Below, piece by piece: positions 1-64,000 of a stretch of 64,000 bases of DNA. The position numbers and the translations under genes are program-made. How positions within the stretch are numbered: position 1 is the first letter of the stretch; the number at the start of each line of letters is the position of its first letter. The DNA lies in the NCBI GenBank assembly GCA_964655705.1, contig CAZZPP010000002.1, positions 32,231 through 96,230 of the forward strand, in the 5' to 3' direction. Below the pieces are notes generated by a model. It saw nothing but the letters and a program-made list of their open reading frames with translations. It was not told where the DNA came from and did not search any database. The DNA comes from an uncultured Candidatus Saccharibacteria bacterium. Lineage in GTDB: Bacteria > Patescibacteriota > Dojkabacteria > SC72.

Positions 1-4
1 GTAT

Positions 5-1222
5 ATGAGTATGGAAAATAATGGGAACAAGATATTTGGAGTCTTAGTACTTACAGTAATCTCTTTCTGCATAGGTATAATCTTTGGAAGGAATATAGTG
101 CCAACTTCTCAGGGATTAATTCCTTCGGGTAGTTCTAAAAGTGCAGATTTAAGTCTTTTCTGGGAAGTATGGGATACATTAGAGTACTACTATGTAGAGG
201 AAGACAGGGTATCTTTAGAGGACAGGGTATATGGTGCTGTAAAGGGTTTAGTAGATTCATACCAAGATCCTGCTACCATATTTCTTACTCCTCAAGAGAC
301 CAAGGATTTCAATGATTTGAACAGTGGTAAATACTTTGAGGGAATAGGGGCGGAATTAGGATATAGGGATGGTGCAGTCATTGTTGTTACTCCACTAGAA
401 GGGTCTCCTGCTAAGGCTGCTGGTATTAGAGCAGGTGACTATATCTTGTCTGTTGATGACTATGAGGTTAAAAGTGGTGACAACATATATGACATAGTGT
501 CAAAAATTAGGGGGGAGGCTGGTAGTAAGGTTGTATTAGAGGTCTTACATAAAGGGGATTTGGAGCCCGTTAAGATAGAGATTACTAGGGGAGAGATAAC
601 TGTTCCTAGTATGACTCTTACATATATAGGGGAAGATAAAGATATTGCATATATTGATATTACTAGATTTACGGAGTCCTCATTAGCGATTTGGGAGGCT
701 AAATGGGATCAGGTTGCTGAAGACATCTCATCTAGTGGTGTAGATAAGGTGCTAATTGATTTAAGGGGTAATCCTGGGGGTTACTTTGATGCTGGAGTAT
801 ATGCTGCTGACGACTTTTTAGATGTTGGTAAAGTAATATCTCAACAGAAGGATGGTAAGGATGAAATTCAAACTTTTGATGCAACAAAGGGGGGGAGATT
901 GTTGGGTAAGAAGGTAGTAATATTGGTTGATGAGGGTAGCGCATCAGCTTCTGAAATATTCGCAGGAGCTTTACAACAAAACGATGCTGCAACTGTAATT
1001 GGTACTAAAACATATGGTAAAGGAACTGCTCAACAAGTAATTAATCTTACTAAAGAAGCTAGTATTCATGTTACTGTACTTAAGTGGTTACTTCCTGATG
1101 GTACTTGGTTAAACAATGACAACCCAATTGTTCCTGATATTGAAATAGAAAATACCGTTGAAGATTTTGTTAAAGGTATTGATAATCAGTATAACGAGGC
1201 TTTAAAATTGATTAATCAATAA
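5..1222 (+). CDS. ctpA: Carboxyl-terminal processing protease (peptidase S41, PDZ-containing)
   Basis: N-terminal TM/signal segment. PDZ region (GIGAELGYRDGAVIVVTPLEGSPAKAAGIRAGDYILSVDD). S41 catalytic region (LIDLRGNPGGY ... GSASASEIFAGAL). Confidence 0.8.
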   Translation: MSMENNGNKIFGVLVLTVISFCIGIIFGRNIVPTSQGLIPSGSSKSADLSLFWEVWDTLEYYYVEEDRVSLEDRVYGAVKGLVDSYQDPATIFLTPQETKDFNDLNSGKYFEGIGAELGYRDGAVIVVTPLEGSPAKAAGIRAGDYILSVDDYEVKSGDNIYDIVSKIRGEAGSKVVLEVLHKGDLEPVKIEITRGEITVPSMTLTYIGEDKDIAYIDITRFTESSLAIWEAKWDQVAEDISSSGVDKVLIDLRGNPGGYFDAGVYAADDFLDVGKVISQQKDGKDEIQTFDATKGGRLLGKKVVILVDEGSASASEIFAGALQQNDAATVIGTKTYGKGTAQQVINLTKEASIHVTVLKWLLPDGTWLNNDNPIVPDIEIENTVEDFVKGIDNQYNEALKLINQ

Positions 1223-1244
1223 ATAATTTTTAAATGTTTCAAAT

Positions 1245-2423
1245 ATGGAAGAAATTAAGAAGAAAAAGAAGGGAGAGGAAATAGAAGAGGTTAAGAAAGA
1301 GGAGAAGGTTTTAAAAAAGAGATTAAATATTAAGCATTTCCGTATATTTGGTTTAGGATTAGCCCTAATGGGTATTCTGGTGTGTATTCTATTAGTATCT
1401 CTATTTGTATCTAAGTATTTAACCCTCATAGAGAATGGGCAGGTCGAGGACGGACCAAATACTCCTACAATAACTGTAACCCAAGATGAAAATGTAGTTA
1501 TAAATGTAGTTAAGGATTCCTCTCCTTCTGTAGTTAGTATTGCTATTAGTCAAGTTACACTAAAGAGAGGGGAGGGACTGGTTGATGAGGTAAATAATAT
1601 TGGTACTGGTTTCATAGTTGATCCCAATGGAATAATTGTTACTAATCAACACGTAGTATCTGATACCCTAGCAACTTACAAAGTAATTACAAGTGAGGGT
1701 GATGAATATGAGATTGTGGAGATAGTAAGAGATGATAGTAATGATATAGCCGTAATCAAAATAGATGCAACACAACTACCAGTCTTGTCGTTAGGAGATT
1801 CGGATGCACTGGTTGTTGGACAAAGTGTCATAGCCATTGGTACTCCACTTGGAGAGTACGCAGGTAGTGTTACCACAGGGGTAATAAGTGGGTTAAATAG
1901 GTCTGTAACTACCTCTTCAGGTTGGTTTGGATCAACTACAAAAACATATGAAAACGTTATTCAGACAGATGCTGCTGTTAATTCTGGGAACTCGGGTGGC
2001 CCCCTTATTAATACCGAGGGTAAGGTAATTGGTATTAATTTTGCTACAACCTCAAATGCAGATAATATATCTTTTGCACTACCAATTAATACAGTAAAGC
2101 AGAGATTAGAAGAGTACCGAACCTATGGTAAATTTATTAAACCCTACATCGGAATCTCGTATCAAATGATTTCTGAGTATCAAGCTCTTTACTATACAGA
2201 TGTAGTACCCGGAGCTCTGGTTATGAATGTAGATCCTCAGGGTCCAGCATCAGAGATAGATATTCAAAGGGGAGATATAATTACAAAAGTAAATGACAAA
2301 GAGGTAGAGCAATCATTTGCATATATTGTTCAATCCTTCAAAGTAGGGGATGAGATTACATTGGAACTTTGGAGAGATGGAGAGATTAAGAGTGTAAAAG
2401 TTACTTTAACGGAAGCAGATTAA
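1245..2423 (+). CDS. htrA: HtrA/DegP-family trypsin-like serine protease with C-terminal PDZ
   Basis: GTGFIVDPNGIIVTNQHVV (His), DIAVIKID (Asp), GNSGGPLIN (Ser) catalytic motifs. N-terminal Lys/Glu-rich tract plus TM helix. PDZ at C-terminus. Confidence 0.8.
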   Translation: MEEIKKKKKGEEIEEVKKEEKVLKKRLNIKHFRIFGLGLALMGILVCILLVSLFVSKYLTLIENGQVEDGPNTPTITVTQDENVVINVVKDSSPSVVSIAISQVTLKRGEGLVDEVNNIGTGFIVDPNGIIVTNQHVVSDTLATYKVITSEGDEYEIVEIVRDDSNDIAVIKIDATQLPVLSLGDSDALVVGQSVIAIGTPLGEYAGSVTTGVISGLNRSVTTSSGWFGSTTKTYENVIQTDAAVNSGNSGGPLINTEGKVIGINFATTSNADNISFALPINTVKQRLEEYRTYGKFIKPYIGISYQMISEYQALYYTDVVPGALVMNVDPQGPASEIDIQRGDIITKVNDKEVEQSFAYIVQSFKVGDEITLELWRDGEIKSVKVTLTEAD

Positions 2424-3225
2424 TTTTTAAAAATCTCTTTCTTCCATAACAATCTCTAACGCCCTTAATTTTAGAGTTAGGGAAGAACTCTTTAACTAGT
2501 TTTTTACTCTGTTCGAAGATGCTTGTCTCTGTTTCAAAATACATAGTCTGAATACCAAGATTCTTACTAGATACATCTCGGAATAGTTCTCTGTAGAATT
2601 TAAGACCATCCTCTCCTCCGTCAAGGGCTATTCGTGGTTCATACCCAATCACACTCTGATCTAGTTTCTTGTACATATTTGTTGGGATATATGGTAGATT
2701 TGCAATTAGAATGCTACTGCCTTTTAAGTCAGGTAATTTCTCAATTAGATTAGTTTTAATCCAGTGTATGGACTTCTCCTTAAATATCTTCTTCTCATTC
2801 CATCTAGCCACCTCTAGTGCATCTTTAGATATTTCAGTTGCATAGTAAGAGTAAAGGCTAGGATGTTTTAACAAATATCTTAGAGAAAGAGTAATACAAC
2901 CGCTACCTGTTCCTACCTCAATGATATTAACGATATGTTCCTTCTCAATTATATTTTTACATTCATATACTAACTGCTCTGTCTCAATCCTTGGTATAAG
3001 GGTATCTTTTGTAACCTTGAAATTGATGTTACAAAAATTTACATACCCTTGTATATATTCCCAAGGCTCTTGTTTATGTAATCTTTGGAATATGTCATTC
3101 TCAGAGATTTTCTTCTGGGTACCTAGAAAGTTAGAGATTTCTCTAGCTATTCTGTATTGATCAGGATAATTAATATCACTAAGGAATCTTTGTATCCTGA
3201 ATATTTTAGTAAGATTATTTTTCAT
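2401..3225 (-). CDS. prmC: Release factor glutamine N5-methyltransferase (HemK/PrmC)
   Basis: SAM-binding motif EVGTGSGCI. Substrate-binding NPPY variant (IANLPYIP). Lies immediately downstream of prfA, as in most bacteria. Confidence 0.75.
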
Positions 3226-4306
3226 TATCTAACATGGCAAGTTGAATACCCTCTTTCACATCGTTTATGACCTCATCAAGATATCCCAACATTATTGACT
3301 CAATATTATGCCAAGAAATCTTAACCCTATGATCTGTAACCCTATTTTGGGGAAAATTGTATGTTCTAATTTTCTCCGCTCTCATTGCACTACCAATTTG
3401 AGAGTATCTCATATCAGACCTCTTTGCATCTTCCTCCTGTTTCTTCTTCTCATACAGCCTTGATCGAAGATTAGCCATTGCTTTCTCTTTGTTCTGTGCT
3501 TGGTGTTTAGTCTCTTGACAACTAACAACAATACCAGTAGGGAGATGGGTAATTCTTACTGCAGAATCAGTTCTGTTTACACATTGACCACCTGCACCAG
3601 ATGCTCTCATTACATCAATTCTCAAATCTTCAGATTTGATCTCAATATCAATATCTTGTGCTTCTGGCATTATTGCTACAGAAGCGGTAGAAGTGTGTAT
3701 TCTACCAGAGGCTTCAGTAATGGGTACTCTCTGAACTCTATGTACACCACTTTCATATTTAAGATTTTTGTATACATTCTTACCACTAATATGGACAATT
3801 ACCTCTTTGTATCCCCCAGACTCAGACAGATTACTATCAATTATTTGAACATCCCAGCCCTGCTTTACTGCATATGCCTTGTACATGTTAAAGAGGTTTG
3901 CTGCAAAAAGAGCTGCCTCATCTCCACCAGCCCCTGCCCTTATCTCTAGTATTACATTTCTACTATCATCGGTATCATGGAATTGCCTCTCTATCTGTAT
4001 TTTCCTTCCCTCTTTCTCGTCCTCTTCAATATGTTTCTGTACCTCATCTAGTTCTATTCTGGCAAGTTCTTTAAGTTCACTATCTTCTGACTCTTCTAAA
4101 ATCTGTTTAGCTTGTTCATACCTATTAATATTTTCATGGATATTTGAGATATGGGTATGTAGTTTAGTGTAGTAGGTTAATTCCGAACTTAATTCAGACA
4201 TATTCTCATTAGTTTGATGAGCACCCTCCATCCTTTTTTCTAACTCTTCTTTTTTAGATTTAATGGGTTCTAGTATATATTTTTTCTTTAAAATCTCTAT
4301 GTCCAT
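3215..4306 (-). CDS. prfA: Peptide chain release factor 1
   Basis: GGQ motif ([29 protein letters not shown]). PxT-type codon-recognition motif (RVPIT) typical of RF1. Coiled N-terminal domain. Confidence 0.9.
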
Positions 4307-4347
4307 ACACTATGGATGATATCATTTAAATATATTTAGGGGTACTG

Positions 4348-4680
4348 TTACTTAGATATATTTGCGTTAGCAAGCATATCTTTAAGGGTAAGGGTAGAGG
4401 AGGGTTTAGAATCTGTCTTTTTAGCCTTTCTCTCTGCCATCTTCTCTCTTTTACTTTTAAAAGACATTTGGGAACTCTTCTTAGCTCTTTCTTCAAATTT
4501 CTTAACAACATTTTCAGTATCAACAATCTTTTGCTCTCCAGTATAGAAGGGGTGACACTTAGAACACAACTCAACATTTAGAGTGTCAATGTCTAGTGTA
4601 GAGCCTGTTACAAATGTGTTACCACATGAACATATTACCTTGAGATTCTTGTTGTATTTTGGGTGTATATCTTTTTTCAT
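4348..4680 (-). CDS. rpmE: 50S ribosomal protein L31 (with C-terminal basic extension)
   Basis: Canonical MKKDIHPKY start and Cys pairs (CSCGN ... [10 protein letters not shown]). Confidence 0.8.
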
Positions 4681-4742
4681 AACAAGGAGGATTATAGCAG
4701 AAGGAAAGGAGTGTGTCTATGTCTTTGATATCCTTTGAGGAC

Positions 4743-4765
4743 AAAAAACCCGGGATTAACCCGGG
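4743..4765 (-). terminator. Rho-independent terminator downstream of hsp20
   Basis: Perfect hairpin cccggg-attaa-cccggg (4749-4765). On the minus strand it is followed by a TTTTTT run (4743-4748), directly after the hsp20 stop. Confidence 0.6.
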
Positions 4766-4781
4766 TTGAATCTTGAAGTAT

Positions 4782-5225
4782 CTATTTAATAGATATTTGT
4801 TTTGTCTCAGATTCTTTTGCTTTGGGCAATTTAACTGTTAGAACACCATCTTCAAATACTGCCTCCACACTATCTGGATTTACCAATGAAGGTAAGTTAA
4901 AGCTTTGAGAGTAGGAACAAGATTGAAAAGTTTTTAAGAAATACTTCTTTTCTTTCTCTTCATTTTGTTCTTTACTGTTTCCCTCAATACTTAAACTATC
5001 TCCTGTAACAGATATCTTGATATCTTCTTTCTTAATCCCTGGCATAGCCATTTTGACAAATATCTTGTTATCTTCTTCCCAGATATTTGCAGAGAGATTA
5101 TCAAATTCTCTTAGGAAAAGATCATCCCATCTGTTTAATGGATAATTAAAAAAATCATCCATTAGAGATCTCACAGGCGTGTAGAGTGTATCTTGGGGTT
5201 TTTGATTTATTTTTACAATCTTCAT
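4782..5225 (-). CDS. Hsp20/alpha-crystallin family small heat-shock protein
   Basis: Alpha-crystallin domain pattern (FVKMAMPGIKKEDIKISVTGDSLSIEGN ... VLTVKLPKA). Confidence 0.75.
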   Translation of the reverse strand: MKIVKINQKPQDTLYTPVRSLMDDFFNYPLNRWDDLFLREFDNLSANIWEEDNKIFVKMAMPGIKKEDIKISVTGDSLSIEGNSKEQNEEKEKKYFLKTFQSCSYSQSFNLPSLVNPDSVEAVFEDGVLTVKLPKAKESETKQISIK

Positions 5226-5259
5226 AGTATTTTTAAATATTAAAATTTAAATATATATG

Positions 5260-5286
5260 GTTAGCAAAGGATACCACCGAGTGCTA
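5260..5286. promoter_or_regulatory. CIRCE-like inverted repeat (candidate HrcA operator) in the hsp20 / csoR-like divergent intergenic region
   Basis: TTAGCAAAG-N9-GAGTGCTAA. Right arm is identical to the CIRCE consensus (TTAGCACTC-N9-GAGTGCTAA) and the left arm matches 6/9. Located 35 bp upstream of the hsp20 start, next to a TATATAT box. Confidence 0.5.
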
Positions 5287-5347
5287 ATTTGTGTCAAGGG
5301 GTTGGGTGTTGATTTTTAGGATTTAAATAAATATACTATTCATATAC

Positions 5348-5569
5348 ATGGAATATTCTAAAAGAATTCAAAACAGAGTAAGTAGGATTGAAGGGCAGGT
5401 AGGTGGTATCAAGAGAATGATTTCTACTAATACAGATGAGGACAAGGTCATGACCCAACTTCAAGCAGTAATATCTTCTTTGGAGAGTCTTAAGTTGGAA
5501 TTAGTAAAAAAGCAAATGAAGGAATCTCTTGTAGAGGATATTAGAAAATCTTTAGGTCTTTCAGAGTAA
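5348..5569 (+). CDS. CsoR/RcnR/FrmR-family (DUF156) small transcriptional repressor-like protein
   Basis: RIEGQVGGIKRMI and QLQAVISSLESL align to the RcnR/CsoR helices (KIQGQVVALKKML / QIAAIRGAVNGL). The usual Cys/His metal ligands are absent. Confidence 0.55.
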   Translation: MEYSKRIQNRVSRIEGQVGGIKRMISTNTDEDKVMTQLQAVISSLESLKLELVKKQMKESLVEDIRKSLGLSE

Positions 5570-5623
5570 AAATCTGATATACTTTTGTAGTGTACTGCCT
5601 TGTTAATATTAGTTACTGTATAT

Positions 5624-6271
5624 ATGAAGATTAAAAATCTTGGATGGTCATCCTTTTTACTTACTGCTGGTGATATTACAATATTAACAGACCCCCTATC
5701 TTTGAAAAAGAGTGGATTAAGTTTTCCTAAAACAAGGGCAGATGTTGTACTCTTTTCTGAGAAAGAGCTCTCTGGTAAAGAGAATATTATTCAGGAGAAT
5801 GAATTGTCTAAAAAGATTGAGCCTGAGCATAGGGATAGGATAATTGAAGTATCTTCTCCAGGGGAGTATGAGATTGGTGGAATGATGATTAGAAGGGGTG
5901 TTGATTGTCCTTTCTATACCATTGATGAAGCAGTTTTAAGAGTTGTATATATGGGGTTAATTGATAATACCTTAGATGTTGCTCAAACAAAGGATTTGGG
6001 AGATGTTGATGTATTAATACTACCCATTGGAAATGGTAATCTTTTCATCGATTATGAAAAGATTGAAAAGATTCTCAACTATATTGATCCCACAATATTA
6101 CTACCCTGTTCATACCAGAAAGATACTTTAAAGATTGGTAAAGAGTTAAAGGGTAAGGAGGATTTCATAAAGTACTTTGGTTTTACAAATGTTAGAGAGG
6201 AATCATACTTAAATGTATCTCCTTCGCCTGAACAGGAAAACAAAAATATTGAGGTAATTTTTCTTAATTAA
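5624..6271 (+). CDS. Metallo-beta-lactamase-fold hydrolase-like protein (degenerate metal motif)
   Basis: N-terminus MKIKNLGWSSFLLTAGDITILTDP resembles UPF0173/MBL-fold hydrolases (MKITWLGHSSFLI..ILIDP). The HxHxDH motif is not conserved. Start chosen at the internal Met. Confidence 0.35.
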   Translation: MKIKNLGWSSFLLTAGDITILTDPLSLKKSGLSFPKTRADVVLFSEKELSGKENIIQENELSKKIEPEHRDRIIEVSSPGEYEIGGMMIRRGVDCPFYTIDEAVLRVVYMGLIDNTLDVAQTKDLGDVDVLILPIGNGNLFIDYEKIEKILNYIDPTILLPCSYQKDTLKIGKELKGKEDFIKYFGFTNVREESYLNVSPSPEQENKNIEVIFLN

Positions 6272-6276
6272 TAAAT

Positions 6277-7593
6277 ATGGATAGAGTACCTCCACAAAAT
6301 TTAGAAGCTGAGAAATCAGTATTAGGGTCCATACTACTAGATAAGGATGCATTAATTGAGGTTTCTGGTTGGTTACTTCCAATTCATTTTTACGATGAGA
6401 GACATACCTTAATATATCAGATTGTATTAGAGCTTTTTGAAGGTGGTTTACCCATAGATTTGGTTACAGTATCAGACAGATTAAAGAAGAAAAAGATTTT
6501 AAGTAGGGTGGGTGGTAGAGCATATTTAACTGAATTAGCATCCTTTGTACCTACTGCGGCTCATGCTGTTGAATATGGGAATATTGTTAAAGAGACTGCA
6601 ACAAGAAGAGGCTTGATTTCTTCCTCTGCAGAGATTACAAAGTTAGCATTCGATGAGGGTGTTTCTCTTCCTGAGGTAGTAGATAGATCAGAGACTTTGC
6701 TTTTTAATGTAGCTCAGGAGGGTATAAAGAGTAATTTTGTTCATATTAAGGACTTACTTAAGGATGCATATGAAAGGGCTGCTCATGCAAAAGAGAGTGA
6801 TGACTATGCAGGTGTATCAACTGGTTTTAAAGAATTAGACATTCTACTAGGTGGTTTCCAGAAATCTGATTTAGTTGTACTTGCTGCTAGGCCTTCTGTT
6901 GGTAAGACATCCCTGGCTTTGGATATGATGAGACATGCAGCTTTGATTGAAAAGAAGAATGTTGCATTCTTTTCATTGGAAATGTCTAATATGCAAATTA
7001 TGGACAGACTTTTAGGTATGCAATCCGGGATTCCTTTCTGGGAGATTAGGACTAACAAGTTAACAGAAGAAAAGGTCATTAAACTTGCTAATACAATGGG
7101 TGAGTTAGCAGATGCGAATATTTTTGTAGATGATATGGCAGGTCAGCATATTAATCAGATTAGGACAAAAGCTAGGAGATTAGCCTTAGAGCATGGGGTA
7201 GACATTATCTTTGTAGACTATTTACAACTAATGCATGGTAACAGTAAGGAGAGTAGGACTTTAGAGGTTGGAGAGGTATCTCAGGGTTTAAAGAATTTAG
7301 CAAAGGAGTTAAGTGTTCCAGTTATTGCTCTTTCTCAATTATCTCGTGCAATTGAGCAAAGGCAGAGTAGAAGACCTCAGCTATCTGATCTAAGAGAGTC
7401 AGGTTCAATTGAACAGGATGCAGATGTTGTAATCTTTTTAGATAGGGAAGAGACATGGAATCCAGATACTGAGAAGAAGGGAAGTGCAGAGGTATTTGTT
7501 GCAAAACACAGGAATGGACCTACAGGTATCTTAGAGCTTGCCTTTATTAAAGAGATTGCTAGTTTCAGGAATTTGTATAAGGAGAAGAATTAG
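6277..7593 (+). CDS. dnaB: Replicative DNA helicase DnaB
   Basis: N-terminal DnaB domain (PQNLEAEKSVLGSILLD). Walker A (AARPSVGKTSLALDM). Walker B-like FVDYLQLM. RecA-like C-terminal domain. Confidence 0.9.
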   Translation: MDRVPPQNLEAEKSVLGSILLDKDALIEVSGWLLPIHFYDERHTLIYQIVLELFEGGLPIDLVTVSDRLKKKKILSRVGGRAYLTELASFVPTAAHAVEYGNIVKETATRRGLISSSAEITKLAFDEGVSLPEVVDRSETLLFNVAQEGIKSNFVHIKDLLKDAYERAAHAKESDDYAGVSTGFKELDILLGGFQKSDLVVLAARPSVGKTSLALDMMRHAALIEKKNVAFFSLEMSNMQIMDRLLGMQSGIPFWEIRTNKLTEEKVIKLANTMGELADANIFVDDMAGQHINQIRTKARRLALEHGVDIIFVDYLQLMHGNSKESRTLEVGEVSQGLKNLAKELSVPVIALSQLSRAIEQRQSRRPQLSDLRESGSIEQDADVVIFLDREETWNPDTEKKGSAEVFVAKHRNGPTGILELAFIKEIASFRNLYKEKN

Positions 7594-7636
7594 TATATAC
7601 AATATATCTTTCGTTGATATATAATACACAAGTTTA

Positions 7637-7720
7637 GGTCGAGTGGTGGAACTGGCAGACACGTGGGACTCAAAATCCCATGCTAGCAATAGTGTGAGGG
7701 TTCAACTCCCTCCTCGACCA
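7637..7720 (+). tRNA. tRNA-Leu (anticodon CAA), long variable arm, no encoded CCA
   Basis: Acceptor stem ggtcgag/ctcgacc. Anticodon stem tggga/tccca with loop ctCAAaa. T-stem gaggg/ccctc with ttcaact loop. 84 nt, consistent with a class II tRNA. Confidence 0.8.
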
Positions 7721-7744
7721 TATTTAGATATTAATATACACATT

Positions 7745-8548
7745 ATGGAACTAGAGAATTTTGTACTTGGTTTTTTTGATTTTGTTGGCAATGTCGACTT
7801 TAATATGTTTGGTTCATTACTAGCCGTAGTCCTAGTGATATTTTGGTTAGTCATAGTAGGATGGGTATGGGTAGACTCTGGTGAGAGGACATCTAAAACA
7901 AGTCTAAGAGTAGGCTATCTTTTACTTTCAATACTTTTAAACATCCCAGGCCTAATAATATATTTAATCATAAGGCCTAGCGATACAATAGAGGAGATAT
8001 ATTGGGCTGATCTAGAAAGAAGATATCTTAAATACGAGACCTCTGAGTTAGGAGATTGTCCTAAGTGTGGTGCTCAACTTTTTCCTGGATATGTTCATTG
8101 TACAAACTGTGGTTTCAGGCTTAAGGTTAGATGCCCTAAGTGTAATGTTCTAGTAGATAAGGACCATAAATATTGCGAATTTTGTGGCTTCCAAATTAGA
8201 GAAAGAGCAGTCACAGAGGAGAAGTATCCTGATGTGCAGGTTATGCAAAAACAGATTAGTGCAACTAGAGATGAGGCTACCCAAACAGTAGAATCAAAAA
8301 GGACTAGATACAAAACAGGTCATAGTTTTGTTGTTAAATTAGGTAATGCATTAATATCTTCTGGTGTAAAAATTAAAGAGAAGATACAGGCAAGCAAGCT
8401 ACTTCCTAGAAAAGTTGAAAAGGATGTTCATGATGAGAGTACAAAAGAACCAAGTATTCAGTTACAAAGTGACAAAAGAGTCGTAAGTACACAGACTAAA
8501 GGAAATAATCAGAAAAGAAAGAAGAAGAAAAAGAAGAAGAGAAAGTAG
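7745..8548 (+). CDS. Membrane-anchored double zinc-ribbon protein with poly-Lys C-terminal tail
   Basis: Start moved to the Met after the tRNA. Two TM helices, then CPKCG..CTNCG and CPKCN..CEFCG zinc-ribbon pairs. C-terminal KRKKKKKKKRK encoded by a homopurine tract. Confidence 0.5.
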   Translation: MELENFVLGFFDFVGNVDFNMFGSLLAVVLVIFWLVIVGWVWVDSGERTSKTSLRVGYLLLSILLNIPGLIIYLIIRPSDTIEEIYWADLERRYLKYETSELGDCPKCGAQLFPGYVHCTNCGFRLKVRCPKCNVLVDKDHKYCEFCGFQIRERAVTEEKYPDVQVMQKQISATRDEATQTVESKRTRYKTGHSFVVKLGNALISSGVKIKEKIQASKLLPRKVEKDVHDESTKEPSIQLQSDKRVVSTQTKGNNQKRKKKKKKKRK

Positions 8549-8570
8549 AATAAAGTATTAAGGCTATGAT

Positions 8571-9377
8571 GTGAAAGAGTTAATGTATACATTGAAAGAT
8601 TATATTGGAAAGGTTAATCCTTTACTGGTTTATGTAATTCTCTTTATGTTGGCCCTCTATGTATTCTGGAGGGGTTGTGCTGAATCAAGAAAGAACAGAT
8701 CTTCAATATTCGATATATTTCTCATCTCAAGTTTTTTAAGTTTCCTAGTAGGTAGAATTGTATACATTATTTTGGAATGGAGTAACTTCTCTTCATATAT
8801 TTGGTATTGGTTACCCTATGAGAAATATGGTGACAAAGTCTATCTTTTTAGATTACTACCTTGGAGATTTTTTAGTATTTGGGATGGGGGCTTAGTTATA
8901 GTTGCTGTATTTGTATCTTTGATTCTCTCTCTTACTTTCTTTTCCTTGGTTGTAAAAAAATGGAGATGGAAACATATGTTTTTCTCAATATATTTTTCAT
9001 CTACTACAATGTTGGGTTTTTCATTTTTGTATTTGGGTTTTACATCTGGATTTAAGGATTGGATATACAGGGGAGTAGGATTGATATTTATACTTGGTTT
9101 GTTTTTCCTCCTATTTAAGTTCATATACAAGATTGTTAAAAACCCCTTGTATGAGAAATATATTCTAGGATATATTGGTACCCTAATTGTGTTAATATCT
9201 TCCTTGTATATTGTGTATCTGTATATCTCTAGTGATCTTTCATTGTTAGAAGATATATTAGTGGGTATATTCCTCATATGGTCCTTTGTTATGTCCTTTT
9301 TCTTCATCTCTGATTTAAGGAAGGCAAAGGTTAGAATCCAGAGTGTTTCTACTGTACGTTCTGTAAAGATTGATTAA
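8571..9377 (+). CDS. lgt: Prolipoprotein diacylglyceryl transferase
   Basis: Polytopic membrane protein. FLVGRIVYIILEW matches the Lgt G-x-R-x-x-Y region. IWDGGL matches the Lgt signature VWDGGMSFHGG. Lies directly upstream of lspA. Confidence 0.65.
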   Translation: MKELMYTLKDYIGKVNPLLVYVILFMLALYVFWRGCAESRKNRSSIFDIFLISSFLSFLVGRIVYIILEWSNFSSYIWYWLPYEKYGDKVYLFRLLPWRFFSIWDGGLVIVAVFVSLILSLTFFSLVVKKWRWKHMFFSIYFSSTTMLGFSFLYLGFTSGFKDWIYRGVGLIFILGLFFLLFKFIYKIVKNPLYEKYILGYIGTLIVLISSLYIVYLYISSDLSLLEDILVGIFLIWSFVMSFFFISDLRKAKVRIQSVSTVRSVKID

Positions 9378-9379
9378 AT

Positions 9380-9766
9380 ATGTTAATTCTCTCTCTCTCT
9401 TTCCTCCTGTCTTTAATTAATGTATTTCTTTCCATATATCTTGCTAAGATAGATTTTTGTATCTTTAACAAAGGGATAGCGTTTGGTATGAGAATTGAGT
9501 ATGAAATTTTCTCCTCTTTAGTTATGCTCATGCTCTTGATTGTAATAGGGGTTCTTTTAAAGGGGAATTTCAGATATATTTTTCTTTCTCTTTTTCTACT
9601 AGGTTTAAGTAATCTTTTAGTAAGAATTCTTTTTGGAGCTGTTTGTGACTATATATCTCTTTTAGGAATATCTTTTAACTTGGCTGATTTCTTCATCCTC
9701 CTAATATCATTCTACTTAGGGTTTAGAATACTGCTTCCTGAGCTTAAAAGGGTAAGTACCTCTTAA
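9380..9766 (+). CDS. lspA: Lipoprotein signal peptidase II (short form)
   Basis: NKGIAFGM (LspA NxGAAF motif). C-terminal GAVCDYISLLGISFNLADFFI (LspA VDFI...FNxAD motif). Four TM segments. Confidence 0.65.
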   Translation: MLILSLSFLLSLINVFLSIYLAKIDFCIFNKGIAFGMRIEYEIFSSLVMLMLLIVIGVLLKGNFRYIFLSLFLLGLSNLLVRILFGAVCDYISLLGISFNLADFFILLISFYLGFRILLPELKRVSTS

Positions 9767-9801
9767 TATATCTTTGTTACTCTTAATGATAGAATATATG
9801 T

Positions 9802-10731
9802 ATGGAGATACATATTAAAGGTGAAAGTGTTGGCAAGAGATTAGATCAATTAATGCTCGAGATTTTGACCAACCAATCGTTTTCTCGAAGTATAGTACAG
9901 AGATATATTGATAAGGGTTGTATGGTGAATGGAAAAGAGTCCAAGAGGTCATACAGGCTAAAAGAGGGAGATTTATTATCTGTTGATACTCAGTATTGGG
10001 ATAAGTTAAAAAAGAAGTTAGATTTAAGTAATGATATACTTCCTCAAGAAGGGGAGTTGGATATTAGGTATGAAGATGAGGACTTAATGGTAATATATAA
10101 ACCTAAAGGTCTTGTAGTACATCCTGGTGTTGGCAATAGTGAGAATACACTTGCTAACTATGTACGGTACTATCTTGAGAGCAAAGGAGAGTATGACAAT
10201 CTAATGGATAGGAGTGGTATTGTCCATAGATTAGATAAGGGGGTTTCTGGTTTAATGGTTGTTGCTAAAAATAAAAGTACTCAGGAGTACTTAAAGGGGG
10301 AGTTTAAGAGGAAGAGAGTTGTTAAAATATATCATGCAACTCTCTTAGAGAGTACAAATATACAACAGAATTTTGAAATACGAAAATATGTCTCAAAAAT
10401 GAACATAAAATTACAACCTTGGTTGAATTGGCAAAAAGTTGAGGGATATATTGGTAGAGATAGGGTAAATAGATATAGAATGGAGTTTAAAACATACCAG
10501 TTTCGTGGTTCAAAATATGCTCTTAACTATATACTTTTTTCAAATAGCGAGGCCTTAATTAAGATTGAAACAGGTAGGATGCATCAGATAAGGGCTACTT
10601 TAAAATATTTGGGGTATCACATTAAAGGAGATAGTCTGTATGGTAATGATAAAGGGAATGAGATAATGTTAGAATCAGTATTACTTAGTTTTGTAAAGAA
10701 AAATGGTTTAAGATTACTTTTTACAGTATAG
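9802..10731 (+). CDS. RluA/RluD-family pseudouridine synthase with N-terminal S4-like domain
   Basis: Catalytic motif HRLDKGVSGLMVVAKN. C-terminal GRMHQIRATLKYLGYHIKGDSLYG. Confidence 0.75.
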   Translation: MEIHIKGESVGKRLDQLMLEILTNQSFSRSIVQRYIDKGCMVNGKESKRSYRLKEGDLLSVDTQYWDKLKKKLDLSNDILPQEGELDIRYEDEDLMVIYKPKGLVVHPGVGNSENTLANYVRYYLESKGEYDNLMDRSGIVHRLDKGVSGLMVVAKNKSTQEYLKGEFKRKRVVKIYHATLLESTNIQQNFEIRKYVSKMNIKLQPWLNWQKVEGYIGRDRVNRYRMEFKTYQFRGSKYALNYILFSNSEALIKIETGRMHQIRATLKYLGYHIKGDSLYGNDKGNEIMLESVLLSFVKKNGLRLLFTV

Positions 10732-10733
10732 AT

Positions 10734-11945
10734 ATGTCATCAAGAGTAAATAGGTATAGGCAAAAAAAAGAGAAGAAGAAAGCAAGAAAGATACATTTCA
10801 GTATTGAAAAGATTTTCTTTCTTTTCCTCATTGTTGGTGCTCTAACCTATGGTATATATGCATATATTGGTTTCAAGAATATCAAGAGTATTGATGTTTT
10901 AAGAGAGAGTAATTCTGATTTTTACCTTCTCTCAAAAAGAAAGGATCAGTTAGATAAGACATTGATAGTATTTGAGCAGGAATATAATGGTAAGGATAAG
11001 ATATCGATGGCATATCTGTATTCAGAAAATAAGGAGAAGGAGATTTCTGTTTTAACATATATTCCTGGTTGGGTTGAATATACTGAAGTAGAGGAGGATT
11101 TTGGGAGTAGTATCCCAATATCTTCTTTTAAATTTGCAGGGGAGTTTCTATCCCAGGGTAGAGGTTTTGAATATGCAATATGGCAATTTGAACAACTCTT
11201 AGGTGGTAATATTGATGAATACATATGGATTAGTTCTGATGCTTTTGAGGTTTTCTCTGACAAACTTGGGGAGGTATCTGGTGATAGTATATATGCTCAG
11301 TACTATACAAATGGTTTTGATTCTAACCAAGAGGCTTTCTTTCTAAATAGTTTCATTTCAAAATTAGGATGGATTAATCTTGCCCTTTCCTCATCCAAGT
11401 TTAAAGATTCAGAAGCAGTGATATATTCTTCCTTTCCCACATTGGGTAATACTGTTGCTAAATTAAAGCAGATTCATTCAAGTACGCTTTCTACCAGACC
11501 TTTCTTAATTGATTTAAGTAGTAGTAAGTATCTTTCTCAACAAGAAGCTTCCAGTGGGGTAGGGATTACTAGCTATATTAATACCTCGGAGTATGATCTA
11601 GTTTGGAGAGAGTTTGCAGATGATATGATAGATAGGGAGCTGGAGAGAGAAAGAGTTAGAGTGGAGATATATAATGGGAGTGGTATGTCTGGTTATGCTA
11701 GCCAGTATGCTAGAAGAATTCGAAATAGTGGGTGTGAGGTTGTCAGATATGATAATGCACCTGTACAACAAGAAAAGACTCAATTCTATGTACCAAAGCC
11801 TGATGAATTTAAATATTCATTAGAGGTTATCTTTGAACTTTTTCCTGGTTCCTATGAAATTGTTCAGGGTAGACCCTCTTTTATGACAACTGGAGATGTT
11901 GTCATCATACTTGGCAAGGATATCCCTACAGTATATTCCTTCTAA
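10734..11945 (+). CDS. LytR-CpsA-Psr (LCP) family cell-envelope protein with C-terminal LytR_C domain
   Basis: N-terminal basic tail plus TM. Central LCP-like region. C-terminal VRVEIYNGSGMSGYASQYARRIRNSGCEVV matches the LytR_C domain. Confidence 0.5.
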   Translation: MSSRVNRYRQKKEKKKARKIHFSIEKIFFLFLIVGALTYGIYAYIGFKNIKSIDVLRESNSDFYLLSKRKDQLDKTLIVFEQEYNGKDKISMAYLYSENKEKEISVLTYIPGWVEYTEVEEDFGSSIPISSFKFAGEFLSQGRGFEYAIWQFEQLLGGNIDEYIWISSDAFEVFSDKLGEVSGDSIYAQYYTNGFDSNQEAFFLNSFISKLGWINLALSSSKFKDSEAVIYSSFPTLGNTVAKLKQIHSSTLSTRPFLIDLSSSKYLSQQEASSGVGITSYINTSEYDLVWREFADDMIDRELERERVRVEIYNGSGMSGYASQYARRIRNSGCEVVRYDNAPVQQEKTQFYVPKPDEFKYSLEVIFELFPGSYEIVQGRPSFMTTGDVVIILGKDIPTVYSF

Positions 11946-11985
11946 CATCTTCTAAATATTTCATTCCTAATGTAGAATAGAGAAT

Positions 11986-14439
11986 ATGAATATCGTTATC
12001 ATAATTTTAGCCTTACTCCTGCTATCATTACTGTTTTTAGCATTTATTGCTTTGATTAGAAGAAGTAGAGGTACTGAGATTGAGGTATTTGATGAGGTGA
12101 GAAATCCACTAGTAATGCAGATTCTTGTACCCAGAGAGAATGACAAGACACCTTTGGCAGCTGAGCAGATGTTTGCCTCTATACATGGTATATTAGGGGA
12201 TAATGTAAGATCTTTGGATTTAGTTAGCTTCGAAATTGTATCTTCAGGAAATGATGGTATTAAGTTCTATGCTGTTGTACCCAAAAATATTGCGAAGTTT
12301 GTAGAAGGTCAGATTTATGCACAGTATCCTAATGCAGACATTAAATATGTACCTGACTATACGCCTCTTAAGGAGAAGAGTATGCAACTTTTTGTTACTA
12401 CGGGAGAGATTGAACTGGAGAAAGATTTCATATTCCCGATTAAAACCTTTAGGAATTTTGAAGTAGACCCTTTAGCAGCTATTACTGGGGCTATATCGGA
12501 TTTAAAGATTGGTCAGAGTGCATGGATCCAGATATTAGTTAGACCTGTTTCTAATTATTGGCAGAGTAATTCTAAAAAATATATTACAGACATTAAGGAG
12601 GGTAGGGATCCTTACGGTAAGGGTTTCTGGTTCAATATTGGAAACATTTTCAAAGGTGTTGGTGATAATATCTCAAATATGGGTAATGAGGATGTTTTAA
12701 GAAAAGAGGTTGTGAAATTAGAACCGGGCCAGGAGGAAGAGTTAAGCGAGATTGAGCTAAAGATGCTTAAATTAGGTTTTGAGTTTAAGGTAAGGGTTAT
12801 TACAAAGGCTTCTTCTCAGATTGAGTCTGAGCAGATTCTTCGCGATATTGTTGCTAGTTTTAAACAGTTTACTACTGCTCATCTAAATAGTTTTATACAT
12901 TCGAAACCTACCCAAAGTGGTAAAGAGATATACTCCGACTATATTAAAAGGTATCTACCTTCTGAGATTATTGATATTATCAATATTGAAGAACTTGCTT
13001 CTCTTTACCATATGCCTAATATATCTGTAGAGACTCCCAATATTGCTTGGAGTAGATCTAAAAAGATTGAGCCTCCAATGAATCTACCCAAAAATGGAGA
13101 GGATGGTGTTACTGTTTTTGCAGAGACTGATTACAGGGGTAGTAGATATGAGTTTGGAATTAAAAGAGAGGACAGAAGAAAACATTTCTACATACTTGGT
13201 AAAACTGGTGTAGGGAAGTCTACAGTTTTCAAGAATATGTTTGTATCTGATATCTTGCGAGGGGATGGTGCTTGTATGGTAGATCCCCATGGTGAGTTAA
13301 TCGAAGAACTTTTAGACTTTATTCCACCCGAAAGAGTAAATGATGTAATATATCTTAATCCTACTGATACTCAGTATCCTGTCGGTTTTAATCTATTAGA
13401 ATTAAAGGACAAGTCTCAGAGAGATTTAATCGCTGATGGGGTAGTGGAGGTATTTCATAAACAGTTTGGTACCTCTTGGGGTCCTAGATTACAATATATT
13501 CTTACTAATACAATTGCTACTGCACTAGAGGCACAGGGTACTACCCTTCTGTCTGTTACTAGATTGTTAATGGACAAAAACTACAGGAAATTTATTCTTA
13601 AGCAGGTTAATGACCCCATATTGATAAAGTTCTGGGATGAGGAGTATGCTCAGATGTCACAAAATCCTAGACTTTTGGCTGAGTCTGTTTCTCCAATACA
13701 AAACAAAGTAGGAAGATTCATTTCTTCAGCAGTAACAAGAAATATTATTGGTCAGGTAAAGTCCACGATTGATTTAAGAGAGATAATGGATAACAAGAAA
13801 ATATTACTTGTTAATTTAGCTCAAGGCAAATTAGGAGAGGAAACAGCTTCCCTTCTGGGTGGAATGATTATTACTAGACTACAATCTACTGCACTAGAGA
13901 GAGTAGATATGCCTTCAGATCAAAGAAATGATTTCTACCTTTTTGTTGATGAATTCCAAAACTTTGCTACAGATTCCTTTGCGAAGATTCTTTCTGAGGC
14001 GAGGAAATTTAAATTAGATTTGTGTATGACTAATCAATATATTGATCAATTACCTTTAACAGTTAGGCAGGCCATCTTCGGGAATGTTGGAACTTTAGGA
14101 TCATTTGTTGTTAGTCAGTCAGATGCAGCAATATTGGAAAAGGAGTTTGCACCTACTGTTTCTTCAGAAGATCTTGTATCTCTAGATGCACATTCAATGT
14201 ATATCAAGTTATGTATAGATGGTATGACTTCTACCACCTTTAGTGCAAGATCCCTTCCTCCAAGGTATGAGCCTTTCGGTCTTAAGGAGCAAGTAGTTGC
14301 CCAATCAAGGGAGAAGTATGGTACTCCAAAAGAGGTAATTGAAGACAAGATTTTAAGATGGAGTAATCAAACTTACAGTGAGAAGGGTAACAGGTCTGCT
14401 AAAAAAGATGAAGAAGCATCAGAGGGCAACAGCGTTTAA
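11986..14439 (+). CDS. TraD/TrwB/VirD4-like type IV coupling-protein-family ATPase (T4SS DNA-binding domain protein)
   Basis: N-terminal TM. Walker A region FYILGKTGVGKSTV..LRGDGACMVDPHGE parallels the TrwB P-loop/DPxGD segment. Walker B FYLFVDEFQNF. No VirB4, VirB6 or relaxase nearby. Confidence 0.5.
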   Translation: MNIVIIILALLLLSLLFLAFIALIRRSRGTEIEVFDEVRNPLVMQILVPRENDKTPLAAEQMFASIHGILGDNVRSLDLVSFEIVSSGNDGIKFYAVVPKNIAKFVEGQIYAQYPNADIKYVPDYTPLKEKSMQLFVTTGEIELEKDFIFPIKTFRNFEVDPLAAITGAISDLKIGQSAWIQILVRPVSNYWQSNSKKYITDIKEGRDPYGKGFWFNIGNIFKGVGDNISNMGNEDVLRKEVVKLEPGQEEELSEIELKMLKLGFEFKVRVITKASSQIESEQILRDIVASFKQFTTAHLNSFIHSKPTQSGKEIYSDYIKRYLPSEIIDIINIEELASLYHMPNISVETPNIAWSRSKKIEPPMNLPKNGEDGVTVFAETDYRGSRYEFGIKREDRRKHFYILGKTGVGKSTVFKNMFVSDILRGDGACMVDPHGELIEELLDFIPPERVNDVIYLNPTDTQYPVGFNLLELKDKSQRDLIADGVVEVFHKQFGTSWGPRLQYILTNTIATALEAQGTTLLSVTRLLMDKNYRKFILKQVNDPILIKFWDEEYAQMSQNPRLLAESVSPIQNKVGRFISSAVTRNIIGQVKSTIDLREIMDNKKILLVNLAQGKLGEETASLLGGMIITRLQSTALERVDMPSDQRNDFYLFVDEFQNFATDSFAKILSEARKFKLDLCMTNQYIDQLPLTVRQAIFGNVGTLGSFVVSQSDAAILEKEFAPTVSSEDLVSLDAHSMYIKLCIDGMTSTTFSARSLPPRYEPFGLKEQVVAQSREKYGTPKEVIEDKILRWSNQTYSEKGNRSAKKDEEASEGNSV

Positions 14440-14507
14440 ACTAGGGTCTTTTTCTCATAGTAGTTAAGTGGTAAAATATCAGATATATAATATGTTTCTG
14501 AGCATTT

Positions 14508-15278
14508 ATGTCAGGGCATTCTAAATGGTCAACAATTAAGCATAAGAAGGCATTAAATGATGCTAAGAAGGGTAAAGTTTTTTCTAAACTCTCTACTCAG
14601 ATTACACATGCTGCTAGAAAAGGGGGAGGGGATGTAAATATGAATCCCAATTTAAGATTGTATGTAGACAAGGCTAAAAGTGTAGGTTTCCCAATTGACA
14701 GAATTGAAAAGGCAATATCGAAAGGTACAGGCCAGGGCTCTGATGGTATTACATATGAAGAGATTACATATGAGGGATTTGGACCTAATGGAGTACAGAT
14801 TTTAGTTGACACCTTAACGGATAACAAGAATAGAACAGTAGCAGATTTGAGACAACTTTTTGATGAGATTGGGGGTAGTCTTGGGGAGAGTGGTTGTGTA
14901 TCATGGAATTTTAATGTCAGAGGTCTAATTGTTCTCAGAAGTGGTCATATGAAGAAATCAGAGAAATTTGGTGGTGTAGATGAGTATGTTAAAGAGAATA
15001 GGGAGGAAGTAATGATTAGATTAATGGATCTTGATGGAGTAGAGGATATTAAAGAAGTCGATCTTGATGGTATAGAAGTATATACTCAATTCGCAGATTT
15101 AGCTAAAGTTAGAGATTCCATTTTAGACTTAGGATATTTGATAGAGGAGGCAGATATTTTCAAAGAGCCTAAGGTTACAAAATCTCTTACAAAAAACGAA
15201 TTAGAAAAAATTCATAATGGTCTTGAAAAACTGGATGACCATGATGATGTACAGAATGTATGGAGTAACTTGGAGTAA
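14508..15278 (+). CDS. yebC: YebC/PmpR-family probable transcriptional regulatory protein
   Basis: MSGHSKWSTIKHKKALNDAKKGKVFSKL N-terminus is diagnostic. Conserved position upstream of ruvC. Confidence 0.9.
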   Translation: MSGHSKWSTIKHKKALNDAKKGKVFSKLSTQITHAARKGGGDVNMNPNLRLYVDKAKSVGFPIDRIEKAISKGTGQGSDGITYEEITYEGFGPNGVQILVDTLTDNKNRTVADLRQLFDEIGGSLGESGCVSWNFNVRGLIVLRSGHMKKSEKFGGVDEYVKENREEVMIRLMDLDGVEDIKEVDLDGIEVYTQFADLAKVRDSILDLGYLIEEADIFKEPKVTKSLTKNELEKIHNGLEKLDDHDDVQNVWSNLE

Positions 15279-15294
15279 ATTAAGATATATAGAT

Positions 15295-15762
15295 ATGAGA
15301 ATATTAGGTATAGACCCTGGACTGGCTACAACGGGTTGGGCTATTGTAGATTTTGATAGTAAGGGTAACCCTTATCCTGTTGATTATGGTGCTATTCTTA
15401 CCCCCAAAGGTCTTACAGTGTCAGCAAGATTAGAGGAGATATATGTTGATTTAAAGAGTCTAATCAAAAAATTCAAGCCTGAATTAGCTGGGGTTGAGAC
15501 ATTAATTTTCTGTAATAATCTTAAAACAGCAATTTCTGTAGGAGAAGCAAGAGGTGTGGTACTGTTGGCTTTACAGGAAGGTAATTTACCCATAAAAGAG
15601 TTTACTCCATTGCAAGTAAAAAGTGCTGTAACAGGATATGGTAAGGCTACTAAAAGACAGGTTCAAGAAAATATTAAGATGTTGTGTAATCTAGAGGAGA
15701 TACCTAAGCCAGATGATGCTGCCGATGCAATAGCAGTAGCAATTGCATCTAACAGTCAATAG
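15295..15762 (+). CDS. ruvC: Holliday junction resolvase RuvC
   Basis: MRILGIDPGLATTGWAIVD start with catalytic Asp. C-terminal DDAADAIAVAIA. Start trimmed to the conserved Met. Confidence 0.85.
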   Translation: MRILGIDPGLATTGWAIVDFDSKGNPYPVDYGAILTPKGLTVSARLEEIYVDLKSLIKKFKPELAGVETLIFCNNLKTAISVGEARGVVLLALQEGNLPIKEFTPLQVKSAVTGYGKATKRQVQENIKMLCNLEEIPKPDDAADAIAVAIASNSQ

Positions 15763-15822
15763 TAGTCCATTATGGGGTGTAGTATAATCATTTTAACTAT
15801 ATAATATCTATTTTTACATATT

Positions 15823-16464
15823 ATGGTAGATAAAGAAACAGTTATTCATGGCATAGGGTATGAGCATATGGAGAGTAATGTTGATAGAAGGATCTCTGAT
15901 ATTCAGGATTTTGTTAGTGGGACAATTGCAAACGATATAGAAATAGGTAAGAAATTGAGTAAAATGACGGTTGAAAATCTTAATAGTATAACTGCCTTAC
16001 CAATAGAAGAAATCGGAACTGTTAAATATAATTATGGAGGCGTGAATGGAGAGCCAGCTCCCCGTCTGGGTGTTTTTAAAACCAGACTTACACTTGTTCC
16101 AGAGCAATTAACTGAAATTATTGGCTCGGGTTATTTACATGAGAGCTCTTGGGTTAATTGTCTTAAATGGATGATGCAAGAAAAACTACTTCTCGTTAGG
16201 GACCCTAATGAGGATTTAGTACAAAAGGAGTGGGGAAAAATAACTAAGGGTGCTTTTTATCAAGCAGAACCATATCATAGGTTATTTCTATTAAACAGGA
16301 GGGGTATTCTTGCTATCGATTCAGGGATTTTCTCTATGCGAACATTTAAGATAAAGAATTTGGAATTCTGGAATTATCTTAGGAGATTGGAATATCAAAT
16401 TGCTAGGGAAGAAAGAAGGAAGTCATATATCATATCTCATCCTAAAGTTAAAGATACTGATTAA
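15823..16464 (+). CDS. Hypothetical protein inserted between ruvC and ruvA
   Basis: 213-aa ORF with no recognisable motif. Coding-like codon usage. Confidence 0.4.
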   Translation: MVDKETVIHGIGYEHMESNVDRRISDIQDFVSGTIANDIEIGKKLSKMTVENLNSITALPIEEIGTVKYNYGGVNGEPAPRLGVFKTRLTLVPEQLTEIIGSGYLHESSWVNCLKWMMQEKLLLVRDPNEDLVQKEWGKITKGAFYQAEPYHRLFLLNRRGILAIDSGIFSMRTFKIKNLEFWNYLRRLEYQIAREERRKSYIISHPKVKDTD

Positions 16465-16526
16465 CTTAGAGGTTAAGGATTGGTATTATTTAATCACTCC
16501 TTTAAGTTATCCTGTATAATGTAAGA

Positions 16527-17120
16527 ATGATTTCATATATATCAGGTAAAATACACAAAACAAGTATAGGGAAAACACCATATCTTGATATACTTATTTC
16601 TTGTGGGGTAGGGTATAGGGTATTTGTAACATCTCAATTTCATTTTTCTGAAAAGGGGGAAGACGTTGCAGTATATACTAGTTTCCAGGTTAGGGAGGAT
16701 AGTCAAATGCTTTATGGTTTTAATACTCAAGAGGAGAGAGACTTCTTTGAGGAGTTACTCTCTGTTTCAGGGATAGGGCCAAGAACTGCTCTTTCGATTC
16801 TTTCTACATATACTTTGGATAGGGTCAAAGATATCATTTTAGAGGGTGATTCTAAACTTCTGAGCAAGACTCCTAACTTAGGTCTTAAGGGTGCACAAAA
16901 AGTAATACTTGAATTAAGGGGTAAGATTGATTTCCATAGGGAAGATCAACAGGTTGAGGAGAATCAGAAATTAACGGAATTAAAAGATGCTCTTAGGGTT
17001 TTGGGATTCAAGGGGAAAGATTTAGAGGATGGAGTTAAGAGGGGAGAGAAGGAATTAAGGAAGGGAGATGTTGATATTGAAATACTAATTAAGAGAGTTT
17101 TACAGAATACAAATGATTAA
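16527..17120 (+). CDS. ruvA: Holliday junction branch-migration protein RuvA
   Basis: MISYISGKI..GVGYRVFV OB domain. HhH region LLSVSGIGPRTALSILS. Confidence 0.85.
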   Translation: MISYISGKIHKTSIGKTPYLDILISCGVGYRVFVTSQFHFSEKGEDVAVYTSFQVREDSQMLYGFNTQEERDFFEELLSVSGIGPRTALSILSTYTLDRVKDIILEGDSKLLSKTPNLGLKGAQKVILELRGKIDFHREDQQVEENQKLTELKDALRVLGFKGKDLEDGVKRGEKELRKGDVDIEILIKRVLQNTND

Positions 17121-18144
17121 ATCAAGTAAAAAAACAGGAGAAAAGAATCCCGGAACAAAGAGTAGGGTAGTAGTTAGTAGTATAGAGGTAGAGGAGGCTG
17201 AGCAGAAAATTCGTCCATCTAAGCTTGATGAGATGATTGGTAGGAAGCAGGAAAAGAAAACTATTAGGATGATGGTAGATTCTGCGAAGAAGAGGGGAGA
17301 GGTAGTAGATCATATTCTTTTTTATGGTCCTCCTGGACTTGGTAAGACTACTTTTGCTCTAGCTATTGCTAATGAGGTAGGTTCTTCAATTAGAATTACA
17401 TCTGGACCTGCAATTGAAAGGCAAGGGGATTTGGCTGCTATATTAACTAATCTTAAGGCTAATGATATTCTCTTTGTGGATGAGATCCATCGTCTATCTA
17501 GAGTAGTTGAAGAGATTTTGTATCCTGCAATGGAGGATAGGGCTCTGGATATTGTAATGGGTAAGGGACCTTCTGCTAAAACAATTAGATTAAGTCTTGA
17601 ACCTTTTACCCTGATTGGTGCTACTACACAGATAGGGAAGATTAGTGCTCCCATGAGGGATAGGTTTGGATTAATTCAGAGGTTAGATTTTTTCGAGGAT
17701 GAGGATATGATTGAAATATTAAAGAGAGCATGTAAACTCTGGGAGATACAAATAGAGGAGGAAGCACTTAAACTCCTTTCCATTGCTTCTAGAGGTACTG
17801 CAAGAGTAGGCTTAAGGCTTTTGAGGAGGACGAGAGACTTTGCTCAGAGTAATAATGTTAAGATAGTATCTCCAGAGGTTGTTAACTCTACAATGAAACT
17901 TTTGGGAATTGATGATATTGGGTTAGAAAATCTTGATAGGGAAATACTTAGGGTAATATATTTCAATTTTGATGGTGGTCCTGTAGGTGTTTCAACATTA
18001 GCTGCAAGTATCTCCGAGGAGGTCTCTACACTTTTAGATGTACATGAGCCCTACCTTATGAAGTGCGGATTGATTAAGAGGACATCTAGGGGTAGAGTAC
18101 TTACTCCAAAGGGTATAAAATATGTAGAGAGTATATGGCAATAG
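17113..18144 (+). CDS. ruvB: Holliday junction ATP-dependent DNA helicase RuvB
   Basis: Walker A LFYGPPGLGKTTFA. Walker B LFVDEIHRL. Sensor region and winged-helix C-terminus. Confidence 0.9.
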   Translation: MIKSSKKTGEKNPGTKSRVVVSSIEVEEAEQKIRPSKLDEMIGRKQEKKTIRMMVDSAKKRGEVVDHILFYGPPGLGKTTFALAIANEVGSSIRITSGPAIERQGDLAAILTNLKANDILFVDEIHRLSRVVEEILYPAMEDRALDIVMGKGPSAKTIRLSLEPFTLIGATTQIGKISAPMRDRFGLIQRLDFFEDEDMIEILKRACKLWEIQIEEEALKLLSIASRGTARVGLRLLRRTRDFAQSNNVKIVSPEVVNSTMKLLGIDDIGLENLDREILRVIYFNFDGGPVGVSTLAASISEEVSTLLDVHEPYLMKCGLIKRTSRGRVLTPKGIKYVESIWQ

Positions 18145-18962
18145 AGGGAGATGTTATCAAAACAGAAGATTCTGTAAAAAGGGGGAAGTTAATAGCCCTA
18201 GCTTTGTTAATAGGGCTATCTATGTTTGTACAAACATTAATCAAAACCCAGGATGTAACAATTGCTAGGACATTAATTACATCAATAATATATCTTCTTC
18301 TTTCCTTTGCTGGATTAGTATGGGCATTTGATTTTCAAGTTAAGATCAAATCATTGCCTTTTCTTTTGCATAGTTCTCTGTTTGTAATGTCTGAATATCT
18401 CTTTATACAGTTATTCTTTGTTGAGAAATTTAGTCGTATATATGAAGGTATTCTGTTATTAATATTAGTTGCATTGGTATCAATAGGTTCATACATTTCA
18501 TTTTTAATGGCTAATGTCTTTAATGTTAATCTGTACAAGAGTATTCCTCTTGCCAATGTTGGTAGAACGACCTCATATATAATTTCAACACTATCAATCT
18601 TCTTTTTAACTTTTAGCTTACTCTCAATTCAACTCCCAATATATATTCTTCTTCCTATACAATTAGGTATAAGTATATTCTTTGTATATATTCATTTGAG
18701 TAATTTAGGATACGAGGGTTTTGTACTTACTCGTAAAACAGTATTGGTTTCCTTAATTGTGTTTATTATGTTTTTAAGTTCCTTTCTATCTGGAATTATT
18801 CATGAGGTTTGTGCACTTGCCCCAACGGTAGGGTACTTTGTAGGTATTGGGATAGCCAATATTAAGAGGGATAGTTCTAAGAATAGTTTAGAGTATATAT
18901 TATATATTCTTGCATTAATTGGTGTAATTATTCTTAATTTTGTATTAAATATTTTCTCATAG
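18135..18962 (+). CDS. Polytopic membrane protein, unknown function
   Basis: At least 7 hydrophobic helices and no soluble domain. Confidence 0.4.
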   Translation: MAIEGDVIKTEDSVKRGKLIALALLIGLSMFVQTLIKTQDVTIARTLITSIIYLLLSFAGLVWAFDFQVKIKSLPFLLHSSLFVMSEYLFIQLFFVEKFSRIYEGILLLILVALVSIGSYISFLMANVFNVNLYKSIPLANVGRTTSYIISTLSIFFLTFSLLSIQLPIYILLPIQLGISIFFVYIHLSNLGYEGFVLTRKTVLVSLIVFIMFLSSFLSGIIHEVCALAPTVGYFVGIGIANIKRDSSKNSLEYILYILALIGVIILNFVLNIFS

Positions 18963-19413
18963 ATAGCAAGAAGTAGGGGAGTAGGGCTAATAGCAAAAAA
19001 GAGCCCATAGTTTCACATGTCCCATAGTAATTATCAATGTGGATAACTTTGTGTTAATAGGTTGAATTAAATATATTGATATCTATATATGAGGGTAGTT
19101 AGTAGTAAGTGAGGGACTAGTGTGTTCATGGGTGGTGGATATACCATCCCCTATACTTGATATATGTTATGATTTTTAGTAATATGTAACCGAGTATAAT
19201 CATCCTTATATGCGGTCCTAAGCCAGGAGAGTCCTAGGAGGAGTATGTGACTATATATTTTTAATATTATTTATTAATGATTAACTTACTGAAATATATT
19301 TTTAATTTATTAATTTCATTTATTAAATTTCTCTTAACTACGTTTACTCTTCCTCATTTCATAATTTAGGTCCCCTACTTTGATTTTAAATTTTAAAAAG
19401 ATAATATATACAT

Positions 19414-20832
19414 ATGAAGAAAACATATTTACTAAGTAGTATACCTAAGCTTCCTGATCAAGATACATATTTTCTAAGTCTTCAAAATGATGCTTACAGT
19501 TACCAAACCATAATTAGTTATGCAAGGGATTTGTCTATCTTTAGTGTATATTTACACTTTAATAATATCCAATTTAAAAATCTTTCTAAACAAGACGTTT
19601 TAAATTACAAAGGATACCTAAGTAGTGGGAATCATTTAAGAGATTTGGATAGAATAAGGGAGAAATGTGTAGAAAGTGGCTTTAAATCAATACAAACAGG
19701 AAGCGAGGCTCTTAGCGCCTCAACAAGGGCATCAAAAAAAACTAGTGGTATGATTGGACCTGTGGAGAATGGGGGAAAGGAAGAAAATAGCTTAAGTCGT
19801 TCTCCACAGGTATATGAGGAGGACTTCTTGTGTAAAGTCTATGGTAAGGTCTATGGTTCACTTGGTATATTGGAGAGGCCTCTTAATTCTAGAGCTAGAA
19901 GTAAAAATGGTTTGGATGCTAGAAGTATTAACCGGATGTTGTCTGCTTTAAGATCGTATCTTAAATTTAGAATTGAATTTGATTTGGATATTCCAATTCC
20001 TCCGGATAGTATAAAGATGGTAAGAACTGATAAAAAGGTTAAGAAAGTTGCATCTTTAGAGGAACTAGTTAGTCTAATTGAATCACCAATGGAGTTCGAA
20101 AAAGATGAGCGTGTAGCACTTCGTAATAGATGTATGCTAGAGATGTTGTTTGCTACTGGTATGAGAATATCGGAGTTGATTGGATTAAATATGGAGCAGT
20201 TAAATGTAGAGGGTAAGATATATGTAACTGGTAAGGGCAAAAAAGAAAGGGCAGTATATATGACTCAGAGATCTTTAGGATGGTTAAACAAATATTTAAA
20301 GTTGAGATTAGAGTACGCCTTTTCGGATAGAGAAAAAGAGGAGCAGCCAGGAAGTATTGAAAAGGTGTTCTCAGATTTAGGAGTTGAATCTCAAGCCATG
20401 AAACCTCGTGAAACATCTTCTGATGAGACAATCTCCAAGGGTTTGAATTTAGAAGTTTTTGATACAGAGAACAGGAAATATATTAAATTAATAGAAGAGT
20501 ATAGGAAGAGTAAGTTCCTAGAGAAATTCAACTCCCCTGCCCTATTCATACCTTTCGTTGGTATTAGGAGTAAAAAACCGAATTCTAGGATATCTACTAA
20601 CTATTTCCAAGAAAAAATTGCTGATTACAGAAAAAGATTAGGTATTCAAATTCCTACATCAGCGCATAGTTTAAGGCATGGTTTTGCAACATATATGGCA
20701 GAGGATGGTGCTAGTGCAGTAGCATTACAGATTCTTTTAGGTCATGAGAGTTTAAATACAACTACTAAGTATGTTCATGCTAGTGAGAAATTTGCAGAAG
20801 ATACGGTTAGAAAGAATCATCCCTTAAAATAG
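19414..20832 (+). CDS. Tyrosine recombinase/integrase (XerC/XerD-like) with large internal insertions
   Basis: N-terminal SAM-like core-binding domain. Catalytic R..HxxR..Y set (AHSLRHGFAT, LLGHESLNTTTKYVH). At 472 aa it is about 170 aa longer than canonical Xer. Confidence 0.65.
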   Translation: MKKTYLLSSIPKLPDQDTYFLSLQNDAYSYQTIISYARDLSIFSVYLHFNNIQFKNLSKQDVLNYKGYLSSGNHLRDLDRIREKCVESGFKSIQTGSEALSASTRASKKTSGMIGPVENGGKEENSLSRSPQVYEEDFLCKVYGKVYGSLGILERPLNSRARSKNGLDARSINRMLSALRSYLKFRIEFDLDIPIPPDSIKMVRTDKKVKKVASLEELVSLIESPMEFEKDERVALRNRCMLEMLFATGMRISELIGLNMEQLNVEGKIYVTGKGKKERAVYMTQRSLGWLNKYLKLRLEYAFSDREKEEQPGSIEKVFSDLGVESQAMKPRETSSDETISKGLNLEVFDTENRKYIKLIEEYRKSKFLEKFNSPALFIPFVGIRSKKPNSRISTNYFQEKIADYRKRLGIQIPTSAHSLRHGFATYMAEDGASAVALQILLGHESLNTTTKYVHASEKFAEDTVRKNHPLK

Positions 20833-20836
20833 GAGT

Positions 20837-21250
20837 CTATTCCTCAGATTGAGGAGTCATACTTTTGTAAATATCAGTTTCTTTTGCTCTTTCTAAAAGC
20901 TGTTGAGCATCAGGATCTCCTGCATTAGCTCTTTCTAATAGGGCTTTTGTATCTTGTACATTCTTTTCAAATGTATCTACTAAGTCTAGATACATATTAT
21001 TAATTTCAGTTGGTGCTTCATCTCCATATGTAGTAAATGCAATCTCTTTTATAATGGTTTCAAAATGTTCAGGAGATTTCGCCTCTTTTATTCTATTCTC
21101 AATTACTATCAATTCCTCATTACTTAGTTTTTCTGCTAAATCTTGGAACAGAAGGTCCAGAATCTGCTCAGAGAGAAGATTGTAAAAGTCTTCAGCTTCT
21201 TGTTGGGGTAGACCCACTTCGATTATTCTTTTGATTATCTCTTCTTTCAT
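20837..21250 (-). CDS. Hypothetical acidic cytoplasmic protein
   Basis: 137-aa ORF, helical and acidic, no motifs. Confidence 0.35.
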   Translation of the reverse strand: MKEEIIKRIIEVGLPQQEAEDFYNLLSEQILDLLFQDLAEKLSNEELIVIENRIKEAKSPEHFETIIKEIAFTTYGDEAPTEINNMYLDLVDTFEKNVQDTKALLERANAGDPDAQQLLERAKETDIYKSMTPQSEE

Positions 21251-21272
21251 TTACTCTAAATATTAATATTAA

Positions 21273-23423
21273 CTATTTTTGTAGCATCTCTGCTGCTTTC
21301 TGTGCAGCCTGTGCTGGATTCATATTCCCATACGCTGCTCTTAGAAATTCATTTACAATATTCCCACTACTTTGTCCCATCAGTTTTTCCTTTGGAACTA
21401 ATTTTGCAAGTTCTCTAAAGAAGTCACCTTGTAACTCTCCACTTCCTCCTCCCGCATTAGTTAAATATACTTTGTCTCCAAGCCATCCCATATCATTGAA
21501 ATTCCATCCGAAATCAGATGCATTAAATGTTTCTTCAGGAATCCAATTCTCGATTGAAGGTTGATTTAATGTTGCTTCTAGACCTTGATTAAGGTTAACT
21601 TCTGGATTTGGGGTTACATCAGAAATGGGTTGTGTTGTTTCTGCACTTGCTTGAGAAAGAGTAGCTTCAGGACCAATTGGGACATTAGGAACTGGTTTGT
21701 TCATCCCAATATATATATCCTTTCCAATTATCCCTTCAAACAGAGTCCCTATACCATATCCTGTTGATCCTCCTATAAAAATGGCTCCTACTTCACCAAA
21801 CCTGTTTGCCCACCATTGAGTTCGTTTCTGTTTTTGGTCCATTTCAAATAGTTCGGCAGCTGTTTTCCCAGTTCTAGGTTCATATTTCATTGAGTTAGAT
21901 TTTGCTCTCATTTTGTCTCCTAGGGATTGGAATACATGTTTGCCTACGATTCTACCACCCAATGTAATAGCTACCGCTGCTGCTGCTGTTACTGCTGGTG
22001 TAGCCACTGCAACTCCAATGCCTGCTAATACTGCAACTCCTGTGATGTATTTCTCCTTCGTTTTCCTTTTTCTTTCACTTTCCTGAGTAGCAGTCTGTAT
22101 CTGTTTATCTATCGTTTCTTTTTGTTTTAATATATCAAAATATCTGATCTTTTGAGCATCGGTAAGGCCTCCAGAAGTAAGTTTCGATTCGAGAGCAACT
22201 AATTCGTTATTCAATGCAAGGGATCTTTGCTCAGGAGTATTTTCTCCAGAGAGTTCCCTTACCCTTTCTTGAAGATCTCGAATTGCTTCTGCATCACTTG
22301 ATACAGGATTTGGCATTGGAGTAGATTCAGGGGTAGAAGTTGTAGTACTTGTTGATTGTCCACTATTATTTTCAGGAATAGATACTGACTCTACATCAAT
22401 GATTACTGGTTCTTGTGGTTGAACAGGTTCGTGGGTCTGTTCTGGTTGTGGAGTTAATATTTCATCAGGTTGAATGGGTTGTTCAGGTTGTTGTGTTGTA
22501 GACTCATTGGTTGTGAAATCAGAAGGTATGGGTTGGTCTACAGTAAAGTTAGTGGGTTCGGTGTCATGTTCCTCTTGAGTCGCTTCTGTTTCAGGTTCAG
22601 GAGGTTGTTCTACTGTAGAATCAGTAATATCTTGAGATTGTTCAGGTTGTGGTTGTGTTACTGACTCAGAGGAAGTTTTTTGGTTCTCCTGATCCTTATT
22701 TACTAGTTGTTGGAAAAAACCGATTTCTATCTTATTTCGCTCATTCATGAGGGTACTTAACTCAATCAATTGTTCTTCAGGGGATTTATTAGGATCTCTC
22801 TCTTCTAAATATTTTTGTATCCGAATATTTAAATTGACAAGTTCCGCCTTCTCCATTTCTTTTCTTGCACTCTCTATTTGATTTTGGGTAAAGTGTAAAC
22901 GAGCACCAGGTTGTTGACTACCAGTAAATTTCATATTTTCATCTCTAAAAGTAGCTCTGTCAGAGCCATGAGTGGCGTCATATATGACTTGTGCTCTAGT
23001 TTCTTCCATCTTTTGTTGTTCTGGAGTAAGAGATTCAATCTTTTCATCCTTATGTGTAGCTACGACAATACTTTCAGTTCTCTGTTCATTTGCTAATTTC
23101 TCGTAAATGGATCCCTCTAAAGGATTAAGTGTCTCATCATATTCACTTAAATCAATATCATTAGTAGTTGGCTCTTGGGGGGTTACCTTACCAGTAAGAG
23201 TATCCTTAACATCACCTTGAGAATTGATAATTAGGTCGTTATTTGAATTTGGTATTTCCCCACTAGAGACATCCTTAACATGACCTTGGGAGTTGATAAT
23301 TAGGTCGTTATTTGAATTTTGTATTTCGCCATTAGAAACATCCTTAACATCACCTTGAGAATTAATAGTAATGTTGTTATTGTTGTCATCTTGAACAATT
23401 TCACCGAATTCGTTAAAAGACAT
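21273..23423 (-). CDS. Repeat-containing membrane-anchored protein (N-terminal 23-aa tandem repeats, Pro/Gln/Thr-rich linker, central TM, C-terminal domain)
   Basis: Three copies of INSQGDVKDVS.GEI.NSNNDLI at the N-terminus. PEQ-rich low-complexity linker. TM helix YITGVAVLAGIGVAVATPAVTAAAAVAITLGG. No N-terminal signal peptide. Confidence 0.5.
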   Translation of the reverse strand: MSFNEFGEIVQDDNNNNITINSQGDVKDVSNGEIQNSNNDLIINSQGHVKDVSSGEIPNSNNDLIINSQGDVKDTLTGKVTPQEPTTNDIDLSEYDETLNPLEGSIYEKLANEQRTESIVVATHKDEKIESLTPEQQKMEETRAQVIYDATHGSDRATFRDENMKFTGSQQPGARLHFTQNQIESARKEMEKAELVNLNIRIQKYLEERDPNKSPEEQLIELSTLMNERNKIEIGFFQQLVNKDQENQKTSSESVTQPQPEQSQDITDSTVEQPPEPETEATQEEHDTEPTNFTVDQPIPSDFTTNESTTQQPEQPIQPDEILTPQPEQTHEPVQPQEPVIIDVESVSIPENNSGQSTSTTTSTPESTPMPNPVSSDAEAIRDLQERVRELSGENTPEQRSLALNNELVALESKLTSGGLTDAQKIRYFDILKQKETIDKQIQTATQESERKRKTKEKYITGVAVLAGIGVAVATPAVTAAAAVAITLGGRIVGKHVFQSLGDKMRAKSNSMKYEPRTGKTAAELFEMDQKQKRTQWWANRFGEVGAIFIGGSTGYGIGTLFEGIIGKDIYIGMNKPVPNVPIGPEATLSQASAETTQPISDVTPNPEVNLNQGLEATLNQPSIENWIPEETFNASDFGWNFNDMGWLGDKVYLTNAGGGSGELQGDFFRELAKLVPKEKLMGQSSGNIVNEFLRAAYGNMNPAQAAQKAAEMLQK
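23203..23400. repeat. 69-bp tandem repeat (about 2.8 copies) inside the 716-aa gene
   Basis: atccttaacatcaccttgagaattgataattaggtcgttatttgaatttggtatttccccactagagac is repeated with about 90% identity. It encodes the 23-aa protein repeats. Confidence 0.8.
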
Positions 23424-23576
23424 TGTTTTAGGTACTAATATTATATCTTCCTAATGCCTATTCTTGGGAAATTATGATAGGCAGATTACTATTAAAAGGA
23501 TAATATTTTATACAATTAAAGTCAAGGAAAATTTTGGGATAGAAATATATATTTTTTTGATATACTATGTATTAAT

Positions 23577-26500
23577 ATGAAATTAAGAAAGAGTAAGAGA
23601 GTAAAGTTTGAACAAATATCAAAGTTCCTTGAAAGAAGATTCCCTGAAATACTCTTAATATTACTCTTACTATTAATATGTATACTCTCTATTCAACCAG
23701 GTAAATATCTATTATCTAATGATAACTACTCTCCTGAACTTAACCCTACCCTATCAGTATCAAGATACTTAGAATCTCCAGCATGGAGAGGGTACAGGGT
23801 ACTGGGTTTTGCATCTGAGAGTGAACAGGCAGATGTGTTTAGATCTTTGTTCTATGTAGTTTTCAACTTATTTCTTCCTTCTTGGTTAATTAGCCAACTC
23901 TTTTATTTTGTTTCATTAGTCGTTGGCTCAATATGTATAGCGACATTACTTAGAGCCTTAGTTAAGAAGAGTAAATTAAAGAGATATTCAAACTGGGGTT
24001 ATCTATTAGGTGGTATTACATATTTTACTACACTTTGGAGTATGTGGCTCTTTTACCAGAACATGGCTCCATATATTGTTAATTTCGGATTTCTCCCACT
24101 ACTCTTGCTTTTTGTATATCGGTACTCTCGACAGGATAATGCAAAATATTTAATACTAATTTTGCTTTCCTGCATACTCTTAACTCCGACTTTTGTCATT
24201 GCGACCCTTTTCATTATTGATTTCATATTTATTTTCTCTTTTACAATATTTGTTAATTTTACATCTCGATATGGGAGAAGAAGAGAGATGAAAAACATAT
24301 TAATTACAATTGTGATTTTCTTGTTAACCCAATTATTCTGGATACTTCCTTTTATTCATTATACTTTTACAAATAGCTCGGACATTATCAATTCATATAC
24401 CAACAGGAGTATTACTTCTAATGTAATTGATTTGGAGAGTGATTCTCAGACCTTAATTAATTCAGCTAGGTTTTACAACAGGTCTCTTTTTGAGAAAGAC
24501 GGAGAGAGAGATCTCTTTGTTATGTCTGATTTGTATCTTACATATGATTTTTACAAGGTATTAGGTCTTTTTCCTGCTATATTTTCAATTATTGCTTTGA
24601 TATTTGGGTTAACTAAAAAGAACTTTAAATTACTCTTTTGGGGTGTAATTGGTCTTGTATCCCTTTTTTTAATTAAAGTACACAATCCCCCCTTTGGAGA
24701 AGTATTTAGATGGTTACAAGAGAGTGTTCCTCTCTTTAAGCAGGTTTTTAGATGGCCATTTTCTAAATTAGGACAAATATATCTAATCTGTATTACAGTT
24801 CTTTCTACTTTTGGGTATATATATTTAACAAGATTCTTTGCTTCATTCATAGAGAAGAAATTCTTGAAGAGAACCTTTATACTGGTTAGTTTTGTATCAA
24901 TGTGTATTATGCAATTAATATATTCTGAGTATATGTTTAGAGGAGATACCTTTGCAGACAGGGCAATGGTTGATGTCCCGAAGAGATATTTTGAATTGAA
25001 TGAATATCTCAAAGAAAATGACCCTACAGGTAGGATATATTACGCTCCTCCATCGAATAATAATTACTTTAGAGAGTATGAATGGGGATTTTGGGGTTCC
25101 CAATTCATCTCATATATTCTTCCAAACCCTGTAATGGATATTTCTTCTGCAGTAGGATCAGATGTCGGCGAGGATGCTATGCTTAGGATATCTAATGTAG
25201 TTCGTTCAGAAAAGAAGGACGAGTTCCTTTCATTAATGAATAGATATGATGTTAGGTACGTTCTTTTTGATGGGAGTATTGATATGGAGGGATATGCTTT
25301 TGAATTAGAGGAAGAGAAGGTAAAGGAATTGTTTGCAGATTTGGAGGTTGTTTGGTCAAAAGAGGATTTAGTGCTTTACAAAATTCCACTTACTCAAGAG
25401 GCTAAATATTCTGAATCATTATCAGAAATGGATTCTAAAGAGGTTTTTGTTAAAGATATCCCAAGATACCCTACCCTCTCTCCTTTGGATATGCAGTTAG
25501 ACAATGTAAGAATTTCGGATGGTGAAATAGTGGGAGATTTCGAGTATAGAGGGTTTAGTACATATATGTATTCAAACTTACTACCTGAATCATTAAATAG
25601 TTTACCCTCAAGGGTAATCTATTCTAATGGTAATATATTTGTCTATCCATCCTACCCGTATGTTAAGGGTGATATTTCAGTAAAACCATTTAAGCAGTAC
25701 GATGGTAGTTATGAGTATTTCTCTTTAGGCCAAAGAGTAGTAAGAAAGGATGAACTAAAAGGGGGCATTACGGTTCAAGAGGAGTTTAATGCCAAGAATT
25801 CAGTATATGGTTTTTCTGAGAGGGACTTTGTATCTGTAGATATGAATCCCCTTCTGTTTCTTACTAAAGGGAGTGATTGCTCGGGAGGAAATGTAATTGA
25901 AAACACTTTTGTTGAACCACAGGAAGTGTCCTCAGGATTCAATTTAAGAGGTAGTTCTGATTCTCCTTGTGTATATACTGGAATCCCCATAGATACGTCT
26001 AGAGGAGGAATTTTGGAAATTAGGATAAATTGGGAAGCAGATATGGGTAACTTCCCCGGGTTCTGTATATTTTCAAATACGCAGAACAAATGTCTCAACA
26101 AGGAGAAATTTCTCTCTTCTCAAAGTCCGTATGGAGATGTAGAGTACCTTTTAGATACACTTTTACAACCAGATGAGAGAGTGTCTCTCATATTGTATGC
26201 TTCAAACAAATCAAATGACAGTATATCAGAGGTATTGTTTAGGAGTGTAAATATTAAATTTGCCCCTCTTAAGACACCATTACAGTTAGTGTCCTCTTCA
26301 GATATATGGGAACCAAAGGATATTTTTCTAGATGATGGGAATATATATACAGTACATATCCCAATTGTCCTTGGTAATGCGGGATATCTCTACCAAGGAT
26401 TGGATTCACAATATTTAATATGGCAGCCAAACAGATCGGATTCTCAAAGTGAGATTTTTGATGTTTATGCTAATGATGGTCAATATCAAATAGTTCAAGA

Positions 26501-27194
26501 TGATTACATTAATCAAACAGCCAATCTTTTCATTACTAACCCTAATTCTAAGTATCTAGTGTATTGGAAAGGAGTGAATATATCCAATATTCCTTCCTCC
26601 ATATGCCTAATCTATGACAAAGAAGAGAAATGTTGGTTTAGTGATATGTTACTTAGTGATACTACCTCCTCGTACCTTAATGTCATAAATGTCAAAAATA
26701 CAGAGAGACTCTTAAATGTAATATATTCTAGTAATAGCCATAAACTAATAAGCCAGAATGTATTGAAAGAATTTCTACTAATGCAATTCCCATCCTCCTG
26801 GAAAAATCTAGAGTATATCCAAGAAACAGATAGTGAGTTTGAACAAAAAGAGATGAAGTCAGTTTTTAACTCCTTTAATTCAACATATTACAAAATACAA
26901 AGGGAGGATTTAGCAGATACAGACAATGTCATAATCTCAATACCCCAAGCTTCTAGTACAGGATGGGTAGCAATTGCTAGAAATGGTTTCTGGTTGTCTA
27001 CTTTAGGAAATGATACTCGTGTAAGTATAAAGGGGTGGAAGCAAGGCTGGGATATATCAAATGTTGAGTTTGATTCAATTTCTGTCCTCTATTGGCCTAA
27101 TCTACTCTCATACCTTGGATATATTTTAATATTATTAACAGGTACATACTTATCAATTAAGTTCATACAGGAAAGAAAAAATGGAAAAAAGTAA
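23577..27194 (+). CDS. Large polytopic membrane protein with about 800-aa extracytoplasmic C-terminal domain; candidate glycosyltransferase, function unknown
   Basis: About 12-14 TM helices in the first 450 aa, then a long soluble domain and a C-terminal TM. Overlaps the start of a GT2 gene. No diagnostic motif recognised. Confidence 0.35.
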   Translation: MKLRKSKRVKFEQISKFLERRFPEILLILLLLLICILSIQPGKYLLSNDNYSPELNPTLSVSRYLESPAWRGYRVLGFASESEQADVFRSLFYVVFNLFLPSWLISQLFYFVSLVVGSICIATLLRALVKKSKLKRYSNWGYLLGGITYFTTLWSMWLFYQNMAPYIVNFGFLPLLLLFVYRYSRQDNAKYLILILLSCILLTPTFVIATLFIIDFIFIFSFTIFVNFTSRYGRRREMKNILITIVIFLLTQLFWILPFIHYTFTNSSDIINSYTNRSITSNVIDLESDSQTLINSARFYNRSLFEKDGERDLFVMSDLYLTYDFYKVLGLFPAIFSIIALIFGLTKKNFKLLFWGVIGLVSLFLIKVHNPPFGEVFRWLQESVPLFKQVFRWPFSKLGQIYLICITVLSTFGYIYLTRFFASFIEKKFLKRTFILVSFVSMCIMQLIYSEYMFRGDTFADRAMVDVPKRYFELNEYLKENDPTGRIYYAPPSNNNYFREYEWGFWGSQFISYILPNPVMDISSAVGSDVGEDAMLRISNVVRSEKKDEFLSLMNRYDVRYVLFDGSIDMEGYAFELEEEKVKELFADLEVVWSKEDLVLYKIPLTQEAKYSESLSEMDSKEVFVKDIPRYPTLSPLDMQLDNVRISDGEIVGDFEYRGFSTYMYSNLLPESLNSLPSRVIYSNGNIFVYPSYPYVKGDISVKPFKQYDGSYEYFSLGQRVVRKDELKGGITVQEEFNAKNSVYGFSERDFVSVDMNPLLFLTKGSDCSGGNVIENTFVEPQEVSSGFNLRGSSDSPCVYTGIPIDTSRGGILEIRINWEADMGNFPGFCIFSNTQNKCLNKEKFLSSQSPYGDVEYLLDTLLQPDERVSLILYASNKSNDSISEVLFRSVNIKFAPLKTPLQLVSSSDIWEPKDIFLDDGNIYTVHIPIVLGNAGYLYQGLDSQYLIWQPNRSDSQSEIFDVYANDGQYQIVQDDYINQTANLFITNPNSKYLVYWKGVNISNIPSSICLIYDKEEKCWFSDMLLSDTTSSYLNVINVKNTERLLNVIYSSNSHKLISQNVLKEFLLMQFPSSWKNLEYIQETDSEFEQKEMKSVFNSFNSTYYKIQREDLADTDNVIISIPQASSTGWVAIARNGFWLSTLGNDTRVSIKGWKQGWDISNVEFDSISVLYWPNLLSYLGYILILLTGTYLSIKFIQERKNGKK

Positions 27195-28008
27195 TCCTTT
27201 GGTATCAATAGTTATACCTGTACATAATGGAGAAAAATATATTAATGAAAGTATAGATAGTTGTTTAGATCAGACATACAAGAATATTGAGATTATTGTT
27301 GTAGATGATAAGTCAGAGGACAGGACTTTAGAGATATTAAAGGGGTACAAGGATAGAATTAAGGTAATACCTGTTGAAAAACAGAATGGTTTAGGTAATG
27401 TAATAAATATTGGGATAAGAAACTCTAAGGGCAAATACATAGCTAGAATGGATGCAGATGATGTTATGTATCCTACTCGTATAGAGAAACAGATAGAGTA
27501 TTTAGAGTCTAATCCTAATTGTGTAGCTATTGGTGGTCAGATAGATATTATTGATGAGATTAGTAAAGTAACTGGTCATAGAGAGTACGCTATTGAGGAT
27601 AGAGATATTAAAAAGAATAGATTTCTTTTTCAACCTTTTGCACATCCAGCAGTAACTTTAAGAAAAAGTACTGTAGAAGATATTGGTTTGTATCCTGAGA
27701 ATATGTGGAAGGTTGAGGATGTTAAATTTTTCTTAATTCTAAGTACTAAGGGGGAGTATCATAATCTTGAGGATACTGTACTTAAGTATAGGATGACTTT
27801 TAAAACAGAGAGTCAATCTAAGATGTTAGATCATTTTAAAAAAACTAATGAGATACGCAAATGGGCTATTAAGGAGTTAAATATTAAACCTACTGTTAGA
27901 GAGTATGTAATATGGAATATGCAAAAGATAGGTGTTAGGGTTTTAAGTATTCTTCCTTCTACTCTTTTTATGAAGTCATTTGAATTGTTTAGAAAACTGT
28001 TTAAGTAA
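27181..28008 (+). CDS. Family 2 glycosyltransferase
   Basis: VSIVIPVHNGEKYINESIDSCLDQTYKNIEIIVVDDKSEDRT (GT-A DxD region, DAD later). Confidence 0.8.
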   Translation: MEKSNPLVSIVIPVHNGEKYINESIDSCLDQTYKNIEIIVVDDKSEDRTLEILKGYKDRIKVIPVEKQNGLGNVINIGIRNSKGKYIARMDADDVMYPTRIEKQIEYLESNPNCVAIGGQIDIIDEISKVTGHREYAIEDRDIKKNRFLFQPFAHPAVTLRKSTVEDIGLYPENMWKVEDVKFFLILSTKGEYHNLEDTVLKYRMTFKTESQSKMLDHFKKTNEIRKWAIKELNIKPTVREYVIWNMQKIGVRVLSILPSTLFMKSFELFRKLFK

Positions 28009-28035
28009 AAAAAGAGGACATCCTAAGATGTCCTC

Positions 28036-28222
28036 AATGTAATATTTTTTGTCTTTTCGTCTTTAATATTTTTCAATATTTTTAGACTCATCAGTAGGAT
28101 ATATATTTTTAATAAATATTTAATCCTAGAAGACTCTAGCGTGTGATGATTGTTTTTTGGGGTTTTTTAATGATCGAAGTCAGAAAAAAGGATTATCCCA
28201 GAAAACGGCTAGAGTTTATTTT
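28036..28222. repeat. Noncoding repeat X (copy 1 of 2)
   Basis: About 187 bp, about 90% identical to 28490-28676. Contains the ctagaagactctag palindrome and a tttttggggtttttt tract. Confidence 0.8.
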
Positions 28223-28265
28223 GTTTTAGGAAGTAATTATTCCTAATTTCTTTTATTTTCATTTC

Positions 28266-28477
28266 TTCCTCCTTTTAAAAGGAACATAATTTTTATTTTC
28301 AGCAATACCACTTGGTATGCATTCTATCTCCAATAAATATATTAGAAACATAATGCATACTATTTGGATGCTTAAAAGAAGAAAAATACTTTAGTATTTC
28401 ATCACACACTATTTTGTTTTAAATATATAAGACATAAGTCTATATAATATACTTAAAAACTTTTAAAAGAACTTGCT
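28266..28477. repeat. Noncoding repeat Y (copy 1 of 2), with RBS and a collapsed 17-codon ORF remnant on the minus strand
   Basis: About 210 bp, about 90% identical to 29141-29349. Contains the GTATGCAT-N29-ATGCATAC inverted repeat. The minus strand reads aaaaggaggaagaaATGAAAATAAAAGAAATT...TAG. Confidence 0.8.
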
Positions 28478-28489
28478 AGAATAAAAATT

Positions 28490-28676
28490 CAATGTAATAT
28501 TTTTGTCTTTTCGTCCTTAATATTTTTCAATATCTTTAGACTCATCAGTAGGATATATATTTATTAGATATTAATCCTAGAAGACTCTAGCGTGTGATGA
28601 TTGGTTTTTGGGGTTTTTTAACAACAATTAAGTGTTAAAAAGATAATCCCAGCAACCGGCTAGAGTCGATTTGAAA
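28490..28676. repeat. Noncoding repeat X' (copy 2), immediately 3' of the Cys-rich lipoprotein gene
   Basis: Direct repeat of 28036-28222. Ends exactly at the stop codon of the minus-strand gene. Confidence 0.8.
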
Positions 28677-29138
28677 TTACTTGTAAACAGGCTTGTAGCC
28701 GGGGTCCGTGGTGAAAGGCTGTGCAGCAATGCATTCAAGAAATCGAGCTTCTTGATATTGGTACACATATGCACCTGCTGTATACTCCATAGGAGTCCCT
28801 TTTACAACATAGACATCGCCGGGATTTAATCCTTTTGGATCATAGACATAGTTGATTGTACAAAAAGTACAACTACCATCTTCCTTTACAGGAATCCCTA
28901 CGATTTCAGCCTGACACCAGCCAGTATTAACTTCTCCTGGAGCTGGTTCAACTGTGGTTACAGTTTGTTCACATGTAGGACACTCTTGGCATGGAGCAAT
29001 TTGGCATCCATCTGAAGCCATCAATCCTCCAATGTCGTAGCAAGCTGCGACATAGTCCTCTGAGAAATCCTTCTTCGCCAAGCAACATGCGCTTAAGCAA
29101 AGGGCCAATACGACAAACAAAACGACAATCTTATTCAT
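28677..29138 (-). CDS. Small cysteine-rich secreted lipoprotein
   Basis: Start at MNKIVVLFVVLALCLSAC (lipobox LSAC), preceded by AAAGGAGG. The mature part has about 12 Cys (CYDIGG, DGCQIAPCQECPTCEQ, WCQAEI, SCTFCT, ECIA). Confidence 0.6.
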   Translation of the reverse strand: MNKIVVLFVVLALCLSACCLAKKDFSEDYVAACYDIGGLMASDGCQIAPCQECPTCEQTVTTVEPAPGEVNTGWCQAEIVGIPVKEDGSCTFCTINYVYDPKGLNPGDVYVVKGTPMEYTAGAYVYQYQEARFLECIAAQPFTTDPGYKPVYK

Positions 29139-29140
29139 TT

Positions 29141-29349
29141 TTCCTCCTTTAAGGAAATAAAAATCATTTATTTTCAGCAATACCATTTGGTATGCATTCT
29201 ATCTCCAATAAATATATTAGAAATATAATGCATACCACTTGGATGCTAAAGGAAGAAATAGACTCTACTTATTCATCACACGCTATTTTGTTTTAAATAT
29301 ATAAGACATAAGTCTATATAATATACTTAAAACTTTTTAAAGAACTTAG
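29141..29349. repeat. Noncoding repeat Y' (copy 2), immediately 5' of the lipoprotein gene (promoter/RBS region)
   Basis: Direct repeat of 28266-28477. Includes the RBS and the GTATGCAT ... ATGCATAC inverted repeat at 29190-29235. Confidence 0.8.
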
Positions 29350-29636
29350 AGTTCATAAGAACTCATAAAAGATATTTAAAGAGAATATCTCTCTATGAAT
29401 ACTTATGTGTATTTGAATGAAAATTTATTATTAAAGAGCAGACTTTATTAACAATTAACTACTTATATTATACTATAGGTTGGAATAAATATCAATACTT
29501 GAAATAGGTTAGGTCAGGTTTATTTCTTAATGAGCAATTAATTATTAAGATACATATATTATACTATAAGTTTAGCAATTTTTCAATATTTCCTACTCTT
29601 CATAAATATTTAATACTCTTTTGTTAGCATTGAGAT

Positions 29637-30218
29637 ATGGTATCTAAATCATGCTATGTATTCATTGATTCATCTAATCTCTTCTATGGAGGGAAGAGAA
29701 GATTGGGATGGAGAGTAGACTATCTTAAGTTATTTAAATATCTAAAAAGAAGATATAGGATGAGAGAGATCTTCTATTATTCAGGAGTAGAAGCTCATGG
29801 TTTTGAACCTCTACTTTTATCGTTAGAGAGATATCCAGTAGAGAGTTTATACAAATATCTCCAAGAGGAGTTTAAGAAAGCAGATAGAGAAGAAAAAGAA
29901 TCCCTCCAGAAAGATATCTCTAGGGCGAAGTTTTTAAGAAAGATAGAAGAGTTTGGCTATACTCTTAGATTAAAACCAATTAAACATTTAAGAGATTTCA
30001 AAGGTAGGATAAAGAGTAAGTCTAATTGTGATGTTGATTTAACTCTTGATGCTATTAGATTGGAGAAAGAGTATGACACTTTTATACTGCTTTCAGATGA
30101 TGGTGATTTTGAAATACTTCTTGGATATCTAAGAGAAAAAGGGAAGACTATTGTAGTAATAGCAAACAGTGACAATACAGCAAGAATTATAAGGATAGAT
30201 ACCAAGGGAACTTTATAG
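29637..30218 (+). CDS. NYN-domain (LabA-like) putative ribonuclease
   Basis: YVFIDSSNLFYGGK..VDYLKLFKYL..IFYYSG and CDVDLTLDAIRLEKEYDTFILLSDDGDFEILLGYLREKGKTIVVIA match NYN/LabA catalytic acidic residues. Confidence 0.7.
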   Translation: MVSKSCYVFIDSSNLFYGGKRRLGWRVDYLKLFKYLKRRYRMREIFYYSGVEAHGFEPLLLSLERYPVESLYKYLQEEFKKADREEKESLQKDISRAKFLRKIEEFGYTLRLKPIKHLRDFKGRIKSKSNCDVDLTLDAIRLEKEYDTFILLSDDGDFEILLGYLREKGKTIVVIANSDNTARIIRIDTKGTL

Positions 30219-30255
30219 ATTTCTCTAGAATTAAAGAAGTAATTAAAGAATAAAA

Positions 30256-30290
30256 ATGGGAGGATCGCCCATATAGGAAGGTCCTCCCGA
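30256..30290 (-). terminator. Hairpin terminator (likely for the abiEii operon; possibly bidirectional)
   Basis: gggagga-N17-tcctccc stem. On the minus strand it is followed by ATTTTTATTCTTT. Confidence 0.4.
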
Positions 30291-30474
30291 GGTCTAGTGT
30301 TTAAGTATAATCTAAAGATTACTAATATTCAAGAAGATATTTATGAACAATGTAGGAGTGTAGAATAAGAAAAAGTGGCATTTACGGTCGGTCGAAACCT
30401 TAGATTAGTCCAGTTATGGTAATTCGCATATTGTATTTCTTTCTAAACGGTATCTCAGGACAACATTTTACATA

Positions 30475-31086
30475 TTACTTAACGGAAATATCTATAAGAA
30501 AGTTTTCTATCTCTTTATCTGAAGGAGGGTTATCAATTCTCCATATTACCTCTTCTGAATAATCAATATCTTCAAAATAGCACAACTGTTGTAAAAACAT
30601 TCTTTCTGAAAATATAGTACCATATATATCCTTGGCCTCTTTAATAATATCTTTTATGGAGTACTCCTTTAGCAATATATACATATCTACATAGTCTTTC
30701 CATTTTCCTCTTCTACCTAGTGTATATGCCTTCATTGCTCCTATTGTAAGTGGAGATGCAATAGAAATCTTCTCTTTTTTCTCTATGCCTTTTACTTTGA
30801 AAGGATATCTTAGAAATGTAATCTTAACAGAATTTATGAATATTGTATATTCATCTAATTTATCAATTACACTCTCTATATCCCTATATCCTAAATCAAT
30901 TAACTCTTTCAAAATATCTTCATTTTTAAATCCTTTGTAAGAAAACAAATCAAAATCTAGAGATTCTCTATGACCAAGTTGAAGAGCAAGTGCAGTTCCT
31001 CCAGCTAAGTAAAACCCTTTTTGCGAGAAATGTTCTACGATATTAAATACTTCAATCTGTTTTGGATTTAGTATGTATTTATGCAT
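30475..31086 (-). CDS. AbiEii/AbiGii-family nucleotidyltransferase (DUF1814) toxin-like protein
   Basis: FYLAGGTALALQLGHRESLDFDLF matches the AbiEii GGTAL..G.R.S.DLD nucleotidyltransferase motif. Confidence 0.75.
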   Translation of the reverse strand: MHKYILNPKQIEVFNIVEHFSQKGFYLAGGTALALQLGHRESLDFDLFSYKGFKNEDILKELIDLGYRDIESVIDKLDEYTIFINSVKITFLRYPFKVKGIEKKEKISIASPLTIGAMKAYTLGRRGKWKDYVDMYILLKEYSIKDIIKEAKDIYGTIFSERMFLQQLCYFEDIDYSEEVIWRIDNPPSDKEIENFLIDISVK

Positions 31087-31348
31087 TTCTCTTTAAATAT
31101 AGATCGATATAATTAATAACTAAAGGAGACAAGTTTGACCTTTTTTTGTTTCTCAGTTTAAAATATTCTTTTTGAAAATCTTCTTTTTCTTTTAACACCT
31201 CCCTTAGCTGGTTCATGTCACCATAGTTAAGAATTCTTTCAAGAATGGCTAGTTCGCTTAGTTTAGCAATCTTTTCTTTAGGGATATCCCAAAATATCTT
31301 GCTATTTCTTATAGATTCTCTCTTTAACAAAATTGAAAATGTATTCAT
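31079..31348 (-). CDS. Small partner protein of the AbiEii-like gene (candidate antitoxin/cognate regulator)
   Basis: 89-aa ORF overlapping the toxin-like gene by 8 bp in an operon-like arrangement. FWDIPKEKIAKLSELAILERILNYGDMNQL motif. Confidence 0.45.
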   Translation of the reverse strand: MNTFSILLKRESIRNSKIFWDIPKEKIAKLSELAILERILNYGDMNQLREVLKEKEDFQKEYFKLRNKKRSNLSPLVINYIDLYLKRNA

Positions 31349-31394
31349 ACCATTATTATATCAAAAAAAAGAGGAGGCTTCCCTCCTCTATTAG

Positions 31395-32147
31395 TTATCT
31401 ATATTCCTTTAAGATATTTGTACTAAACACCCTACTCTCTTTCATAGATATCATAAAGATATCTTTAAGCATTCTACTAATATCTTTAATATTTGCAGAT
31501 GTAGAATCAGATCTATTCTTGTTTAAATAGAAAGGTACTACAGATACGTCATATCCTACCTTACCTATCTCATTTAATATCTCTGAGTCAATAGCAAATC
31601 TATTTACCTTTAAATTAGGTAATATTCTTTTTATCAAATCTCTTTTAAAGAGTTTTAGTCCACAACCTACATCTGTAATATTTTTAGGAAGTCTTAATAG
31701 TAATTTGTTTACAGCAATTAAACCGTAAGAGAAGATTTTTCTTCCAAATGTCATTTCAATATTAGAATCTTTATGTAGTTTAGAAGGTATAACAGCCATA
31801 ACATAGTCTTTTTTAATCTCGCGAATAGCAGAAGCTATAGATCTTATTTGGATATCTGTATCTGCATCAATGAATCCTATTACATCTCCTGAAGCTTTTC
31901 TCATTCCGTATCTTACAGCGTAACCCTTACCTTTGTTCTCTTTGTATCCATATACAAATGCCTTTTTAAGTCTGTTTTCTTTAATATACTGCTCTAATAT
32001 ATCCTTAGTATTATCAACATACCCATCAATTACGAAGATGAGTTCAAAGTCAGGATTTACTCTAGAAAGATATCCGTAGAGTCTTTCTAATTGATCCAAT
32101 ACTTCTCTTTGTTTTTTGTATGTTGGTAAAACCAAAGATATTTTCAT
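31395..32147 (-). CDS. Family 2 glycosyltransferase (polyprenol-phosphate sugar transferase-like)
   Basis: MKISLVLPTYKKQREV..ELIFVIDGYVDNT..GFIDADTD (DxD) GT-A signature. About 250 aa with no TM, like DPM1/GtrB-type enzymes. Confidence 0.7.
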   Translation of the reverse strand: MKISLVLPTYKKQREVLDQLERLYGYLSRVNPDFELIFVIDGYVDNTKDILEQYIKENRLKKAFVYGYKENKGKGYAVRYGMRKASGDVIGFIDADTDIQIRSIASAIREIKKDYVMAVIPSKLHKDSNIEMTFGRKIFSYGLIAVNKLLLRLPKNITDVGCGLKLFKRDLIKRILPNLKVNRFAIDSEILNEIGKVGYDVSVVPFYLNKNRSDSTSANIKDISRMLKDIFMISMKESRVFSTNILKEYR

Positions 32148-32184
32148 TTAAATATGTATAAAGATATGAAATAAATATGTGCAT

Positions 32185-32210
32185 TTAAAAAAAATGCCCC
32201 AAAGGGGCAA
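32185..32210 (-). terminator. Rho-independent terminator downstream of the 78-aa gene
   Basis: tgcccc-aaa-ggggca hairpin. On the minus strand it is followed by ATTTTTTTTAAA. Confidence 0.6.
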
Positions 32211-32220
32211 TCTCTTACTA

Positions 32221-32457
32221 TTAGGCAAGAGATTGCTCTTCCTTAAGGCGTTTAACTGTAGACAATATAATCATTCCTGTAATAAATGTTACTCCAGCTG
32301 CAATGTAGAATATTGAGGTATCTTCAAAACCTGTTGGAATAGGTTCATGTCCGTAAGGGTTATAAGGCCCGTATGGATTACCATCTGCAAATACAGTTGA
32401 AACATTTATTAAGAAAGTAGTTGCTACAGCTAAAACTATTGCGAATAACTTCCTCAT
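32221..32457 (-). CDS. Tiny secreted protein with sortase-type C-terminal sorting signal (PIPTG + hydrophobic + KRLK)
   Basis: Signal peptide MRKLFAIVLAVATTFLINVSTVFA. Mature DGNPYGPYNPYGHEP. Then IPTG motif, a 20-aa hydrophobic stretch and a positively charged tail. Confidence 0.5.
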   Translation of the reverse strand: MRKLFAIVLAVATTFLINVSTVFADGNPYGPYNPYGHEPIPTGFEDTSIFYIAAGVTFITGMIILSTVKRLKEEQSLA

Positions 32458-32521
32458 ATTTAAAGGGCTAGTTAAATTAAATGCAGTATCATTATACTAC
32501 AACTAGCCCTAGAAGTCTATA

Positions 32522-33343
32522 CTATGGGTTGTATCCTCTCAAATACAATTCTAATATTTTGTTACTGTTAACCATCTCTTGTGCGTACTCGACCCCTAAG
32601 TATCTGTAATGCCAACTCTCAAATTTGTAGCCTGTAATATCTTCATATCCTTTGGGAAATGAAATTACAAATCCATATTTATATGCATTATTAATTAACC
32701 ATTTACTTGCCTTGGTATTTGCAAACTCATCCCCTAGCCTATCTCCTATTTCATTACTACTAAAATCTATTGCTGTACCAAGTTGATGTTGACTATGTCC
32801 TGGTCTTGCAGAGAATGTATCTACTAGTGCTACATTATTATTGTTTTTACTTAACCAGTAGTTATATGTACTTACCTGCGTTTGATATGATCTGTATGCT
32901 GATACAATGCTTAAATCCACTCCTGCAGCCTTAGAATCAGTGACTAGTCTTCTTAAATCAGGGATTAAAATATTTCGTAGGTAGTATCCGTCCCCTCTTC
33001 TAATACCAGAATTACTTGCTTTAACTAAATCCGATGGAGCGTATGTACTTGGTAAGTTATACTGTTTGTTTACTAATACAAGTAAATCATTCCCACTTCT
33101 TTTTGTAGTAAGTATTTCAGTTGGGTATTCCCACCAGTTACTATTTTCTGTAGTGGTATTCATCTTTTCTGTTACTTCTTTAACTTTCTCAATCTTAAAT
33201 GTATCAGTTGAGGGATTCTCAATCCACTCTACCTCTTGTATATTGTTGTTCTCAGTATCTTTCTTTAGGATTAGATCTACTGTTTTAGCGGGAAGGAAGA
33301 AGGTTAAAATTAAAAGAATTGAGTAGATTAAAGCCTTTTTCAT
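32522..33343 (-). CDS. D-Ala-D-Ala carboxypeptidase / peptidase M15B (VanY-like)
   Basis: LLVLVNKQYNLP..YAPSDL, SAYRSYQTQ, RPGHSQHQLGTAIDF, SWHYRYLG: all VanY/M15B zinc-site motifs. N-terminal signal/TM. Confidence 0.75.
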   Translation of the reverse strand: MKKALIYSILLILTFFLPAKTVDLILKKDTENNNIQEVEWIENPSTDTFKIEKVKEVTEKMNTTTENSNWWEYPTEILTTKRSGNDLLVLVNKQYNLPSTYAPSDLVKASNSGIRRGDGYYLRNILIPDLRRLVTDSKAAGVDLSIVSAYRSYQTQVSTYNYWLSKNNNNVALVDTFSARPGHSQHQLGTAIDFSSNEIGDRLGDEFANTKASKWLINNAYKYGFVISFPKGYEDITGYKFESWHYRYLGVEYAQEMVNSNKILELYLRGYNP

Positions 33344-33381
33344 AGTGCATATTTTACAATATTTGGTATAAGGAAGAAAGG

Positions 33382-34074
33382 TTACTCTTTAACCCTATTT
33401 GCATATCTAAATATCCTTTCAGGGGTACTGTAGTATTTACAGGTATACAGGATTAGGTCTGCACTGTAGTCGGTAATGTATGTACCAATATCTCCATCAT
33501 ATATTTCATATATATATTCTCTTTGATTCCAGTATATACTGACTCTTGTTCCTGATTTAGTATCTGGGAGTTTGTAAAAGGAGATTAAATTTCTTTTCGA
33601 AGTACTCCAACTTGAGTATCCGAATCTGTGTGCCGCTAGTATTATTGGCAAGCTATCATTTTCTGGTGTCCCAAAATCATCTACTATCCAAGTACCTTTA
33701 GTGAGAGCTTTCCTGTAATCTTTAGTAGGCGTAATTGGAGAGTTTATACCTACACTTGGGATTAATACAAAATAGCCTTCTGGTAAATTGGGATCAAATG
33801 GAGGGACCTTATTTTCTTCAATGGGTTCCTTCTCCTCGATTTCTTCCTTGTCATCAACAATATCTTTGGAGATCTTTTCTTCATCTATTTCTACTGCGTC
33901 TGGGTTAAGTCTATACCAGATATATGGGGCTGTTGGTATAGCTATTAATACTAGAGTAATCAAGATGAAGAGAAAACCTATTGTTTGATATATTTTTAAC
34001 AATTTCTCATATTGTTTACCTTTTTTCATACATTTATACATTATCATATATATATGATAATGAAAAAGGTCCAT
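33382..34074 (-). CDS. Sortase-family transpeptidase
   Basis: N-terminal TM. LIPSVGINSPI, ILAAHRFGYS (catalytic His), SIYWNQREYIYEIY, LILYTCKYY (TLxTC-type catalytic Cys). True start is probably an internal Met (MKKGKQ, near 34029). Confidence 0.7.
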   Translation of the reverse strand: MDLFHYHIYMIMYKCMKKGKQYEKLLKIYQTIGFLFILITLVLIAIPTAPYIWYRLNPDAVEIDEEKISKDIVDDKEEIEEKEPIEENKVPPFDPNLPEGYFVLIPSVGINSPITPTKDYRKALTKGTWIVDDFGTPENDSLPIILAAHRFGYSSWSTSKRNLISFYKLPDTKSGTRVSIYWNQREYIYEIYDGDIGTYITDYSADLILYTCKYYSTPERIFRYANRVKE

Positions 34075-34198
34075 GAGTAGTAAAATAACCCAAAAAGGTA
34101 TAGTGAGAAAAATAGAAGTGATTGATATTGGATATTAGGTCAGGAAATATATATGGGGGTGTGTAAGAATAGATTAATAAAATATTAAATATATTAAT

Positions 34199-34393
34199 AT
34201 GATTAAAAGAGATATGGAGTTAGAACAATTAAGGATTTCAATAGAAGAGAATTTTAGAATACTGGGTAACAAAATATCTCAAAATGATCAGAGGATAAAG
34301 AGGGTATTAGAAAAGATTGAGCAAGATAGTATCAAATACAATCATACCTATGACATGAATGATATTAAGATAGTTTCCTATTTAGATAACTAG
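34199..34393 (+). CDS. Small hypothetical protein (doubtful)
   Basis: 64-aa ORF in the intergenic space before gyrA. Coiled-coil-like sequence, no support beyond the ORF. Confidence 0.2.
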   Translation: MIKRDMELEQLRISIEENFRILGNKISQNDQRIKRVLEKIEQDSIKYNHTYDMNDIKIVSYLDN

Positions 34394-34394
34394 A

Positions 34395-37202
34395 TTACAT
34401 AAGTGCCATTGTAGCTACTTTGTCACCTTCTCCGATATTCATTACCTTTACTCCACTTGTTTGTCTTCCTAATGTAGGTATCGCGTCTATTGAAGATCTT
34501 ATAACTTTCGATTTTTCTGATATTACAACTATCTCGGCCTCAGGGTGATCAAGTATTCTTGCTACTGCAACTTTTCCTGTCTTAGGTGTTACTCTAAAAG
34601 TAAATATACCTGTACCACCTCTTTTCTGTTTAGTATATTCAGATAGTTTTGTCATTTTACCGTATCCGTTTTCAGAGAGAGTAAATATTCTATTTTCATT
34701 TGCTCTAATTACTCCCATACCTACTATGAAGTCAGTTTCTGTTTTAAATTTCATAGCCGTTACTCCTCTGGTACTTCTACCTAAGGGTCTTACATCTTTT
34801 TCAGTAAACCTAATAGATTTCCCTTCGGCAGTTACCAATATTATCTCATCGTCTCCAGTAGTTGGTTTTACCCACGTAAGCTCATCATTGGTTTCTAATT
34901 TAATTGCTGTTAATCCGTTTGCTCTAATCTTCTCAAACTGAGAAAGATCTGTCTTTTTAACTATTCCACCTTTGGTTACCATTAAGAAGTATTTAAAATC
35001 CCTTTTCTCAACTACTCCATTTAAATCTTGGTTCTCTTGTATTTCCTCTGAGCCCATTACACCACCTTTAGGATCTCTAGTTAATATGGAAGTAATTATT
35101 TCATTCTGATCAAGTTGTACAAGATTTATTAAAGGAATACCCTTAGCGGTTCTCCCATACTCTGGGATTTCAAATATTCTAGTACTAAATACACGGCCTT
35201 TATTAGTAAATAGAAGTAATTCATCGTGGGTATTACAAAGTAGTACATGCTCTATGAAATCACCCTCTTTGGTATCACCACCGGATATACCCTTTCCTCC
35301 TCTGTGCTGTGTTTGATAGGTTGAAGGAGGTACTCTTTTTACATATCCTGAGTGAGTTATGGTTATTAATGTTTCTTCCTGTGCAATCATATCTTCCTCT
35401 GATATTTCATTTATCTTCCCTTTTACTACCTTTGTTCTTCTTTTATCTCCGTAAGCCTCTTTTATTGCCTTCAAATCATTATCAACTATCTCAAGTATCC
35501 TATCCTGACTATCTAAAATATTGTTGTATTCAATGATATTTTGCTTTGTTTCTTTGTAATCATTTTCTAACTTCATCCTCTCTAGTGCTGCTAGTCTTCG
35601 AAGTTGCATATCTAAAATTGCTTGAGCTTGAACTTCTGTGAATTTGAATTTGTCCATTAAGTTTGTTTTGGCAGTTTCTTGAGTTTTAGAACCCCTGATA
35701 GTTGCGATTACTTCATCAAGGAAATCTAAGGCCTTTAGAAGTCCCTCTAAGATATGTGCATGATATCTTGCCTCTGCTAGATCATACTCATATCTCCTAA
35801 TTGTTACTGTAATTCTAAAGGAGAGGAATAGTTCTAACATTCTCTTTATGGAAAGGGTAATTGGTTCTTGCTCTACTAATGCAATCATATTTGCATTAAA
35901 GGTTTTTTGCATCTCAGTATATTTATACAGTTTGTTCAGAACTGTTTTAGGTTGTGCATCCTTTTTTAGAACGATTACCACCCTTATACCATCCTTGTTT
36001 GATTCATCTCTAATATCTGCTATTCCTGTAATCTTTTTGTCACGCACAAGGTCAGCAACCTTCTCTATCATATATGCCTTGTTTACTTGATATGGGATCT
36101 CTGTTACTACAATTTGGTATCTTCCATTTTTACCCTCAACTATTGAGGCTTGAGCTCTTTGTAAAATCTTTCCTCTTCCTGTTGCATATGCATTTAATAT
36201 CTCATCCCTATCATATATTGTTCCTCCTGTTGGGAAATCTGGGCCAGGAATAATTTCAATTAACTCTTCTGGGGTTATATCTGATTTGAAGTCAGGATAT
36301 ATTACCTCACCACTTTTCTCAATCCTGTCTACTATCTCTTGAATCTGAATAGCATATTCTAGGGATTTTGTATCTACATAGTTTTCTAAGTATTGCTCAG
36401 GTCTTGCGTTTAAGGTCTGAGGTATTATCTCGTCTTTCTCTTTACTCTTTCTTAACTCATTGTATATTGCAACTCCTTCCCATCTGTTCTTTCTCTTAAT
36501 CATTTCAGACAGTGCGTCTACTAGTTCCCCAATATTATGTGGAGGTATTTGTGTTGCCATACCTACTGCAATACCTTGGCTACCATTTGCCAAAAGATTA
36601 GGGAAAAGTGCAGGTAATACAGTTGGCTCTAACCTAGTACCATCATAGTTAGGAACAAAAGTAACTGTTCCTTTGTTTAAATCTTTAAGAAGTTCAGGAG
36701 CAATCTTACCTAGTCTGGCTTCGGTGTATCTCATTGCTGCTGCAGGGTCTCCATCTATGGATCCGAAGTTACCCTGTCCTTGTACAAGGATATATCTTGT
36801 AGAGAACTCTTGAGCGAGTTTCACTAATGTCGGGTATACTACACTCTCTCCATGGGGGTGGTAGTTACCAGAGGTGTCACCTGCAATCTTTGCACATTTC
36901 CTAAAATGAGAGGTAGGACTTAGCGAAAGGTCGTTCATTGCAACCAGTACTCTTCTTTGCGAAGGCTTAAGTCCATCTTTTACCTCTGGTAGTGCACGAG
37001 CAACAATTACAGACATGGAGTAATCAATATAGTTGGATTTCATCTCATCTACTATTGATCTTTGAGTTACCTCTCCTGGTTTAAAAGTTAAATCAAAATC
37101 AAGATCAGAATCTTCTACAGAAGGAGCAGATTCTACTGGTTCTTGATTTTCAATTTCAATTGTCTCTTCTGCTTTCTTAATTATATCTTCTTTGTCTGGC
37201 AT
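34395..37202 (-). CDS. gyrA: DNA gyrase subunit A
   Basis: Active-site region ARALPEVKDGLKPSQRRVL. Tyr-containing AAMRYTEARL. C-terminal beta-pinwheel repeats. N-terminal acidic extension of about 50 aa. Confidence 0.9.
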   Translation of the reverse strand: MPDKEDIIKKAEETIEIENQEPVESAPSVEDSDLDFDLTFKPGEVTQRSIVDEMKSNYIDYSMSVIVARALPEVKDGLKPSQRRVLVAMNDLSLSPTSHFRKCAKIAGDTSGNYHPHGESVVYPTLVKLAQEFSTRYILVQGQGNFGSIDGDPAAAMRYTEARLGKIAPELLKDLNKGTVTFVPNYDGTRLEPTVLPALFPNLLANGSQGIAVGMATQIPPHNIGELVDALSEMIKRKNRWEGVAIYNELRKSKEKDEIIPQTLNARPEQYLENYVDTKSLEYAIQIQEIVDRIEKSGEVIYPDFKSDITPEELIEIIPGPDFPTGGTIYDRDEILNAYATGRGKILQRAQASIVEGKNGRYQIVVTEIPYQVNKAYMIEKVADLVRDKKITGIADIRDESNKDGIRVVIVLKKDAQPKTVLNKLYKYTEMQKTFNANMIALVEQEPITLSIKRMLELFLSFRITVTIRRYEYDLAEARYHAHILEGLLKALDFLDEVIATIRGSKTQETAKTNLMDKFKFTEVQAQAILDMQLRRLAALERMKLENDYKETKQNIIEYNNILDSQDRILEIVDNDLKAIKEAYGDKRRTKVVKGKINEISEEDMIAQEETLITITHSGYVKRVPPSTYQTQHRGGKGISGGDTKEGDFIEHVLLCNTHDELLLFTNKGRVFSTRIFEIPEYGRTAKGIPLINLVQLDQNEIITSILTRDPKGGVMGSEEIQENQDLNGVVEKRDFKYFLMVTKGGIVKKTDLSQFEKIRANGLTAIKLETNDELTWVKPTTGDDEIILVTAEGKSIRFTEKDVRPLGRSTRGVTAMKFKTETDFIVGMGVIRANENRIFTLSENGYGKMTKLSEYTKQKRGGTGIFTFRVTPKTGKVAVARILDHPEAEIVVISEKSKVIRSSIDAIPTLGRQTSGVKVMNIGEGDKVATMALM

Positions 37203-37206
37203 TACT

Positions 37207-40200
37207 TTAAACGTCTAAATTAGCTTTCTTAGCATATCTTTGAATGAATCTTCTTCTAGGAGGTACTTCACTTCCCATTAACATCTCAAAAGTTTTTTCA
37301 GCTTCCTCTGCATCTTCAATATGTACTCTCTTTAGGGCCCTGTTTTCTGGATTCATAGTGGTTTCCCATAACTGATCCGGGTTCATTTCTCCTAATCCCT
37401 TAAATCTGTTTGCTACAGGTGTTTTACCAGCGTTTTTAGCTTTCTTAACAAAAGCATCCTTCTCGTTATCATTTAGGAAGTAGTATTTCTTCTTACCAAT
37501 TTCTACTTTGTGAAGAGGTGGTTGTGCAACGTAAATATATCCTTGCTCTATTAAAGGCTTAAAGAATCTAAAAAGGAGTGTAAGTACCAATGTAGTTATA
37601 TGTAATCCATCTACATCTGCGTCACTCATTATTATTACTTTATGATACCTTAGCTTGCTTATATCAAGTGTTGTACCAATTCCCACCCCTAATGCTGTGG
37701 TAATATCTTTAAACTCATTGTTTCCCAGGACCCTATCTACCCTATATTTGTTTGTATTGATTATCTTACCTCTTAGAGGAAGTACAGCTTGAGTATGCCT
37801 ATCTCTACCTTGTTTAGCACTATTATGGACAAAGACCCCACTTGCAAGGGCAAAGTTATGTGTTTTTGGTACTTCCAAATCAAATACATCTATTTTTTCT
37901 TTCAAATATTCTATTGATACAATTTTATGATTAAAGTGTTTAACAGCATCTTCTAATCTCGCCATATCATTATCAAAAAATCTACTACATAGTGTGGGGA
38001 CTTTGAGTAGAGTTTTGTTGTTTAAATCTCTTCTTACCTTGTTATATGCTTCAACAGAAACCTCACCGAAAGTATCGTAGACAGATCTAAGGACTTTTAG
38101 ACTCCTGTCAAGATATGTCCTGTTGTACGCTTTTTTTCTTTTAAGTATAAATTCTTCAGTCCACTGCTCTTTAGTTTTTTCAGAGCGCCATTTAAGAAGT
38201 TCCACATTACTCCACTGCTTCTTGGCAGAAATGGATAATTTCTCTAAAGCCTCTGGGTTGTTTTTTAGATATTGAGAGACTTTTTTAGATTGTTTAAAAC
38301 GATTCTCTTTTTTACTCCAATACTCTTTTTGGAGAAGATTTAGTCTTCGATTGTTTTCTTTTTGATATTCTTCATTGGTGAAATAGAAGGCAAGGAATTT
38401 ATTCTTCATATATTCCTTGTACTCCTCGTTCTCCCACTGTTTCTTAGCATTCTTACTAAGAAGAGACCTTGTTGATGGTTTAAGCATTGAGTTTCTCATC
38501 TTCTCCTTAAACTCAGGGCTGCTTCTTAATACTCTAAGTTTCTCATATACTTGCTTAGTATGGAGGGTCTTTGCTATATGTTTCTGATGTATTACGAGAT
38601 GGTCTTCCTTGCTTAATCTAACAATATTGTTTGGATTATTATTTAACTTATTAAAATCTTTATGATGTTTGTAGGTACCCTCGAAGTTTTTGTATACATT
38701 ATGTCCCAAGTTATATTCATCTGACAATACATGTGTAAACACCCATTTTGAACTGGAGGGATTTAATACCATCTCATAGCCTTCTATTGTGATTCTTCCT
38801 TTTTTCTCTGACAATTTCTTGTACAAAGGCATAAGGGAGTCATGCTTGGAGAGATCTTTAGCTTTCTTGTATGACCCATCTCTAAGCATGAATTTGTGGT
38901 CAGGTGTACATACAATTTCCTCTCTGTTATCTAAAGTAACTTTAATAACTGGAGTATTTCTTTTTGTTCTTCTTACGTTTTGGATTTCTGAAATTGATAC
39001 CTTTCTACTATCTGTAATTGTATAGCAGTAGTTCTGTTTACCTTTCTTCTGCTCTTCAATTAATTCTAAGAAAGTCAAAGACCTCCCATCTGCAAGAGAC
39101 ACTCTTGTATCTCCAGAAAAACATCCACCGGCACTATCGCCTTCCACAATATACAGTTCAGAATCTTTAGGATCATTGCTAATACAATCTGCTAATTTAC
39201 CTGGTAAAGTAGTACTCTCTAATGCACTCTTTCTAATGACTGCATCTCTTGCTGCTTTAGCAGCAGCTTTTGCTTTGTAAGAAAGTATTGCTTTGTCTAA
39301 AATGGATTTTGCCTCCTTAGGATGTTCATCTAAGTATACTAGTAGTTCATCTCTAATTACTTTAGCTACAGCATTTTTAACCTCTGGATTATTTAACTTT
39401 ATTTTTGTTTGACCCTCAAATTGAGGATTTGCTACTTTAACAGATACTACTGCAGTTAAACCCTCTCTAACATCATCTCCATTTAAAGAGGTTGTTAAAC
39501 CTTTAAGGAGATCGGATTTCTGAGCATACGAATTAATTGCACTTGTAAGAGCAGTTCTAAAACCTGAAAGATGGGTACCACCCTCTGGATTTATGATGTT
39601 GTTAGTATAGCAGCGGACATTTTCATCCATTCCATTAGTGTATTGAATCGCAGATTCTACAATAATTCCATCTTGGTCTTTTTTAACATAGAAGGGGATA
39701 TCATTTACGAGTTTCTCGTCTATGTTCATAAACAGGACATATGACTTAATACCATCCTCAAAATACACATCAAAGATCTTAGGATCCTTACCCTCCTCTA
39801 CTCTTTCATCAAGAAGGGATATTCGTAGTCCTGCTGTTAGATATGCATGTTGTCTACATTTTTTAACTAACTCTTTGAAATCAAAATCTGTTTGCGTAAA
39901 TATCTGACTATCTGGCATAAATCTATGTTCTGTACCAGTTTCATTCTCAACACTCCCAACCTTTTTAACAGGTGCTTTCGGGATACCTCTTTGGTACTCT
40001 TGTTGATACACTCCACCATCTCTTCGTACAGTGGTAATCATCCATTCTGAGAGAGCATTAGTACATTTCATACCGACACCATGAAGACCTCCAGAAACTT
40101 TGTATGCACCCTCTTCAAACTTCCCACCTGCATGTAGATTAGTCATTACAGTTTCTAGTGTAGAAACCTTTGTCTGAGAGTGAATTTCTACTGGTATTCC

Positions 40201-40431
40201 CCTACCATTATCTTTAACAGAAAGAGAGCCATCTTTATGTAGTGTTACCCATATCCTGTCACAGTATCCTGCTATGGCTTCATCAACAGAGTTGTCTAAA
40301 ATCTCAGTAAATATATGGTGTAAACCATTCCTATCAGTAGATCCAATGTACATTGCAGGTCTTTTTCTTACTGCCTCAAGTCCTTGTAAGACCTGAATAT
40401 TGGATGCTTTGTAATCACTCTTCTTTGGCAT
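37207..40431 (-). CDS. gyrB: DNA gyrase subunit B, intein-containing precursor
   Basis: GHKL ATPase N-terminus (ILDNSVDEA, GLHGVG). The conserved EGDSAGG|SAKQGRD is split by a 434-aa insertion. TOPRIM/C-terminal domain is intact. Confidence 0.9.
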   Translation of the reverse strand: MPKKSDYKASNIQVLQGLEAVRKRPAMYIGSTDRNGLHHIFTEILDNSVDEAIAGYCDRIWVTLHKDGSLSVKDNGRGIPVEIHSQTKVSTLETVMTNLHAGGKFEEGAYKVSGGLHGVGMKCTNALSEWMITTVRRDGGVYQQEYQRGIPKAPVKKVGSVENETGTEHRFMPDSQIFTQTDFDFKELVKKCRQHAYLTAGLRISLLDERVEEGKDPKIFDVYFEDGIKSYVLFMNIDEKLVNDIPFYVKKDQDGIIVESAIQYTNGMDENVRCYTNNIINPEGGTHLSGFRTALTSAINSYAQKSDLLKGLTTSLNGDDVREGLTAVVSVKVANPQFEGQTKIKLNNPEVKNAVAKVIRDELLVYLDEHPKEAKSILDKAILSYKAKAAAKAARDAVIRKSALESTTLPGKLADCISNDPKDSELYIVEGDSAGGCFSGDTRVSLADGRSLTFLELIEEQKKGKQNYCYTITDSRKVSISEIQNVRRTKRNTPVIKVTLDNREEIVCTPDHKFMLRDGSYKKAKDLSKHDSLMPLYKKLSEKKGRITIEGYEMVLNPSSSKWVFTHVLSDEYNLGHNVYKNFEGTYKHHKDFNKLNNNPNNIVRLSKEDHLVIHQKHIAKTLHTKQVYEKLRVLRSSPEFKEKMRNSMLKPSTRSLLSKNAKKQWENEEYKEYMKNKFLAFYFTNEEYQKENNRRLNLLQKEYWSKKENRFKQSKKVSQYLKNNPEALEKLSISAKKQWSNVELLKWRSEKTKEQWTEEFILKRKKAYNRTYLDRSLKVLRSVYDTFGEVSVEAYNKVRRDLNNKTLLKVPTLCSRFFDNDMARLEDAVKHFNHKIVSIEYLKEKIDVFDLEVPKTHNFALASGVFVHNSAKQGRDRHTQAVLPLRGKIINTNKYRVDRVLGNNEFKDITTALGVGIGTTLDISKLRYHKVIIMSDADVDGLHITTLVLTLLFRFFKPLIEQGYIYVAQPPLHKVEIGKKKYYFLNDNEKDAFVKKAKNAGKTPVANRFKGLGEMNPDQLWETTMNPENRALKRVHIEDAEEAEKTFEMLMGSEVPPRRRFIQRYAKKANLDV
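37822..39123 (-). mobile_element. GyrB intein (434 aa) with HNH-type homing endonuclease domain
   Basis: Starts with Cys after GDSAGG (CFSGDTRVSLADG, Hint block A). Ends with VFVHN followed by +1 Ser. Internal HHKDFNKLNNNPNNIVRLSKEDHLVIHQ is an HNH motif. Long Lys/Glu-rich linker. Confidence 0.8.
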
Positions 40432-40523
40432 TATCTATATTTTTTAAATTAGTAATTCTCAATTCAATTCCCAAAGCCAACCTCTATTCTAATATATTAT
40501 GGGGCTAAATGTTAAGAGGCTAA

Positions 40524-41192
40524 TTAGCTTGTTAATACAAGGAAAAGGTTTTCTAGGAGTAATCTCCTGTTACCATTCGCTTCTATTCTCTTTCTAGTTT
40601 TTGAAATCTGTAGAATATTATCATATATCTGTTTTGATTGCTCATCACTTTCTAAAAGTTCTTGATAGTAGGACTCAATCTGATTAAGTAGTTGTTTTGT
40701 ACTATCCATTTCCTTAGAGATTTTTTCAATATCATTGAATGCCTCTACCAAGTCTTTACCTAAAATACTTGGAATCCCTTTATCCTCATTCTCCTGTCTA
40801 ACTTGTTTGGTATATATCTTCATTGACCTAGAGAGAATTGTCGGAAGTAAATTCCTCTCATTTGATGTTACTAATATGTATGCAGTTGTGTTACTACTGT
40901 CCTCCAATGTCTTAAGAAAGGAGTTTTGGGCTTGAGTGGTTAGTTTTTCTGCATTATATATTAGGGCTACTTGAACAGATTCACTGTAAGGGGTATATAC
41001 CATCTCTTTTTGAAGTTTTTTAACATCATCAATTCCAATACTATTAATATTGCTACTCTCAATCATATGTAGGTCAGGAGATATTAAACAGGAGATATCT
41101 TGGGTGACTTCTCTTTCCCATAACTGGGAGAGTAATGAGGTGATTTGCTCATTAATATTTCTTGTATTATTTCCTACAATGAGATATGTCAT
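40524..41192 (-). CDS. holB: DNA polymerase III delta-prime-like subunit (degenerate P-loop)
   Basis: NSFLKTLEDSSNTTAYILVTSNERNLLPTILSRS matches the clamp-loader sensor / SRC-like motif. N-terminal LIVGNNTRN is a degenerate Walker A. 222 aa, short. Confidence 0.55.
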   Translation of the reverse strand: MTYLIVGNNTRNINEQITSLLSQLWEREVTQDISCLISPDLHMIESSNINSIGIDDVKKLQKEMVYTPYSESVQVALIYNAEKLTTQAQNSFLKTLEDSSNTTAYILVTSNERNLLPTILSRSMKIYTKQVRQENEDKGIPSILGKDLVEAFNDIEKISKEMDSTKQLLNQIESYYQELLESDEQSKQIYDNILQISKTRKRIEANGNRRLLLENLFLVLTS

Positions 41193-41363
41193 AACTATAT
41201 ATATTTTACCATATTTAGGGAAAGATTACCCGTAAAGAAGGTGCCTAAAATGTTGATATTTAAAGATTCCAACCAGTAATATCTCAATTCTAGTTATAGG
41301 TCGTGCAATGAACCTATTCTCCTGTTATCATTATCTAATACTAAATTTGACTGCCTAATTTTT

Positions 41364-43166
41364 GTGGCCCAAGAGACACTTCTTACATATTTACAAAGAC
41401 AGGGTGTAATCAATTCTGCTGACGCTGTTAAAGTACAGGTTGAGAGAAGTCGCTCTCCTAAAAGTGAAGAGTCCATTATTAGGGAGATGGGTCTTGCAGA
41501 TGAGTTGTCAATTGCTAAAGCTAAGTCATATCTTTTCAATATCCCCTATGTTGATTTAATCGAGAATGATGTACCTGAGAGTGTAATTGCTGAGGTACCA
41601 ATAGATAATTTGAAAAAGTATAGGGCTGTTCCTTTTGAAAGAGGAGAGAATTTTGTTAAATTGGCAATGTTAGATCCTTTTGATGTTCAGGCAACACAGG
41701 CACTGCAAAGAAGATATCCTCCCAATACGAAGATAATTGTATATATTACTACAGAAGATGGCTTAAACTTTGTACTAGACAGGAGAATTGGTGATGTAAT
41801 GAGTTCTGAGGTTACACAGGCACTTGAGGATGTGGATGTACCTGTTCAAGAGATTGATGAAGATCCTAACCTAATTGATAGTATTGATTTAAAGAATGCT
41901 CCTGTTGCTAGAATAGTGAATTCGATTATGCAATATGCTGTTACATCTAAGACTTCAGATATCCATGTTGAACCTATGGAAACAAGACTAAGGATTAGAT
42001 TTAGAATCCATGGAGTAATGACCGAAAGACTTTCCCTTCCTAAGACTTTAGCTCCTGCAATAGTGTCTCGTATAAAGATTATGTCCAATCTTAAAATTGA
42101 TGAGAAAAGGGTCCCTCAGGATGGTAGATTCCAGATTAAAGTTAAAAATATTAAGGTTGATATTCGTGTTTCTGTTATGCCTATGATTCATGGTGAGAAA
42201 GTAGTTATGCGTTTACTTGAGTCTGATACCTCAGGTATTACTTTAGAGTCTACTGGTATGAGGGGGAATGCTTACAAGATATTTTTAGATGCTCTAACTG
42301 TTACCAATGGTATTGTATTGGTTACCGGTCCTACTGGTTCTGGTAAGACTAGGACTTTGGCATGTTCCTTAATTAAGGTCAATGATCCAGGAGTAAATAT
42401 CATCTCTTTAGAAAATCCTGTTGAAATTAGAGTCCCAGGTGTTACTCAAGTTCAAATTAATCCTGATGTTGGACTTACATTTGCTAATGGTTTGAGGTCT
42501 GTATTAAGACAAGACCCTGATATTGTTATGGTTGGAGAGATTAGAGACCAGGAGACAGCGGAGCTAGCTATACAGGCATCTCTAACAGGTCACTTAGTTC
42601 TTTCTACATTACACACTAACAGTGCTGCTGCAGCAATACCAAGGCTTTTAGATATGGGTATGGAGCCATATCTTTTGGCTTCTACAATTCGTGTTCTTGT
42701 TGCTCAACGTTTACCAAGAAAAATATGTACTAGATGTATTAAAGCAGTACCTGCTACTCCTGGGGAGGTACGTGAGATTACGGATTCTTTGTCTGGAATT
42801 AAAAATTTTGATTTAATTAAATATCTTACACAGGTAATTAGTGCTAAGAAGGCAAAGGGAGAGGAAGGTTCTGCAGTCTTGAAAGCTCCTGAGATTGGTG
42901 CTGATGGGCAACCGATAATATATGTGTATGAGGGTTCTGGTTGTGACAGGTGTGGTGGTTCTGGGTATTCTAGTCGTATTGGTATTTTTGAGGTATTGGA
43001 TGTTACTGAAAAAATTAGTAGAATGGTAATGGAGAATGTTACAGCTCAAGATATTGAGAACGAGGCAAAGAGTAATGGTATGATTACGATGACTCAAGAT
43101 GGCTTTTTAAAGGTACTCGAAGGAATTACTAGTATTGAGGAAGTCCTAAGAGTGTCAAAAGAATAA
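41364..43166 (+). CDS. pilB: Type IV pilus assembly ATPase PilB (GspE family)
   Basis: N-terminal GSPII_E_N domain. Walker A VTGPTGSGKT. Asp/His boxes. C-terminal tetracysteine (C..C..CDRCGGSGY). Confidence 0.85.
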   Translation: MAQETLLTYLQRQGVINSADAVKVQVERSRSPKSEESIIREMGLADELSIAKAKSYLFNIPYVDLIENDVPESVIAEVPIDNLKKYRAVPFERGENFVKLAMLDPFDVQATQALQRRYPPNTKIIVYITTEDGLNFVLDRRIGDVMSSEVTQALEDVDVPVQEIDEDPNLIDSIDLKNAPVARIVNSIMQYAVTSKTSDIHVEPMETRLRIRFRIHGVMTERLSLPKTLAPAIVSRIKIMSNLKIDEKRVPQDGRFQIKVKNIKVDIRVSVMPMIHGEKVVMRLLESDTSGITLESTGMRGNAYKIFLDALTVTNGIVLVTGPTGSGKTRTLACSLIKVNDPGVNIISLENPVEIRVPGVTQVQINPDVGLTFANGLRSVLRQDPDIVMVGEIRDQETAELAIQASLTGHLVLSTLHTNSAAAAIPRLLDMGMEPYLLASTIRVLVAQRLPRKICTRCIKAVPATPGEVREITDSLSGIKNFDLIKYLTQVISAKKAKGEEGSAVLKAPEIGADGQPIIYVYEGSGCDRCGGSGYSSRIGIFEVLDVTEKISRMVMENVTAQDIENEAKSNGMITMTQDGFLKVLEGITSIEEVLRVSKE

Positions 43167-43188
43167 ATTTAGGATATAATGAAAAACA

Positions 43189-44664
43189 ATGGAAGACAAT
43201 ACTGCCCAGAATAGTACGGTACAATACCCTGACTTATCTCAGGCTACTACACCAATTCAGACTCAACCTCCAGTTGGAGATTTTACCTCGCAGACACCTG
43301 GGGTGTCAGATATACCTATTCCTGTAATTCCTACTACACCACCTCCTACGACACAAGTATCTCCTCCAGCCCCTACTTTGCAACCAGCTGAAGAAGAGTT
43401 AATCAATATTAACGAGGCTTTGCCAATTAATGATTTAAACAAGGAGGTTCCACTTAAGGGAGTTGTTGAGAATGAGTTACAAGATATTATCCCAGATGAG
43501 AAGGTGCCTAAGGCTTTAAAAAGAGATCCTAAAAGGGATAATCTTTCGAAGCCTTTGGATGCAGATGAACTTCGTTCTGATGTCCTTCCTAAACTGTCTG
43601 ATACTTCCAAAATTGATGAACTTTTAAGGTATGCAATACAACATAATGCTTCTGATTTACACATTACTGCTGGGTATCCCCCAATTGTTAGGATTGATGG
43701 GGAATTAATGGAAATTAGTGAAGCAGTAATTACACCTGAGGAAGCAGAGAGTTTAATATTACCAGTATTAAGTGAAGAGAAAAGGGAGCTTCTAGAAGTA
43801 AACAGAGAAGTGGATTTAGCCTACTTCCATCAGGGTGAGAGTCAAGCAAGGTTCAGGATAAATGCCTACTATACAATGAAAAATATGGCAGCTGCATTCA
43901 GGTTAATTCCTTCTAGGGTAAGAAAGATTGATGAGTTGTTTCTTCCAAATATATATCATCAGTTTGCTCAACTTAAACAGGGATTCATATTAGTAACGGG
44001 TCCTACAGGACATGGTAAGAGTACTACTTTAGCAGCAATACTAGAAGAGATTAATATGACTAGATTTGCACATATTGTTACCATTGAAGACCCAATAGAG
44101 TATGTTTTTGAGGGTAAGAAATCATTGATTGATCAAAGAGAGATGAACGATGATACCCACTCTTGGCCAATTGCACTTAGAAGTGCACTAAGGCAGGATC
44201 CAGATGTAATACTTGTAGGAGAGATGAGAGACTATGAAACAATTGCTTCAGCTATTACACTTGCAGAAACAGGGCACTTAGTATTTGCTACACTACATAC
44301 TAATAGTGCAGCACAAACAGTAGATAGGATGATTGATGTATTTCCACATAATCAACAACCACAGATAAGGTTACAGCTATCAAATATCTTAGAAGCTATT
44401 GTAGCTCAGAGATTAATACCATTAGACAAGGGTGGTAGAAGAGCTGTATGTGAGATTATGATTGCTAATCCTGCAGTTAGGAATATGATTAGAGAGGCTA
44501 AGACACATCAGATTGATAACGTTATTCGAACGAGTGCAGATATTGGAATGGTTTCCTTAGAGAGATCTTTAGTTTCTCTTGTAAGGGAGGGTGTAATATC
44601 TGTCCAAAAAGCTCAGGAGTATGCTGTATTTCCTGAGGAAGTTTTAAGATTACTTAAAAGTTAA
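43189..44664 (+). CDS. pilT: Type IV pilus retraction ATPase PilT with about 140-aa Pro/Thr-rich N-terminal extension
   Basis: Core from IDELLRYAIQHNASDLHITAGYPPIVRIDG. Walker A LVTGPTGHGKST. HLVFATLHTNSAAQTVDRMIDVFP. AIRNLIRE-like motif (AVRNMIRE). Confidence 0.8.
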   Translation: MEDNTAQNSTVQYPDLSQATTPIQTQPPVGDFTSQTPGVSDIPIPVIPTTPPPTTQVSPPAPTLQPAEEELININEALPINDLNKEVPLKGVVENELQDIIPDEKVPKALKRDPKRDNLSKPLDADELRSDVLPKLSDTSKIDELLRYAIQHNASDLHITAGYPPIVRIDGELMEISEAVITPEEAESLILPVLSEEKRELLEVNREVDLAYFHQGESQARFRINAYYTMKNMAAAFRLIPSRVRKIDELFLPNIYHQFAQLKQGFILVTGPTGHGKSTTLAAILEEINMTRFAHIVTIEDPIEYVFEGKKSLIDQREMNDDTHSWPIALRSALRQDPDVILVGEMRDYETIASAITLAETGHLVFATLHTNSAAQTVDRMIDVFPHNQQPQIRLQLSNILEAIVAQRLIPLDKGGRRAVCEIMIANPAVRNMIREAKTHQIDNVIRTSADIGMVSLERSLVSLVREGVISVQKAQEYAVFPEEVLRLLKS

Positions 44665-44669
44665 ATAAT

Positions 44670-45911
44670 ATGCCAAATTTTACATACTCAGCTAGAGATA
44701 GCAAAGGAAAAGAGTTAAAGGGAAAGTTAGAGGCCAGAGATGCACAGGCAGTTGTTGAGATACTTCAGGATAAGGGGCTGGTTGTTGTTAATGTTAAAGA
44801 GAGGGCATCAATAGATTTAGAAGAGTTGGGTAGCATAAATATTGGTGGAGTTCCAATGAAGGACAAGGTTGTCTTTATGAGACAGCTTGCAACTATGGTA
44901 GGTGCTGGTTTACCTCTTACAAGGGGTTTACAAGTATTAGAGCAACAGATTGCTAACCCAATGTTTAAAAAAGTAATTACTCAGGTAAAGGCTTCGGTAG
45001 AGGCTGGTAAGAGTTTAGCTGATTCTTTTAGGCAGTCAGATGAGGTATTTGATGATATTACTATTAACCTCATTGAGGCTGGTGAGTCTAGTGGTAATTT
45101 AGATGAGATATTGAATAAGTTAGCCATTGAGTTAGAAGAGGGTAAAAAATTACAAGGTAAACTTAAGGGAGCACTTACCTATCCAGTTATTCTTTTAGTC
45201 ATAATTGTTGGAGTTATGGTATTAATGATGTTAGTGTTAGTTCCTGCAATGAGTGATATATATGGTGAGTTTGGAGGAGAGTTACCAACAATAACAAGGA
45301 TAATGGTTGCTATGAGTGATTTCTTCATAAATTACTGGTGGGCATTGCTTGTAGCTCTTTTAGGATTAATAATTGGATTTAAAGTTTGGGTAGATACTCC
45401 TAATGGTAAGAGGAGTTGGAACAAGATTATCCTTAAGATTCCAATTATGGGTGTAATTGTTAGTAAGATGCAAATTGCACAGTTTACTAGAATATTGGGT
45501 CTTTTACTAAGTAGTGGTCTGTCCATTATTAGGGCATTAGAACTTACAGCTATGTCACTTAGTAATGTAATGTTTAAAGAGGTAGTACTAGAAGCAAGAG
45601 ATGAGGTAGAAAAGGGTGGCTCTTTAGCTCTTCCAATTGCTAGGAGTGATTACTACCCTCTCATTGTTAGTAGTATGATTGCAGTTGGTGAAGAGACTGG
45701 TGAGTTAGATACAGTATTGTCTAAAGTATCTCAGTATTACAAAGAGGAGGTTGATCAGGCTACAGAGAATATGTCTTCTTTACTAGAGCCTATTTTCCTT
45801 GTAATTATGGGTATTGCTGTAGCTTTCATAGCACTGGGAGTATATACACCTATGTTCCAACTTTCAGAGGTTATGGGTATGGTAGTTGACTTTGTTAGTT
45901 TAATTGTATAA
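44670..45911 (+). CDS. pilC: Type IV pilus inner-membrane platform protein PilC (GspF family)
   Basis: MPNFTYSARDSKGKELKGKLEA N-terminus and two GspF repeats, each with TM helices. Confidence 0.85.
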   Translation: MPNFTYSARDSKGKELKGKLEARDAQAVVEILQDKGLVVVNVKERASIDLEELGSINIGGVPMKDKVVFMRQLATMVGAGLPLTRGLQVLEQQIANPMFKKVITQVKASVEAGKSLADSFRQSDEVFDDITINLIEAGESSGNLDEILNKLAIELEEGKKLQGKLKGALTYPVILLVIIVGVMVLMMLVLVPAMSDIYGEFGGELPTITRIMVAMSDFFINYWWALLVALLGLIIGFKVWVDTPNGKRSWNKIILKIPIMGVIVSKMQIAQFTRILGLLLSSGLSIIRALELTAMSLSNVMFKEVVLEARDEVEKGGSLALPIARSDYYPLIVSSMIAVGEETGELDTVLSKVSQYYKEEVDQATENMSSLLEPIFLVIMGIAVAFIALGVYTPMFQLSEVMGMVVDFVSLIV

Positions 45912-45954
45912 GTTATATATATTAATTAAATAATTTTTTATTTTATATAAACTA

Positions 45955-46572
45955 ATGAATAGAAAATATTCAGGTTTTACACTAGTAGAGATGCTTATCG
46001 TAATGGGTATTATCATTATCCTTATGGTAGTTGGTATCACTGCTGGTAGATTTGCTATCAATAGAGCAAATGATGTAGCACATCAAAATGCTGTTGACCA
46101 ACTTTATACTTCCCTTCAAGCATTCTATACAGATGAAAGGCAGTATCCAGATGAGTCTATTTGTGGTGCGGGTGGATGTACTATCCAAAATTTAGTTTCT
46201 GGTACAACATGTGCTGACCCCTTAGGGACTAAAACAGATTGCTTCTTAGTACCATATATTGACCAAGATGCTTTTGATGGAGGTAGTGAAGCCACATATT
46301 ACTATGGTATTGGTGGAGATAGTGGCAATCAAGCAGTATTAGCATGTGTTTCAATGAGAGGAAACTATGAGGGAAATTTCGACACCACCAGAAATGATGG
46401 TATTGTATATTGTTCTGGAAACGGCTTCGGAATAGCTATGGATTTCACTGGAGTGGGTACTGGGACGGGTTTTACAGTAGCAACAAAGGAAACAAGAGAT
46501 GACGATCCTGCCTGGGCAGGTTTTGATGCTTTAGATGACGAGTCAGATTGGGATGGTGATACCTGGGAATAA
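45955..46572 (+). CDS. pilA: Type IV pilin (candidate major pilin)
   Basis: Class III signal KYSG|FTLVEMLIVMGIIIIL (Gly-1, Glu+5). Gly/Thr/Asp-rich C-terminal tail with Cys pairs. Confidence 0.75.
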   Translation: MNRKYSGFTLVEMLIVMGIIIILMVVGITAGRFAINRANDVAHQNAVDQLYTSLQAFYTDERQYPDESICGAGGCTIQNLVSGTTCADPLGTKTDCFLVPYIDQDAFDGGSEATYYYGIGGDSGNQAVLACVSMRGNYEGNFDTTRNDGIVYCSGNGFGIAMDFTGVGTGTGFTVATKETRDDDPAWAGFDALDDESDWDGDTWE

Positions 46573-46665
46573 AAATAATAATCCCTAAATCATTAAAAAC
46601 TGATAACCCCCTCCTTTTGAGGGGGTTTTCCTTTCATATTTCATAAAAATATATATAATGGGTAT

Positions 46666-47430
46666 ATGCATATATATTTTACATTCATAATATTTCTCTT
46701 TGGATTAGTAATAGCAAGTTTTTTAAATGCACTGCTGTATAGAATAGATAACGGATATAAATATCCAGATATCTTTATTAAAGGATCTCACTGTGAGAAA
46801 TGTGGTAAGTTACTTAAAACATACGAATTAATACCAGTAATATCATATTTCATATTTAAAGGTAAATGCCCTGTATGTAAATACAAAATACCACTATATT
46901 ACCCTATCTCTGAATTAATGTTAGGTATTGGTATGGCAAGTATATATTACTACTCTCTATCCCCTATCCTATACATTGTATTACTCTTCTTCTTCTCTTT
47001 CTCATATTACGACAGGATATACAAAGGGGTACCCCAATCCCTAGTAAACATCTATCTCATATTCTCTGTCATATATCTTTTTTTTAATATCCTCTCTACA
47101 CACTCAATACCCCCAAACGCCATATTAGTAGGTATGGGGTTTTCTGTATTTATTCTAATTGTTGGAAAGATTATGAAGAAACCCTTCGGTATGGGTGATA
47201 TACTAGTTCTTTTGGGATTAAGTATTGTATTAAGTCTTAAACTTTACATTGGGTATATATATATCTTCTTAATACTATCTAGTGTATATTCCTTAGTTAC
47301 AATTATATCTAAGAAAAGAACTACTAAATCATCCATTGCCCTACTTCCCTTTATGTATATCTCTCTGTCCTTACTATTTCTTCTTAACAAAGTAGTTATA
47401 GATATTTTCTTAAAGGTATTTTACTTTTAA
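46666..47430 (+). CDS. pilD: Prepilin peptidase PilD (peptidase A24)
   Basis: GLVIASFLNALLYR. Tetracysteine CEKCGK ... GKCPVCKYKI. Multiple TM helices. Confidence 0.85.
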   Translation: MHIYFTFIIFLFGLVIASFLNALLYRIDNGYKYPDIFIKGSHCEKCGKLLKTYELIPVISYFIFKGKCPVCKYKIPLYYPISELMLGIGMASIYYYSLSPILYIVLLFFFSFSYYDRIYKGVPQSLVNIYLIFSVIYLFFNILSTHSIPPNAILVGMGFSVFILIVGKIMKKPFGMGDILVLLGLSIVLSLKLYIGYIYIFLILSSVYSLVTIISKKRTTKSSIALLPFMYISLSLLFLLNKVVIDIFLKVFYF

Positions 47431-47502
47431 GTATTCTTCTCTATTGAGTAGTTAGTAAAATTTTGTTAAATTATATATAGTTATACTTTAGAAGAACTGT
47501 CC

Positions 47503-48474
47503 ATGAAAAAAGTAAAGAAAGTATTCCATGCATTTACCCTAGTAGAAGTTCTTGTTGTCCTATCCATATTCATCATACTCTCTGCTATTGGATTTAATGG
47601 GTTTTTAGCAATTAGAGAAACATTCATAGCTAAAGAAAATGTTGAATTAATCATTCAAGATATTAGATCTGCTAGATTAAAAGCAATGAATATGGAAAGA
47701 GGTGATGAATCTAATTGGATATATGGCTTTGGAATAGATTTTAGGAATGCAGATTGGAATTATGCGCGAAAGAATGGTTTGACTTCTGTTGGAGATTACA
47801 GAATGTTTAAATGGTGTGCTCCAGTATCAGAATACAAGCAGAGTATGGATCTAGCAGGGACAGACTATAACCTAACAGGAGGAGTATTACCTAATTATTA
47901 TACTGGTATCAATTTAGGCGTTGAAATTAATGGCGTATCACAATGCTATGAAGCTATCGACCCTTATATGAATGGAAGAATACCCTTTGACTGTGGTAAT
48001 GATGGCTATATAGATAGTTGTCAGGCAGGAAGTACTAGTCTTGTATCAATAGTTGGAGAGGGACTTACTCTCTTAGACAGAGAAGAAGAACAATTGCAGA
48101 TATATACTACTAGAGATGATAAGGGGGATTTTGACTTTATACCATCTTTCCTCTTTTTTGAATCTCTTACGGGTAGGACAATAATATATGATGATAATGG
48201 GATACCTCTTAACTATGATTTTGCACTTAATTTTACTTCAGACAGTTTTACTCCAGTTGATATCATTCTTCCAAGAATTAGGAGTGAGAAGTTTGATATG
48301 ATTACCATATATCCACTTTCTGGAGAAATTATCCATCATGTATACAGTAGTAGTGACTTGAATACTGATAACAGTTGCCCACCCGGTCGAGGTGGACTTG
48401 ACTGTATCCGCTTTGAAGGCAATACTTACAACAGATATGGTATTGAAGAAGAGATTAAATCATACAGGGATTAA
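47503..48474 (+). CDS. Pilin-like protein (minor pilin / pseudopilin), 323 aa
   Basis: N-terminus FHA|FTLVEVLVVLSIFIIL (Ala at -1, Glu+5) followed by a large globular domain with Cys pairs. Confidence 0.55.
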   Translation: MKKVKKVFHAFTLVEVLVVLSIFIILSAIGFNGFLAIRETFIAKENVELIIQDIRSARLKAMNMERGDESNWIYGFGIDFRNADWNYARKNGLTSVGDYRMFKWCAPVSEYKQSMDLAGTDYNLTGGVLPNYYTGINLGVEINGVSQCYEAIDPYMNGRIPFDCGNDGYIDSCQAGSTSLVSIVGEGLTLLDREEEQLQIYTTRDDKGDFDFIPSFLFFESLTGRTIIYDDNGIPLNYDFALNFTSDSFTPVDIILPRIRSEKFDMITIYPLSGEIIHHVYSSSDLNTDNSCPPGRGGLDCIRFEGNTYNRYGIEEEIKSYRD

Positions 48475-48476
48475 AT

Positions 48477-49058
48477 ATGGAAAAGAATGTAACAAAATAT
48501 TTGGGTATGGGTTTCGCAGAAAGTCTCATAGCCTTAATGATTGCTGGAATGGTTGGGATAGTATTAATGCAAATATCTGCTTCAACATTAAGAGAATTAG
48601 CACAGTTAGATATTGAGGATACAATTGCTAAGTATGCGGTTTCTACATCTGTAGATTTACAAAAAATTGCAATTCAAGATATGACTTTGGAAAAAGATGA
48701 AAGGCAGTTTGACATTACGACATTGGTTGAAAATTTCTGTTACAATATCGAACAGAATTCAGATACCACGCCAAGTCCAGGAGATTACTCTGTTCGTTTA
48801 AATACTGATTCTTCAGTTACATGTCCCGGAGAGGAAGGTGCTAGCAGAGAAAATTTTACAAAAATTCTTTCAGACAAAGATATTGATGGTGATGATAACT
48901 ATGACGAAACTGACTACTTTAGGGTACTTCGTGTTGTACGAATTGAAGAGAAGAGAGCTGTAGTTGAAGTTATTGTTGGTGTAACCAATATGGCTGGTGA
49001 ATTTACTACAAACAAGGATATTAGAGATTTTAGATATTTAGTAATTATTGCGTTATGA
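48477..49058 (+). CDS. Pilin-like protein with atypical prepilin motif
   Basis: LGMG|FAESLIALMIAGMVGIVLM: hydrophobic N-terminal helix, Glu at +3 rather than +5. Confidence 0.4.
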   Translation: MEKNVTKYLGMGFAESLIALMIAGMVGIVLMQISASTLRELAQLDIEDTIAKYAVSTSVDLQKIAIQDMTLEKDERQFDITTLVENFCYNIEQNSDTTPSPGDYSVRLNTDSSVTCPGEEGASRENFTKILSDKDIDGDDNYDETDYFRVLRVVRIEEKRAVVEVIVGVTNMAGEFTTNKDIRDFRYLVIIAL

Positions 49059-49762
49059 GAAAGAAAAGAAAAAAATATGAAGGCTTTAGTTTAGTTGAAA
49101 CACTATTTACCATAGTAATACTATCCATAGTGATGTTACTTGTTTCCACTACCCTAAATACTGTAATTAGAACATCACATACAGCAAATAGTAAGAATTT
49201 AGCACGGAGTAATATTAACTATGTCATGGAGACATATGACAGACTACTAAGCAATGCAAGATTAGATGATATACATATGTATGATTCTAGTACTTTTAGG
49301 ACATTTGGTTTTGCAAGGAGTCATCTTCCAGTTATACAAACTGATTCATTGGTAGATCCGGCTCCAAGATATGACCCTCTTGCAGAGTTGCTTGATGGAC
49401 AGGCGGGGAATGAAGTTCATGTTAAACTTTACGGTGTTCCTACGTGGACATGTATTGGGTATTTTGAGGATGATAAAGGGTATGGATATATTGTAAAAAC
49501 ATCGACTACTGCTGATTTAGATAATTACCCCTCAACCTGTTTTGATGAGTATGCCATTATTACTCTACTCCATTCATATGCTATTGATGTAGAGGATTTC
49601 TCTCTTAGTTACATTGATATTGGCGATGAGGAGAACAAGATGTTTATTATTAATGCACAATTTACTCCTTTATACTGGCCCATGAGAAGTACCTTTGATT
49701 TAGTAACCAGAGGTGTTTCTAGACAGTTAGTTGTATCTACTAGAGCATTGACAAGATATTAG
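49055..49762 (+). CDS. Minor pilin-like protein
   Basis: KKYEG|FSLVETLFTIVILSIVMLLV: canonical Gly-1/Glu+5 prepilin signal. Confidence 0.6.
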   Translation: MRKKRKKYEGFSLVETLFTIVILSIVMLLVSTTLNTVIRTSHTANSKNLARSNINYVMETYDRLLSNARLDDIHMYDSSTFRTFGFARSHLPVIQTDSLVDPAPRYDPLAELLDGQAGNEVHVKLYGVPTWTCIGYFEDDKGYGYIVKTSTTADLDNYPSTCFDEYAIITLLHSYAIDVEDFSLSYIDIGDEENKMFIINAQFTPLYWPMRSTFDLVTRGVSRQLVVSTRALTRY

Positions 49763-49803
49763 GGAAATGTTAGTTATATAATATATTTTATTATTGAAAT
49801 AAT

Positions 49804-50712
49804 ATGAAAAAATACTCAGGTCAAGCAATTGCCATTATTATGGTTGTATTAGTAGTAGCAGCAGTAATAGGAGCATCCTTGTATTCTAGGATGATTAGAA
49901 ACAAAGGGGAGGTTGTAGATACTAGAGAATCACAGATGGCACTTGAGTTATCTGGAAATGTCCTAGATGCGTTCATTACTTCAGATATACCACTACTCCA
50001 AGGGCATCTAGCGGGAGAGTTGAAGGGTGCTGACCTTAATAGAATTGATTTGATTAATTATGGTGAAATTGAATCCTTCCTTACTCCTGTTAACGCTGTT
50101 AGCTTAGATGAGGTAACCCAAAACTATACTTCATGTTCTGAGCCTACTGTTTCAATTACCTATGCAGGGGAACAAGACGGTATTGTATATGGGGTTGGAC
50201 AGGTAATGGCTATACACATTGAACCTGACAATCCACCTCCTGGTGGATGTGTTGCAGCCCTTAATTTCTCAGGGGCTTCTGGGGGTTCACAACTATTTAC
50301 TGTGAAGAAAGTATATATGGATCGCACGAGTAAAGCTGTAGAGCCATATGAATTAGATGACATGCTACTGTATTGTATTAACCAACCTTGTACAGATATT
50401 GTTTCTCCAGAGGTCTCAATAGAAGCTAATTTCGGTAATACTGGTACTCTCTCATATAATTTTGATTCTTTAACTAATATCTATGAAATTAGAGTACTTC
50501 CTTTAAAAGGAGATATTAAGATAGCAGTGGATGGAAATGAATATTGTGGTGACTATCTTAACAACTATCTTGTTACCGCATCAGCTACATGTACAAATCA
50601 GGAAAGAACAATGGAAGTAGTTATTCCAAATGCTGTAAATATTGGATACCCTGCTCTCTTTGATTACACAATATACAATGCTAATGGAACATTAACTCCA
50701 TTTAATCAGTAA
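49804..50712 (+). CDS. Pilus-associated exported protein with N-terminal hydrophobic anchor (possible PilX-like minor pilin)
   Basis: MKKYSG|QAIAIIMVVLVVAAVIGA N-terminus, no Glu+5. Cys-containing globular domain. Confidence 0.35.
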   Translation: MKKYSGQAIAIIMVVLVVAAVIGASLYSRMIRNKGEVVDTRESQMALELSGNVLDAFITSDIPLLQGHLAGELKGADLNRIDLINYGEIESFLTPVNAVSLDEVTQNYTSCSEPTVSITYAGEQDGIVYGVGQVMAIHIEPDNPPPGGCVAALNFSGASGGSQLFTVKKVYMDRTSKAVEPYELDDMLLYCINQPCTDIVSPEVSIEANFGNTGTLSYNFDSLTNIYEIRVLPLKGDIKIAVDGNEYCGDYLNNYLVTASATCTNQERTMEVVIPNAVNIGYPALFDYTIYNANGTLTPFNQ

Positions 50713-50747
50713 ATTTAATTATTCTAATTTTTAAATATATACATAAC

Positions 50748-51131
50748 ATGGCAGATAGTAAAAAAATATTGATAGTAGAGGATGAAGTAGCTCTCTTAGA
50801 CTCATATGCTGAATTAGTAGAAACAGCAGGATATGTCCCTATGAAAGCCTCTGATGGATATCAGGCTTTAGATTTGCTAACAAACAACTTAGATCAGATT
50901 GATTTAGTGCTTCTTGATTTAATGATGCCTGGTGTAGATGGATTGGAAGTATTAAAAACAATTAAGAACAATGAAGAGAAATATGGGAAGATGCCAATAG
51001 TTGTATTAACAAATATGACTAGTGAATCAGTTGTTAAAGAGGCCTTCAATATTGGTGCAACCTCTTACTTAGTAAAAACAGATTTAGATTATGAGGGGTT
51101 AGTTAAAGAATTGAGTAAATTCTTTGGTTAA
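50748..51131 (+). CDS. Stand-alone CheY-like response-regulator receiver domain
   Basis: KILIVEDE..DLVLLDLMMPGVDG (phospho-acceptor Asp)..IVVLTN..T..KxxxVVK(K). Confidence 0.85.
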   Translation: MADSKKILIVEDEVALLDSYAELVETAGYVPMKASDGYQALDLLTNNLDQIDLVLLDLMMPGVDGLEVLKTIKNNEEKYGKMPIVVLTNMTSESVVKEAFNIGATSYLVKTDLDYEGLVKELSKFFG

Positions 51132-51155
51132 TATTAAATTTTAAATAGTAATCTT

Positions 51156-51713
51156 GTGGGAAAAAAGATGATTCTTTCTAAGAAAATGATCGTAAGAATA
51201 CTTTCAGTATTCTTTGGATTACTATTCCTTTTAGTAGCCGTATGGTTAGCAAGATCTTTCTTTTCAATGAAGAGTAATACTCCCCATCTTAAGACAGAGA
51301 TTGATTTAGAAGAGGACATATTTGCGAAAAAGGTACTACCAGAATCTACTACGAAGGAGGGTAAATATATATTATACAAATATCCTGTTTCTTTCTTTGA
51401 TATCTCCTTTGAGAAAGATGAGTATGTATTAAGTACTTTAGCAGTAAATTTTGAAGAGTATTTTGAAGATGTAGAGAATGCTAAGTTTAGATACTCTCTA
51501 GAGAAAGAGAAAGGAGAGTTTGATTTTACTCAATTAGAGTGGATGCAGCCAGTATATTTAACTCGTATGTATAGGGTAGAGAATAATTTCAAATATTTTG
51601 TTGAGTACTCTTTATGTACATTAAGAGAATTTTTTGGAAAAGAGGGGAAGTATGGTAAGGGTATATGTGTAATAGAGAGAGATTTAAGTAAATGGGAGAT
51701 TGAGATTATATAA
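51156..51713 (+). CDS. Hypothetical membrane-anchored protein
   Basis: N-terminal TM (ILSVFFGLLFLLVAVWLA), no motifs. Confidence 0.4.
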   Translation: MGKKMILSKKMIVRILSVFFGLLFLLVAVWLARSFFSMKSNTPHLKTEIDLEEDIFAKKVLPESTTKEGKYILYKYPVSFFDISFEKDEYVLSTLAVNFEEYFEDVENAKFRYSLEKEKGEFDFTQLEWMQPVYLTRMYRVENNFKYFVEYSLCTLREFFGKEGKYGKGICVIERDLSKWEIEII

Positions 51714-51732
51714 TAAATAAATATATACAAAT

Positions 51733-54243
51733 ATGAAAATAACAAAAAGAGTGCTATATAGTATCCCAATTCTAATCCTTTTTCTTTCATTAATACCTTT
51801 GTCATTAATATTTAGAAATCGAGTTTATGCGTGTAATCAGGTTTGTTGTAATGATGGGGATGCTAGTTATCCAGAATGGGTAGCATCTTGTGGAAGTCCA
51901 AACGTGAGTTATAGGGATACCGGATGTGAATGTGGGTCTCATGATGCTGGGTGTGATTGCTTAGAAATCCCCGTCCCTGAAGTAGGAGTTTGCAGAAATG
52001 GCACACAACAATGCTGTAGCCCGACATGGTGTAAACCTGATACCCCACCCTGTGTATTATGTACTCCCACCTGTCCTTCCCCATTTCGTGGTACCCCACC
52101 AGTTAATCCTCCTGATAGCCCAGATTTGTATAAGTATGAAAAAATAGGTTCTTGTAATAATACTAATTGTGCTGAGGCAAAATCTTACAAAACATGTTAT
52201 GAACCCATGAGTCCTCAACCCGATCCTTCCCTTAATATCCATCCTGAAAAAATTAAAACTTCATTAGGTTTCACCTCTGACTACTATACAGGAGGAGGAA
52301 GATATACTGAAGATAAGGATGATACAGTCAATGATTTCTATGCATATTCAACTGTAAGATATTCTGCAAAAGAGGATCTCTTCTATATTACAGCCATATA
52401 TACAGATTTAGATAACCCAATAGAAGCAGCATATATATGGTTTAACCAATCAGCTACCAAACCTGCTACTCCACAGCTATTTGATTTCTTAAATGATACA
52501 ACACCTTCAAGTTATGGCTACGGTACTGATAATCAATTCGGTTTCATGATCCATCGTAATCTTGCAAATAATGGAGAAGTAAAACCATATGTATTCGCCC
52601 AAGGAACTTGGGATAAGCCTCTAAATTCAACTACTAGAGATGGGATAACAATCTTTTCTTTACCATATGACAATACCAGTTCAATGGCCAATATCCTACT
52701 CTACTCTGTTGTACCAAGTAATGATGGAAAGACTCTAACAATGGAATTTAGTGTTAGTTTTAAAAATGATACAACAGGAGATCTACTAAGTAATAGACCT
52801 GCAGAGGGTCAGTACAATATATGGTTAATGGCAAATGATACATTTGGTTTTACTCCATACAATTACTATAAATCTCCACCCGCTGCAGCCATTGTAGTAC
52901 AGAAGGTGAATGTTAGGTGGATAAATGATGAGAAAATAAGATATTATAATCAATGGATCACTAATGGTGATAAATGGAATCTAAACTTTCTTTCACCTGG
53001 TATAAACTTTGGAACCTCTCCTGAGGGAACTACAAAAGTTAAACTTACATGGGATTATCTAGATAATGATTTTAGCGATATGGTTTTAAATATGTATAAA
53101 AGCCCAGATTTAAATATAGGGGATATTAGAAGTGATGATTTAGGTGCTTTTTCTACAAATGGTGGTACAACGTATTTGAATAGTAATTTTGAATTAAAAG
53201 GGGATCAATCTGCTGACACTATTGGGCATCTTAATGCTACTGAAAGCAACTATCTCTTTAAAATAAGTGGAGGTACTGGAGATGGTTCAGTTAATCTAGA
53301 TTTGGGAAATGATGTAGGACAGGGTTCATTGTATTTCTATGTAACTGCTTTTGACAAGGGGGGTAATATTAACGCTCAAAGCCAAGTTGAGTTAGATTTA
53401 AGAGACTGGATGATTACTCAAGGGGGATTACTTAAGGCAAATGATATTAAAGTAGATACAGACAAAGAAATCGTTGGCACATGGAGTGGTATCAACTATC
53501 TGAATAGAATATCTAAAGAGAGTGTAGATATAAGTACAGAGTTAGCAGGTATTGGAAGTAACTCTTCTGTATACTCTTTAAAGAGTTCGAGTATTGGATC
53601 CTACCTTATAAAACCTTTTGAAGTAGTAAATCCTGATGATGGCTACTATACTACATACAAAATACTCTTTGACAGGAGAAAGGATTCACTAGATATTCAG
53701 GATTTAGGAAATATCGCTTCACTCGAGAATTCTTTAAACACAGATGAAGGGAAGATTGCTGTGGGAGAATCTCAAGGGGATTTAACTGTAGACAAGAATT
53801 TTGAATGTAATGGACAAGGTATATTCTTTGTTGCTGGGAATCTAATTGTTGATGATAAAATTTCAAATGGTAAAGAGAACAAAGATGCATGTATTTTCAT
53901 TGTAAAAGGTGATGTTACTATTAAAGATGAACCTGGAGATAGTACTTTTGGTTATGATGTTATTAATATGTATTTACTAACTGATGGGAAGATAACTATT
54001 CAGAAGGCAACAGGGGGTACAGTCTATGATGGTCTATACATTAGTGGAGGTGTACATACTCTTATGCAAGAAGCAGATGGTACTATGGCTTTGGAAATGA
54101 AAAGAACACTTCAGGTTGCAAACAGATTAAGATATCCTGCTTTAGTAGTTAATCATCATTCTAAATATGGATTACTAGGTGGTAGGGTATTTGGTTCTGA
54201 GTCACAGATGCAAGAGGTAGAGGTAGGTGTTACTGGGTATTAA
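51733..54243 (+). CDS. Large secreted Cys-rich protein (paralog A), candidate pilus-associated adhesin
   Basis: Signal peptide. About 20 Cys in the first 120 mature residues. Middle and C-terminal blocks are homologous to the 1019-aa paralog (GFMIHR/GFMLRR, FGFTPYNYY/FSFTPYDNY, CIFIVKGDVTI/CIFLVEGDVSI, HSKYGLLGG/HPKYGVLGG). Confidence 0.55.
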   Translation: MKITKRVLYSIPILILFLSLIPLSLIFRNRVYACNQVCCNDGDASYPEWVASCGSPNVSYRDTGCECGSHDAGCDCLEIPVPEVGVCRNGTQQCCSPTWCKPDTPPCVLCTPTCPSPFRGTPPVNPPDSPDLYKYEKIGSCNNTNCAEAKSYKTCYEPMSPQPDPSLNIHPEKIKTSLGFTSDYYTGGGRYTEDKDDTVNDFYAYSTVRYSAKEDLFYITAIYTDLDNPIEAAYIWFNQSATKPATPQLFDFLNDTTPSSYGYGTDNQFGFMIHRNLANNGEVKPYVFAQGTWDKPLNSTTRDGITIFSLPYDNTSSMANILLYSVVPSNDGKTLTMEFSVSFKNDTTGDLLSNRPAEGQYNIWLMANDTFGFTPYNYYKSPPAAAIVVQKVNVRWINDEKIRYYNQWITNGDKWNLNFLSPGINFGTSPEGTTKVKLTWDYLDNDFSDMVLNMYKSPDLNIGDIRSDDLGAFSTNGGTTYLNSNFELKGDQSADTIGHLNATESNYLFKISGGTGDGSVNLDLGNDVGQGSLYFYVTAFDKGGNINAQSQVELDLRDWMITQGGLLKANDIKVDTDKEIVGTWSGINYLNRISKESVDISTELAGIGSNSSVYSLKSSSIGSYLIKPFEVVNPDDGYYTTYKILFDRRKDSLDIQDLGNIASLENSLNTDEGKIAVGESQGDLTVDKNFECNGQGIFFVAGNLIVDDKISNGKENKDACIFIVKGDVTIKDEPGDSTFGYDVINMYLLTDGKITIQKATGGTVYDGLYISGGVHTLMQEADGTMALEMKRTLQVANRLRYPALVVNHHSKYGLLGGRVFGSESQMQEVEVGVTGY

Positions 54244-54268
54244 GAATATATATTAATTTAGAAGAATT

Positions 54269-55285
54269 ATGAAAAGTCCTTTTAAAATCTCTAAAAAATT
54301 AATGTTTATATTGGTCTTGATTCTTTTAGTTTCTTTGGTGTTGGTATCCAGTCTACTTATTGATATTACAAAAAGAAAGAAAGAACAGGTCGAGGGGTAT
54401 GCCCTTTTTGGAGATTTTGTACTCTATGACGAAGTCTCAAAGTACCCTCCTCTAGTGGGTTGCCTAATCAATGTCGAAGGGTTTAGTAATATGTGTTTTA
54501 AAGTTAAGAATCAAGGATTTTACAAAGCAGATTTCTTAGGCGCATACCCTGATGTTCAACTCCTTCCTAGTGGTTTTTATATATTTGAATTTAGTGAGAA
54601 ATCATTAAGAGAATATTCTGTAGATAGAGATGAATTATTTGAAAAGTGGTATACAGAATTAGTTAATGCTCAAGATGAATTTAGTAAAGAGGTCGGTGGT
54701 GTAAGGCATGTAGATGCATATAATTTGGGCCAGTTAAGAAATATTCAGATGTCTAAAGGGGATCTCTCCTCTGATGATTATAAGGCCGAAATGGATGGAT
54801 ATGTAGGAAAGGAATACAACATTCTCTTTCCGATGAAATACTCGGATTTTGATTATACTTGTAGCATCTCGAAGGATATGTGCTCATTTTGGGAAAGGAA
54901 ACAATCAATCCCCTATTCAATTATAGAGGATTTTAATGACAATCCTGAGTTTGATTTTGAGAATAAGAAGTTAATTTACTCAAGTGTTGGGATATTAATT
55001 AGAGGTCTTAACTCTTTGAATACAAGTACATTTGAGAATGATTATATGCTTCTTGAGTATGAAGAATTCATGGCAAATTTGCTTGAAAAATCCGAATTCG
55101 AATCAAGAGATAAGGTCCTATTTATGGGAGAGTACATTCCTTTCTTCCTTCTTGATTTATTAGACACCTTCTATGAAAATTGGGAAGGGGAATCTCGAGA
55201 CTACTACCTTCTTCTTCTTGATTCTTCCTGTGGAAGCGAAGAATGCTTAGAAATTAAACTTAATATTCTCTATGATGCATACTAG
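54269..55285 (+). CDS. Hypothetical membrane-anchored protein between the two paralogs
   Basis: N-terminal TM, Cys-containing. 338 aa, no motifs. Confidence 0.4.
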   Translation: MKSPFKISKKLMFILVLILLVSLVLVSSLLIDITKRKKEQVEGYALFGDFVLYDEVSKYPPLVGCLINVEGFSNMCFKVKNQGFYKADFLGAYPDVQLLPSGFYIFEFSEKSLREYSVDRDELFEKWYTELVNAQDEFSKEVGGVRHVDAYNLGQLRNIQMSKGDLSSDDYKAEMDGYVGKEYNILFPMKYSDFDYTCSISKDMCSFWERKQSIPYSIIEDFNDNPEFDFENKKLIYSSVGILIRGLNSLNTSTFENDYMLLEYEEFMANLLEKSEFESRDKVLFMGEYIPFFLLDLLDTFYENWEGESRDYYLLLLDSSCGSEECLEIKLNILYDAY

Positions 55286-58200
55286 GATTAGGTATCCGCT
55301 TTTACTATTTTTTTTGTCTGTACTTCTTTTTTCGGTATCAGCTACAACTAGTGTATATGCATATCCATATTGTTCAAAAGGCATGTGTGTGGAAGGGTTT
55401 ACTCCTGGGACGTGCTTTCCCGAGGCTTGCATGTCCTCCTGTGTACAAGATTGTTATCCAGATAATTGTGACACAAGTGATTTCTGTGGGGGTAAAAAAT
55501 ATTATCAAAGTGCCGAGTGTTGTACCGCCGGTTCAGTTGACTGGGGTGGGACCTGTACTCAGGACTGCGATTGTACTGAGAGTTGTTGTGACCCATCTAC
55601 AACCTGTTCATGCTCATCCCCATATACAAACAGTTCTACAGGTTATGGGTCCTTTGGTATAAGTTGTGGTGATGGGTGTGGAGGAACAGCATATGACAAC
55701 TGTTACTGTCAAAGTAATTGTACTCCTCCCTCATGTCCAGATGGGACTTCAGGAACTGCATCAACACCTGTTTCTCCAATGTATTCTGTACCATCTGGTA
55801 GTTCTGACTATTATTCTTCTCCGAGTTGTACTAACTATTGTAATAAATCCAATGATAGGGATTGTTACTGTGATATATGTTTGCCTCCTACCTGTGAGGA
55901 AGTTAATTATTTTTCTGCAAAGCAGTATGACGATCTAAACGATTACCAAGGAGAAGTCCCATATGGTAAAACAGCAAGCTGTAGAAACGGAGAGGGCTTA
56001 CCCGTTGCAAATCAAACTGCTAATTGTTCCAAAACATATAGGACTTGTTACTGTACATCCTGTCTAAAGAATTGCCCTTTAGGTCTGTATAATACATCCC
56101 AGTCTCTTTCACCTCTCCCTAACCTCATATTAGAAAGTTTTAGGGAATGTACTAATGATTGTGATGTTAAACCTGACGAATCAATTGATGACTGTTATGA
56201 AGCACCATCTCCTCAACCTGAAGGAATCTTCAGTATAGTGACAGATGGCCCTGCTCCTAATCCAAATGGGTACAACTTCTTAAGCCTAACTCACACAGGA
56301 GATCGCCTGAGTTTAGGTAGTAAAGTTGGGAATCTAAATGACCCCCTACTCCCAATTAAAATGGAAGCTAAATTTACAGATAGTAATGGAGCAAGTGATA
56401 TAGAAGGGATGTTTGTATGGTTTAGGGAAAAAGAATATGATGGTACAACATTAAACTCCCCCATATATATTAATACAGGTAAAACACCACAAGCACCAAC
56501 AAATAATAGTTGGGGTTTTATGCTCAGAAGAGTTGGTGCCGATTGGGTACCATATGTCCCCTCCTTTAGACCTTCTAATCCAAACCTAGAACCACATTGG
56601 ACACCAGCAGCCTTAGAAGACCCAGCCACCTATTTCAAGAAATTTTACATTGCTGGTTCTGATGGGAATAGGATGGTTCAAGTTACAATTCTGGACGATC
56701 CAGTCATTGGTCTTAATGATGTAACAATGACATTCAGTTTAGCATTTTCTAATTCTGAGGGTTCGTTATTTACGGATGCTGTAGGAGAAGGAGATTACAA
56801 CATACTACTACTAGGATTAGACAAATTCAGTTTTACTCCATATGATAACTATCCCCCATCAGGTGCAGGATGGAACTTTGCAGACTACTGGTCAACAGGC
56901 TATCTGTATGATTCATACACTGATTTTAGTCCTTTCTGGAAGTCTGACCAATTAAGATACAGAGCAACCCCAACCCCAGCCCAAACATACGCTAGAGCAT
57001 GGAAAGATACAGGAGAGAATTGGGTAATAGATAGGACGCCACCTGTAATAGACAATTTCGTAGTAGAAAAAGCTGATGTTGAGGGTAATAAATTGAAGAT
57101 AAAATGGCAAGTCCATGATAATATTCAGAGTAATAACCCAGGAAACCTCTATACTGTTGTTGGGAATATCTTCTCATCTTCAGGATCACTTGCAAGGCAG
57201 ATAACTCTGTCACCGAAAGACTTGGGTATATCAGTAAAGGAAACCTTTGTCCCTGTAGGAGTATCCGATGATGTGATTGGTCTCATCAATGGCTACTGGT
57301 CTTTTAGAGTTAACCCAAATATTAACTCTTCAATAAACAGTGGTATTGTAGAGGTTGATATTGGTGAGAACACATCAGGAATATTCTCTTTCTACCTAAC
57401 AGTATTTGATGATGCCGGGAATACTACTCATTTTTCTCAAGTAGATTTTAATCTTGCAGATTGGTTTGCTACAGCAGGAGGTTTGGCTTACTCTGAGGAC
57501 GGCTCTTTGTTTTCAACAAAAGAAGGTGTAGCTTTCGGTGGGCTCTTTCCACCCTACACTACCCCAGTTAACCCTGGTCTGACCCAAGACACTGCAGATT
57601 CCTCAAGTGAACTTTGGGGAACTTTAATAGATACTTTGTCAGCACCAGTTAAGAGTCTTTCTTCTAGTTACAATATCACTAATTACAGAGGTAATGGATT
57701 AAACCTAGGATACTACTTTACATTAATGAAAGCATATGAACAGAACAAGAGTAAGATAGAGGACCAGTTATATGAACAAACTTTTGATCCTCCGTCCTCT
57801 CTTTCCTCTCTTGCTTCTGAAGTTACTACATACTGTGCTCTCCATTATACTGGAGACCTAACAGTCAATTCTAATTTTGTATGTAACAAACCAACCTTAA
57901 TTACAGTAAAAGGAAATCTAAAACTAAATCCCCCCATATTAAGTGCATCCCCAGATGCTATCCACTCCTCAAATGGCTGTATATTCTTGGTAGAAGGAGA
58001 TGTATCAATTAATCCTGGAGGACAGGTTTCTGACAATACTAATCTTGGATATGACAAGGTACATGCATATATACTTGCAGATGGTCAGATTACTATTGAA
58101 GGGGAAGATACAAATGCAACAATAATGGATGGACTATATATTAATGGAGGACTGAACTCTTCGTATATTGGGGATTTAAGTATTAAAGTGGATAGATATC

Positions 58201-58331
58201 TATGGTTAAAACAGAGATTAGACTTTCCAGTACTAGCTATAGACTATCATCCAAAGTATGGAGTATTGGGAGGTATATTTTTTGGCTATGATTATGTAAT
58301 GCAGCCTGTTGAGGTAGGTCCAAAGCCATAG
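55272..58331 (+). CDS. Large secreted Cys-rich protein (paralog B), candidate pilus-associated adhesin
   Basis: Signal peptide MMHTRIRYPLLLFFLSVLLFSVSATTSVYA. More than 60 Cys in the first 300 residues. Shared C-terminal domain with paralog A. Confidence 0.55.
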   Translation: MMHTRIRYPLLLFFLSVLLFSVSATTSVYAYPYCSKGMCVEGFTPGTCFPEACMSSCVQDCYPDNCDTSDFCGGKKYYQSAECCTAGSVDWGGTCTQDCDCTESCCDPSTTCSCSSPYTNSSTGYGSFGISCGDGCGGTAYDNCYCQSNCTPPSCPDGTSGTASTPVSPMYSVPSGSSDYYSSPSCTNYCNKSNDRDCYCDICLPPTCEEVNYFSAKQYDDLNDYQGEVPYGKTASCRNGEGLPVANQTANCSKTYRTCYCTSCLKNCPLGLYNTSQSLSPLPNLILESFRECTNDCDVKPDESIDDCYEAPSPQPEGIFSIVTDGPAPNPNGYNFLSLTHTGDRLSLGSKVGNLNDPLLPIKMEAKFTDSNGASDIEGMFVWFREKEYDGTTLNSPIYINTGKTPQAPTNNSWGFMLRRVGADWVPYVPSFRPSNPNLEPHWTPAALEDPATYFKKFYIAGSDGNRMVQVTILDDPVIGLNDVTMTFSLAFSNSEGSLFTDAVGEGDYNILLLGLDKFSFTPYDNYPPSGAGWNFADYWSTGYLYDSYTDFSPFWKSDQLRYRATPTPAQTYARAWKDTGENWVIDRTPPVIDNFVVEKADVEGNKLKIKWQVHDNIQSNNPGNLYTVVGNIFSSSGSLARQITLSPKDLGISVKETFVPVGVSDDVIGLINGYWSFRVNPNINSSINSGIVEVDIGENTSGIFSFYLTVFDDAGNTTHFSQVDFNLADWFATAGGLAYSEDGSLFSTKEGVAFGGLFPPYTTPVNPGLTQDTADSSSELWGTLIDTLSAPVKSLSSSYNITNYRGNGLNLGYYFTLMKAYEQNKSKIEDQLYEQTFDPPSSLSSLASEVTTYCALHYTGDLTVNSNFVCNKPTLITVKGNLKLNPPILSASPDAIHSSNGCIFLVEGDVSINPGGQVSDNTNLGYDKVHAYILADGQITIEGEDTNATIMDGLYINGGLNSSYIGDLSIKVDRYLWLKQRLDFPVLAIDYHPKYGVLGGIFFGYDYVMQPVEVGPKP

Positions 58332-58403
58332 TATGTAATTGATTTTAAAGATTGTTAAATATCTGCTATTATATTAGTAGTCATAATTTAACTGTCCATT
58401 AAT

Positions 58404-59432
58404 ATGGCTAAATTGCCAGATCATGTAGGCATAGACTTTGGAACACATACTGTAAAAGCCGTTGAATTAAAGAATATTCTTTCAACTCCCCAATTAGTTA
58501 ATTTGGGTGTACAACTTACCCCAAAAGGAGTCATAAATAGTGAAGAGAGACAAGACCAAAAGAAATTAGCAGAAGCCCTTAAACTTCTCTATGCTAATTC
58601 TAGGTTTAAAAACGTTAATGTAGTAATGGCATTACCTGAGTTTTCGGTATTTACTCGATTTTTGGAATTCCCTGGAGTTAAACAAGATGAATTAAAACAA
58701 GCTGTATACTATGAAGCTAAGCAGTATATACCAGTACCAATTGAGGATGTACAAATGAGTTATGTAGTTATTGGTTTTAATCAAGAGAAAAATGCTGCCA
58801 GAGTATTGTTAGTTGCAGCTCCTAAAAAGATAATTGAGATATATATGAATGTAGCTAATTTTGCTAATCTAGACCTCATTGCAATAGAGACAGAATCTGT
58901 GGCTATGGGTAGAGCCATGTTTAGATCTATGAGAAAAAAGGATTGTGTAATGCTTGATTTTGGTGCTAACAGTACAGATATGAGTATTATGACAAACGGT
59001 GCCCTAGTATTCTCCCAAAGTATTCCCATTGGGTCTGATTCTTTAACACAGGCAATAATTAACAAGTTCAATTTTGATTACAACAGAGCTGAACAATTCA
59101 AGAGAAACTATGGGTTGCTACCAACTGTATTGGAAGGGAAGATATATGGAGCACTTTTACCAATAGTTGAATCCATAATGATTGAGGTAAGAAGAGGAGT
59201 AGAATTCTACAAAAACAAAACAATGAGTTCCCCTCCAATGGAGTATTTGCTGAATGGTGATGGTGCCCTACTCCCAGGATTAATGGAGTATGTTTCTAAA
59301 TCACTAGGGGTCAGTGCACAAATTGCAAATCCATGGAATAATATAGCTATGGATAATAGATTTAAAAATACATTAGCCAAGACAGGGTCATCATACTCTG
59401 TAGCAATAGGATTAGCATTAAAAGATGAGTAA
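58404..59432 (+). CDS. pilM: Type IV pilus assembly protein PilM (actin-like ATPase fold)
   Basis: VGIDFGTHTVKAVEL N-terminus. Two actin-like subdomains (DFGANSTDMSI). Confidence 0.75.
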   Translation: MAKLPDHVGIDFGTHTVKAVELKNILSTPQLVNLGVQLTPKGVINSEERQDQKKLAEALKLLYANSRFKNVNVVMALPEFSVFTRFLEFPGVKQDELKQAVYYEAKQYIPVPIEDVQMSYVVIGFNQEKNAARVLLVAAPKKIIEIYMNVANFANLDLIAIETESVAMGRAMFRSMRKKDCVMLDFGANSTDMSIMTNGALVFSQSIPIGSDSLTQAIINKFNFDYNRAEQFKRNYGLLPTVLEGKIYGALLPIVESIMIEVRRGVEFYKNKTMSSPPMEYLLNGDGALLPGLMEYVSKSLGVSAQIANPWNNIAMDNRFKNTLAKTGSSYSVAIGLALKDE

Positions 59433-60114
59433 CCAAGATACCCAACAACAGAATAGCACTCAGATGAAACAGCCTCCTGTTAACCCACAACAGCCTGTGC
59501 AACCCACCCCTCCTCCTCCTCCAAATGCTCCTACACTAGCTGAGCCTCAAAGTAACCAAGTTGCGGAGGGTGTTAACTTGATACCTTCTTTAACCAAAGA
59601 ACAGAAGACTCAAGTTAAGAAGAAGAATACCTTAAATATTGGATCAATACTTAGTATTATTGTATTTGTAACAATATCCATAGGGATTGTAGGCTTCAAT
59701 ATTGTAACTAAGTCTCAGTTAAGTTCTAAGCAGAATTCTTTAAAGAGGATTGAGAATACTGTTAAATCTAAGGTAGACAAGATTACATCTAACAATGTCA
59801 TATTAAAAAGGATTAAACTATATCAGGAAGTAGATGAGAATAGTTTTTCTCACAAAGAGATTATTGAATTCTTCCTTGAGATATCTAAAAGGGTTGCAGG
59901 AATCACATATGATAGTATAGAGATATCAGAGAACCTCTCTTTCAATGTTTCAGGTAAAGGACCTGATTTAGAGCAGTTAGCTAGATTGTGGTATATACTA
60001 GGAGTAAATGAGAATATTGAGAGTGTAATGTTAGAAGGTTTTTCAAAGACTGAACAAGGAGCCAACTTTTCATTTGAGGGAGTGTTAATTTTAGACAATT
60101 TTAAAAACGAATAG
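59425..60114 (+). CDS. pilN: PilN-like bitopic pilus alignment protein
   Basis: Pro/Gln-rich N-terminus. VNLIP motif (PilN INLLP). Single TM. Periplasmic-type domain. Confidence 0.5.
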   Translation: MSNQDTQQQNSTQMKQPPVNPQQPVQPTPPPPPNAPTLAEPQSNQVAEGVNLIPSLTKEQKTQVKKKNTLNIGSILSIIVFVTISIGIVGFNIVTKSQLSSKQNSLKRIENTVKSKVDKITSNNVILKRIKLYQEVDENSFSHKEIIEFFLEISKRVAGITYDSIEISENLSFNVSGKGPDLEQLARLWYILGVNENIESVMLEGFSKTEQGANFSFEGVLILDNFKNE

Positions 60115-60116
60115 AT

Positions 60117-60809
60117 ATGGGATTAACTAATACTAAAACAGAGAAAAAAAGAAGGGAGGAGTTTAATGTAATAGCCGAGAAGAAAAGGAAGAGTAAACTT
60201 ACCTTGGGAGATTTAATTATTCCTTTAGCTTCAGGTGCTGTATTAATCATTCTTTCTTTTGCAGTGTTTGTACCTATGGTTAAATCAGCATTTGAGTTTC
60301 TTGGAGAGATTAAGGTTGTTCAGGGAAAGATCGAGCAAATGGACAAATTAAACAAGCAGTTAGACAGATTAGAAGAGAATCAATTAAATGAAGATGTACT
60401 TACCTCTAGAGAGGTTATACCAACTATTCTGCTTGTATCTGATTTGGTATATTACTTGGATAATTTAGCAAAATCTCTTAACTTAGAGATCTCTAAACTC
60501 TCTTCTTCGGATTCCTTAAATTCTGTATCTGGACCAGTTGGGTATGAAGGGGAGTATAACAATGTACTATCTTTTCTTGATGAGGCTCAGAATGTATCTC
60601 CATATATGCTTAGGTTAGAAAATGTTGAGGTTAGTCGTAGGGCTAATGAGGAAGAAGTAGATACATGGAATATTGAATTAAGGGTAAGTGGTTACTATAT
60701 GGCAGATGAAAAAGAAGAGCCAAATATATATGCTAACTTCCAGTTATATACTGAGTACGATGATATTGTTGAAATATTTAAAGTAAAGGCAGCGAACAAA
60801 TTAAAATAG
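60117..60809 (+). CDS. pilO: PilO-like bitopic pilus alignment protein
   Basis: N-terminal TM, coiled-coil (MDKLNKQLDRLEENQ) and C-terminal domain. Position after pilM-pilN. Confidence 0.45.
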   Translation: MGLTNTKTEKKRREEFNVIAEKKRKSKLTLGDLIIPLASGAVLIILSFAVFVPMVKSAFEFLGEIKVVQGKIEQMDKLNKQLDRLEENQLNEDVLTSREVIPTILLVSDLVYYLDNLAKSLNLEISKLSSSDSLNSVSGPVGYEGEYNNVLSFLDEAQNVSPYMLRLENVEVSRRANEEEVDTWNIELRVSGYYMADEKEEPNIYANFQLYTEYDDIVEIFKVKAANKLK

Positions 60810-60813
60810 TTAA

Positions 60814-61113
60814 TTAGATTTCGTCTGCTAACATATCTTCATCCTGTTCACTCTCACTGTCATGTGCTACCCTATCATCCTTAAGTATTACCCTTACTCT
60901 CTTGTTACTCCTTACGGCGCTAATGGTAATAATATCTCTAATAGAATTAATTGTTCTTCCCTTTCTACCAATTATTACCCCTTTGTCATTCTCATTTACA
61001 TTAATAGTGAGAATAGTTAGTCCAGGAAAATCAACACTCTCTCTTTCTTCAATTGAAACATCATCAGGATAGTTAACAATTGATTTTACAATATGCTCTA
61101 GTAATTCTCTCAT
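60814..61113 (-). CDS. khpA: KH-domain RNA-binding protein KhpA
   Basis: LLEHIVKSIVNYPDDVSIEE ... KGVIIGRKGRTINSIRDI (GxxG KH motif). Downstream of rpsP as usual. Start set at the internal Met. Confidence 0.75.
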   Translation of the reverse strand: MRELLEHIVKSIVNYPDDVSIEERESVDFPGLTILTINVNENDKGVIIGRKGRTINSIRDIITISAVRSNKRVRVILKDDRVAHDSESEQDEDMLADEI

Positions 61114-61197
61114 CTTAAAGAAATATAAATTAAGATTATTCAAATAATTATACCCCTCTTAAAGGGAATTTACTAGGAGTGTGAATTCTTTGGGAAA

Positions 61198-61497
61198 TTA
61201 CTCTTTCTTCTTCTCTTTTTTTGTAGTATTAGGTTTAGTAGAACCTCTCTTAAGAGATTTGATTAGACCTAATTTAACAAAATACTGGGCAATGGTATCT
61301 GAAGGCTGTGCACCTACTGAAAGCCATTTAGAAGCTAATTCTTTATCTACTTCGAATGTAGTTGGTTTAGTTCTAGGATTGTAATACCCTATCTCTTCTA
61401 CACTCTTTCCATCTCTTGGAGAACTAGACTCCATAACTACTATTCTGTAATGTGGTTGCCCTGCTCTACCCGTTCTTTTTAATCTTATTTTTAACAT
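61198..61497 (-). CDS. rpsP: 30S ribosomal protein S16
   Basis: MLKIRLKRTGRAGQPHYRIVVMESSSPRDGKSVEEIGYYNP. Confidence 0.9.
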   Translation of the reverse strand: MLKIRLKRTGRAGQPHYRIVVMESSSPRDGKSVEEIGYYNPRTKPTTFEVDKELASKWLSVGAQPSDTIAQYFVKLGLIKSLKRGSTKPNTTKKEKKKE

Positions 61498-61536
61498 AGC
61501 AAAGGTATTTTAACAGATGATATATTAATATTCAAG

Positions 61537-62247
61537 TTATTCTTTATCTTTTTGTATATACTCAATCCCCTTAGAAGCAGCATCCTCTTCTGCTCTCTGT
61601 TTACTACTACCTGTCCCCTCCCCTATTATTTTGTTATTAATTTTTACTACTACTGTAAACTGCTTGTCATGATCAGGACCCTGTTCATCCTTAACGTCGT
61701 ATATGGGGGTTACCTTATACTTAGCTTGAGCTATTTCTTGTATTTTAGTCTTGCTATCAATATCTAATCTATTCTTAACTATGGAGTTTAACTTCTCGAT
61801 GAGATGCATATGTACAAACTCTTTACTCTTTTCGTATCCCTGATCTAGATATATACCCCCAATCACTGCTTCAAAGGTATTTGCTAGTAAAAAGTTCTTA
61901 GTCCTCCCTCCAGTATCTTCCTCTCCTTTAGAAAGTAAGAGATACTCTCCTAGGCCTAACTGCTTACTTGTTTCTGCTAAACTATCTGTTTTAACAAGTG
62001 CAGATCTAAAACTAGTTAATTCTCCCTCAGGTCTATTAGGATATTTTTGATAGAGGTAAAAAGAAACAATTAATTCCAATACGGCATCTCCTAAAAACTC
62101 TAACCTCTCATTATGTGTTTTACACTCCTTATGTTCATTCAAAAAGGACCTATGGGTAAGAGCATCTATGAGGTACTGTTTATTTACAAAAGTAATACCT
62201 ATCTTCTGTTCAATTTCTTCAATTTTATTCTGTTTTATGCTTTTCAT
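61537..62247 (-). CDS. rnc: Ribonuclease III
   Basis: RNase III signature ERLEFLGDAVLELIVSFYLY. C-terminal dsRBD (GEGTGSSKQRAEEDAASKG). Confidence 0.9.
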   Translation of the reverse strand: MKSIKQNKIEEIEQKIGITFVNKQYLIDALTHRSFLNEHKECKTHNERLEFLGDAVLELIVSFYLYQKYPNRPEGELTSFRSALVKTDSLAETSKQLGLGEYLLLSKGEEDTGGRTKNFLLANTFEAVIGGIYLDQGYEKSKEFVHMHLIEKLNSIVKNRLDIDSKTKIQEIAQAKYKVTPIYDVKDEQGPDHDKQFTVVVKINNKIIGEGTGSSKQRAEEDAASKGIEYIQKDKE

Positions 62248-62656
62248 AGATTGCTCCTAATACTCCATTTACAAATTTACTATTACTCTCTCCCCCAAAC
62301 TCTTTAGCTAATTCAATAGCTTCATCTATGGCTACTTTAGGAGGAGTAATTTTAGAAATGAAACCCTCATATATGGACATTCTAAGAATCTGTAAATCAA
62401 CTAACTTCATCTGAGATATTGGCCATTGAGGTGCATACTGACTTATCAATTTATCAATCTCCAGCTTATTCTCTTTTACACCATCAATTAGGGTATTATA
62501 CAACTCTTCATTGTATGTATCTATTTCATCTAGCAGGGAAAGTTCAGAAATTTCAAAATCTAAAATACTATCATTATTGATATTGAAGTCTGTAGAGAAA
62601 AGATTTTGTAACGCTAACTCTCTTGAAAGATGTCTAGGGTCAGTTGATTTCTTCAT
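62225..62656 (-). CDS. nusB: Transcription antitermination factor NusB
   Basis: RHLSRELALQNLF N-terminus and NusB helical fold pattern. Confidence 0.7.
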   Translation of the reverse strand: MKKSTDPRHLSRELALQNLFSTDFNINNDSILDFEISELSLLDEIDTYNEELYNTLIDGVKENKLEIDKLISQYAPQWPISQMKLVDLQILRMSIYEGFISKITPPKVAIDEAIELAKEFGGESNSKFVNGVLGAIYEKHKTE

Positions 62657-62670
62657 TTAATACTCTATTA

Positions 62671-62853
62671 CTATTTATTACTCTTAAGATCTTTTCCATC
62701 TCCGTAGTAACCACAGAATTCACATACAAAGTGAGGTCTTTTACTCTTACCGCACTTAGGACATTTGGACATCTGAGGTTTAATTAGAAAGTCCTGAGAC
62801 CTTCTTCTGTTCTTTCTACCCTTTGATATTTTTCTTTTTGGTAATGCTCCCAT
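62671..62853 (-). CDS. rpmF: 50S ribosomal protein L32
   Basis: MGALPKRKISKGRKNRRRSQ ... CPKCG..HFVCEFCGYY zinc-ribbon L32. Confidence 0.85.
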   Translation of the reverse strand: MGALPKRKISKGRKNRRRSQDFLIKPQMSKCPKCGKSKRPHFVCEFCGYYGDGKDLKSNK

Positions 62854-62914
62854 AACTATTTATACAAGATTAAACCTTGTATTATATTTTAATATCTTAA
62901 TTCTTGCAACAACA

Positions 62915-64000
62915 TTATACTATCCATCCCTCTTTGATATCGATTTCTTGTCCAGATGTAATCTTTCCTTCAACCATTTCTTTTGCAATATTACCCTCAA
63001 TATTGTCTTGTATATATCTTTTAATTGGTCTAGCTCCTAAGCCTGGTTCATTCGCTTTACTTGCAATTATTTGAGGTATAATACTTCCCCATTTGAGAGT
63101 AATACTTTTTTCAGAGAGTCTTTGAGCTAACTCTCTTAGTAGTAGTTCTGATATTTCTGAGAGATTTTGTATATCATGGGGATGGAATACTAAGACCTTG
63201 TCAAATCTGTTTAGGAGTTCTGGTTTAATGGCTTGTCTAAGTTCGATTAATGCCCTGTCTTTAACCTCCTCCCATGTTAAATTATGATTTGACAAAGAGT
63301 CGAGTAACATACTACTACCAATATTGCTTGTACATATGATTATGCTGTGTGTAAAATCAACTGTCTCACCAAGTGTACTTGTTAATCTCCCTTCATCAAA
63401 TATCTGTAAGAAAAGATCTAGTATTTGTGGATGGGCCTTCTCCATCTCATCAAAGAGGACAACTGTATATGGATTACTCTTAATTTTGTCAATTAAGGAG
63501 ATGGATGATTTACTTAGTAAACTACTATCTGTACTACCTCCTAAAAATTTTTCAACACTATCAATTTCTTTGTACTCTGACATATCTACTCTTACCATGT
63601 TGGATGCACTACCAAAATACTCTTCTGCAAGTACCTTAGAGATATGTGTCTTACCTACTCCAGTAGGTCCCATGAAGAGAAAAGTTCCAATTGGTTTGTC
63701 TGGATTCCTAATATCTACATGTGCCCTTCGCAATGCCTCTACAAGGGCCTGTATGGGTTCTTGCTGGCCTACTATCTTCCTTTTCATATTCTCTTCTAGC
63801 TTCATTAGGTGTGTACTCTTTTCAGCATCTACACTACCAATGGGAATACCCTTTTGATTAGAGAGAACTTTAGATACATGCTCTCCTGTTAAAATTGTTA
63901 CTCCACTAGTTTGACCCCAAGAACAGGCTTCCTCAATTAACTGTACTGCACTACTTGGTAGCTTCCTCTCCCTACTATATCTTTGTGCAAGTTCAACAGC
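62915..64000 (-). CDS. Clp/Hsp100 AAA+ chaperone ATPase (ClpC/ClpB type), C-terminal part; gene continues beyond window end
   Basis: D2 module: GQQEPIQALVEALRRAHVDIRNPDKPIGTFLFMGPTGVGKT, sensor-2 GARPIKRYIQ. The same frame stays open upstream of the annotated Met to the window edge (…AVELAQRYSRERKLPSSAVQLIEEA…). Confidence 0.8.
   Translation of the reverse strand, partial: AVELAQRYSRERKLPSSAVQLIEEACSWGQTSGVTILTGEHVSKVLSNQKGIPIGSVDAEKSTHLMKLEENMKRKIVGQQEPIQALVEALRRAHVDIRNPDKPIGTFLFMGPTGVGKTHISKVLAEEYFGSASNMVRVDMSEYKEIDSVEKFLGGSTDSSLLSKSSISLIDKIKSNPYTVVLFDEMEKAHPQILDLFLQIFDEGRLTSTLGETVDFTHSIIICTSNIGSSMLLDSLSNHNLTWEEVKDRALIELRQAIKPELLNRFDKVLVFHPHDIQNLSEISELLLRELAQRLSEKSITLKWGSIIPQIIASKANEPGLGARPIKRYIQDNIEGNIAKEMVEGKITSGQEIDIKEGWIV

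Follow-up and report, generated by a model that had tools for sequence, protein, structure and literature searches.

Most known bacterial hammerhead ribozymes are situated in prophages beside unrelated genes and, to our knowledge, their function is largely unknown. A hammerhead was reportedly found by Martick and co-workers in 2008 in the 3′UTR of rodent Clec2 mRNAs; the Clec2 ribozyme is discontinuous, and removal of the poly(A) tail lowers expression. Lou and colleagues are said to have introduced, in 2012, RiboJ-type hammerhead insulators into synthetic biology. Base pairing between the 5′UTR and the 3′UTR was reportedly described for the icaR mRNA of Staphylococcus aureus by Ruiz de los Mozos and co-workers in 2013; the pairing covers the Shine–Dalgarno sequence, recruits RNase III and represses. 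Expression sites with conserved flanks are represented by vsp/vlp of Borrelia, with its upstream and downstream homology sequences, and by vsa/vsp of Mycoplasma. CPR bacteria are thought to depend on cell-surface contact with their hosts. Hammerheads of bacteria and prophages flank single genes of non-constant identity, and it has been proposed that they process long transcripts into gene-length mRNAs; the Clec2 case is cited in the same paper as the mouse hammerhead (Perreault et al. 2011, PMC3088659).

The locus considered here belongs to a 64-kb stretch of DNA (the window) and contains two pairs of repeats, X and Y (Table 1). These are probably the trailer and the leader, respectively, of a conserved Dojkabacteria (CPR) expression socket that carries a hammerhead and a swappable payload gene; the socket is present here in tandem, with unit 1 emptied.

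Table 1. Features of the two units and neighbouring genes, listed in the direction of transcription of the units
Feature	Position	Strand	Remarks
Promoter-like P2, TTGAAA-17-TATAAT	29558..29586 (29586->29558)	-	11/12 matches; kept in relatives; outside the repeats
Promoter-like P1, TTGATA-17-TATAAT	29467..29495 (29495->29467)	-	11/12 matches; outside the repeats
Unit 2 leader (Y2 plus small GAGTTC hairpin, 29349-29364)	29134..29364	-	parts: proximal hairpin (29291-29332), Y box, UAGAGUC motif (29261-29267), distal hairpin (29172-29249), RBS
Y box, unit 2	29273..29285	-	RNA UAGCGUGUGAUGA; complements the X box; in every related locus
Cassette gene, 153-aa Cys-rich lipoprotein	28677..29138 (29138->28677)	-	anchor type i, ectodomain type A; no Pfam domain
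Unit 2 trailer rod	28583..28667	-	outer stem GACUCUAGC/GCUAGAGUC; covarying inner helices
X box, unit 2	28588..28600	-	UCAUCACACGCUA
Candidate hammerhead 2, type III	28503..28587	-	predicted cut after C28580 (28580/28579); no terminator behind
Duplication junction	28475..28495	-	trailer homology stops at ...ACATTGA (28489), followed by a degenerate copy of the leader GAGTTC hairpin
Unit 1 leader (Y1)	28258..28474	-	without own promoter
Y box, unit 1	28399-28411		C->U, still G.U-compatible
Remnant ORF, 17 codons, MKIKEIRNNYFLKQNKL plus stop	28209..28262 (28262->28209)	-	strong RBS; stop codon within trailer CTCTAGC
Unit 1 trailer rod, weakened	28132..28216	-	-16.8 kcal/mol, vs -22.6 to -31.6 in the other 14 trailers
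X box, unit 1	28137-28149	-	
Candidate hammerhead 1, type III	28049..28136	-	predicted cut between 28129 and 28128
Terminator hairpin, GAGGACATC-loop-GATGTCCTC	28014..28035	.	common to the convergent GT2 gene; single copy, after unit 1 only
GT2 glycosyltransferase gene	27181-28008	+	convergent
Tyrosine recombinase gene	19414-20832		

Tandem units and the decay of unit 1

The initial annotation described two tandem Y-CDS-X units on the minus strand, an arrangement that self-BLAST of the window confirms. The repeats are real, if slightly less alike than the approximately 90% identity first given: X1 (28034-28221) and X2 (28489-28672) are 86.3% identical over 190 columns (E 4e-56), while Y1 (28258-28474) and Y2 (29134-29347), about 215 nt in length, are 88.6% identical over 219 columns (E 6e-73). 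Self-alignment, suggested at the outset as a check, places the copies collinearly in the plus-strand order X1-Y1-X2-gene-Y2; a repeat search and pairwise alignments concur, and self-BLAST found no third copy of X or Y across the window. A diversity-generating retroelement was rejected as a class, the pairwise alignments revealing X1/X2 and Y1/Y2 mismatches of every kind in repeats that are both non-coding, with no RT among the neighbours scanned.

X and Y had been read as a duplicated promoter/terminator module. This reading does not hold, as both promoter-like elements, which have a sigma-70-like consensus, are located upstream of Y2, and the terminator follows X1; all are outside the repeats and unduplicated. 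P1 is kept in all lineages, including the divergent L020, and transcription would start near 29460. Judging by sequence, X is a structured, transcribed 3′ trailer and Y is a transcribed 5′ leader.

Unit 2 contains an intact lipoprotein gene, as annotated, with 153 codons plus a stop codon (not 154 aa) and the lipobox LSAC at residues 15-18. A Pfam search with all cassette protein types found no domain, a PDB sequence search was empty, and the AlphaFold2 model of the type A protein, made from three sequences, has a pLDDT of 39. The unit 2 leader has no changes at the 65 columns that are invariant among 15 other lineages. The long Y hairpin gave weak matches to microRNA families; these were dismissed as generic hairpin matches.

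The coding sequence of unit 1 has collapsed, as had been noted. Comparison with relatives shows a 5′UTR match up to 28245 and a 3′UTR match from 28215, so that only about 30 nt separate leader and trailer homology. The 5′ end of the remnant ORF resembles the start of the type B gene in L022 (18/23), which is weak evidence in an A-rich stretch, and the 3′ piece matches over 6 nt only; the remnant may derive from a type B or a type A gene. Nine changes are found at leader sites invariant in the 15 other lineages, eight of them in the junction segment, and the UAGAGU motif has become UAAAGU. The unit has lost the CDS, the leader hairpin and part of the rod, and it holds an intact hammerhead motif and the sole terminator. 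Unit 1 is, by all appearances, a decaying, CDS-deleted copy; most likely, it is what remains of a duplication or of a cassette replacement that was not completed, with a short microhomology at the join.

About 20 related Candidatus Dojkabacteria loci contain one Y-gene-X unit in the same position, adjoining the convergent GT2 gene. Since every relative is single-unit, the tandem array is lineage-specific, and with a head-to-tail collinear pair and a novel junction at 28488/28489, it has the features of a tandem segmental duplication; TGAG is a candidate for junction microhomology. The duplication and deletion proposed earlier are thus borne out; that they were recent is doubtful, because the copies are 11-14% apart and unit 1 has accumulated its nine changes at invariant leader sites. 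A plain local duplication that took in a gene, its promoter and its terminator, one CDS being deleted afterwards and the repeats having no further significance, agrees with the two collinear units, the possible TGAG microhomology and the restriction of the array to one lineage. It is true as history and incomplete as to what the modules are; as a full account it is unlikely, given that promoters and terminator are outside the repeats and that many genomes keep the repeated leader and trailer, together with covarying structures and a ribozyme motif.

The tandem join is known from one metagenome-assembled contig, no second contig with the array having been found, and the locus is hypervariable between strains. 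Moreover, the X2 hammerhead is identical to that of L019, L030 and L036, and the X1 hammerhead is closest to that of L022, as might be expected if two strain variants had been joined by the assembler into a false array. Such an artefact is nevertheless highly improbable: the X2-Y1 join falls at no sequence common to the two repeats and would therefore not arise in a k-mer graph; the CDS deletion and the nine private changes of unit 1 are absent from every other contig; and a strain chimera would be expected to bring an intact second allele.

The fixed slot, its changing payload and leader–trailer pairing

There is strong support for the suggestion that conserved flanks enclose a site of gene-body exchange: a search of related genomes for X and Y flanking other small genes, also proposed initially, yielded the approximately 20 Dojkabacteria loci, where the same flanks enclose different mosaic genes. 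The proximal leader is 93-99% identical in 13 of 16 loci and 83-90% identical in the two most divergent lineages; for comparison, identity of the GT2 CDS is mostly 80-90%. The payload comprises at least three leader types, three membrane-anchor types and three unrelated ectodomain types, and module borders are also found within it, between distal leader, anchor and ectodomain. This mosaicism suggests that payloads are swapped by recombination at the flanks. Scans of the collections revealed no silent archive copies, with one locus per contig or genome and the window having the only tandem pair; exchange would therefore take place between strains and not within one cell.

The trailers of different lineages, each folded alone, give the same rod in 15 cases out of 15, with differing inner-helix sequences. 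With MAFFT-aligned trailers, RNAalifold detected nothing beyond the invariant outer stem, a consequence of misalignment among the variable helices; single-sequence folds were used instead. In unit 2, the X box is unpaired in an internal loop of the rod, whose end is 3 nt ahead of the predicted cleavage site. In L034, one G->A change in the shared strand is accompanied by C->U in both of its partners, the 5′ strand of the rod and the 3′ strand of the hammerhead. Opening of the rod coupled to translation was set aside, because the rod begins anywhere from 8 to about 40 nt past the stop codon.

The 13-nt Y box of the leader complements the X box of the trailer in every locus. Across 10 lineages whose ORFs are unrelated, full-length folds give a Y:X pair probability of 0.90-0.99 (0.92 in unit 2 of the window). 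Both the Y:X and the UAGAGU:ACUCUA helices are present in the lowest-energy folds of the window, L020 and L022, and Y:X only in that of L028. These folds point to pairing of leader and trailer through both helices. Direct RNAduplex comparison of leader and trailer gave loop-ridden duplexes, no better than the best shuffles, and true covariation is absent from the Y:X helix, both boxes being nearly invariant.

The Y box marks the 5′ border of the variable region, and the X box lies just past its 3′ border, inside the conserved trailer. The Y/X inverted repeats could conceivably have a role at the DNA level, and the boxes might be recombinase sites (TAGCGTGTGATGA / TCATCACACGCTA, 13 bp) of an inverton-like or integron-like system, being perfect inverted repeats near both edges in every locus, with a tyrosine recombinase gene about 7 kb from the units, across unrelated genes. 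Site-specific recombination is, however, very unlikely. The gene has a single orientation in all of the more than 20 contigs that hold both boxes, and borders inside the payload suit homologous recombination rather than two fixed sites. Both natural box variants remain G.U-compatible on the sense RNA, whereas the opposite strand would have A.C mismatches; the boxes fall in a helix of high probability when the RNA is folded; and there is neither an attC-like structure nor an adjacent integrase. Two related classes were rejected: an integron cassette array, given the lack of adjacent IntI/attI, modules that are transcribed leaders and trailers with their own RBS and not attC, and single-unit relatives; and a phase-variable inverton, in view of the one orientation and of the lack of an adjacent invertase.

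The hammerhead motif and a proposed course of events

The initial description of X overlooked a type III hammerhead motif, which is present in both X copies and begins 3 nt past the conserved rod. The motif was recovered through E-value Rfam searches and our own covariance model only; no match in the window or in six loci reached the RF00008 gathering threshold, the copies scoring 18-36 bits vs 48.5. Hammerhead 2 scores 22.6 bits and hammerhead 1 scores 18.2 bits with RF00008 (106 and 108.3 bits, respectively, with our model); elsewhere, L020 and L027 reach 26.3 and 36.0 bits. The sub-threshold scores are attributable to long insertions in loops I and II, stems I and II being long and AU-rich; the RF00008 alignments run end to end in both window copies and in the relatives.

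Among 14 distinct sequences, the core CUGANGA...GAAA with U16.1-C17 varies at position 7 only, which is known as a free position of the hammerhead core. The conserved positions C3-U4-G5-A6-N7-G8-A9 and G12-A13-A14 are represented by CUGAUGA or CUGAAGA and GAA. The A15.1-U16.1 pair with C17, an NUH cleavage site, occurs in both window copies and in 13 of the 14 variants; L027 has a swapped U15.1-A16.1 pair and retains C17. Hammerhead 1 still has every site that is invariant in other lineages. Stems I and II are closed by loops, stem III is open, and the three helices covary. Across the 14 sequences, 98.2% of stem cells are paired vs 34-48% in slid-partner controls, figures somewhat favoured by an alignment fitted to the model, and 11 of 21 pairs are altered on both sides, a level reached in none of 500 shuffles; covariation was computed on 12 sequences as well. 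A shortening of stem III by one base pair is paired and compensated.

The motif is thus a candidate self-cleaving ribozyme that may take part in 3′-end formation. A motif that has ceased to cleave and is kept as a protein-binding or terminator-assisting structure, the terminator alone making the 3′ end, would agree with the low Rfam scores and the long, AU-rich stems, with the L027 pair replacing the canonical one, and with the L001 group, where the hammerhead is wholly lost and the gene retained, so that the ribozyme is dispensable there. It would also agree with the full-length lowest-energy structures, in which the active fold is not found: the probability of stem III is about 0, and its strand joins an extended stem I. 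Loss of activity is decidedly unlikely all the same, since a catalytic core invariant but for its free position, together with stem changes that are all compensated, the stem III shortening included, is the pattern expected of an active ribozyme and not of a generic hairpin.

No phage copy was found: two viral scans, with leader and trailer patterns, gave only chance matches and no BLAST homology. The match in the viral collection (L031) to a 20-mer of the hammerhead is inside a coding repeat and contains no hammerhead.

The expression socket with a cleaving hammerhead, which we regard as probable, would work as follows. It has a fixed position between a variable stretch of toxin-antitoxin-like genes and the convergent GT2 gene. 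Two strong promoters precede a multi-hairpin leader of about 190 nt ending in the Y box and the UAGAG motif; the payload consists of the distal leader hairpin, the RBS and a gene whose small ectodomain protein is either membrane-anchored or a lipoprotein; and the trailer comprises the rod displaying the X box, the hammerhead motif and the terminator. The hammerhead would cut the mRNA 3 nt past the rod; the terminator would be shed, and the remaining 3′ end, protected by a helix, would be the same whichever gene is inserted, while leader and trailer would pair through both helices, closing the mRNA. The conserved flanks would act as homology arms, by which the payload is replaced through recombination between strains. 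In this genome, two units would be read in tandem on one transcript, with unit 2 and its type A gene intact.

The full-length folds give no support to spontaneous formation of the active hammerhead, so activation gated by the leader is put forward only as a hypothesis. In this conceivable, if rather doubtful, extension, the mRNA would form a chassis where leader–trailer pairing displaces the outer stem of the rod and gives the shared GAGUCUU strand to the hammerhead, the arms again serving to swap genes; the 3′ end would be cut only on transcripts bearing the cognate leader. If true, a bacterial hammerhead would for the first time have a defined cellular role and an RNA effector acting in cis, and the two cuts in the tandem array would also release a 451-nt RNA (28579->28129) with ligatable ends.

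Significance and comparison with known systems

The hammerhead is found here at a fixed, interpretable place, the 3′UTR of a single chromosomal gene with strong promoters. Natural controls are available: a lineage that has lost the ribozyme through a clean deletion, variants whose stems are compact, and the tandem array; they make a role in 3′-end formation directly testable. In one CPR slot, anchor and ectodomain modules appear to reassort freely while the expression signals ahead of them stay invariant; the socket may mark a surface protein under diversifying selection, and its conserved arms could help to locate such genes in metagenomes.

The motif shares the core, the three-helix junction and the open stem III with RF00008 type III and prophage hammerheads and, as with the hammerheads of PMC3088659, it would be located at a gene boundary in a bacterial transcript, with a neighbouring gene that varies between genomes. 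Unlike the Rfam type III set, it has sub-threshold scores and long, AU-rich stems I and II. In contrast to prophage hammerheads, this one is found at a syntenic chromosomal locus of a CPR lineage, as a single hammerhead in the 3′UTR between a conserved rod and a terminator; in addition, the stem III strand overlaps a competing stem, and there is a conserved leader as partner. As in Clec2, the hammerhead occupies the 3′UTR of a protein-coding mRNA, and the cut would part the ORF from the normal 3′ end; unlike in Clec2, the cleaved end would stay in a stable rod, which should have a protective effect in bacteria.

The resemblance to icaR consists in a short conserved 3′UTR motif that pairs with the 5′UTR of the same mRNA, but the boxes described here are far from the RBS and beside a ribozyme, and the pairing is predicted. 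The expression sites of Borrelia and Mycoplasma likewise combine one site, a constant promoter, leader and 3′ flank, and a recombining surface-gene body with mosaic alleles; they differ from the present locus, where no silent archive copies were found, there is no sign of programmed switching, and the flank carries a ribozyme. As with RiboJ insulators, a self-cleaving hammerhead would make the mRNA end independent of the adjoining insert; those insulators are engineered and act at the 5′ end, whereas the socket would be a natural counterpart acting at the 3′ end.

Repeats, promoters and the collapsed unit

On the minus (coding) strand the locus reads Y2, cassette CDS, X2, Y1, 17-codon ORF, X1, where Y1 and Y2 are repeated 5′ leaders and X1 and X2 are repeated 3′ trailers. 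A self-BLAST of 27950–29450 against the window aligned the X copies at 86.3% identity (190 columns, E 4e-56) and the Y copies at 88.6% (219 columns, E 6e-73), bearing out the repeats and the arrangement described in the initial annotation; no further X or Y copy was found in the 64-kb window. The collapse of the coding sequence proposed there for unit 1 (Y1, the short ORF and X1) is real, since this unit joins the relatives' 5′UTR, up to 28245, to their 3′UTR, from 28215, with about 30 nt in between.

The same annotation regarded the repeats as a promoter/terminator module. That label fails, as the promoter-like sites (P1 and P2, both near-consensus, upstream of Y2) and the sole good terminator hairpin (after X1) lie outside the repeats; Y and X are thus both transcribed, as leader and trailer respectively. 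X2 ends in ...ACATTGA, precisely at the point where the terminator stem of X1 starts, and Y1 has no promoter ahead of it. Both units should be carried on a single transcript. P1 and P2 are situated inside a 41-nt direct repeat, whose copies are 73% identical and 91 nt apart. Both sites are kept in relatives, and P2 has a small hairpin of its own after it.

Features of the tandem array and neighbouring genes (window coordinates)
Feature	Position	Strand	Details
P2, promoter-like	29586->29558	minus	TTGAAA-17-TATAAT
P1, promoter-like	29495->29467	minus	TTGATA-17-TATAAT
41-nt direct repeat	29460-29500, 29551-29591		contains P1 and P2
Leader Y2	29134-29347	minus	
Cassette CDS	29138->28677	minus	153 aa, lipobox LSAC
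Trailer X2	28489-28672	minus	
Predicted cleavage, unit 2	28580/28579	minus	
Leader Y1	28258-28474	minus	
17-codon ORF, unit 1	28262->28209	minus	
Trailer X1	28034-28221	minus	
Predicted cleavage, unit 1	28129/28128	minus	
Terminator hairpin	28035->28014		after X1
Tyrosine recombinase	19414-20832	plus	472 aa
Large protein	21273-23423	minus	716 aa
Large predicted membrane protein	23577-27194	plus	1205 aa
gyrB	37207-40431	minus	intein

A conserved site with differing genes

A search of 5.8 billion sequences found just two relatives of the window protein. Their contigs, together with scans for trailer and leader DNA patterns, provided about 20 distinct loci, assigned to Candidatus Dojkabacteria wherever named. 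Each carries one unit at the same position, two units being present in the window alone. This conserved leader/trailer site, the socket, is located downstream of a glycosyltransferase (GT2)-like gene and variable small genes (AbiEii, NYN and others) and converges on the GT2 gene that comes after X1 in the window; the wider setting is chromosomal (gyrA, gyrB, holB, VanY). The proximal leader is 93–99% identical to that of the window in 13 of 16 loci and 83% and 90% identical in the two most divergent lineages, L020 and L010; 65 leader columns are invariant over 15 lineages. The adjoining GT2 coding DNA is mostly 80–90% identical.

The gene between these flanks, the payload, differs. Ectodomain type A (CTFCTINY...DPGY) is found in the window, L001, L010, L014 and L023; type B (GTITFD...LFPTK) in L020, L022, L025, L026, L030, L032, L034 and L036, with L016 as a divergent member; type C in L017 and L027; and type E in L028. 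No Pfam domain was found in the cassette protein types. N-terminal anchors of at least three types cut across these groups: in L034 the window's lipoprotein anchor module (SEDYVAACYD.GGLM) is fused to an ectodomain of type B, a TM+WxWGF module is paired with ectodomains A, B and D, and a K/T-rich tail+TM module with A, B and C. Three sequence types of distal leader likewise assort freely. L030 and L022, nearest to the window by flanking genes (GT2 86–90%, NYN 97–98%), carry type B, and the window type A. Kept flanks with differing genes and mosaic modules therefore support the other possibility raised initially, namely that gene bodies are swapped within conserved flanks, and extend it to sub-gene modules. 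Within type C, the N-terminal tail of the L027 payload (minus strand) contains AKTAPV six times in tandem; the tail in L017 is K/T-rich and has no AKTAPV repeat.

Variability extends to the DNA that separates the upstream GT2-like gene from the socket (window 29637–31348; L001:3621–5070; L002:3798–4661). An NYN-domain gene precedes the socket in the window, L019/L030, L022 and L027, and an AbiEii gene (with DUF6922) is common to the window and L022. L001 has a different 216-aa gene and a 272-aa AbiEii gene; L002, sharing the cassette protein of L001, contains two other small genes there. A tyrosine recombinase (Phage_integrase with an N-terminal SAM-like domain) is encoded about 7 kb away from the socket, with three large genes lacking a Pfam match in between. 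Two large proteins beside the GT2 gene also have no Pfam match; the longer has many predicted membrane segments, and its gene is kept in relatives at the syntenic position. In gyrB, an Intein_splicing domain (residues 444–870) splits the Toprim region.

Hammerhead motif, trailer rod and predicted leader–trailer pairing

On the minus strand, X1 and X2 both contain GAGUCUUC^UAGGAU-(loop)-AUCCUA-CUGAUGA-GUCU-(stem-loop)-AGAC-GAAA-AGAC, a complete type III hammerhead motif with the cleavage site U16.1–C17. The Rfam model RF00008 aligns with the two window copies end to end at sub-threshold scores (22.6 and 18.2 bits versus 48.5) and gives 36 bits for L027 and 26 bits for L020; no copy scored in the window or relatives reached the gathering score. 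Over 14 distinct versions from relatives the core is invariant save at position 7 (U or A), the one free position of the hammerhead core. Stem I, UAGGAU/AUCCUA, becomes UAAGAGU/ACUCUUA in L020 and UAAGGUU/AAUCUUA in L034; in L013 a U-A pair of distal stem II is replaced by C-G, and stem II is short (GUCC/GGAC) in L027 and L034; stem III has one pair fewer, on both strands, in L013, L027 and L034. In a structure-aware alignment, paired cells amounted to 98.2%, versus 34–48% with slid partners, and 11 of the 21 pairs had both-sided changes, matched by 0 of 500 shuffles; a set of 12 sequences likewise showed covariation. From anatomy and covariation, the motif is concluded to be a hammerhead with putative catalytic activity. 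Hammerheads with A at position 7 (CUGAAGAG) occur in L014 (3466–3558), L017, L023, L025 and L032 and are predicted to have an extended stem I (CUUC:GAAG) over the core.

The ribozyme is dispensable, as shown by the L001 lineage, where ...GAGUCUUC runs straight into the second half of the terminator. At L001:6115–6150 (also in L002–L008 and L029), ...GCTAGAGTCTTC abuts AAAGATGTCCTCTTTTTTT and the hammerhead is gone. Set against L014-type relatives, the deleted stretch runs from precisely the cleavage site to a point within the terminator loop; such a start could be coincidental or could reflect an RNA-templated event.

Folded singly, 15 trailers of different lineages all adopt one common rod. 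It is built from the outer stem GACUCUAGC/GCUAGAGUC, another helix of lineage-specific sequence, then GGGG/CCCC, and a terminal hairpin stem differing in nearly all lineages (GUC/GAC, CAU/AUG, UGC/GCA and others). In these single-trailer folds the X box CAUCACAC is unpaired inside an internal loop. The rod ends 3 nt ahead of C17, and its 3′ strand (GCUAGAGUC) overlaps the 5′ strand (GUCUU) of hammerhead stem III. L034 carries G->A in the shared strand and C->U in each of its partners, the rod 5′ strand and the hammerhead 3′ strand; this triple change, a single event, matches what two alternative selected pairings would predict. Folded alone, trailer plus hammerhead kept the full rod with an open stem III in all 13 units, and enforced pairing of stem III cost 0.7–5.5 kcal/mol.

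The leader Y box UAGCGUGUGAUGA is the exact complement of the trailer X box UCAUCACACGCUA in nearly all loci; the complement is shorter in L013 (12 nt) and L034 (11 nt), and the in-box substitutions (C->U in Y1, A->G in the L027 X box) both retain G.U pairing in sense RNA. A conserved UAGAG(U) motif, 5–9 nt past the Y box, is complementary to the rod 5′ strand. Full-length folds ran from the P1 start to the end of the hammerhead, about 1 kb, in 10 lineages whose ORFs are unrelated; in them the Y:X helix had a mean pair probability of 0.90–0.99, and the lowest-energy structures contained both helices in the window, L020 and L022, and Y:X alone in L028. Stem III was unformed in these folds, its strand being drawn into an extended stem I covering the core. 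Addition of a 40-nt leader fragment to trailer plus hammerhead gave a complete hammerhead junction in the lowest-energy fold of 10/13 units, versus 0/13 without it, about 4% with shuffled leaders and 2/13 with a mutated Y box. The three lineages not switched were L014 and L025, the A7 variants tested, and compact L027, which keeps U7. Since the full-length folds contain the Y:X helix but not stem III, UTR closure by leader–trailer pairing is a robust prediction, and leader-gated ribozyme activation only a hypothesis. The arms of the proximal leader hairpin (29291–29332, minus; AUAGAC...GUCUUAU) match the stem III strands (AAGAC/GUCUUC); this likeness may be due to chance, since in L020 the hairpin changed to GGAU/AUCC and the trailer did not.

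Origin of the array, proposed mechanism and known systems

At the junction of the units, the trailer ...ACATTGA meets a degenerate version of the GAGUUCUUAUGAACUC hairpin of the leader, TGAG being a candidate microhomology. Unit 2 (Y2, the intact gene and X2) has no changes in the 65 invariant leader columns and unit 1 has nine, eight in the degenerate hairpin and one in the Y box. The UAGAGU motif of unit 1 is mutated and its rod is weak (−16.8 kcal/mol versus −22.6 to −31.6 in the other 14 trailers); both window hammerheads are unaltered at every invariant column. The junction sequence and the private changes in unit 1 speak against an assembly chimera, which is an unlikely source of the array. 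L019, L030 and L036 have the same hammerhead sequence as X2, the X1 hammerhead is one base from the L022 version, and the first 23 nt of the remnant ORF weakly match a type B gene start. Judging by these likenesses, an incoming type A unit may have been placed upstream of a resident unit, which then decayed; a simple self-duplication is compatible with the data too.

If both hammerheads cut, a 451-nt RNA (28129–28579, minus) would be released, comprising the hammerhead 2 body, leader Y1, the 17-codon ORF and rod X1, with 5′-OH and 2′,3′-cyclic-phosphate ends. Such ends are substrates of RtcB-type ligases. Nothing points to a function for this putative RNA.

The steps of the following mechanism are all inferred. 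A long structured leader would be transcribed from P1/P2 and the payload translated; a hammerhead cut 3 nt past the rod would strip off the terminator shared with the convergent GT2 gene. The short stem III would melt, and the rod or the leader–trailer helices would then enclose the new 2′,3′-cyclic-phosphate end, whereby all payloads would get identical protected ends. The conserved arms would offer 100–200 nt of near-identical DNA per side for homologous replacement between strains.

The closest precedent is given by bacterial hammerheads, mostly of prophages, which flank single genes of non-constant identity and have a possible role in the processing of long transcripts (Perreault et al. 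2011, PMC3088659). A full-text search for literature tying hammerheads to CPR or Patescibacteria gave two incidental mentions only, and none of the best 15 of 79 matches for Dojkabacteria concerned the socket locus. The hammerhead itself is a further member of an already known class and the finding is not categorically new; the socket is an unusually clear, testable setting for what a bacterial hammerhead does. With its fixed chromosomal site, rod, predicted leader pairing and mosaic payload, it is a novel form of two known kinds of system, variable surface-protein expression sites and ribozyme-bounded genes.

Follow-up and report, generated by a model that had tools for sequence, protein, structure and literature searches.

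A conserved pair of genes for a DUF1814 nucleotidyltransferase and a small DUF6922-like partner forms a probable toxin–antitoxin-type cassette in a Dojkabacteria genome

The DNA we analysed (hereafter the window) is a stretch of 64,000 nucleotides from the genome of an uncultured bacterium of the Dojkabacteria, and the part considered here holds three genes and the signals around them (Table 1) in surroundings made up of core genes (gyrBA, sortase, VanY and GT2). An earlier note on this DNA had described the three open reading frames, and all of them are real and lie at the positions it gave; the conserved homologues of all three show that these are genuine genes rather than chance ORFs. The note had assigned one to the NYN domain family and another to the AbiEii nucleotidyltransferases (NTases), and profile searches place both above the respective cut-offs, the NYN protein with 77 bits against PF01936 (cut-off 24.2) and the NTase with 43.4 bits against PF08843 (AbiEii; Pfam profile HMM, gathering threshold 22.5, E = 4.9e-11). 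The small ORF and the NTase ORF, both on the minus strand, overlap by 8 nt (ATGCATAA), and the picture of an overlapping bicistronic unit with the small gene upstream was borne out, as the arrangement is conserved in relatives. Overall, the observation is confirmed and the interpretation that accompanied it is supported in part.

Table 1. Genes and signals of the region, in window coordinates
Feature	Position	Strand	Size or remarks
NYN-domain gene	29637-30218	+	193 aa
Hairpin with U-tract (U-tract at about 30246-30256)	30258-30288	-	Terminator scan; likely terminator of the pair, weaker stop for the NYN gene
Cassette (promoter, small gene and NTase gene)	30470-31362	-	0.9 kb; empty site in a relative
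NTase gene, short-form DUF1814 (AbiEii/MenT-type), putative toxin	30475-31086	-	203 aa
Small partner gene, DUF6922-like, putative antitoxin	31079-31348	-	89 aa, pI 9.8, all-helical
Putative extended -10 promoter TGATATAAT	31355-31363	-	From sequence; 6 nt upstream of the small-gene ATG
Terminator hairpin and T-run of the upstream GT2 gene	31370-31389	-	Terminator scan and fold

The pair appears to have its own transcription signals. The order TG[A/G]TATAAT, then 5-6 nt, then ATG is kept in L001, L003, L007, L011, L013 and L015 despite differing upstream genes, and to judge from this spacing the cassette transcript would be leaderless or near-leaderless. On the upstream side, the hairpin of the GT2 gene insulates the cassette from GT2 read-through. 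On the other side, about 187 nt past the stop codon of the NTase operon, lies the hairpin between the two convergent genes (-27.7 kcal/mol with z = -4.4 in the plus-strand context, -17.3 kcal/mol for the minus-strand fold; second z value -2.8), which had previously been described as a shared terminator. The stable hairpin is indeed real and located between the convergent genes, but its U-tract is on the minus strand only, which makes it a canonical terminator for the NTase operon alone. A search for structured RNA in the 256-nt spacer gave no Rfam match at E <= 10 beyond noise and no covariation, and inspection of the cassette borders by eye for target-site duplications gave only ambiguous AT-rich microhomology.

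Does the NYN gene belong with the pair? The earlier note had proposed a three-gene defence islet, in which an NYN RNase, an AbiEii NTase and a minimal antitoxin derived from AbiEi would sit together in a recombinase-marked accessory region. The convergence of the NYN and NTase genes on a hairpin in common fits such an islet, as do a partial match to the PADLOC NYN model (29.9 bits) and the variability among strains of the 3.4 kb that separate the two GT2 genes, yet our linkage test (phmmer and a five-sequence NYN HMM over 101 loci) argues strongly against it. Of 80 genome loci just one, L089 from the Patescibacteria, carries an NYN-like ORF at up to 3 kb from the pair; the remaining 79 have none, and beyond the closest relatives of the window most Dojkabacteria-type loci also lack it, leading us to reject a linkage of the NYN gene with the pair. 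Moreover, in L001, the nearest NYN-bearing relative, the NYN gene is a pseudogene (in-frame stop, D11G) beside an intact pair, and L105 and L102 retain NYN in the absence of the pair. The recombinase does not mark the region either: it is a tyrosine recombinase at 19414-20832, 8.8 kb from the NYN/NTase region, the genes in between and farther on are core or envelope genes syntenic with those of relatives, and there is no compositional anomaly, the GC content of the region being the same as that of its flanks. Since the small protein also has no similarity to AbiEi by HMM, sequence or fold (see below), we regard the three-gene islet, which the co-occurrence data largely refute, as highly improbable. 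We conclude that the NYN gene is a convergent, unrelated neighbour outside the module. It is intact in the window, with acidic residues at D11, D132/D134 and D153/D154/D156, and the nearest solved relative of its product is the homologous 2qip. An integrase-bounded island was considered as well and rejected on synteny.

The NTase is a member of the DUF1814/AbiEii family with intact catalytic motifs, as had been proposed, and its homologues already carry PF08843 in precomputed annotation. The motif G29-G30...R40-x-S42-x-D44-F-D46 is present and conserved in 78 of 78 relatives. Following the motif definitions of PMC3985639 (hG[G/S]...R...DhD for I and II; Lys in a hydrophobic context plus Arg for III; +DxxD for IV), we assigned A28-G29-G30, R40 and D44-F45-D46 to motifs I and II, M118-K119-A-Y...R126 to motif III and K130-D131-Y-V-D134 to motif IV, with G30, R40, D44, D46, K119, R126, K130 and D134 each conserved 78/78. 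Ser42, which occupies the position of the known phospho-acceptor site, is equally invariant (78/78). Comparison of the NTase with all PDB chains by sequence gave nothing meaningful, and the PADLOC AbiEii models match it weakly and partially; its AF2 model (pLDDT 95, pTM 0.90) matched JHP933 (4ok0, E = 1.3e-6), MenT1 (8an5, 6e-6), MenT4 (6y56, 1.4e-4) and MenT3/TglT (6j7q, 4.9e-4) in Foldseek. The description of such enzymes as GTP-specific toxins of type IV systems is dated: MenT toxins and AbiEii extend the 3' ends of tRNA with pyrimidines, and AbiE was reclassified as type VII in a 2026 preprint. The DUF1814 NTases characterised to date have proved to be toxins in every case, and by analogy the NTase of the window is likely a tRNA-poisoning toxin.

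The small protein has 47 close homologues, 84-98 aa in length, and clustering of its relatives at 50% identity leaves 371 representatives; the source annotations for such proteins are "hypothetical". Its sole Pfam match is DUF6922 (PF21956; 21.1 bits, E = 2e-4), below the cut-off of 27 for a model that spans only the ~52 N-terminal residues, while relatives both near and remote reach it, among them P0028 (31.2 bits), P0192 (29.5), P0044 (28.1) and P0302 (27.2). As the window protein falls below the cut-off and alignable relatives pass it or nearly do, it is either a divergent DUF6922 member or belongs to a sister group, and it is part of a conserved family separate from AbiEi, DUF6922-like and borderline to DUF6922. 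In our searches of the literature we found no paper on DUF6922, and nothing on NTase/small-protein pairing in that on AbiEii in CPR or Bacteroides. The AF2 model of the small protein is a confident one (pLDDT 93, pTM 0.84) and shows a compact arrangement of roughly six helices for which a fold search returned no match in the PDB (best E 1.3, unrelated chains) or BFVD (best E 3.1). The idea that this protein is a minimal variant of AbiEi, for which structure prediction had been recommended, did not survive these comparisons, given that the PDB set searched is expected to contain AbiEi (6Y8Q) and MenA1 (8AN5). A profile search against all PDB chains likewise gave no meaningful sequence match, and none to MenA1 at E <= 10, and no similarity to AbiEi was found in Pfam (E <= 1), NCBIfam or PADLOC, which together with the fold search rules out a shortened AbiEi. 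Near-invariant polar residues of the family are W20, E37, N41, G43 and N72; their conservation, as a counterpoint to a toxin–antitoxin (TA) reading, exceeds what simple steric blocking would need. In several relatives the small domain is fused C-terminally to HTH_3, HTH_17, RHH_1, NikA-like or MarR-type domains (P0286, P0229, P0182, P0192, P0302), and such fusions to DNA-binding domains may be called antitoxin-like.

The distribution of the two genes shows obligate pairing. At 80 genome loci, chosen by NTase profile similarity alone and drawn from at least 589 species genomes, a match to the small-protein HMM was found immediately upstream of the NTase gene and on the same strand in all 80, so that the 89-aa ORF is indeed kept beside DUF1814 homologues. 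These paired loci span Patescibacteria, Bacteroidota, Nitrospirota, Desulfobacterota, Gammaproteobacteria and others, and every metagenomic locus found via the small protein also had the NTase. The two genes overlap in 74/78 pairs, with a modal overlap of 8 nt, and the median sizes are 89.5 aa for the small protein and 205 aa for the NTase; with its sizes near these medians and its overlap at the mode, the architecture in the window is the norm and not an oddity. The two proteins have also diverged in concert (r = 0.78 between their identity matrices, a value reached by none of 999 Mantel permutations). In this subfamily of short NTases, a DUF6922-like protein is the standard partner.

Comparison of related genomes revealed that the pair comes, goes and decays. 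L105 aligns to the window at 29514-30447 and 31365-33982, with ~10 unrelated nt in place of the whole cassette, and in L102 an unrelated 226-aa ORF occupies the cassette site. In L007 the NTase has been cut to 88 residues and its GG changed to GE beside an intact small gene, and P0258 and P0298 keep the small domain where NTase motifs I and II are missing. Along with the invariable pairing (80/80) and the co-divergence (r = 0.78), the empty or replaced sites and the decay of the toxin gene in L007 constitute linkage of the TA type. Could the roles nevertheless be reversed, as in HEPN-MNT systems, so that the small protein would be toxic and the NTase an antitoxin that modifies it? There is a precedent in MntA, an NTase that serves as antitoxin to HepT, which it neutralises by adenylylation (PMC7641770); also in favour are the basic character of the small protein (pI 9.8) and its invariant polar residues. 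However, L007, P0258 and P0298 keep the small protein without the catalytic half of the NTase, a combination that would kill the cell were the small protein toxic, and it is the small domain, not the NTase, that is fused to DNA-binding domains, a hallmark of antitoxins. Considering also that the operon opens with the small gene, as AbiE and MenAT operons do with their antitoxins, and that every DUF1814 NTase tested has been a toxin, we give a reversal of roles very little credence.

The genomic setting of the pair raises a different question, namely whether it encodes a two-subunit housekeeping enzyme, with the NTase performing a beneficial nucleotide transfer (modifying or repairing RNA or tRNA ends, or nucleotidylating small molecules) and the small protein acting as the subunit that confers specificity or regulation. 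The pair lies on the chromosome beside core genes, not only in the window (gyrBA, sortase, VanY) but also in L019 (uvrB/uvrA) and L017 (RNase J/HisRS). In Dojkabacteria-type genomes the module stays in the same core neighbourhood (gyrA, sortase, VanY), and this holds across loci whose small proteins are 43-82% identical. We found the module in none of 50,697 phage records nor in IMG/VR, and only one weak match to it among 72,556 plasmids. These features, as well as the strongly conserved polar residues of the small protein, are what might be expected of a housekeeping enzyme, and in Dojkabacteria-type genomes the cassette moves less than TA or defence modules typically do. A housekeeping role is, however, difficult to reconcile with the precise presence, absence and replacement of the pair among relatives, the loss of the NTase where the small gene is kept, the tandem paralogous arrays (L068 has pairs in such an array), the fusion of the small domain to HTH/RHH domains of the autoregulator type and the fact that the characterised DUF1814 NTases are all toxins, and we consider it unlikely. 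The near-absence from phages and plasmids, the fixed core neighbourhood and the weak PADLOC AbiEii match are nonetheless counterpoints to a TA reading.

How does the pair compare with known DUF1814 systems? Similar in layout is MenA1-MenT1 of M. tuberculosis (Rv0078B/Rv0078A, PDB 8AN4/8AN5), in which a short DUF1814 NTase of ~190-200 aa follows a small helical antitoxin without a DNA-binding domain. The NTase fold is shared with MenT1 (Foldseek E = 6e-6, TM about 0.55), as is a phospho-acceptor Ser/Thr two positions ahead of the first catalytic Asp (T39 in MenT1, S42 in the window), although the two NTases are only 16-18% identical, and MenA1 is a 68-aa protein with a two-helix V shape and only 21 reported homologues whereas the window partner has 89 aa and ~6 helices. 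The AbiEi-AbiEii systems of Lactococcus and Streptococcus agalactiae and the COG5340-COG2253 pairs (MenAT3/4, SanaTA, RlegTA) resemble the pair in their overlapping bicistronic operons with the antitoxin first, and their NTases in motifs I-IV and PF08843 membership. Their antitoxins, in contrast, are autoregulating proteins of 136-290 aa with a wHTH and a C-terminal domain, of which there is none in the window, and compared with AbiEii the window NTase is ~90 aa shorter and has 13 instead of 15 residues between motifs I and II. JHP933 of Helicobacter pylori (jhp0933, 4O8S/4OK0) heads the structural matches (E = 1e-6, TM 0.63) and is preceded by the overlapping jhp0932 in a TA-like arrangement (PMC7450476), but it sits in an ICE or plasticity zone and is just 19% identical to the window NTase. 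Three classes of DUF1814 antitoxin are known: COG5340 (AbiEi/MenA3/MenA4), COG4861 (MenA2) and MenA1.

On balance, we think it probable that 30470-31362 is a self-contained two-gene cassette of the TA type, composed of the small DUF6922-like partner and the DUF1814 NTase, and the small partner would represent an uncharacterised class of antitoxin for a known toxin family, with toxicity and mechanism extrapolated from its relatives. In the mechanism we propose, a near-leaderless transcript would start from the extended -10 promoter and encode the basic, helical, DUF6922-like protein of 89 aa in its first cistron and the 203-aa DUF1814 NTase in its second, translationally coupled through the 8-nt overlap. 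Free NTase, if it behaves like MenT1/3/4 and AbiEii, would transfer nucleotides onto the 3'-CCA ends of tRNA and so halt translation. The genetic data suggest that the two proteins interact physically, in which case the small protein would bind to the active site of the NTase or close by and neutralise the enzyme by occlusion, by inducing auto-phosphorylation of Ser42 (equivalent to MenT3 S78, MenT1 T39 and AbiEii T65) or by both. In this scheme the toxicity, the choice of tRNA as target, the way in which the NTase is neutralised and a part in phage defence are all presumptive.

Why might such a small protein conserve so many polar residues? Although structurally unrelated, MenA1, MenA3 and AbiEi share a target, the Ser/Thr loop of the active site (PMC11375011; preprint), and the current proposal is that they force auto-phosphorylation of this one DUF1814 Ser/Thr. 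It is tempting to speculate, although we hold this only tentatively and think it rather doubtful as a whole, that the DUF6922-like proteins are a fourth, structurally new class of DUF1814 antitoxin that triggers Ser42 auto-phosphorylation via W20/E37/N41/G43/N72, that they are the dominant partner of 205-aa NTases in Bacteroidota and Patescibacteria, and that in the reduced genomes of Dojkabacteria the pair is a long-retained chromosomal fixture and not a mobile defence gene. If so, the DUF6922-like partner would provide an independent test of whether unrelated antitoxins silence NTases by Ser/Thr auto-phosphorylation, and at 89 + 203 aa the pair would be a minimal system for structural work. 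For the window itself the outcome is modest, namely one ordinary copy of the module and an unrelated NYN gene. More generally, the pair is common among Bacteroidales of the gut and rumen and among CPR bacteria, where its genes are annotated as "AbiEii toxin" and "hypothetical protein", so that AbiE-based defence finders would miss a complete system.

The small gene and the NTase gene are one unit, and the architecture of the pair in the window is the norm of its family. The loci that we found via the small protein each have a gene for a PF08843 protein of about 205 aa directly downstream, or a truncated remnant in its place at loci L007 and L008. In the reverse test, for which 80 genome loci were chosen by the NTase profile alone, all 80 have a small-protein HMM match (E 1e-9 to 1e-34) directly upstream in the same orientation, bearing out the expectation that the 89-aa ORF is kept beside DUF1814 homologues. 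The genes overlap in 74 of the 78 pairs with assignable start codons, most commonly by 8 nt (35 pairs), 11 nt (16) or 23 nt (8), and in these pairs the small protein has 84-102 aa (median 89.5) and the NTase 202-212 aa (median 205). Also, the pairwise-identity matrices of the two proteins are correlated (r = 0.78; as high in 0 of 999 Mantel permutations). In the window, all three ORFs read from the sequence in the earlier note are present, as is the overlap, in which the final 8 nt of the 89-aa ORF (ATGCATAA) are shared with the 5′ start of the NTase ORF. Distant examples of the pair occur in Bacteroidales, at a locus between uvrB and uvrA, and in Gracilibacteria; a second, more divergent NTase lies nearby in loci L038, L063 and L082. 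By the names that its closest homologues carry, the source of the window is a patescibacterium of the Candidatus Dojkabacteria type.

Positions of the features in the window
Feature	Position	Strand	Remarks
Tyrosine recombinase gene	19414-20832	+	472 aa, unusually long for an Xer protein; Phage_integrase, 114 bits
Segmental duplications	28046-29341		28046-28221 resembles 28500-28672 (83-98% identity); 28263-28467 resembles 29138-29341 (85-89%)
169-aa ORF	28677-29186
41-nt direct repeat	29460-29591		copies at 29460-29500 and 29551-29591
NYN gene	29637-30218	+	193 aa
Stable hairpin	30258-30288		minus-strand U-tract; downstream of the pair
Non-coding spacer	30274-30447		between hairpin and NTase stop codon
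NTase gene	30475-31086	-	203 aa
Small-partner gene	31079-31348	-	89 aa
Putative promoter TGATATAAT	31363-31355	-	6 nt upstream of the small gene's ATG
Terminator of upstream GT2 gene	31389-31370	-
VanY and two GT2 genes			near the pair
Sortase-like gene	33382-34074		identified by synteny with locus L001 only; no Pfam match
gyrB (with intein) and gyrA	34395-40431		core genes
gyrB	37207-40431	-	intein PF14890 (84 bits), residues 444-870, ahead of the Toprim domain

The pair is a discrete cassette. Locus L105 of a relative has flanks with 71-76% identity, which align to 29514-30447 and to 31365-33982 of the window, and in place of 30470-31362, which is exactly the promoter and both genes, it has some 10 unrelated nt. 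In L102 (flanks 87-93% identical) the site of the pair (L102:2642-3322) is occupied by an unrelated acidic ORF of 226 aa, which runs on the opposite strand and has no Pfam match. The cassette appears to bring its own promoter; TG[A/G]TATAAT followed by 5-6 nt and ATG is kept in six related loci with different upstream genes, and because the box is so close to the ATG, the mRNA of the pair may be leaderless or near-leaderless. The hairpin downstream probably ends the transcript. On its left, the cassette indel is bordered by the non-coding spacer. This spacer shares about 90% identity with L105:880-1052, and in its right half also with L107:3470-3555, whereas identity is only 71-76% for the flanking genes and 29% for the NYN protein of L107; it has no Rfam match and no covariation.

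The assignment of the 203-aa protein to AbiEii/DUF1814 was upheld by Pfam (PF08843, 43.4 bits against a cut-off of 22.5); PADLOC gave weak and partial AbiEii matches. The expected catalytic motif is present on alignment, and the protein carries all the features that define DUF1814/AbiEii proteins according to Dy et al. (PMC3985639), namely motifs I (A28-G29-G30), II (R40...D44-F-D46), III (K119...R126) and IV (K130-D131-Y-V-D134), with G30, R40, S42, D44, D46, K119, R126, K130 and D134 found in 78/78 relatives from many phyla. Ser42, two residues N-terminal of the first catalytic Asp, corresponds in position to the phospho-acceptor residues S78 of MenT3, T39 of MenT1 and T65 of AbiEii. A confident AlphaFold2 model (pLDDT 95.2, pTM 0.90) best matched JHP933 in the PDB (4OK0/4O8S; E 1e-6, TM 0.63), followed by MenT1 (8AN4/8AN5; E 6e-6), MenT4 (6Y56; E 1e-4) and MenT3/TglT (6J7Q; E 5e-4), while a sequence search of the PDB gave no match, which points to a distinct, compact subfamily. 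Its homologues number more than 3,290, nearly all of 200-210 aa, with relatives in at least 589 species-level genomes.

The 89-aa product is a real, conserved protein, with 47 close homologues (84-98 aa), 371 cluster representatives from a search of the all-protein library (E <= 1e-3), and a family signature, hFWD...LS..A..ER.LNYG...R.N..P...NY..LY, in which W20, E37, N41, G43 and N72 (full-protein numbering) are near-invariant. Its sole Pfam match, to DUF6922 (PF21956), is sub-threshold (21.1 bits against a cut-off of 27; E 2e-4), but since the family members P0028 (31.2 bits), P0192 (29.5), P0044 (28.1) and P0302 (27.2) exceed the cut-off, it would be a divergent member or sister of DUF6922. 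The earlier note had suggested a minimal AbiEi. A confident model of about six helices (pLDDT 93, pTM 0.84) found no fold match in the PDB (best E 1.3) or BFVD (best E 3.1), however, and the family profile matched none of the PDB chains, which argues that the protein is neither a shortened AbiEi (6Y8Q) nor MenA1 (8AN5), both of which are expected to be in the PDB set searched.

Which of the two genes would be the antitoxin? A regulator domain followed by a neutralising domain is the classic antitoxin layout, and this is the layout of longer members of the small-protein family, in which the DUF6922-like domain follows an N-terminal DNA-binding domain (HTH_3 in P0286, HTH_17 in P0229, RHH_1 in P0182, NikA-like RHH in P0192 and MarR/wHTH in P0302). 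At L007:4263-4568 and in L008 the NTase ends after residue 88 and the GG of motif I is GE, with the upstream small gene, whose product is 73% identical to that of the window, left intact. Additionally, P0258 (250 aa) and P0298 (208 aa) consist of a DUF6922-like domain fused without a break to the C-terminal NTase half, which has only motifs III and IV; both probably arose by in-frame deletion of the catalytic core. Such loss of the NTase with the small gene kept is in the direction expected of a toxin, and both the fusions and the decay speak against a HEPN-MNT-like arrangement with the roles reversed.

MenT1, MenT3, MenT4 and AbiEii arrest translation by extending the 3′ ends of tRNAs, mainly with pyrimidine nucleotides, and the mutually unrelated MenA1, MenA3 and AbiEi neutralise these toxins at the active-site loop by binding and induced auto-phosphorylation (PMC7450476, PMC10435456, PMC11375011, 10.64898/2026.01.19.700257). 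By analogy, the NTase would extend tRNAs in this way and halt translation, and the 89-aa protein would bind it and block it and/or induce phosphorylation of Ser42, although we propose the particular tRNA target and the details of phosphorylation only tentatively. That the pair is a TA-type module, with the NTase as toxin and the small protein as antitoxin, we consider probable. A benign two-subunit enzyme, the main alternative, would fit the long chromosomal retention of the pair and its absence from mobile elements (we found no phage, IMG/VR or meaningful plasmid relative), but is unlikely in view of the cassette's indel in L105 and replacement in L102, the NTase decay in L007/L008, the DNA-binding fusions of the small domain, and the tandem pairs, three to four of them, in L068 (Draconibacterium orientale MAG; 1-4618).

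The toxin family and TA logic are already known, and the copy of the module in the window is an ordinary one. For the partner family, which is catalogued as a DUF, our searches found no assigned function, structure or literature; its members are labelled 'hypothetical' in public sources, and no paper mentioning DUF6922 was found in the literature searched, nor any description of the obligate pairing of a DUF6922-like family with the compact NTase subfamily. Beside the known partner classes of DUF1814 NTases, COG5340, COG4861 and MenA1 (PMC3985639, PMC7450476, PMC11375011), it would be another antitoxin class. The module is not surprising in kind, but it offers a minimal system and a way to test the auto-phosphorylation model independently.

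The convergent NYN gene, which the earlier note had joined with the pair in a defence islet, is correctly assigned (Pfam NYN, 77 bits against a cut-off of 24.2; a partial PADLOC match; and the only NCBIfam match of the three ORFs, at 15.5 bits far below the cut-off of 178) and intact in the window, with 2QIP as nearest solved relative. Closest relatives aside, however, just one of the 80 genome loci (L089) has a NYN-like ORF no more than 3 kb from the pair. The pair occurs without NYN at other Dojkabacteria-type loci, and NYN without the pair in L105 and L102. The syntenic orthologue L001:5452-6003 (59% identical), which is interrupted by an in-frame stop at about codon 85 and has D11G in the first catalytic motif, is likely a pseudogene. 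This rare linkage, separate occurrence and decay argue that NYN is an independent neighbour. Nor did the proposed recombinase-marked accessory region hold up: the surroundings are core genes, the recombinase is 8.8 kb away, and relatives have the pair in a similar gyrBA/sortase/VanY/GT2 neighbourhood. GC content does not differ between the region and its flanks. The part that does vary is the 3.4 kb separating the two GT2 genes, which holds segmental duplications and the cassette polymorphisms. The duplications, which surround the 169-aa ORF, resemble what is left of a gene's 5′ region and promoter after duplication, and each copy of the 41-nt repeat holds a near-consensus minus-strand sigma-70-like promoter (11/12 positions) facing that ORF.

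Follow-up and report, generated by a model that had tools for sequence, protein, structure and literature searches.

What does a sortase attach when the candidate substrate encoded in its neighbourhood has a predicted mature part of only 18 residues? Sortases have been reported from over half of the CPR genomes, and among Microgenomates they are almost universal (PMC6744442); the literature we searched notes their presence alone and names no substrate of a CPR sortase. We analysed a locus that could supply one, in a window of 64 kb (the whole stretch of DNA under study). A sequence-only reading had proposed a sortase beside a substrate-like mini-protein, with a VanY-type peptidase in the cluster, and this core is supported by homologues, fold and synteny. 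The three ORFs do lie on the same strand, the minus strand, as that reading had it; the sortase and the M15B enzyme are, however, not immediately downstream of the small ORF but precede it, transcription running from the sortase through VanY to the small ORF. The features of the locus are:

31395..32147, minus strand: GT2 glycosyltransferase, a conserved downstream neighbour in Dojkabacteria, not universal
32187..32209, minus strand: terminator-like hairpin TGCCCCTTTGGGGCA followed by T8, 12 nt past the stop codon of the small ORF
32221..32457, minus strand: putative mini-substrate gene (small ORF), 78 aa, with signal peptide, mature peptide, motif, helix and tail
32224..32313, minus strand: hydrophobic helix I49-V68 and basic tail K69-A78 (KRLKEEQSLA), from the family layout
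32329..32349, minus strand: sorting motif H37-E-P-I-P-T42-G43 with predicted cleavage at T42/G43, from the family alignment
32332..32385, minus strand: predicted mature peptide DGNPYGPYNPYGHEPIPT, D25-T42, 18 residues, from sequence reading and family layout
32386..32457, minus strand: predicted Sec signal peptide M1-A24, cleavage after V-F-A, read from the sequence
32491..32528, minus strand: small-gene promoter, CCCATAGTATAGACT + 17 nt + TATAAT, the best promoter-like site of the region
32522..33343, minus strand: VanY-family (M15B) D-Ala carboxypeptidase, 273 aa, PF02557, with an N-terminal signal or anchor
33382..34074, minus strand: divergent sortase, from homologues, fold and catalytic residues

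A mini-protein with the layout of a sortase substrate

The small protein runs, in order, MRKLFAIVLAVATTFLINVSTVFA, DGNPYGPYNPYGHEPIPT and G FEDTS IFYIAAGVTFITGMIILSTV KRLKEEQSLA. Read by eye, its predicted signal peptide combines a basic n-region (MRK), a hydrophobic core and small residues at -3/-1, and every member of the family shows the same succession of n-, h- and c-regions, with an A-x-A-like site. The mature part, predicted as D25-T42, agrees with the 18 residues proposed earlier and equals the family median (18 aa, range about 10-25); the shortest members would retain some 10 residues, for example DGYGHTPVDT. These peptides are rich in Pro, Tyr and His, and a cargo this short has no obvious function. 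The helix begins 0-6 residues past the Thr in most members, and the tail has a net charge of at least +1 in 129 of 139 scored sequences.

The family comprises 148 unique sequences and is matched by no Pfam or NCBIfam (release 20) model. The window protein has 46 close homologues; the family forms 54 clusters at 50% identity, all of small proteins, and an exhaustive profile search of 1.84 billion proteins returned matches of 43-116 aa only. Against close gap-free orthologues, to which the calculation was limited because internal indels make distant pairs meaningless, dN/dS is 0.18-0.44. With this conservation, and with a combination of features that is unique in the window, the small ORF is far beyond chance. 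The C-terminal signal is kept in all orthologues examined, as would be expected if the earlier reading of a conserved small gene were correct.

Across 147 aligned sequences the family consensus is H-x-P-[VIL]-[P/D]-T-G, with H in 143, P in 146, T in 146 and G in 120; cleavage is predicted after the Thr. In 27 of the 147 members the residue past the Thr is S, A, D or F instead of Gly, which makes this position looser than in most sortase signals. The PIPTG of the window protein had been called a sorting signal, and its architecture bears this out; it is not a canonical LPXTG, since Pro and the hydrophobic residue are swapped, Pro standing at the X position and Ile in the place of Pro. The small ORF stays below threshold for the established sorting-signal profiles (Gram_pos_anchor PF00746, 14 bits vs 20; TIGR01167, 13 vs 15.9), and TIGR01167 gives weak matches in only 5 of 58 family members. 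A precedent for a phi-P-T-G core is the QVPTG of FctA from Streptococcus pyogenes, which is served by a specialised sortase (PMC11231552, PMC4049620), and this pilin signal is the closest known one to H-x-P-phi-[P/D]-T-G. As a predicted signal, H-x-P-phi-[P/D]-T-G is a new sorting motif.

No ORF of the window other than the small one joins P-[ILVM]-x-T-G to both a hydrophobic helix at the C terminus and a basic tail. Regular-expression searches of the window and of related loci totalling 1.13 Mb hit the small ORFs and out-of-frame noise but no other sorting-signal protein, and the small-ORF profile search of 1.84 billion proteins returned no large protein with an H-x-P-phi-[P/D]-T-G signal. 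The further candidates for which the earlier reading had suggested a search were thus not found in the window and the related loci; their absence fits a dedicated pair and does not refute one.

A divergent sortase as its neighbour

The sortase gene probably starts at M12 (position 34041), as in its homologues, which yields a protein of 219 aa with an N-terminal membrane helix, an acidic linker and a beta-barrel. The window protein itself falls below curated cut-offs: it has no Pfam match at E <= 0.1 and reaches 16 bits against TIGR01076, whose cut-off is 39.35. Among 30 homologues (49-76% identity), PF04203 is matched by 24, with a best E of 9.6e-12, and TIGR01076 by 29; most homologues also carry a precomputed PF04203 annotation. 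Sequence searches of the PDB with the protein and with its profile gave nothing significant. The AF2 model (pLDDT 88.4) gave 125 Foldseek matches in the PDB at E <= 0.001, and the best 50 of these 125 are all sortases, with a probability of 1.0 and target TM-scores of 0.5-0.73. Against class A and class C sortases the E values are about 2e-8.

The catalytic residues, whose failure to align had been named as a reason to abandon the idea, are in place. H138 (in AAHRFGY, 33628-33630), C201 (in LILYTCK, 33439-33441) and R209 (33415-33417) together with R212, both in RIFRYA, are invariant in the 30 sequences, and hhalign places AAHRF on AGHTF and LYTC on LITC, which brings the His and the Cys onto H120 and C184 of Staphylococcus aureus SrtA. 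The window protein is a predicted sortase on the combined basis of homologues, fold and catalytic residues. Scoring against class models, the form in which a placement among classes A-F was attempted, gave no assignment: the best scores were 16-26 bits (classes C and D) against cut-offs of 140-165, class E was weaker, A, B and F did not match, and the sortase fits none of the six.

Linkage, promoter and neighbouring genes

Loci were gathered by a genome scan with alignment of the sortase, and 68 informative species-level genomes carry its clade. In 60 of them a member of the small-ORF family lies downstream of the sortase on the same strand, so the pairing anticipated from synteny holds in relatives; the distance is below 400 bp in 39 of these 60 loci, and in the remainder the small ORF sits behind an intervening VanY. 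Most linked genomes are Dojkabacteria, joined by Chisholmbacteria and Nomurabacteria, whose loci keep the pair of sortase and small ORF though the other synteny is gone. Coming from the opposite direction, distant small ORFs stand in 9 distinct contexts, and in 8 of these a sortase of the same clade is adjacent or close by.

The small gene has a conserved promoter of its own. Its promoter scores 10 of 12 matches, the top of the region, and the element CCYATAGYRT...TATAAT stands upstream of 61 of 75 unique small-ORF loci (sortase, 1/85; VanY, 0/59; GT2, 0/64). Of 64 loci, 19 have a terminator-like site behind the small ORF (sortase, 1/76; VanY, 0/56), and the leader is conserved along with the promoter. 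A separate strong promoter suggests a demand for the small product that far exceeds the demand for the enzymes, and the gene is, judging from these sequence elements, probably strongly expressed and its product abundant. A hairpin in the leader, AGGGCTAGTT/AACTAGCCCT (z = -3.96), was considered as an RNA element and rejected: its 3' arm alone is conserved across loci, and its 5' arm falls between the -35 and -10 boxes and hence outside the transcript from the small-gene promoter. A second CCTATAGTATAAT unit was likewise rejected as an rRNA or other RNA gene: no Rfam family reached its gathering threshold, and at E <= 1 there was only hairpin-like noise. The unit is followed by a Cys-rich lipoprotein, which is not conserved.

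That the small ORF is no real gene, or that its adjacency to the sortase is coincidental, is hardly credible and already contradicted by conservation and linkage. The idea could draw on the lack of a Shine-Dalgarno sequence (0 of 78) and of a curated family match, but it has to contend with 148 unique conserved sequences, the low dN/dS, the conserved promoter and leader, and the tie to the sortase, which spans several CPR lineages and holds in 60 of 68 loci.

Of the 68 loci, 51 have a VanY gene no more than 3.5 kb away from the sortase. That the one of the window encodes a VanY/M15B protein, also part of the earlier reading, is confirmed by PF02557 (E = 6e-38; 130 bits against a cut-off of 25; profile positions 3-131 of 132) and by the metal-binding His/Asp/His motifs in SQHQLGTAID and ESWHYRY. 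With this match and its H-x6-D and W-H motifs the protein resembles the LdcB/VanY (M15B) carboxypeptidases and is LdcB- and VanXY-like, yet its scores do not come near the equivalog cut-offs for LdcB, VanXY and VanY (113 vs 275; 100 vs 250). We know of no description of a conserved genetic link between VanY and sortase. In 36 of 60 loci the next gene after the small ORF is GT2. GT2 was rejected as the primary partner: its adjacency is confined to Dojkabacteria-like loci, whereas sortase adjacency is general. The adjacency of VanY and GT2 could largely be inherited synteny within one lineage.

These neighbours bear on a rather unlikely alternative, in which the small protein is never cleaved and serves as a single-pass membrane subunit, tether or regulator of the sortase, VanY or GT2, its likeness to a sorting signal being superficial. 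A GT2 enzyme beside a small membrane protein recalls the small membrane partners of DPM1-type GT2 enzymes, and the GT2 that so often follows here has no obvious membrane segment; the non-canonical motif, the variable position past the Thr and the conserved helix and tail would also fit such a role. The universal partner is, however, the sortase and not GT2, and the pair occurs with neither GT2 nor VanY in four loci (L075, L076, L078 and L079). The spacing between the invariant Thr and the helix is short and fixed, just as sorting signals have it, the cytoplasmic tail would comprise only about 10 residues, and the separate strong promoter suggests that far more of the small product is required than of the enzymes.

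A candidate route for a short peptide to the cell wall

The reading that we prefer, with a probability of about 0.6, is that sortase and substrate form a dedicated pair by which a short peptide is placed on peptidoglycan. This reading builds on the observed gene family, its layout and motif, the fold and catalytic triad of the sortase, the genetic linkage and the separate promoter. The 78-aa protein would be made abundantly from its own promoter and exported by Sec with removal of the signal peptide, and its C-terminal helix and basic tail would retain it in the membrane. There the adjoining membrane-anchored sortase (Cys201, His138, Arg209) would recognise H-x-P-phi-[P/D]-T-G, cut after the invariant Thr, that is, between Thr and Gly, and pass the remaining Pro/Tyr/His-rich peptide of 10-20 residues to an amine of a cell-wall precursor, presumably the stem peptide of lipid II. 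The wall may end up with many copies of a short peptide in place of a folded protein. Any functional coupling to VanY would lie in the stem peptides, from which this carboxypeptidase may trim the terminal D-Ala. The pilus base, the cross-bridge modifier and the lipid II decoration offered in the earlier reading are candidate functions. Several features speak against a dedicated pair, namely the non-LPXTG motif, the loose residue after the Thr, the sub-threshold profile scores of small ORF and sortase, the conserved helix and tail, and a cargo too short to suggest a function.

Measured against the SrtA/LPXTG system of S. aureus, the CPR pair shares a substrate with predicted signal peptide, short motif ending in Thr-Gly, hydrophobic helix and basic tail, and an N-terminally anchored beta-barrel enzyme of the same fold with His, Cys and Arg. 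It differs in that Pro and the hydrophobic residue of the motif are swapped, a conserved His stands two residues further upstream, the cargo, at about 10-20 residues, is shorter than its own sorting signal and the enzyme matches no class A-F model. Single-target 'boutique' sortases form another known arrangement, in which one sortase serves one neighbouring target, for example a marine proteobacterial sortase and its vWFA target (NCBIfam/TIGRFAMs descriptions). The CPR locus resembles them in its pairing of a single sortase with a single target that is adjacent, co-conserved and equipped with a non-standard signal; their targets are, however, large proteins, and the CPR small-ORF family is absent from NCBIfam release 20 and Pfam.

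The FCT pilus system of S. pyogenes, whose sortases SrtC2/SrtB act on QVPTG(V) of FctA/T-antigen (Barnett et al. 2004, as cited in PMC11231552; peptide in PMC4049620), has the same deviation from LPXTG, with a hydrophobic-Pro-Thr-Gly core and an adjoining specialised sortase. Its substrates are large folded pilins joined via a pilin Lys, whereas the CPR protein has neither a folded domain nor a conserved Lys, and the CPR sortase does not match class B models. In a further alternative, the peptide is indeed a product of the sortase but serves as something other than plain decoration of the wall: it could be polymerised head-to-tail via its conserved N-terminal x-Gly amine into a minimal sortase-built fibre, or be cyclised or released as a signal, or the functional product could be the C-terminal membrane fragment that is retained. 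We consider this unlikely, although it can appeal to a predicted mature N-terminus of [D/S/A]-G in roughly 70% of the family, to a nearest motif (QVPTG) that belongs to polymerised pilins (PMC4049620, PMC11231552), to top fold matches that include class C pilin polymerases, to an unusually conserved helix and tail, and to the strong separate promoter. The fold search does not, though, tell class C and class A apart, and no class model fits; the N-terminal residue is mostly Asp, Ser or Ala, not Gly. The family also lacks the marks of a sortase-assembled pilin, its mature part being too short for a CnaB-type Ig-like domain and containing no conserved pilin-motif Lys for an isopeptide linkage (any Lys occurs in 57 of 147 mature peptides, at a variable position, the x of H-x-P). 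The conserved VanY neighbour (51/68) points to the wall and not to a fibre or signal.

A dedicated pair acting on the wall could also be part of a CPR-specific peptidoglycan-remodelling module, which we regard as quite improbable. The sortase would load the highly expressed ribosomal peptide onto the free amine of the stem peptide, where the peptide would either cap acceptor sites or act, via its conserved N-terminal [D/S/A]-Gly amine, as an interpeptide bridge in cross-linking, while VanY would remove the donor D-Ala. If so, wall architecture would be set partly by a gene-encoded peptide and not by bridges that Fem-type enzymes or ligases build.

For the preferred wall-decorating pair, a sortase almost always found beside a strongly promoted gene with a tiny exported product suggests that what these cells fix to their wall is probably a very short peptide and no protein, and a cargo smaller than its own sorting signal, odd as it is, implies a wall decorated or modified by short peptides. 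This would be relevant to the ways in which episymbiotic ultra-small bacteria form their surface and make use of it. The locus provides a concrete, conserved and probably abundant candidate substrate for a CPR sortase, and with it an enzyme-peptide pair open to direct testing, from organisms that so far do not grow in isolation; the motif and the compact sortase could furthermore interest users of sortases for protein ligation.

The helix and tail are better conserved than is usual for a throwaway sorting signal, with G61 in at least 90% of the family and a tail pattern K-x-L-K-x-K. This conservation hints that the C-terminal part of the small protein may have a separate role of its own.

A divergent sortase beside a small, probably exported protein

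Three minus-strand genes occupy 32221-34074 of the window, flanked by gyrA and by GT2, a glycosyltransferase gene:

37202..34395, gyrA, beyond the sortase end of the cluster
34074..33382, minus strand, sortase-like ORF, 230 aa
33343..32522, minus strand, VanY-family peptidase, 273 aa
32457..32221, minus strand, small ORF, 78 aa
32147..31395, GT2 glycosyltransferase, beyond the small-ORF end of the cluster

The window has a G+C content of 34.7%. Most closely related to it are metagenome-assembled genomes with the label Candidatus Dojkabacteria (WS6), which belong to the CPR/Patescibacteria. Taxon labels are used as deposited; many read 'uncultured Candidatus Saccharibacteria' or even 'Pseudomonadales', and those were treated as unreliable.

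The neighbour of VanY and the small ORF is a sortase, though a divergent one. It has no Pfam Sortase match, gave no match in PDB sequence searches and scored 16 bits on TIGR01076 (cut-off 39.35). Its 646 homologues at E <= 0.001 mostly carry PF04203; in a sample of 30, PF04203 matched 24 (best E = 9.6e-12) and TIGR01076 matched 29. The putative catalytic residues H138 (AAHRFGY), C201 (LILYTCK) and R209/R212 (RIFRYA) are invariant in the alignment of 30 sequences. In an AF2 model (pLDDT 88.4), a disordered acidic linker joins a long N-terminal helix to a beta-barrel. Foldseek matched the model to class A and class C sortases (probability 1.0, E ~2e-8), and hhalign aligned the enzyme's His and Cys with H120 and C184 in S. 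aureus SrtA. Class-specific NCBIfam models gave 16-26 bits against cut-offs of 140-165, and the enzyme therefore falls into none of classes A-F as currently modelled.

The small protein, MRKLFAIVLAVATTFLINVSTVFA / DGNPYGPYNPYGHEPIPT / G FEDTS / IFYIAAGVTFITGMIILSTV / KRLKEEQSLA, begins with a predicted signal peptide; the 18-residue mature part and Thr-Gly motif that come next are followed by a hydrophobic helix and then a basic tail, a combination found in no other ORF of the 64-kb window. A word-indexed search returned 46 homologues (46-100% identity, nearly all 76-81 aa), in whose alignment P34, P39, P41, T42, G43, F44, T47, F50, Y51 and S76 are invariant and the signal-peptide core varies freely. 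When 1.84 billion representative proteins were searched exhaustively with a profile, 54 clusters matched at E <= 0.001, all of small proteins (43-116 aa), and no large protein with the C-terminal region of the small ORF was among these matches. Pooling of database matches with ORFs of related loci resulted in a family of 148 unique sequences, which no Pfam or NCBIfam model describes and which LPXTG-anchor models match below threshold only. The family is real and conserved, with dN/dS values of 0.18-0.44 against close, gap-free orthologues; this conservation excludes, to near certainty, that the small ORF is no genuine gene or stands beside the sortase by coincidence.

Genetic linkage of sortase and small gene

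The strongest evidence is genetic linkage. Two peptide patterns taken from the alignment of sortases were used to scan one genome per species (185,579 species), which yielded 154 relatives; 80 loci were kept and annotated with profiles built for this analysis. Handles such as L001 and L076 denote related loci from other genomes. The sortase was recovered in 75 loci, with enough downstream DNA in 68, and in 60 of these 68 a family member follows downstream on the same strand. A sortase beside a substrate-like mini-protein, as the sequence-only reading had it, is a confirmed observation, and the core of that interpretation is supported; its gene order, with sortase and VanY downstream of the small ORF, is reversed, as transcription in the window runs from the sortase first to the small ORF last.

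Gene orders in the paired loci
VanY-sortase-small-GT2: 20 loci
sortase-VanY-small-GT2 (as in the window): 13 loci
VanY-sortase-small: 13 loci
sortase-small: 6 loci
sortase-VanY-small: 5 loci
sortase-small-GT2: 3 loci

The small ORF lies within 400 bp of the sortase in 39 of the 60 paired loci and after an intervening VanY in the remainder. The pairing is kept even where nothing else of the arrangement is, as in the loci that bear the labels Chisholmbacteria (L076) and Nomurabacteria (L086). Eight sortases, the most divergent of all, are unpaired, and several of them have rho and an M23 peptidase downstream in place of the small ORF. In the reverse approach, which started from distant small ORFs, 8 of 9 distinct contexts had a sortase of the same clade next to the small ORF or close by; these included members with Asp after Thr (L009, L094, L096). 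The genome CSSed10_113R1 (PWIP01) encodes two sortase paralogues of the clade, one paired with a mini-substrate and one not (L079 vs L085), which fits a dedicated enzyme. VanY is located within 3.5 kb of the sortase in 51 of 68 loci, in either relative order; the gene after the small ORF is GT2 in 36 of 60 loci, all of them Dojkabacteria-like.

Sorting motif and possible fate of the peptide

Alignment of 147 family sequences on the Thr (position 0) revealed His at -5 (143), Pro at -3 (146), Val, Ile or Leu at -2 (129, otherwise mostly Glu), Pro (86) or Asp (52) at -1, the Thr itself (146), Gly at +1 (120, otherwise S, A, D or F) and F/L/I at +2. The family signal is therefore H-x-P-phi-[P/D]-T-G-phi, where phi is a hydrophobic residue; it is not LPXTG, since Pro and the hydrophobic residue are exchanged relative to L-P-x-T-G. 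The earlier 'PIPTG' gave the five residues correctly, but its middle Pro occupies the variable -1 position.

Predicted mature peptides have a median of 18 residues, and the shortest, DGYGH[T/I]PV[D/E]T (L067, L069, L073, L077), about 10; these lengths are approximate because cleavage sites were set by a simple -3/-1 heuristic. An N-terminal [D/S/A]-G, one to three P-Y repeats and the His recur in them. The longer members L078 (171 aa) and L092 (112 aa) are extended by a Thr/Pro-rich stretch; in these two and L076 a Cys-flanked Y-G-G-G loop precedes the shared H-x-P-[V/I]-D-T motif. L090, missed by the profile, is a diverged member with H-E-V-V-E-T-G. The loop reads Cys-x-x-[VF]-Y-G-G-G-x-V-C in longer or divergent members (L076:8743-8991, L078:8438-8977, L090:3007-3300, L092:6770-7108), some with an N-terminal Thr/Pro-rich stretch; this points to a version of the same anchored module that is closed by a disulfide.

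Among known signals, QVPTG(V) in the S. pyogenes pilin FctA comes closest. It is handled by a specialised neighbouring sortase (PMC11231552, PMC4049620), so phi-P-T-G can be a sortase signal. FctA-type substrates are large pilins, in contrast to the predicted 10-20-residue cargo here, and the CPR enzyme showed no class B similarity. The system is CPR-wide and combines a probably dedicated sortase with a new motif and a predicted cargo of fewer residues than its sorting signal; neither Pfam nor NCBIfam includes it, and we found no description in the searchable literature.

We consider it reasonably probable (about 0.6) that the paired sortase attaches this peptide to an amine on the stem peptide of either lipid II or the wall. 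The small protein would be exported by Sec, lose its signal peptide and be held by helix and basic tail; the sortase would then recognise H-x-P-phi-[P/D]-T-G, form a thioester at the Thr carbonyl and pass the 10-20 residues to the amine. Anatomy, enzyme identity and linkage are the observed parts of this mechanism, whereas its putative cleavage site, acceptor and VanY role are modelled on established sortase biology. The unusually conserved helix and tail and the pilin-like motif might instead indicate that the peptide is processed but does not serve as a simple decoration, being polymerised head-to-tail or cyclised via its conserved N-terminal x-Gly, released as a signal, or yielding a functional C-terminal fragment; this appears rather unlikely, as the mature part has no conserved Lys in the 147 sequences and the VanY link points to the wall.

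Expression signals and neighbouring genes

The region's best promoter-like site (TAGACT, 17 nt, TATAAT; 32519..32491) lies directly upstream of the small ORF. Across loci, the conserved pattern CC[C/T]ATAGT[A/G]TTGAC, ~17 nt, TATAAT precedes the small ORF in 61 of 75 unique upstream regions, compared with 1/85 for the sortase, 0/59 for VanY and 0/64 for GT2. Instead of a Shine-Dalgarno sequence (0/78), the small ORF has a conserved leader, AACTAGCCCTTTAAATATG. A hairpin followed by T8 is located 12 nt past its stop codon, and terminator-like sites follow it in 19/64 loci (sortase 1/76, VanY 0/56). These assignments are consensus matches backed by conservation. An own strong promoter and terminator amid enzyme genes are what one expects if the product is needed far above enzyme amounts. 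Such a layout for high expression also speaks against a small protein that is never cleaved and acts as a bitopic partner of envelope enzymes, a reading favoured by a motif that departs from the canonical one, by the variation at +1 and by how closely GT2 adjoins the small ORF in Dojkabacteria; with the sortase rather than GT2 as universal partner, and an invariant Thr at sorting-signal distance from the helix, we regard it as distinctly unlikely.

The small gene's -10 box sits between the arms of a perfect inverted repeat of 10 bp, AGGGCTAGTT...AACTAGCCCT (32458-32530, minus; RNA fold z = -3.96). Only the 3' arm is strongly conserved across loci, and the repeat may be a palindrome of operator type, not a structure formed in RNA. 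The CC[C/T]ATAGT element is shared with a second transcription unit a few kb downstream (29431-29570, minus), where it is fused to the -10 box (CCTATAGTATAAT) and which has counterparts at ~55 sites in related loci (e.g. L001:8251, L008:7764, L012:6925). About 15-25 nt past it lies CTGCTCTTTAA, which we take to resemble the E. coli rrn boxA antiterminator TGCTCTTTAACAA; the small ORF's leader TAGCCCTTTAAAT is also boxA-like. In the window the promoter/boxA-like element is in tandem (29570..29527 and 29479..29431), followed by a ~290-nt leader with several hairpins, no ORF and no Rfam family found. Behind it, a Cys-rich predicted lipoprotein (MNKIVVLFVVLALCLSAC..., 28677-29137, minus) has a good RBS (AAAGGAGG); it is conserved in just 3 related loci, and the leader is therefore the conserved part.

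Between gyrA and the sortase, a 64-aa ORF (34199-34393, plus) lies just past the gyrA 3' end on the opposite strand. ORFs of 61-75 aa are likewise placed in L001, L004 and L008, and in L006, where gyrA is not annotated, a 61-aa opposite-strand ORF lies just ahead of VanY; none of these has a Pfam match. The 1074-aa gyrB (37207-40431, minus) contains an intein (PF14890, residues 444-870) ahead of its Toprim domain. Between GT2 and the second unit (29637-31348) lie genes for an AbiEii-type nucleotidyltransferase toxin (31086..30475) and its small DUF6922 partner (31348..31079), and an NYN-domain gene (29637..30218, plus); in other loci an NYN gene is found at differing positions. Synteny is otherwise kept in this region, and these genes resemble mobile insertions. 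A conserved 1205-aa protein (23577-27194, plus; no Pfam match, a weak GT-C AftD match in a homologue) overlaps a second GT2 gene (27181-28008, plus). With the GT2 beside the small ORF, these two genes point to a cluster for extracytoplasmic glycosylation, located a few kb away from the sortase unit. A tyrosine recombinase/phage integrase gene (19414-20832, plus; PF00589, E = 7e-33) is located ~11 kb from the cluster.
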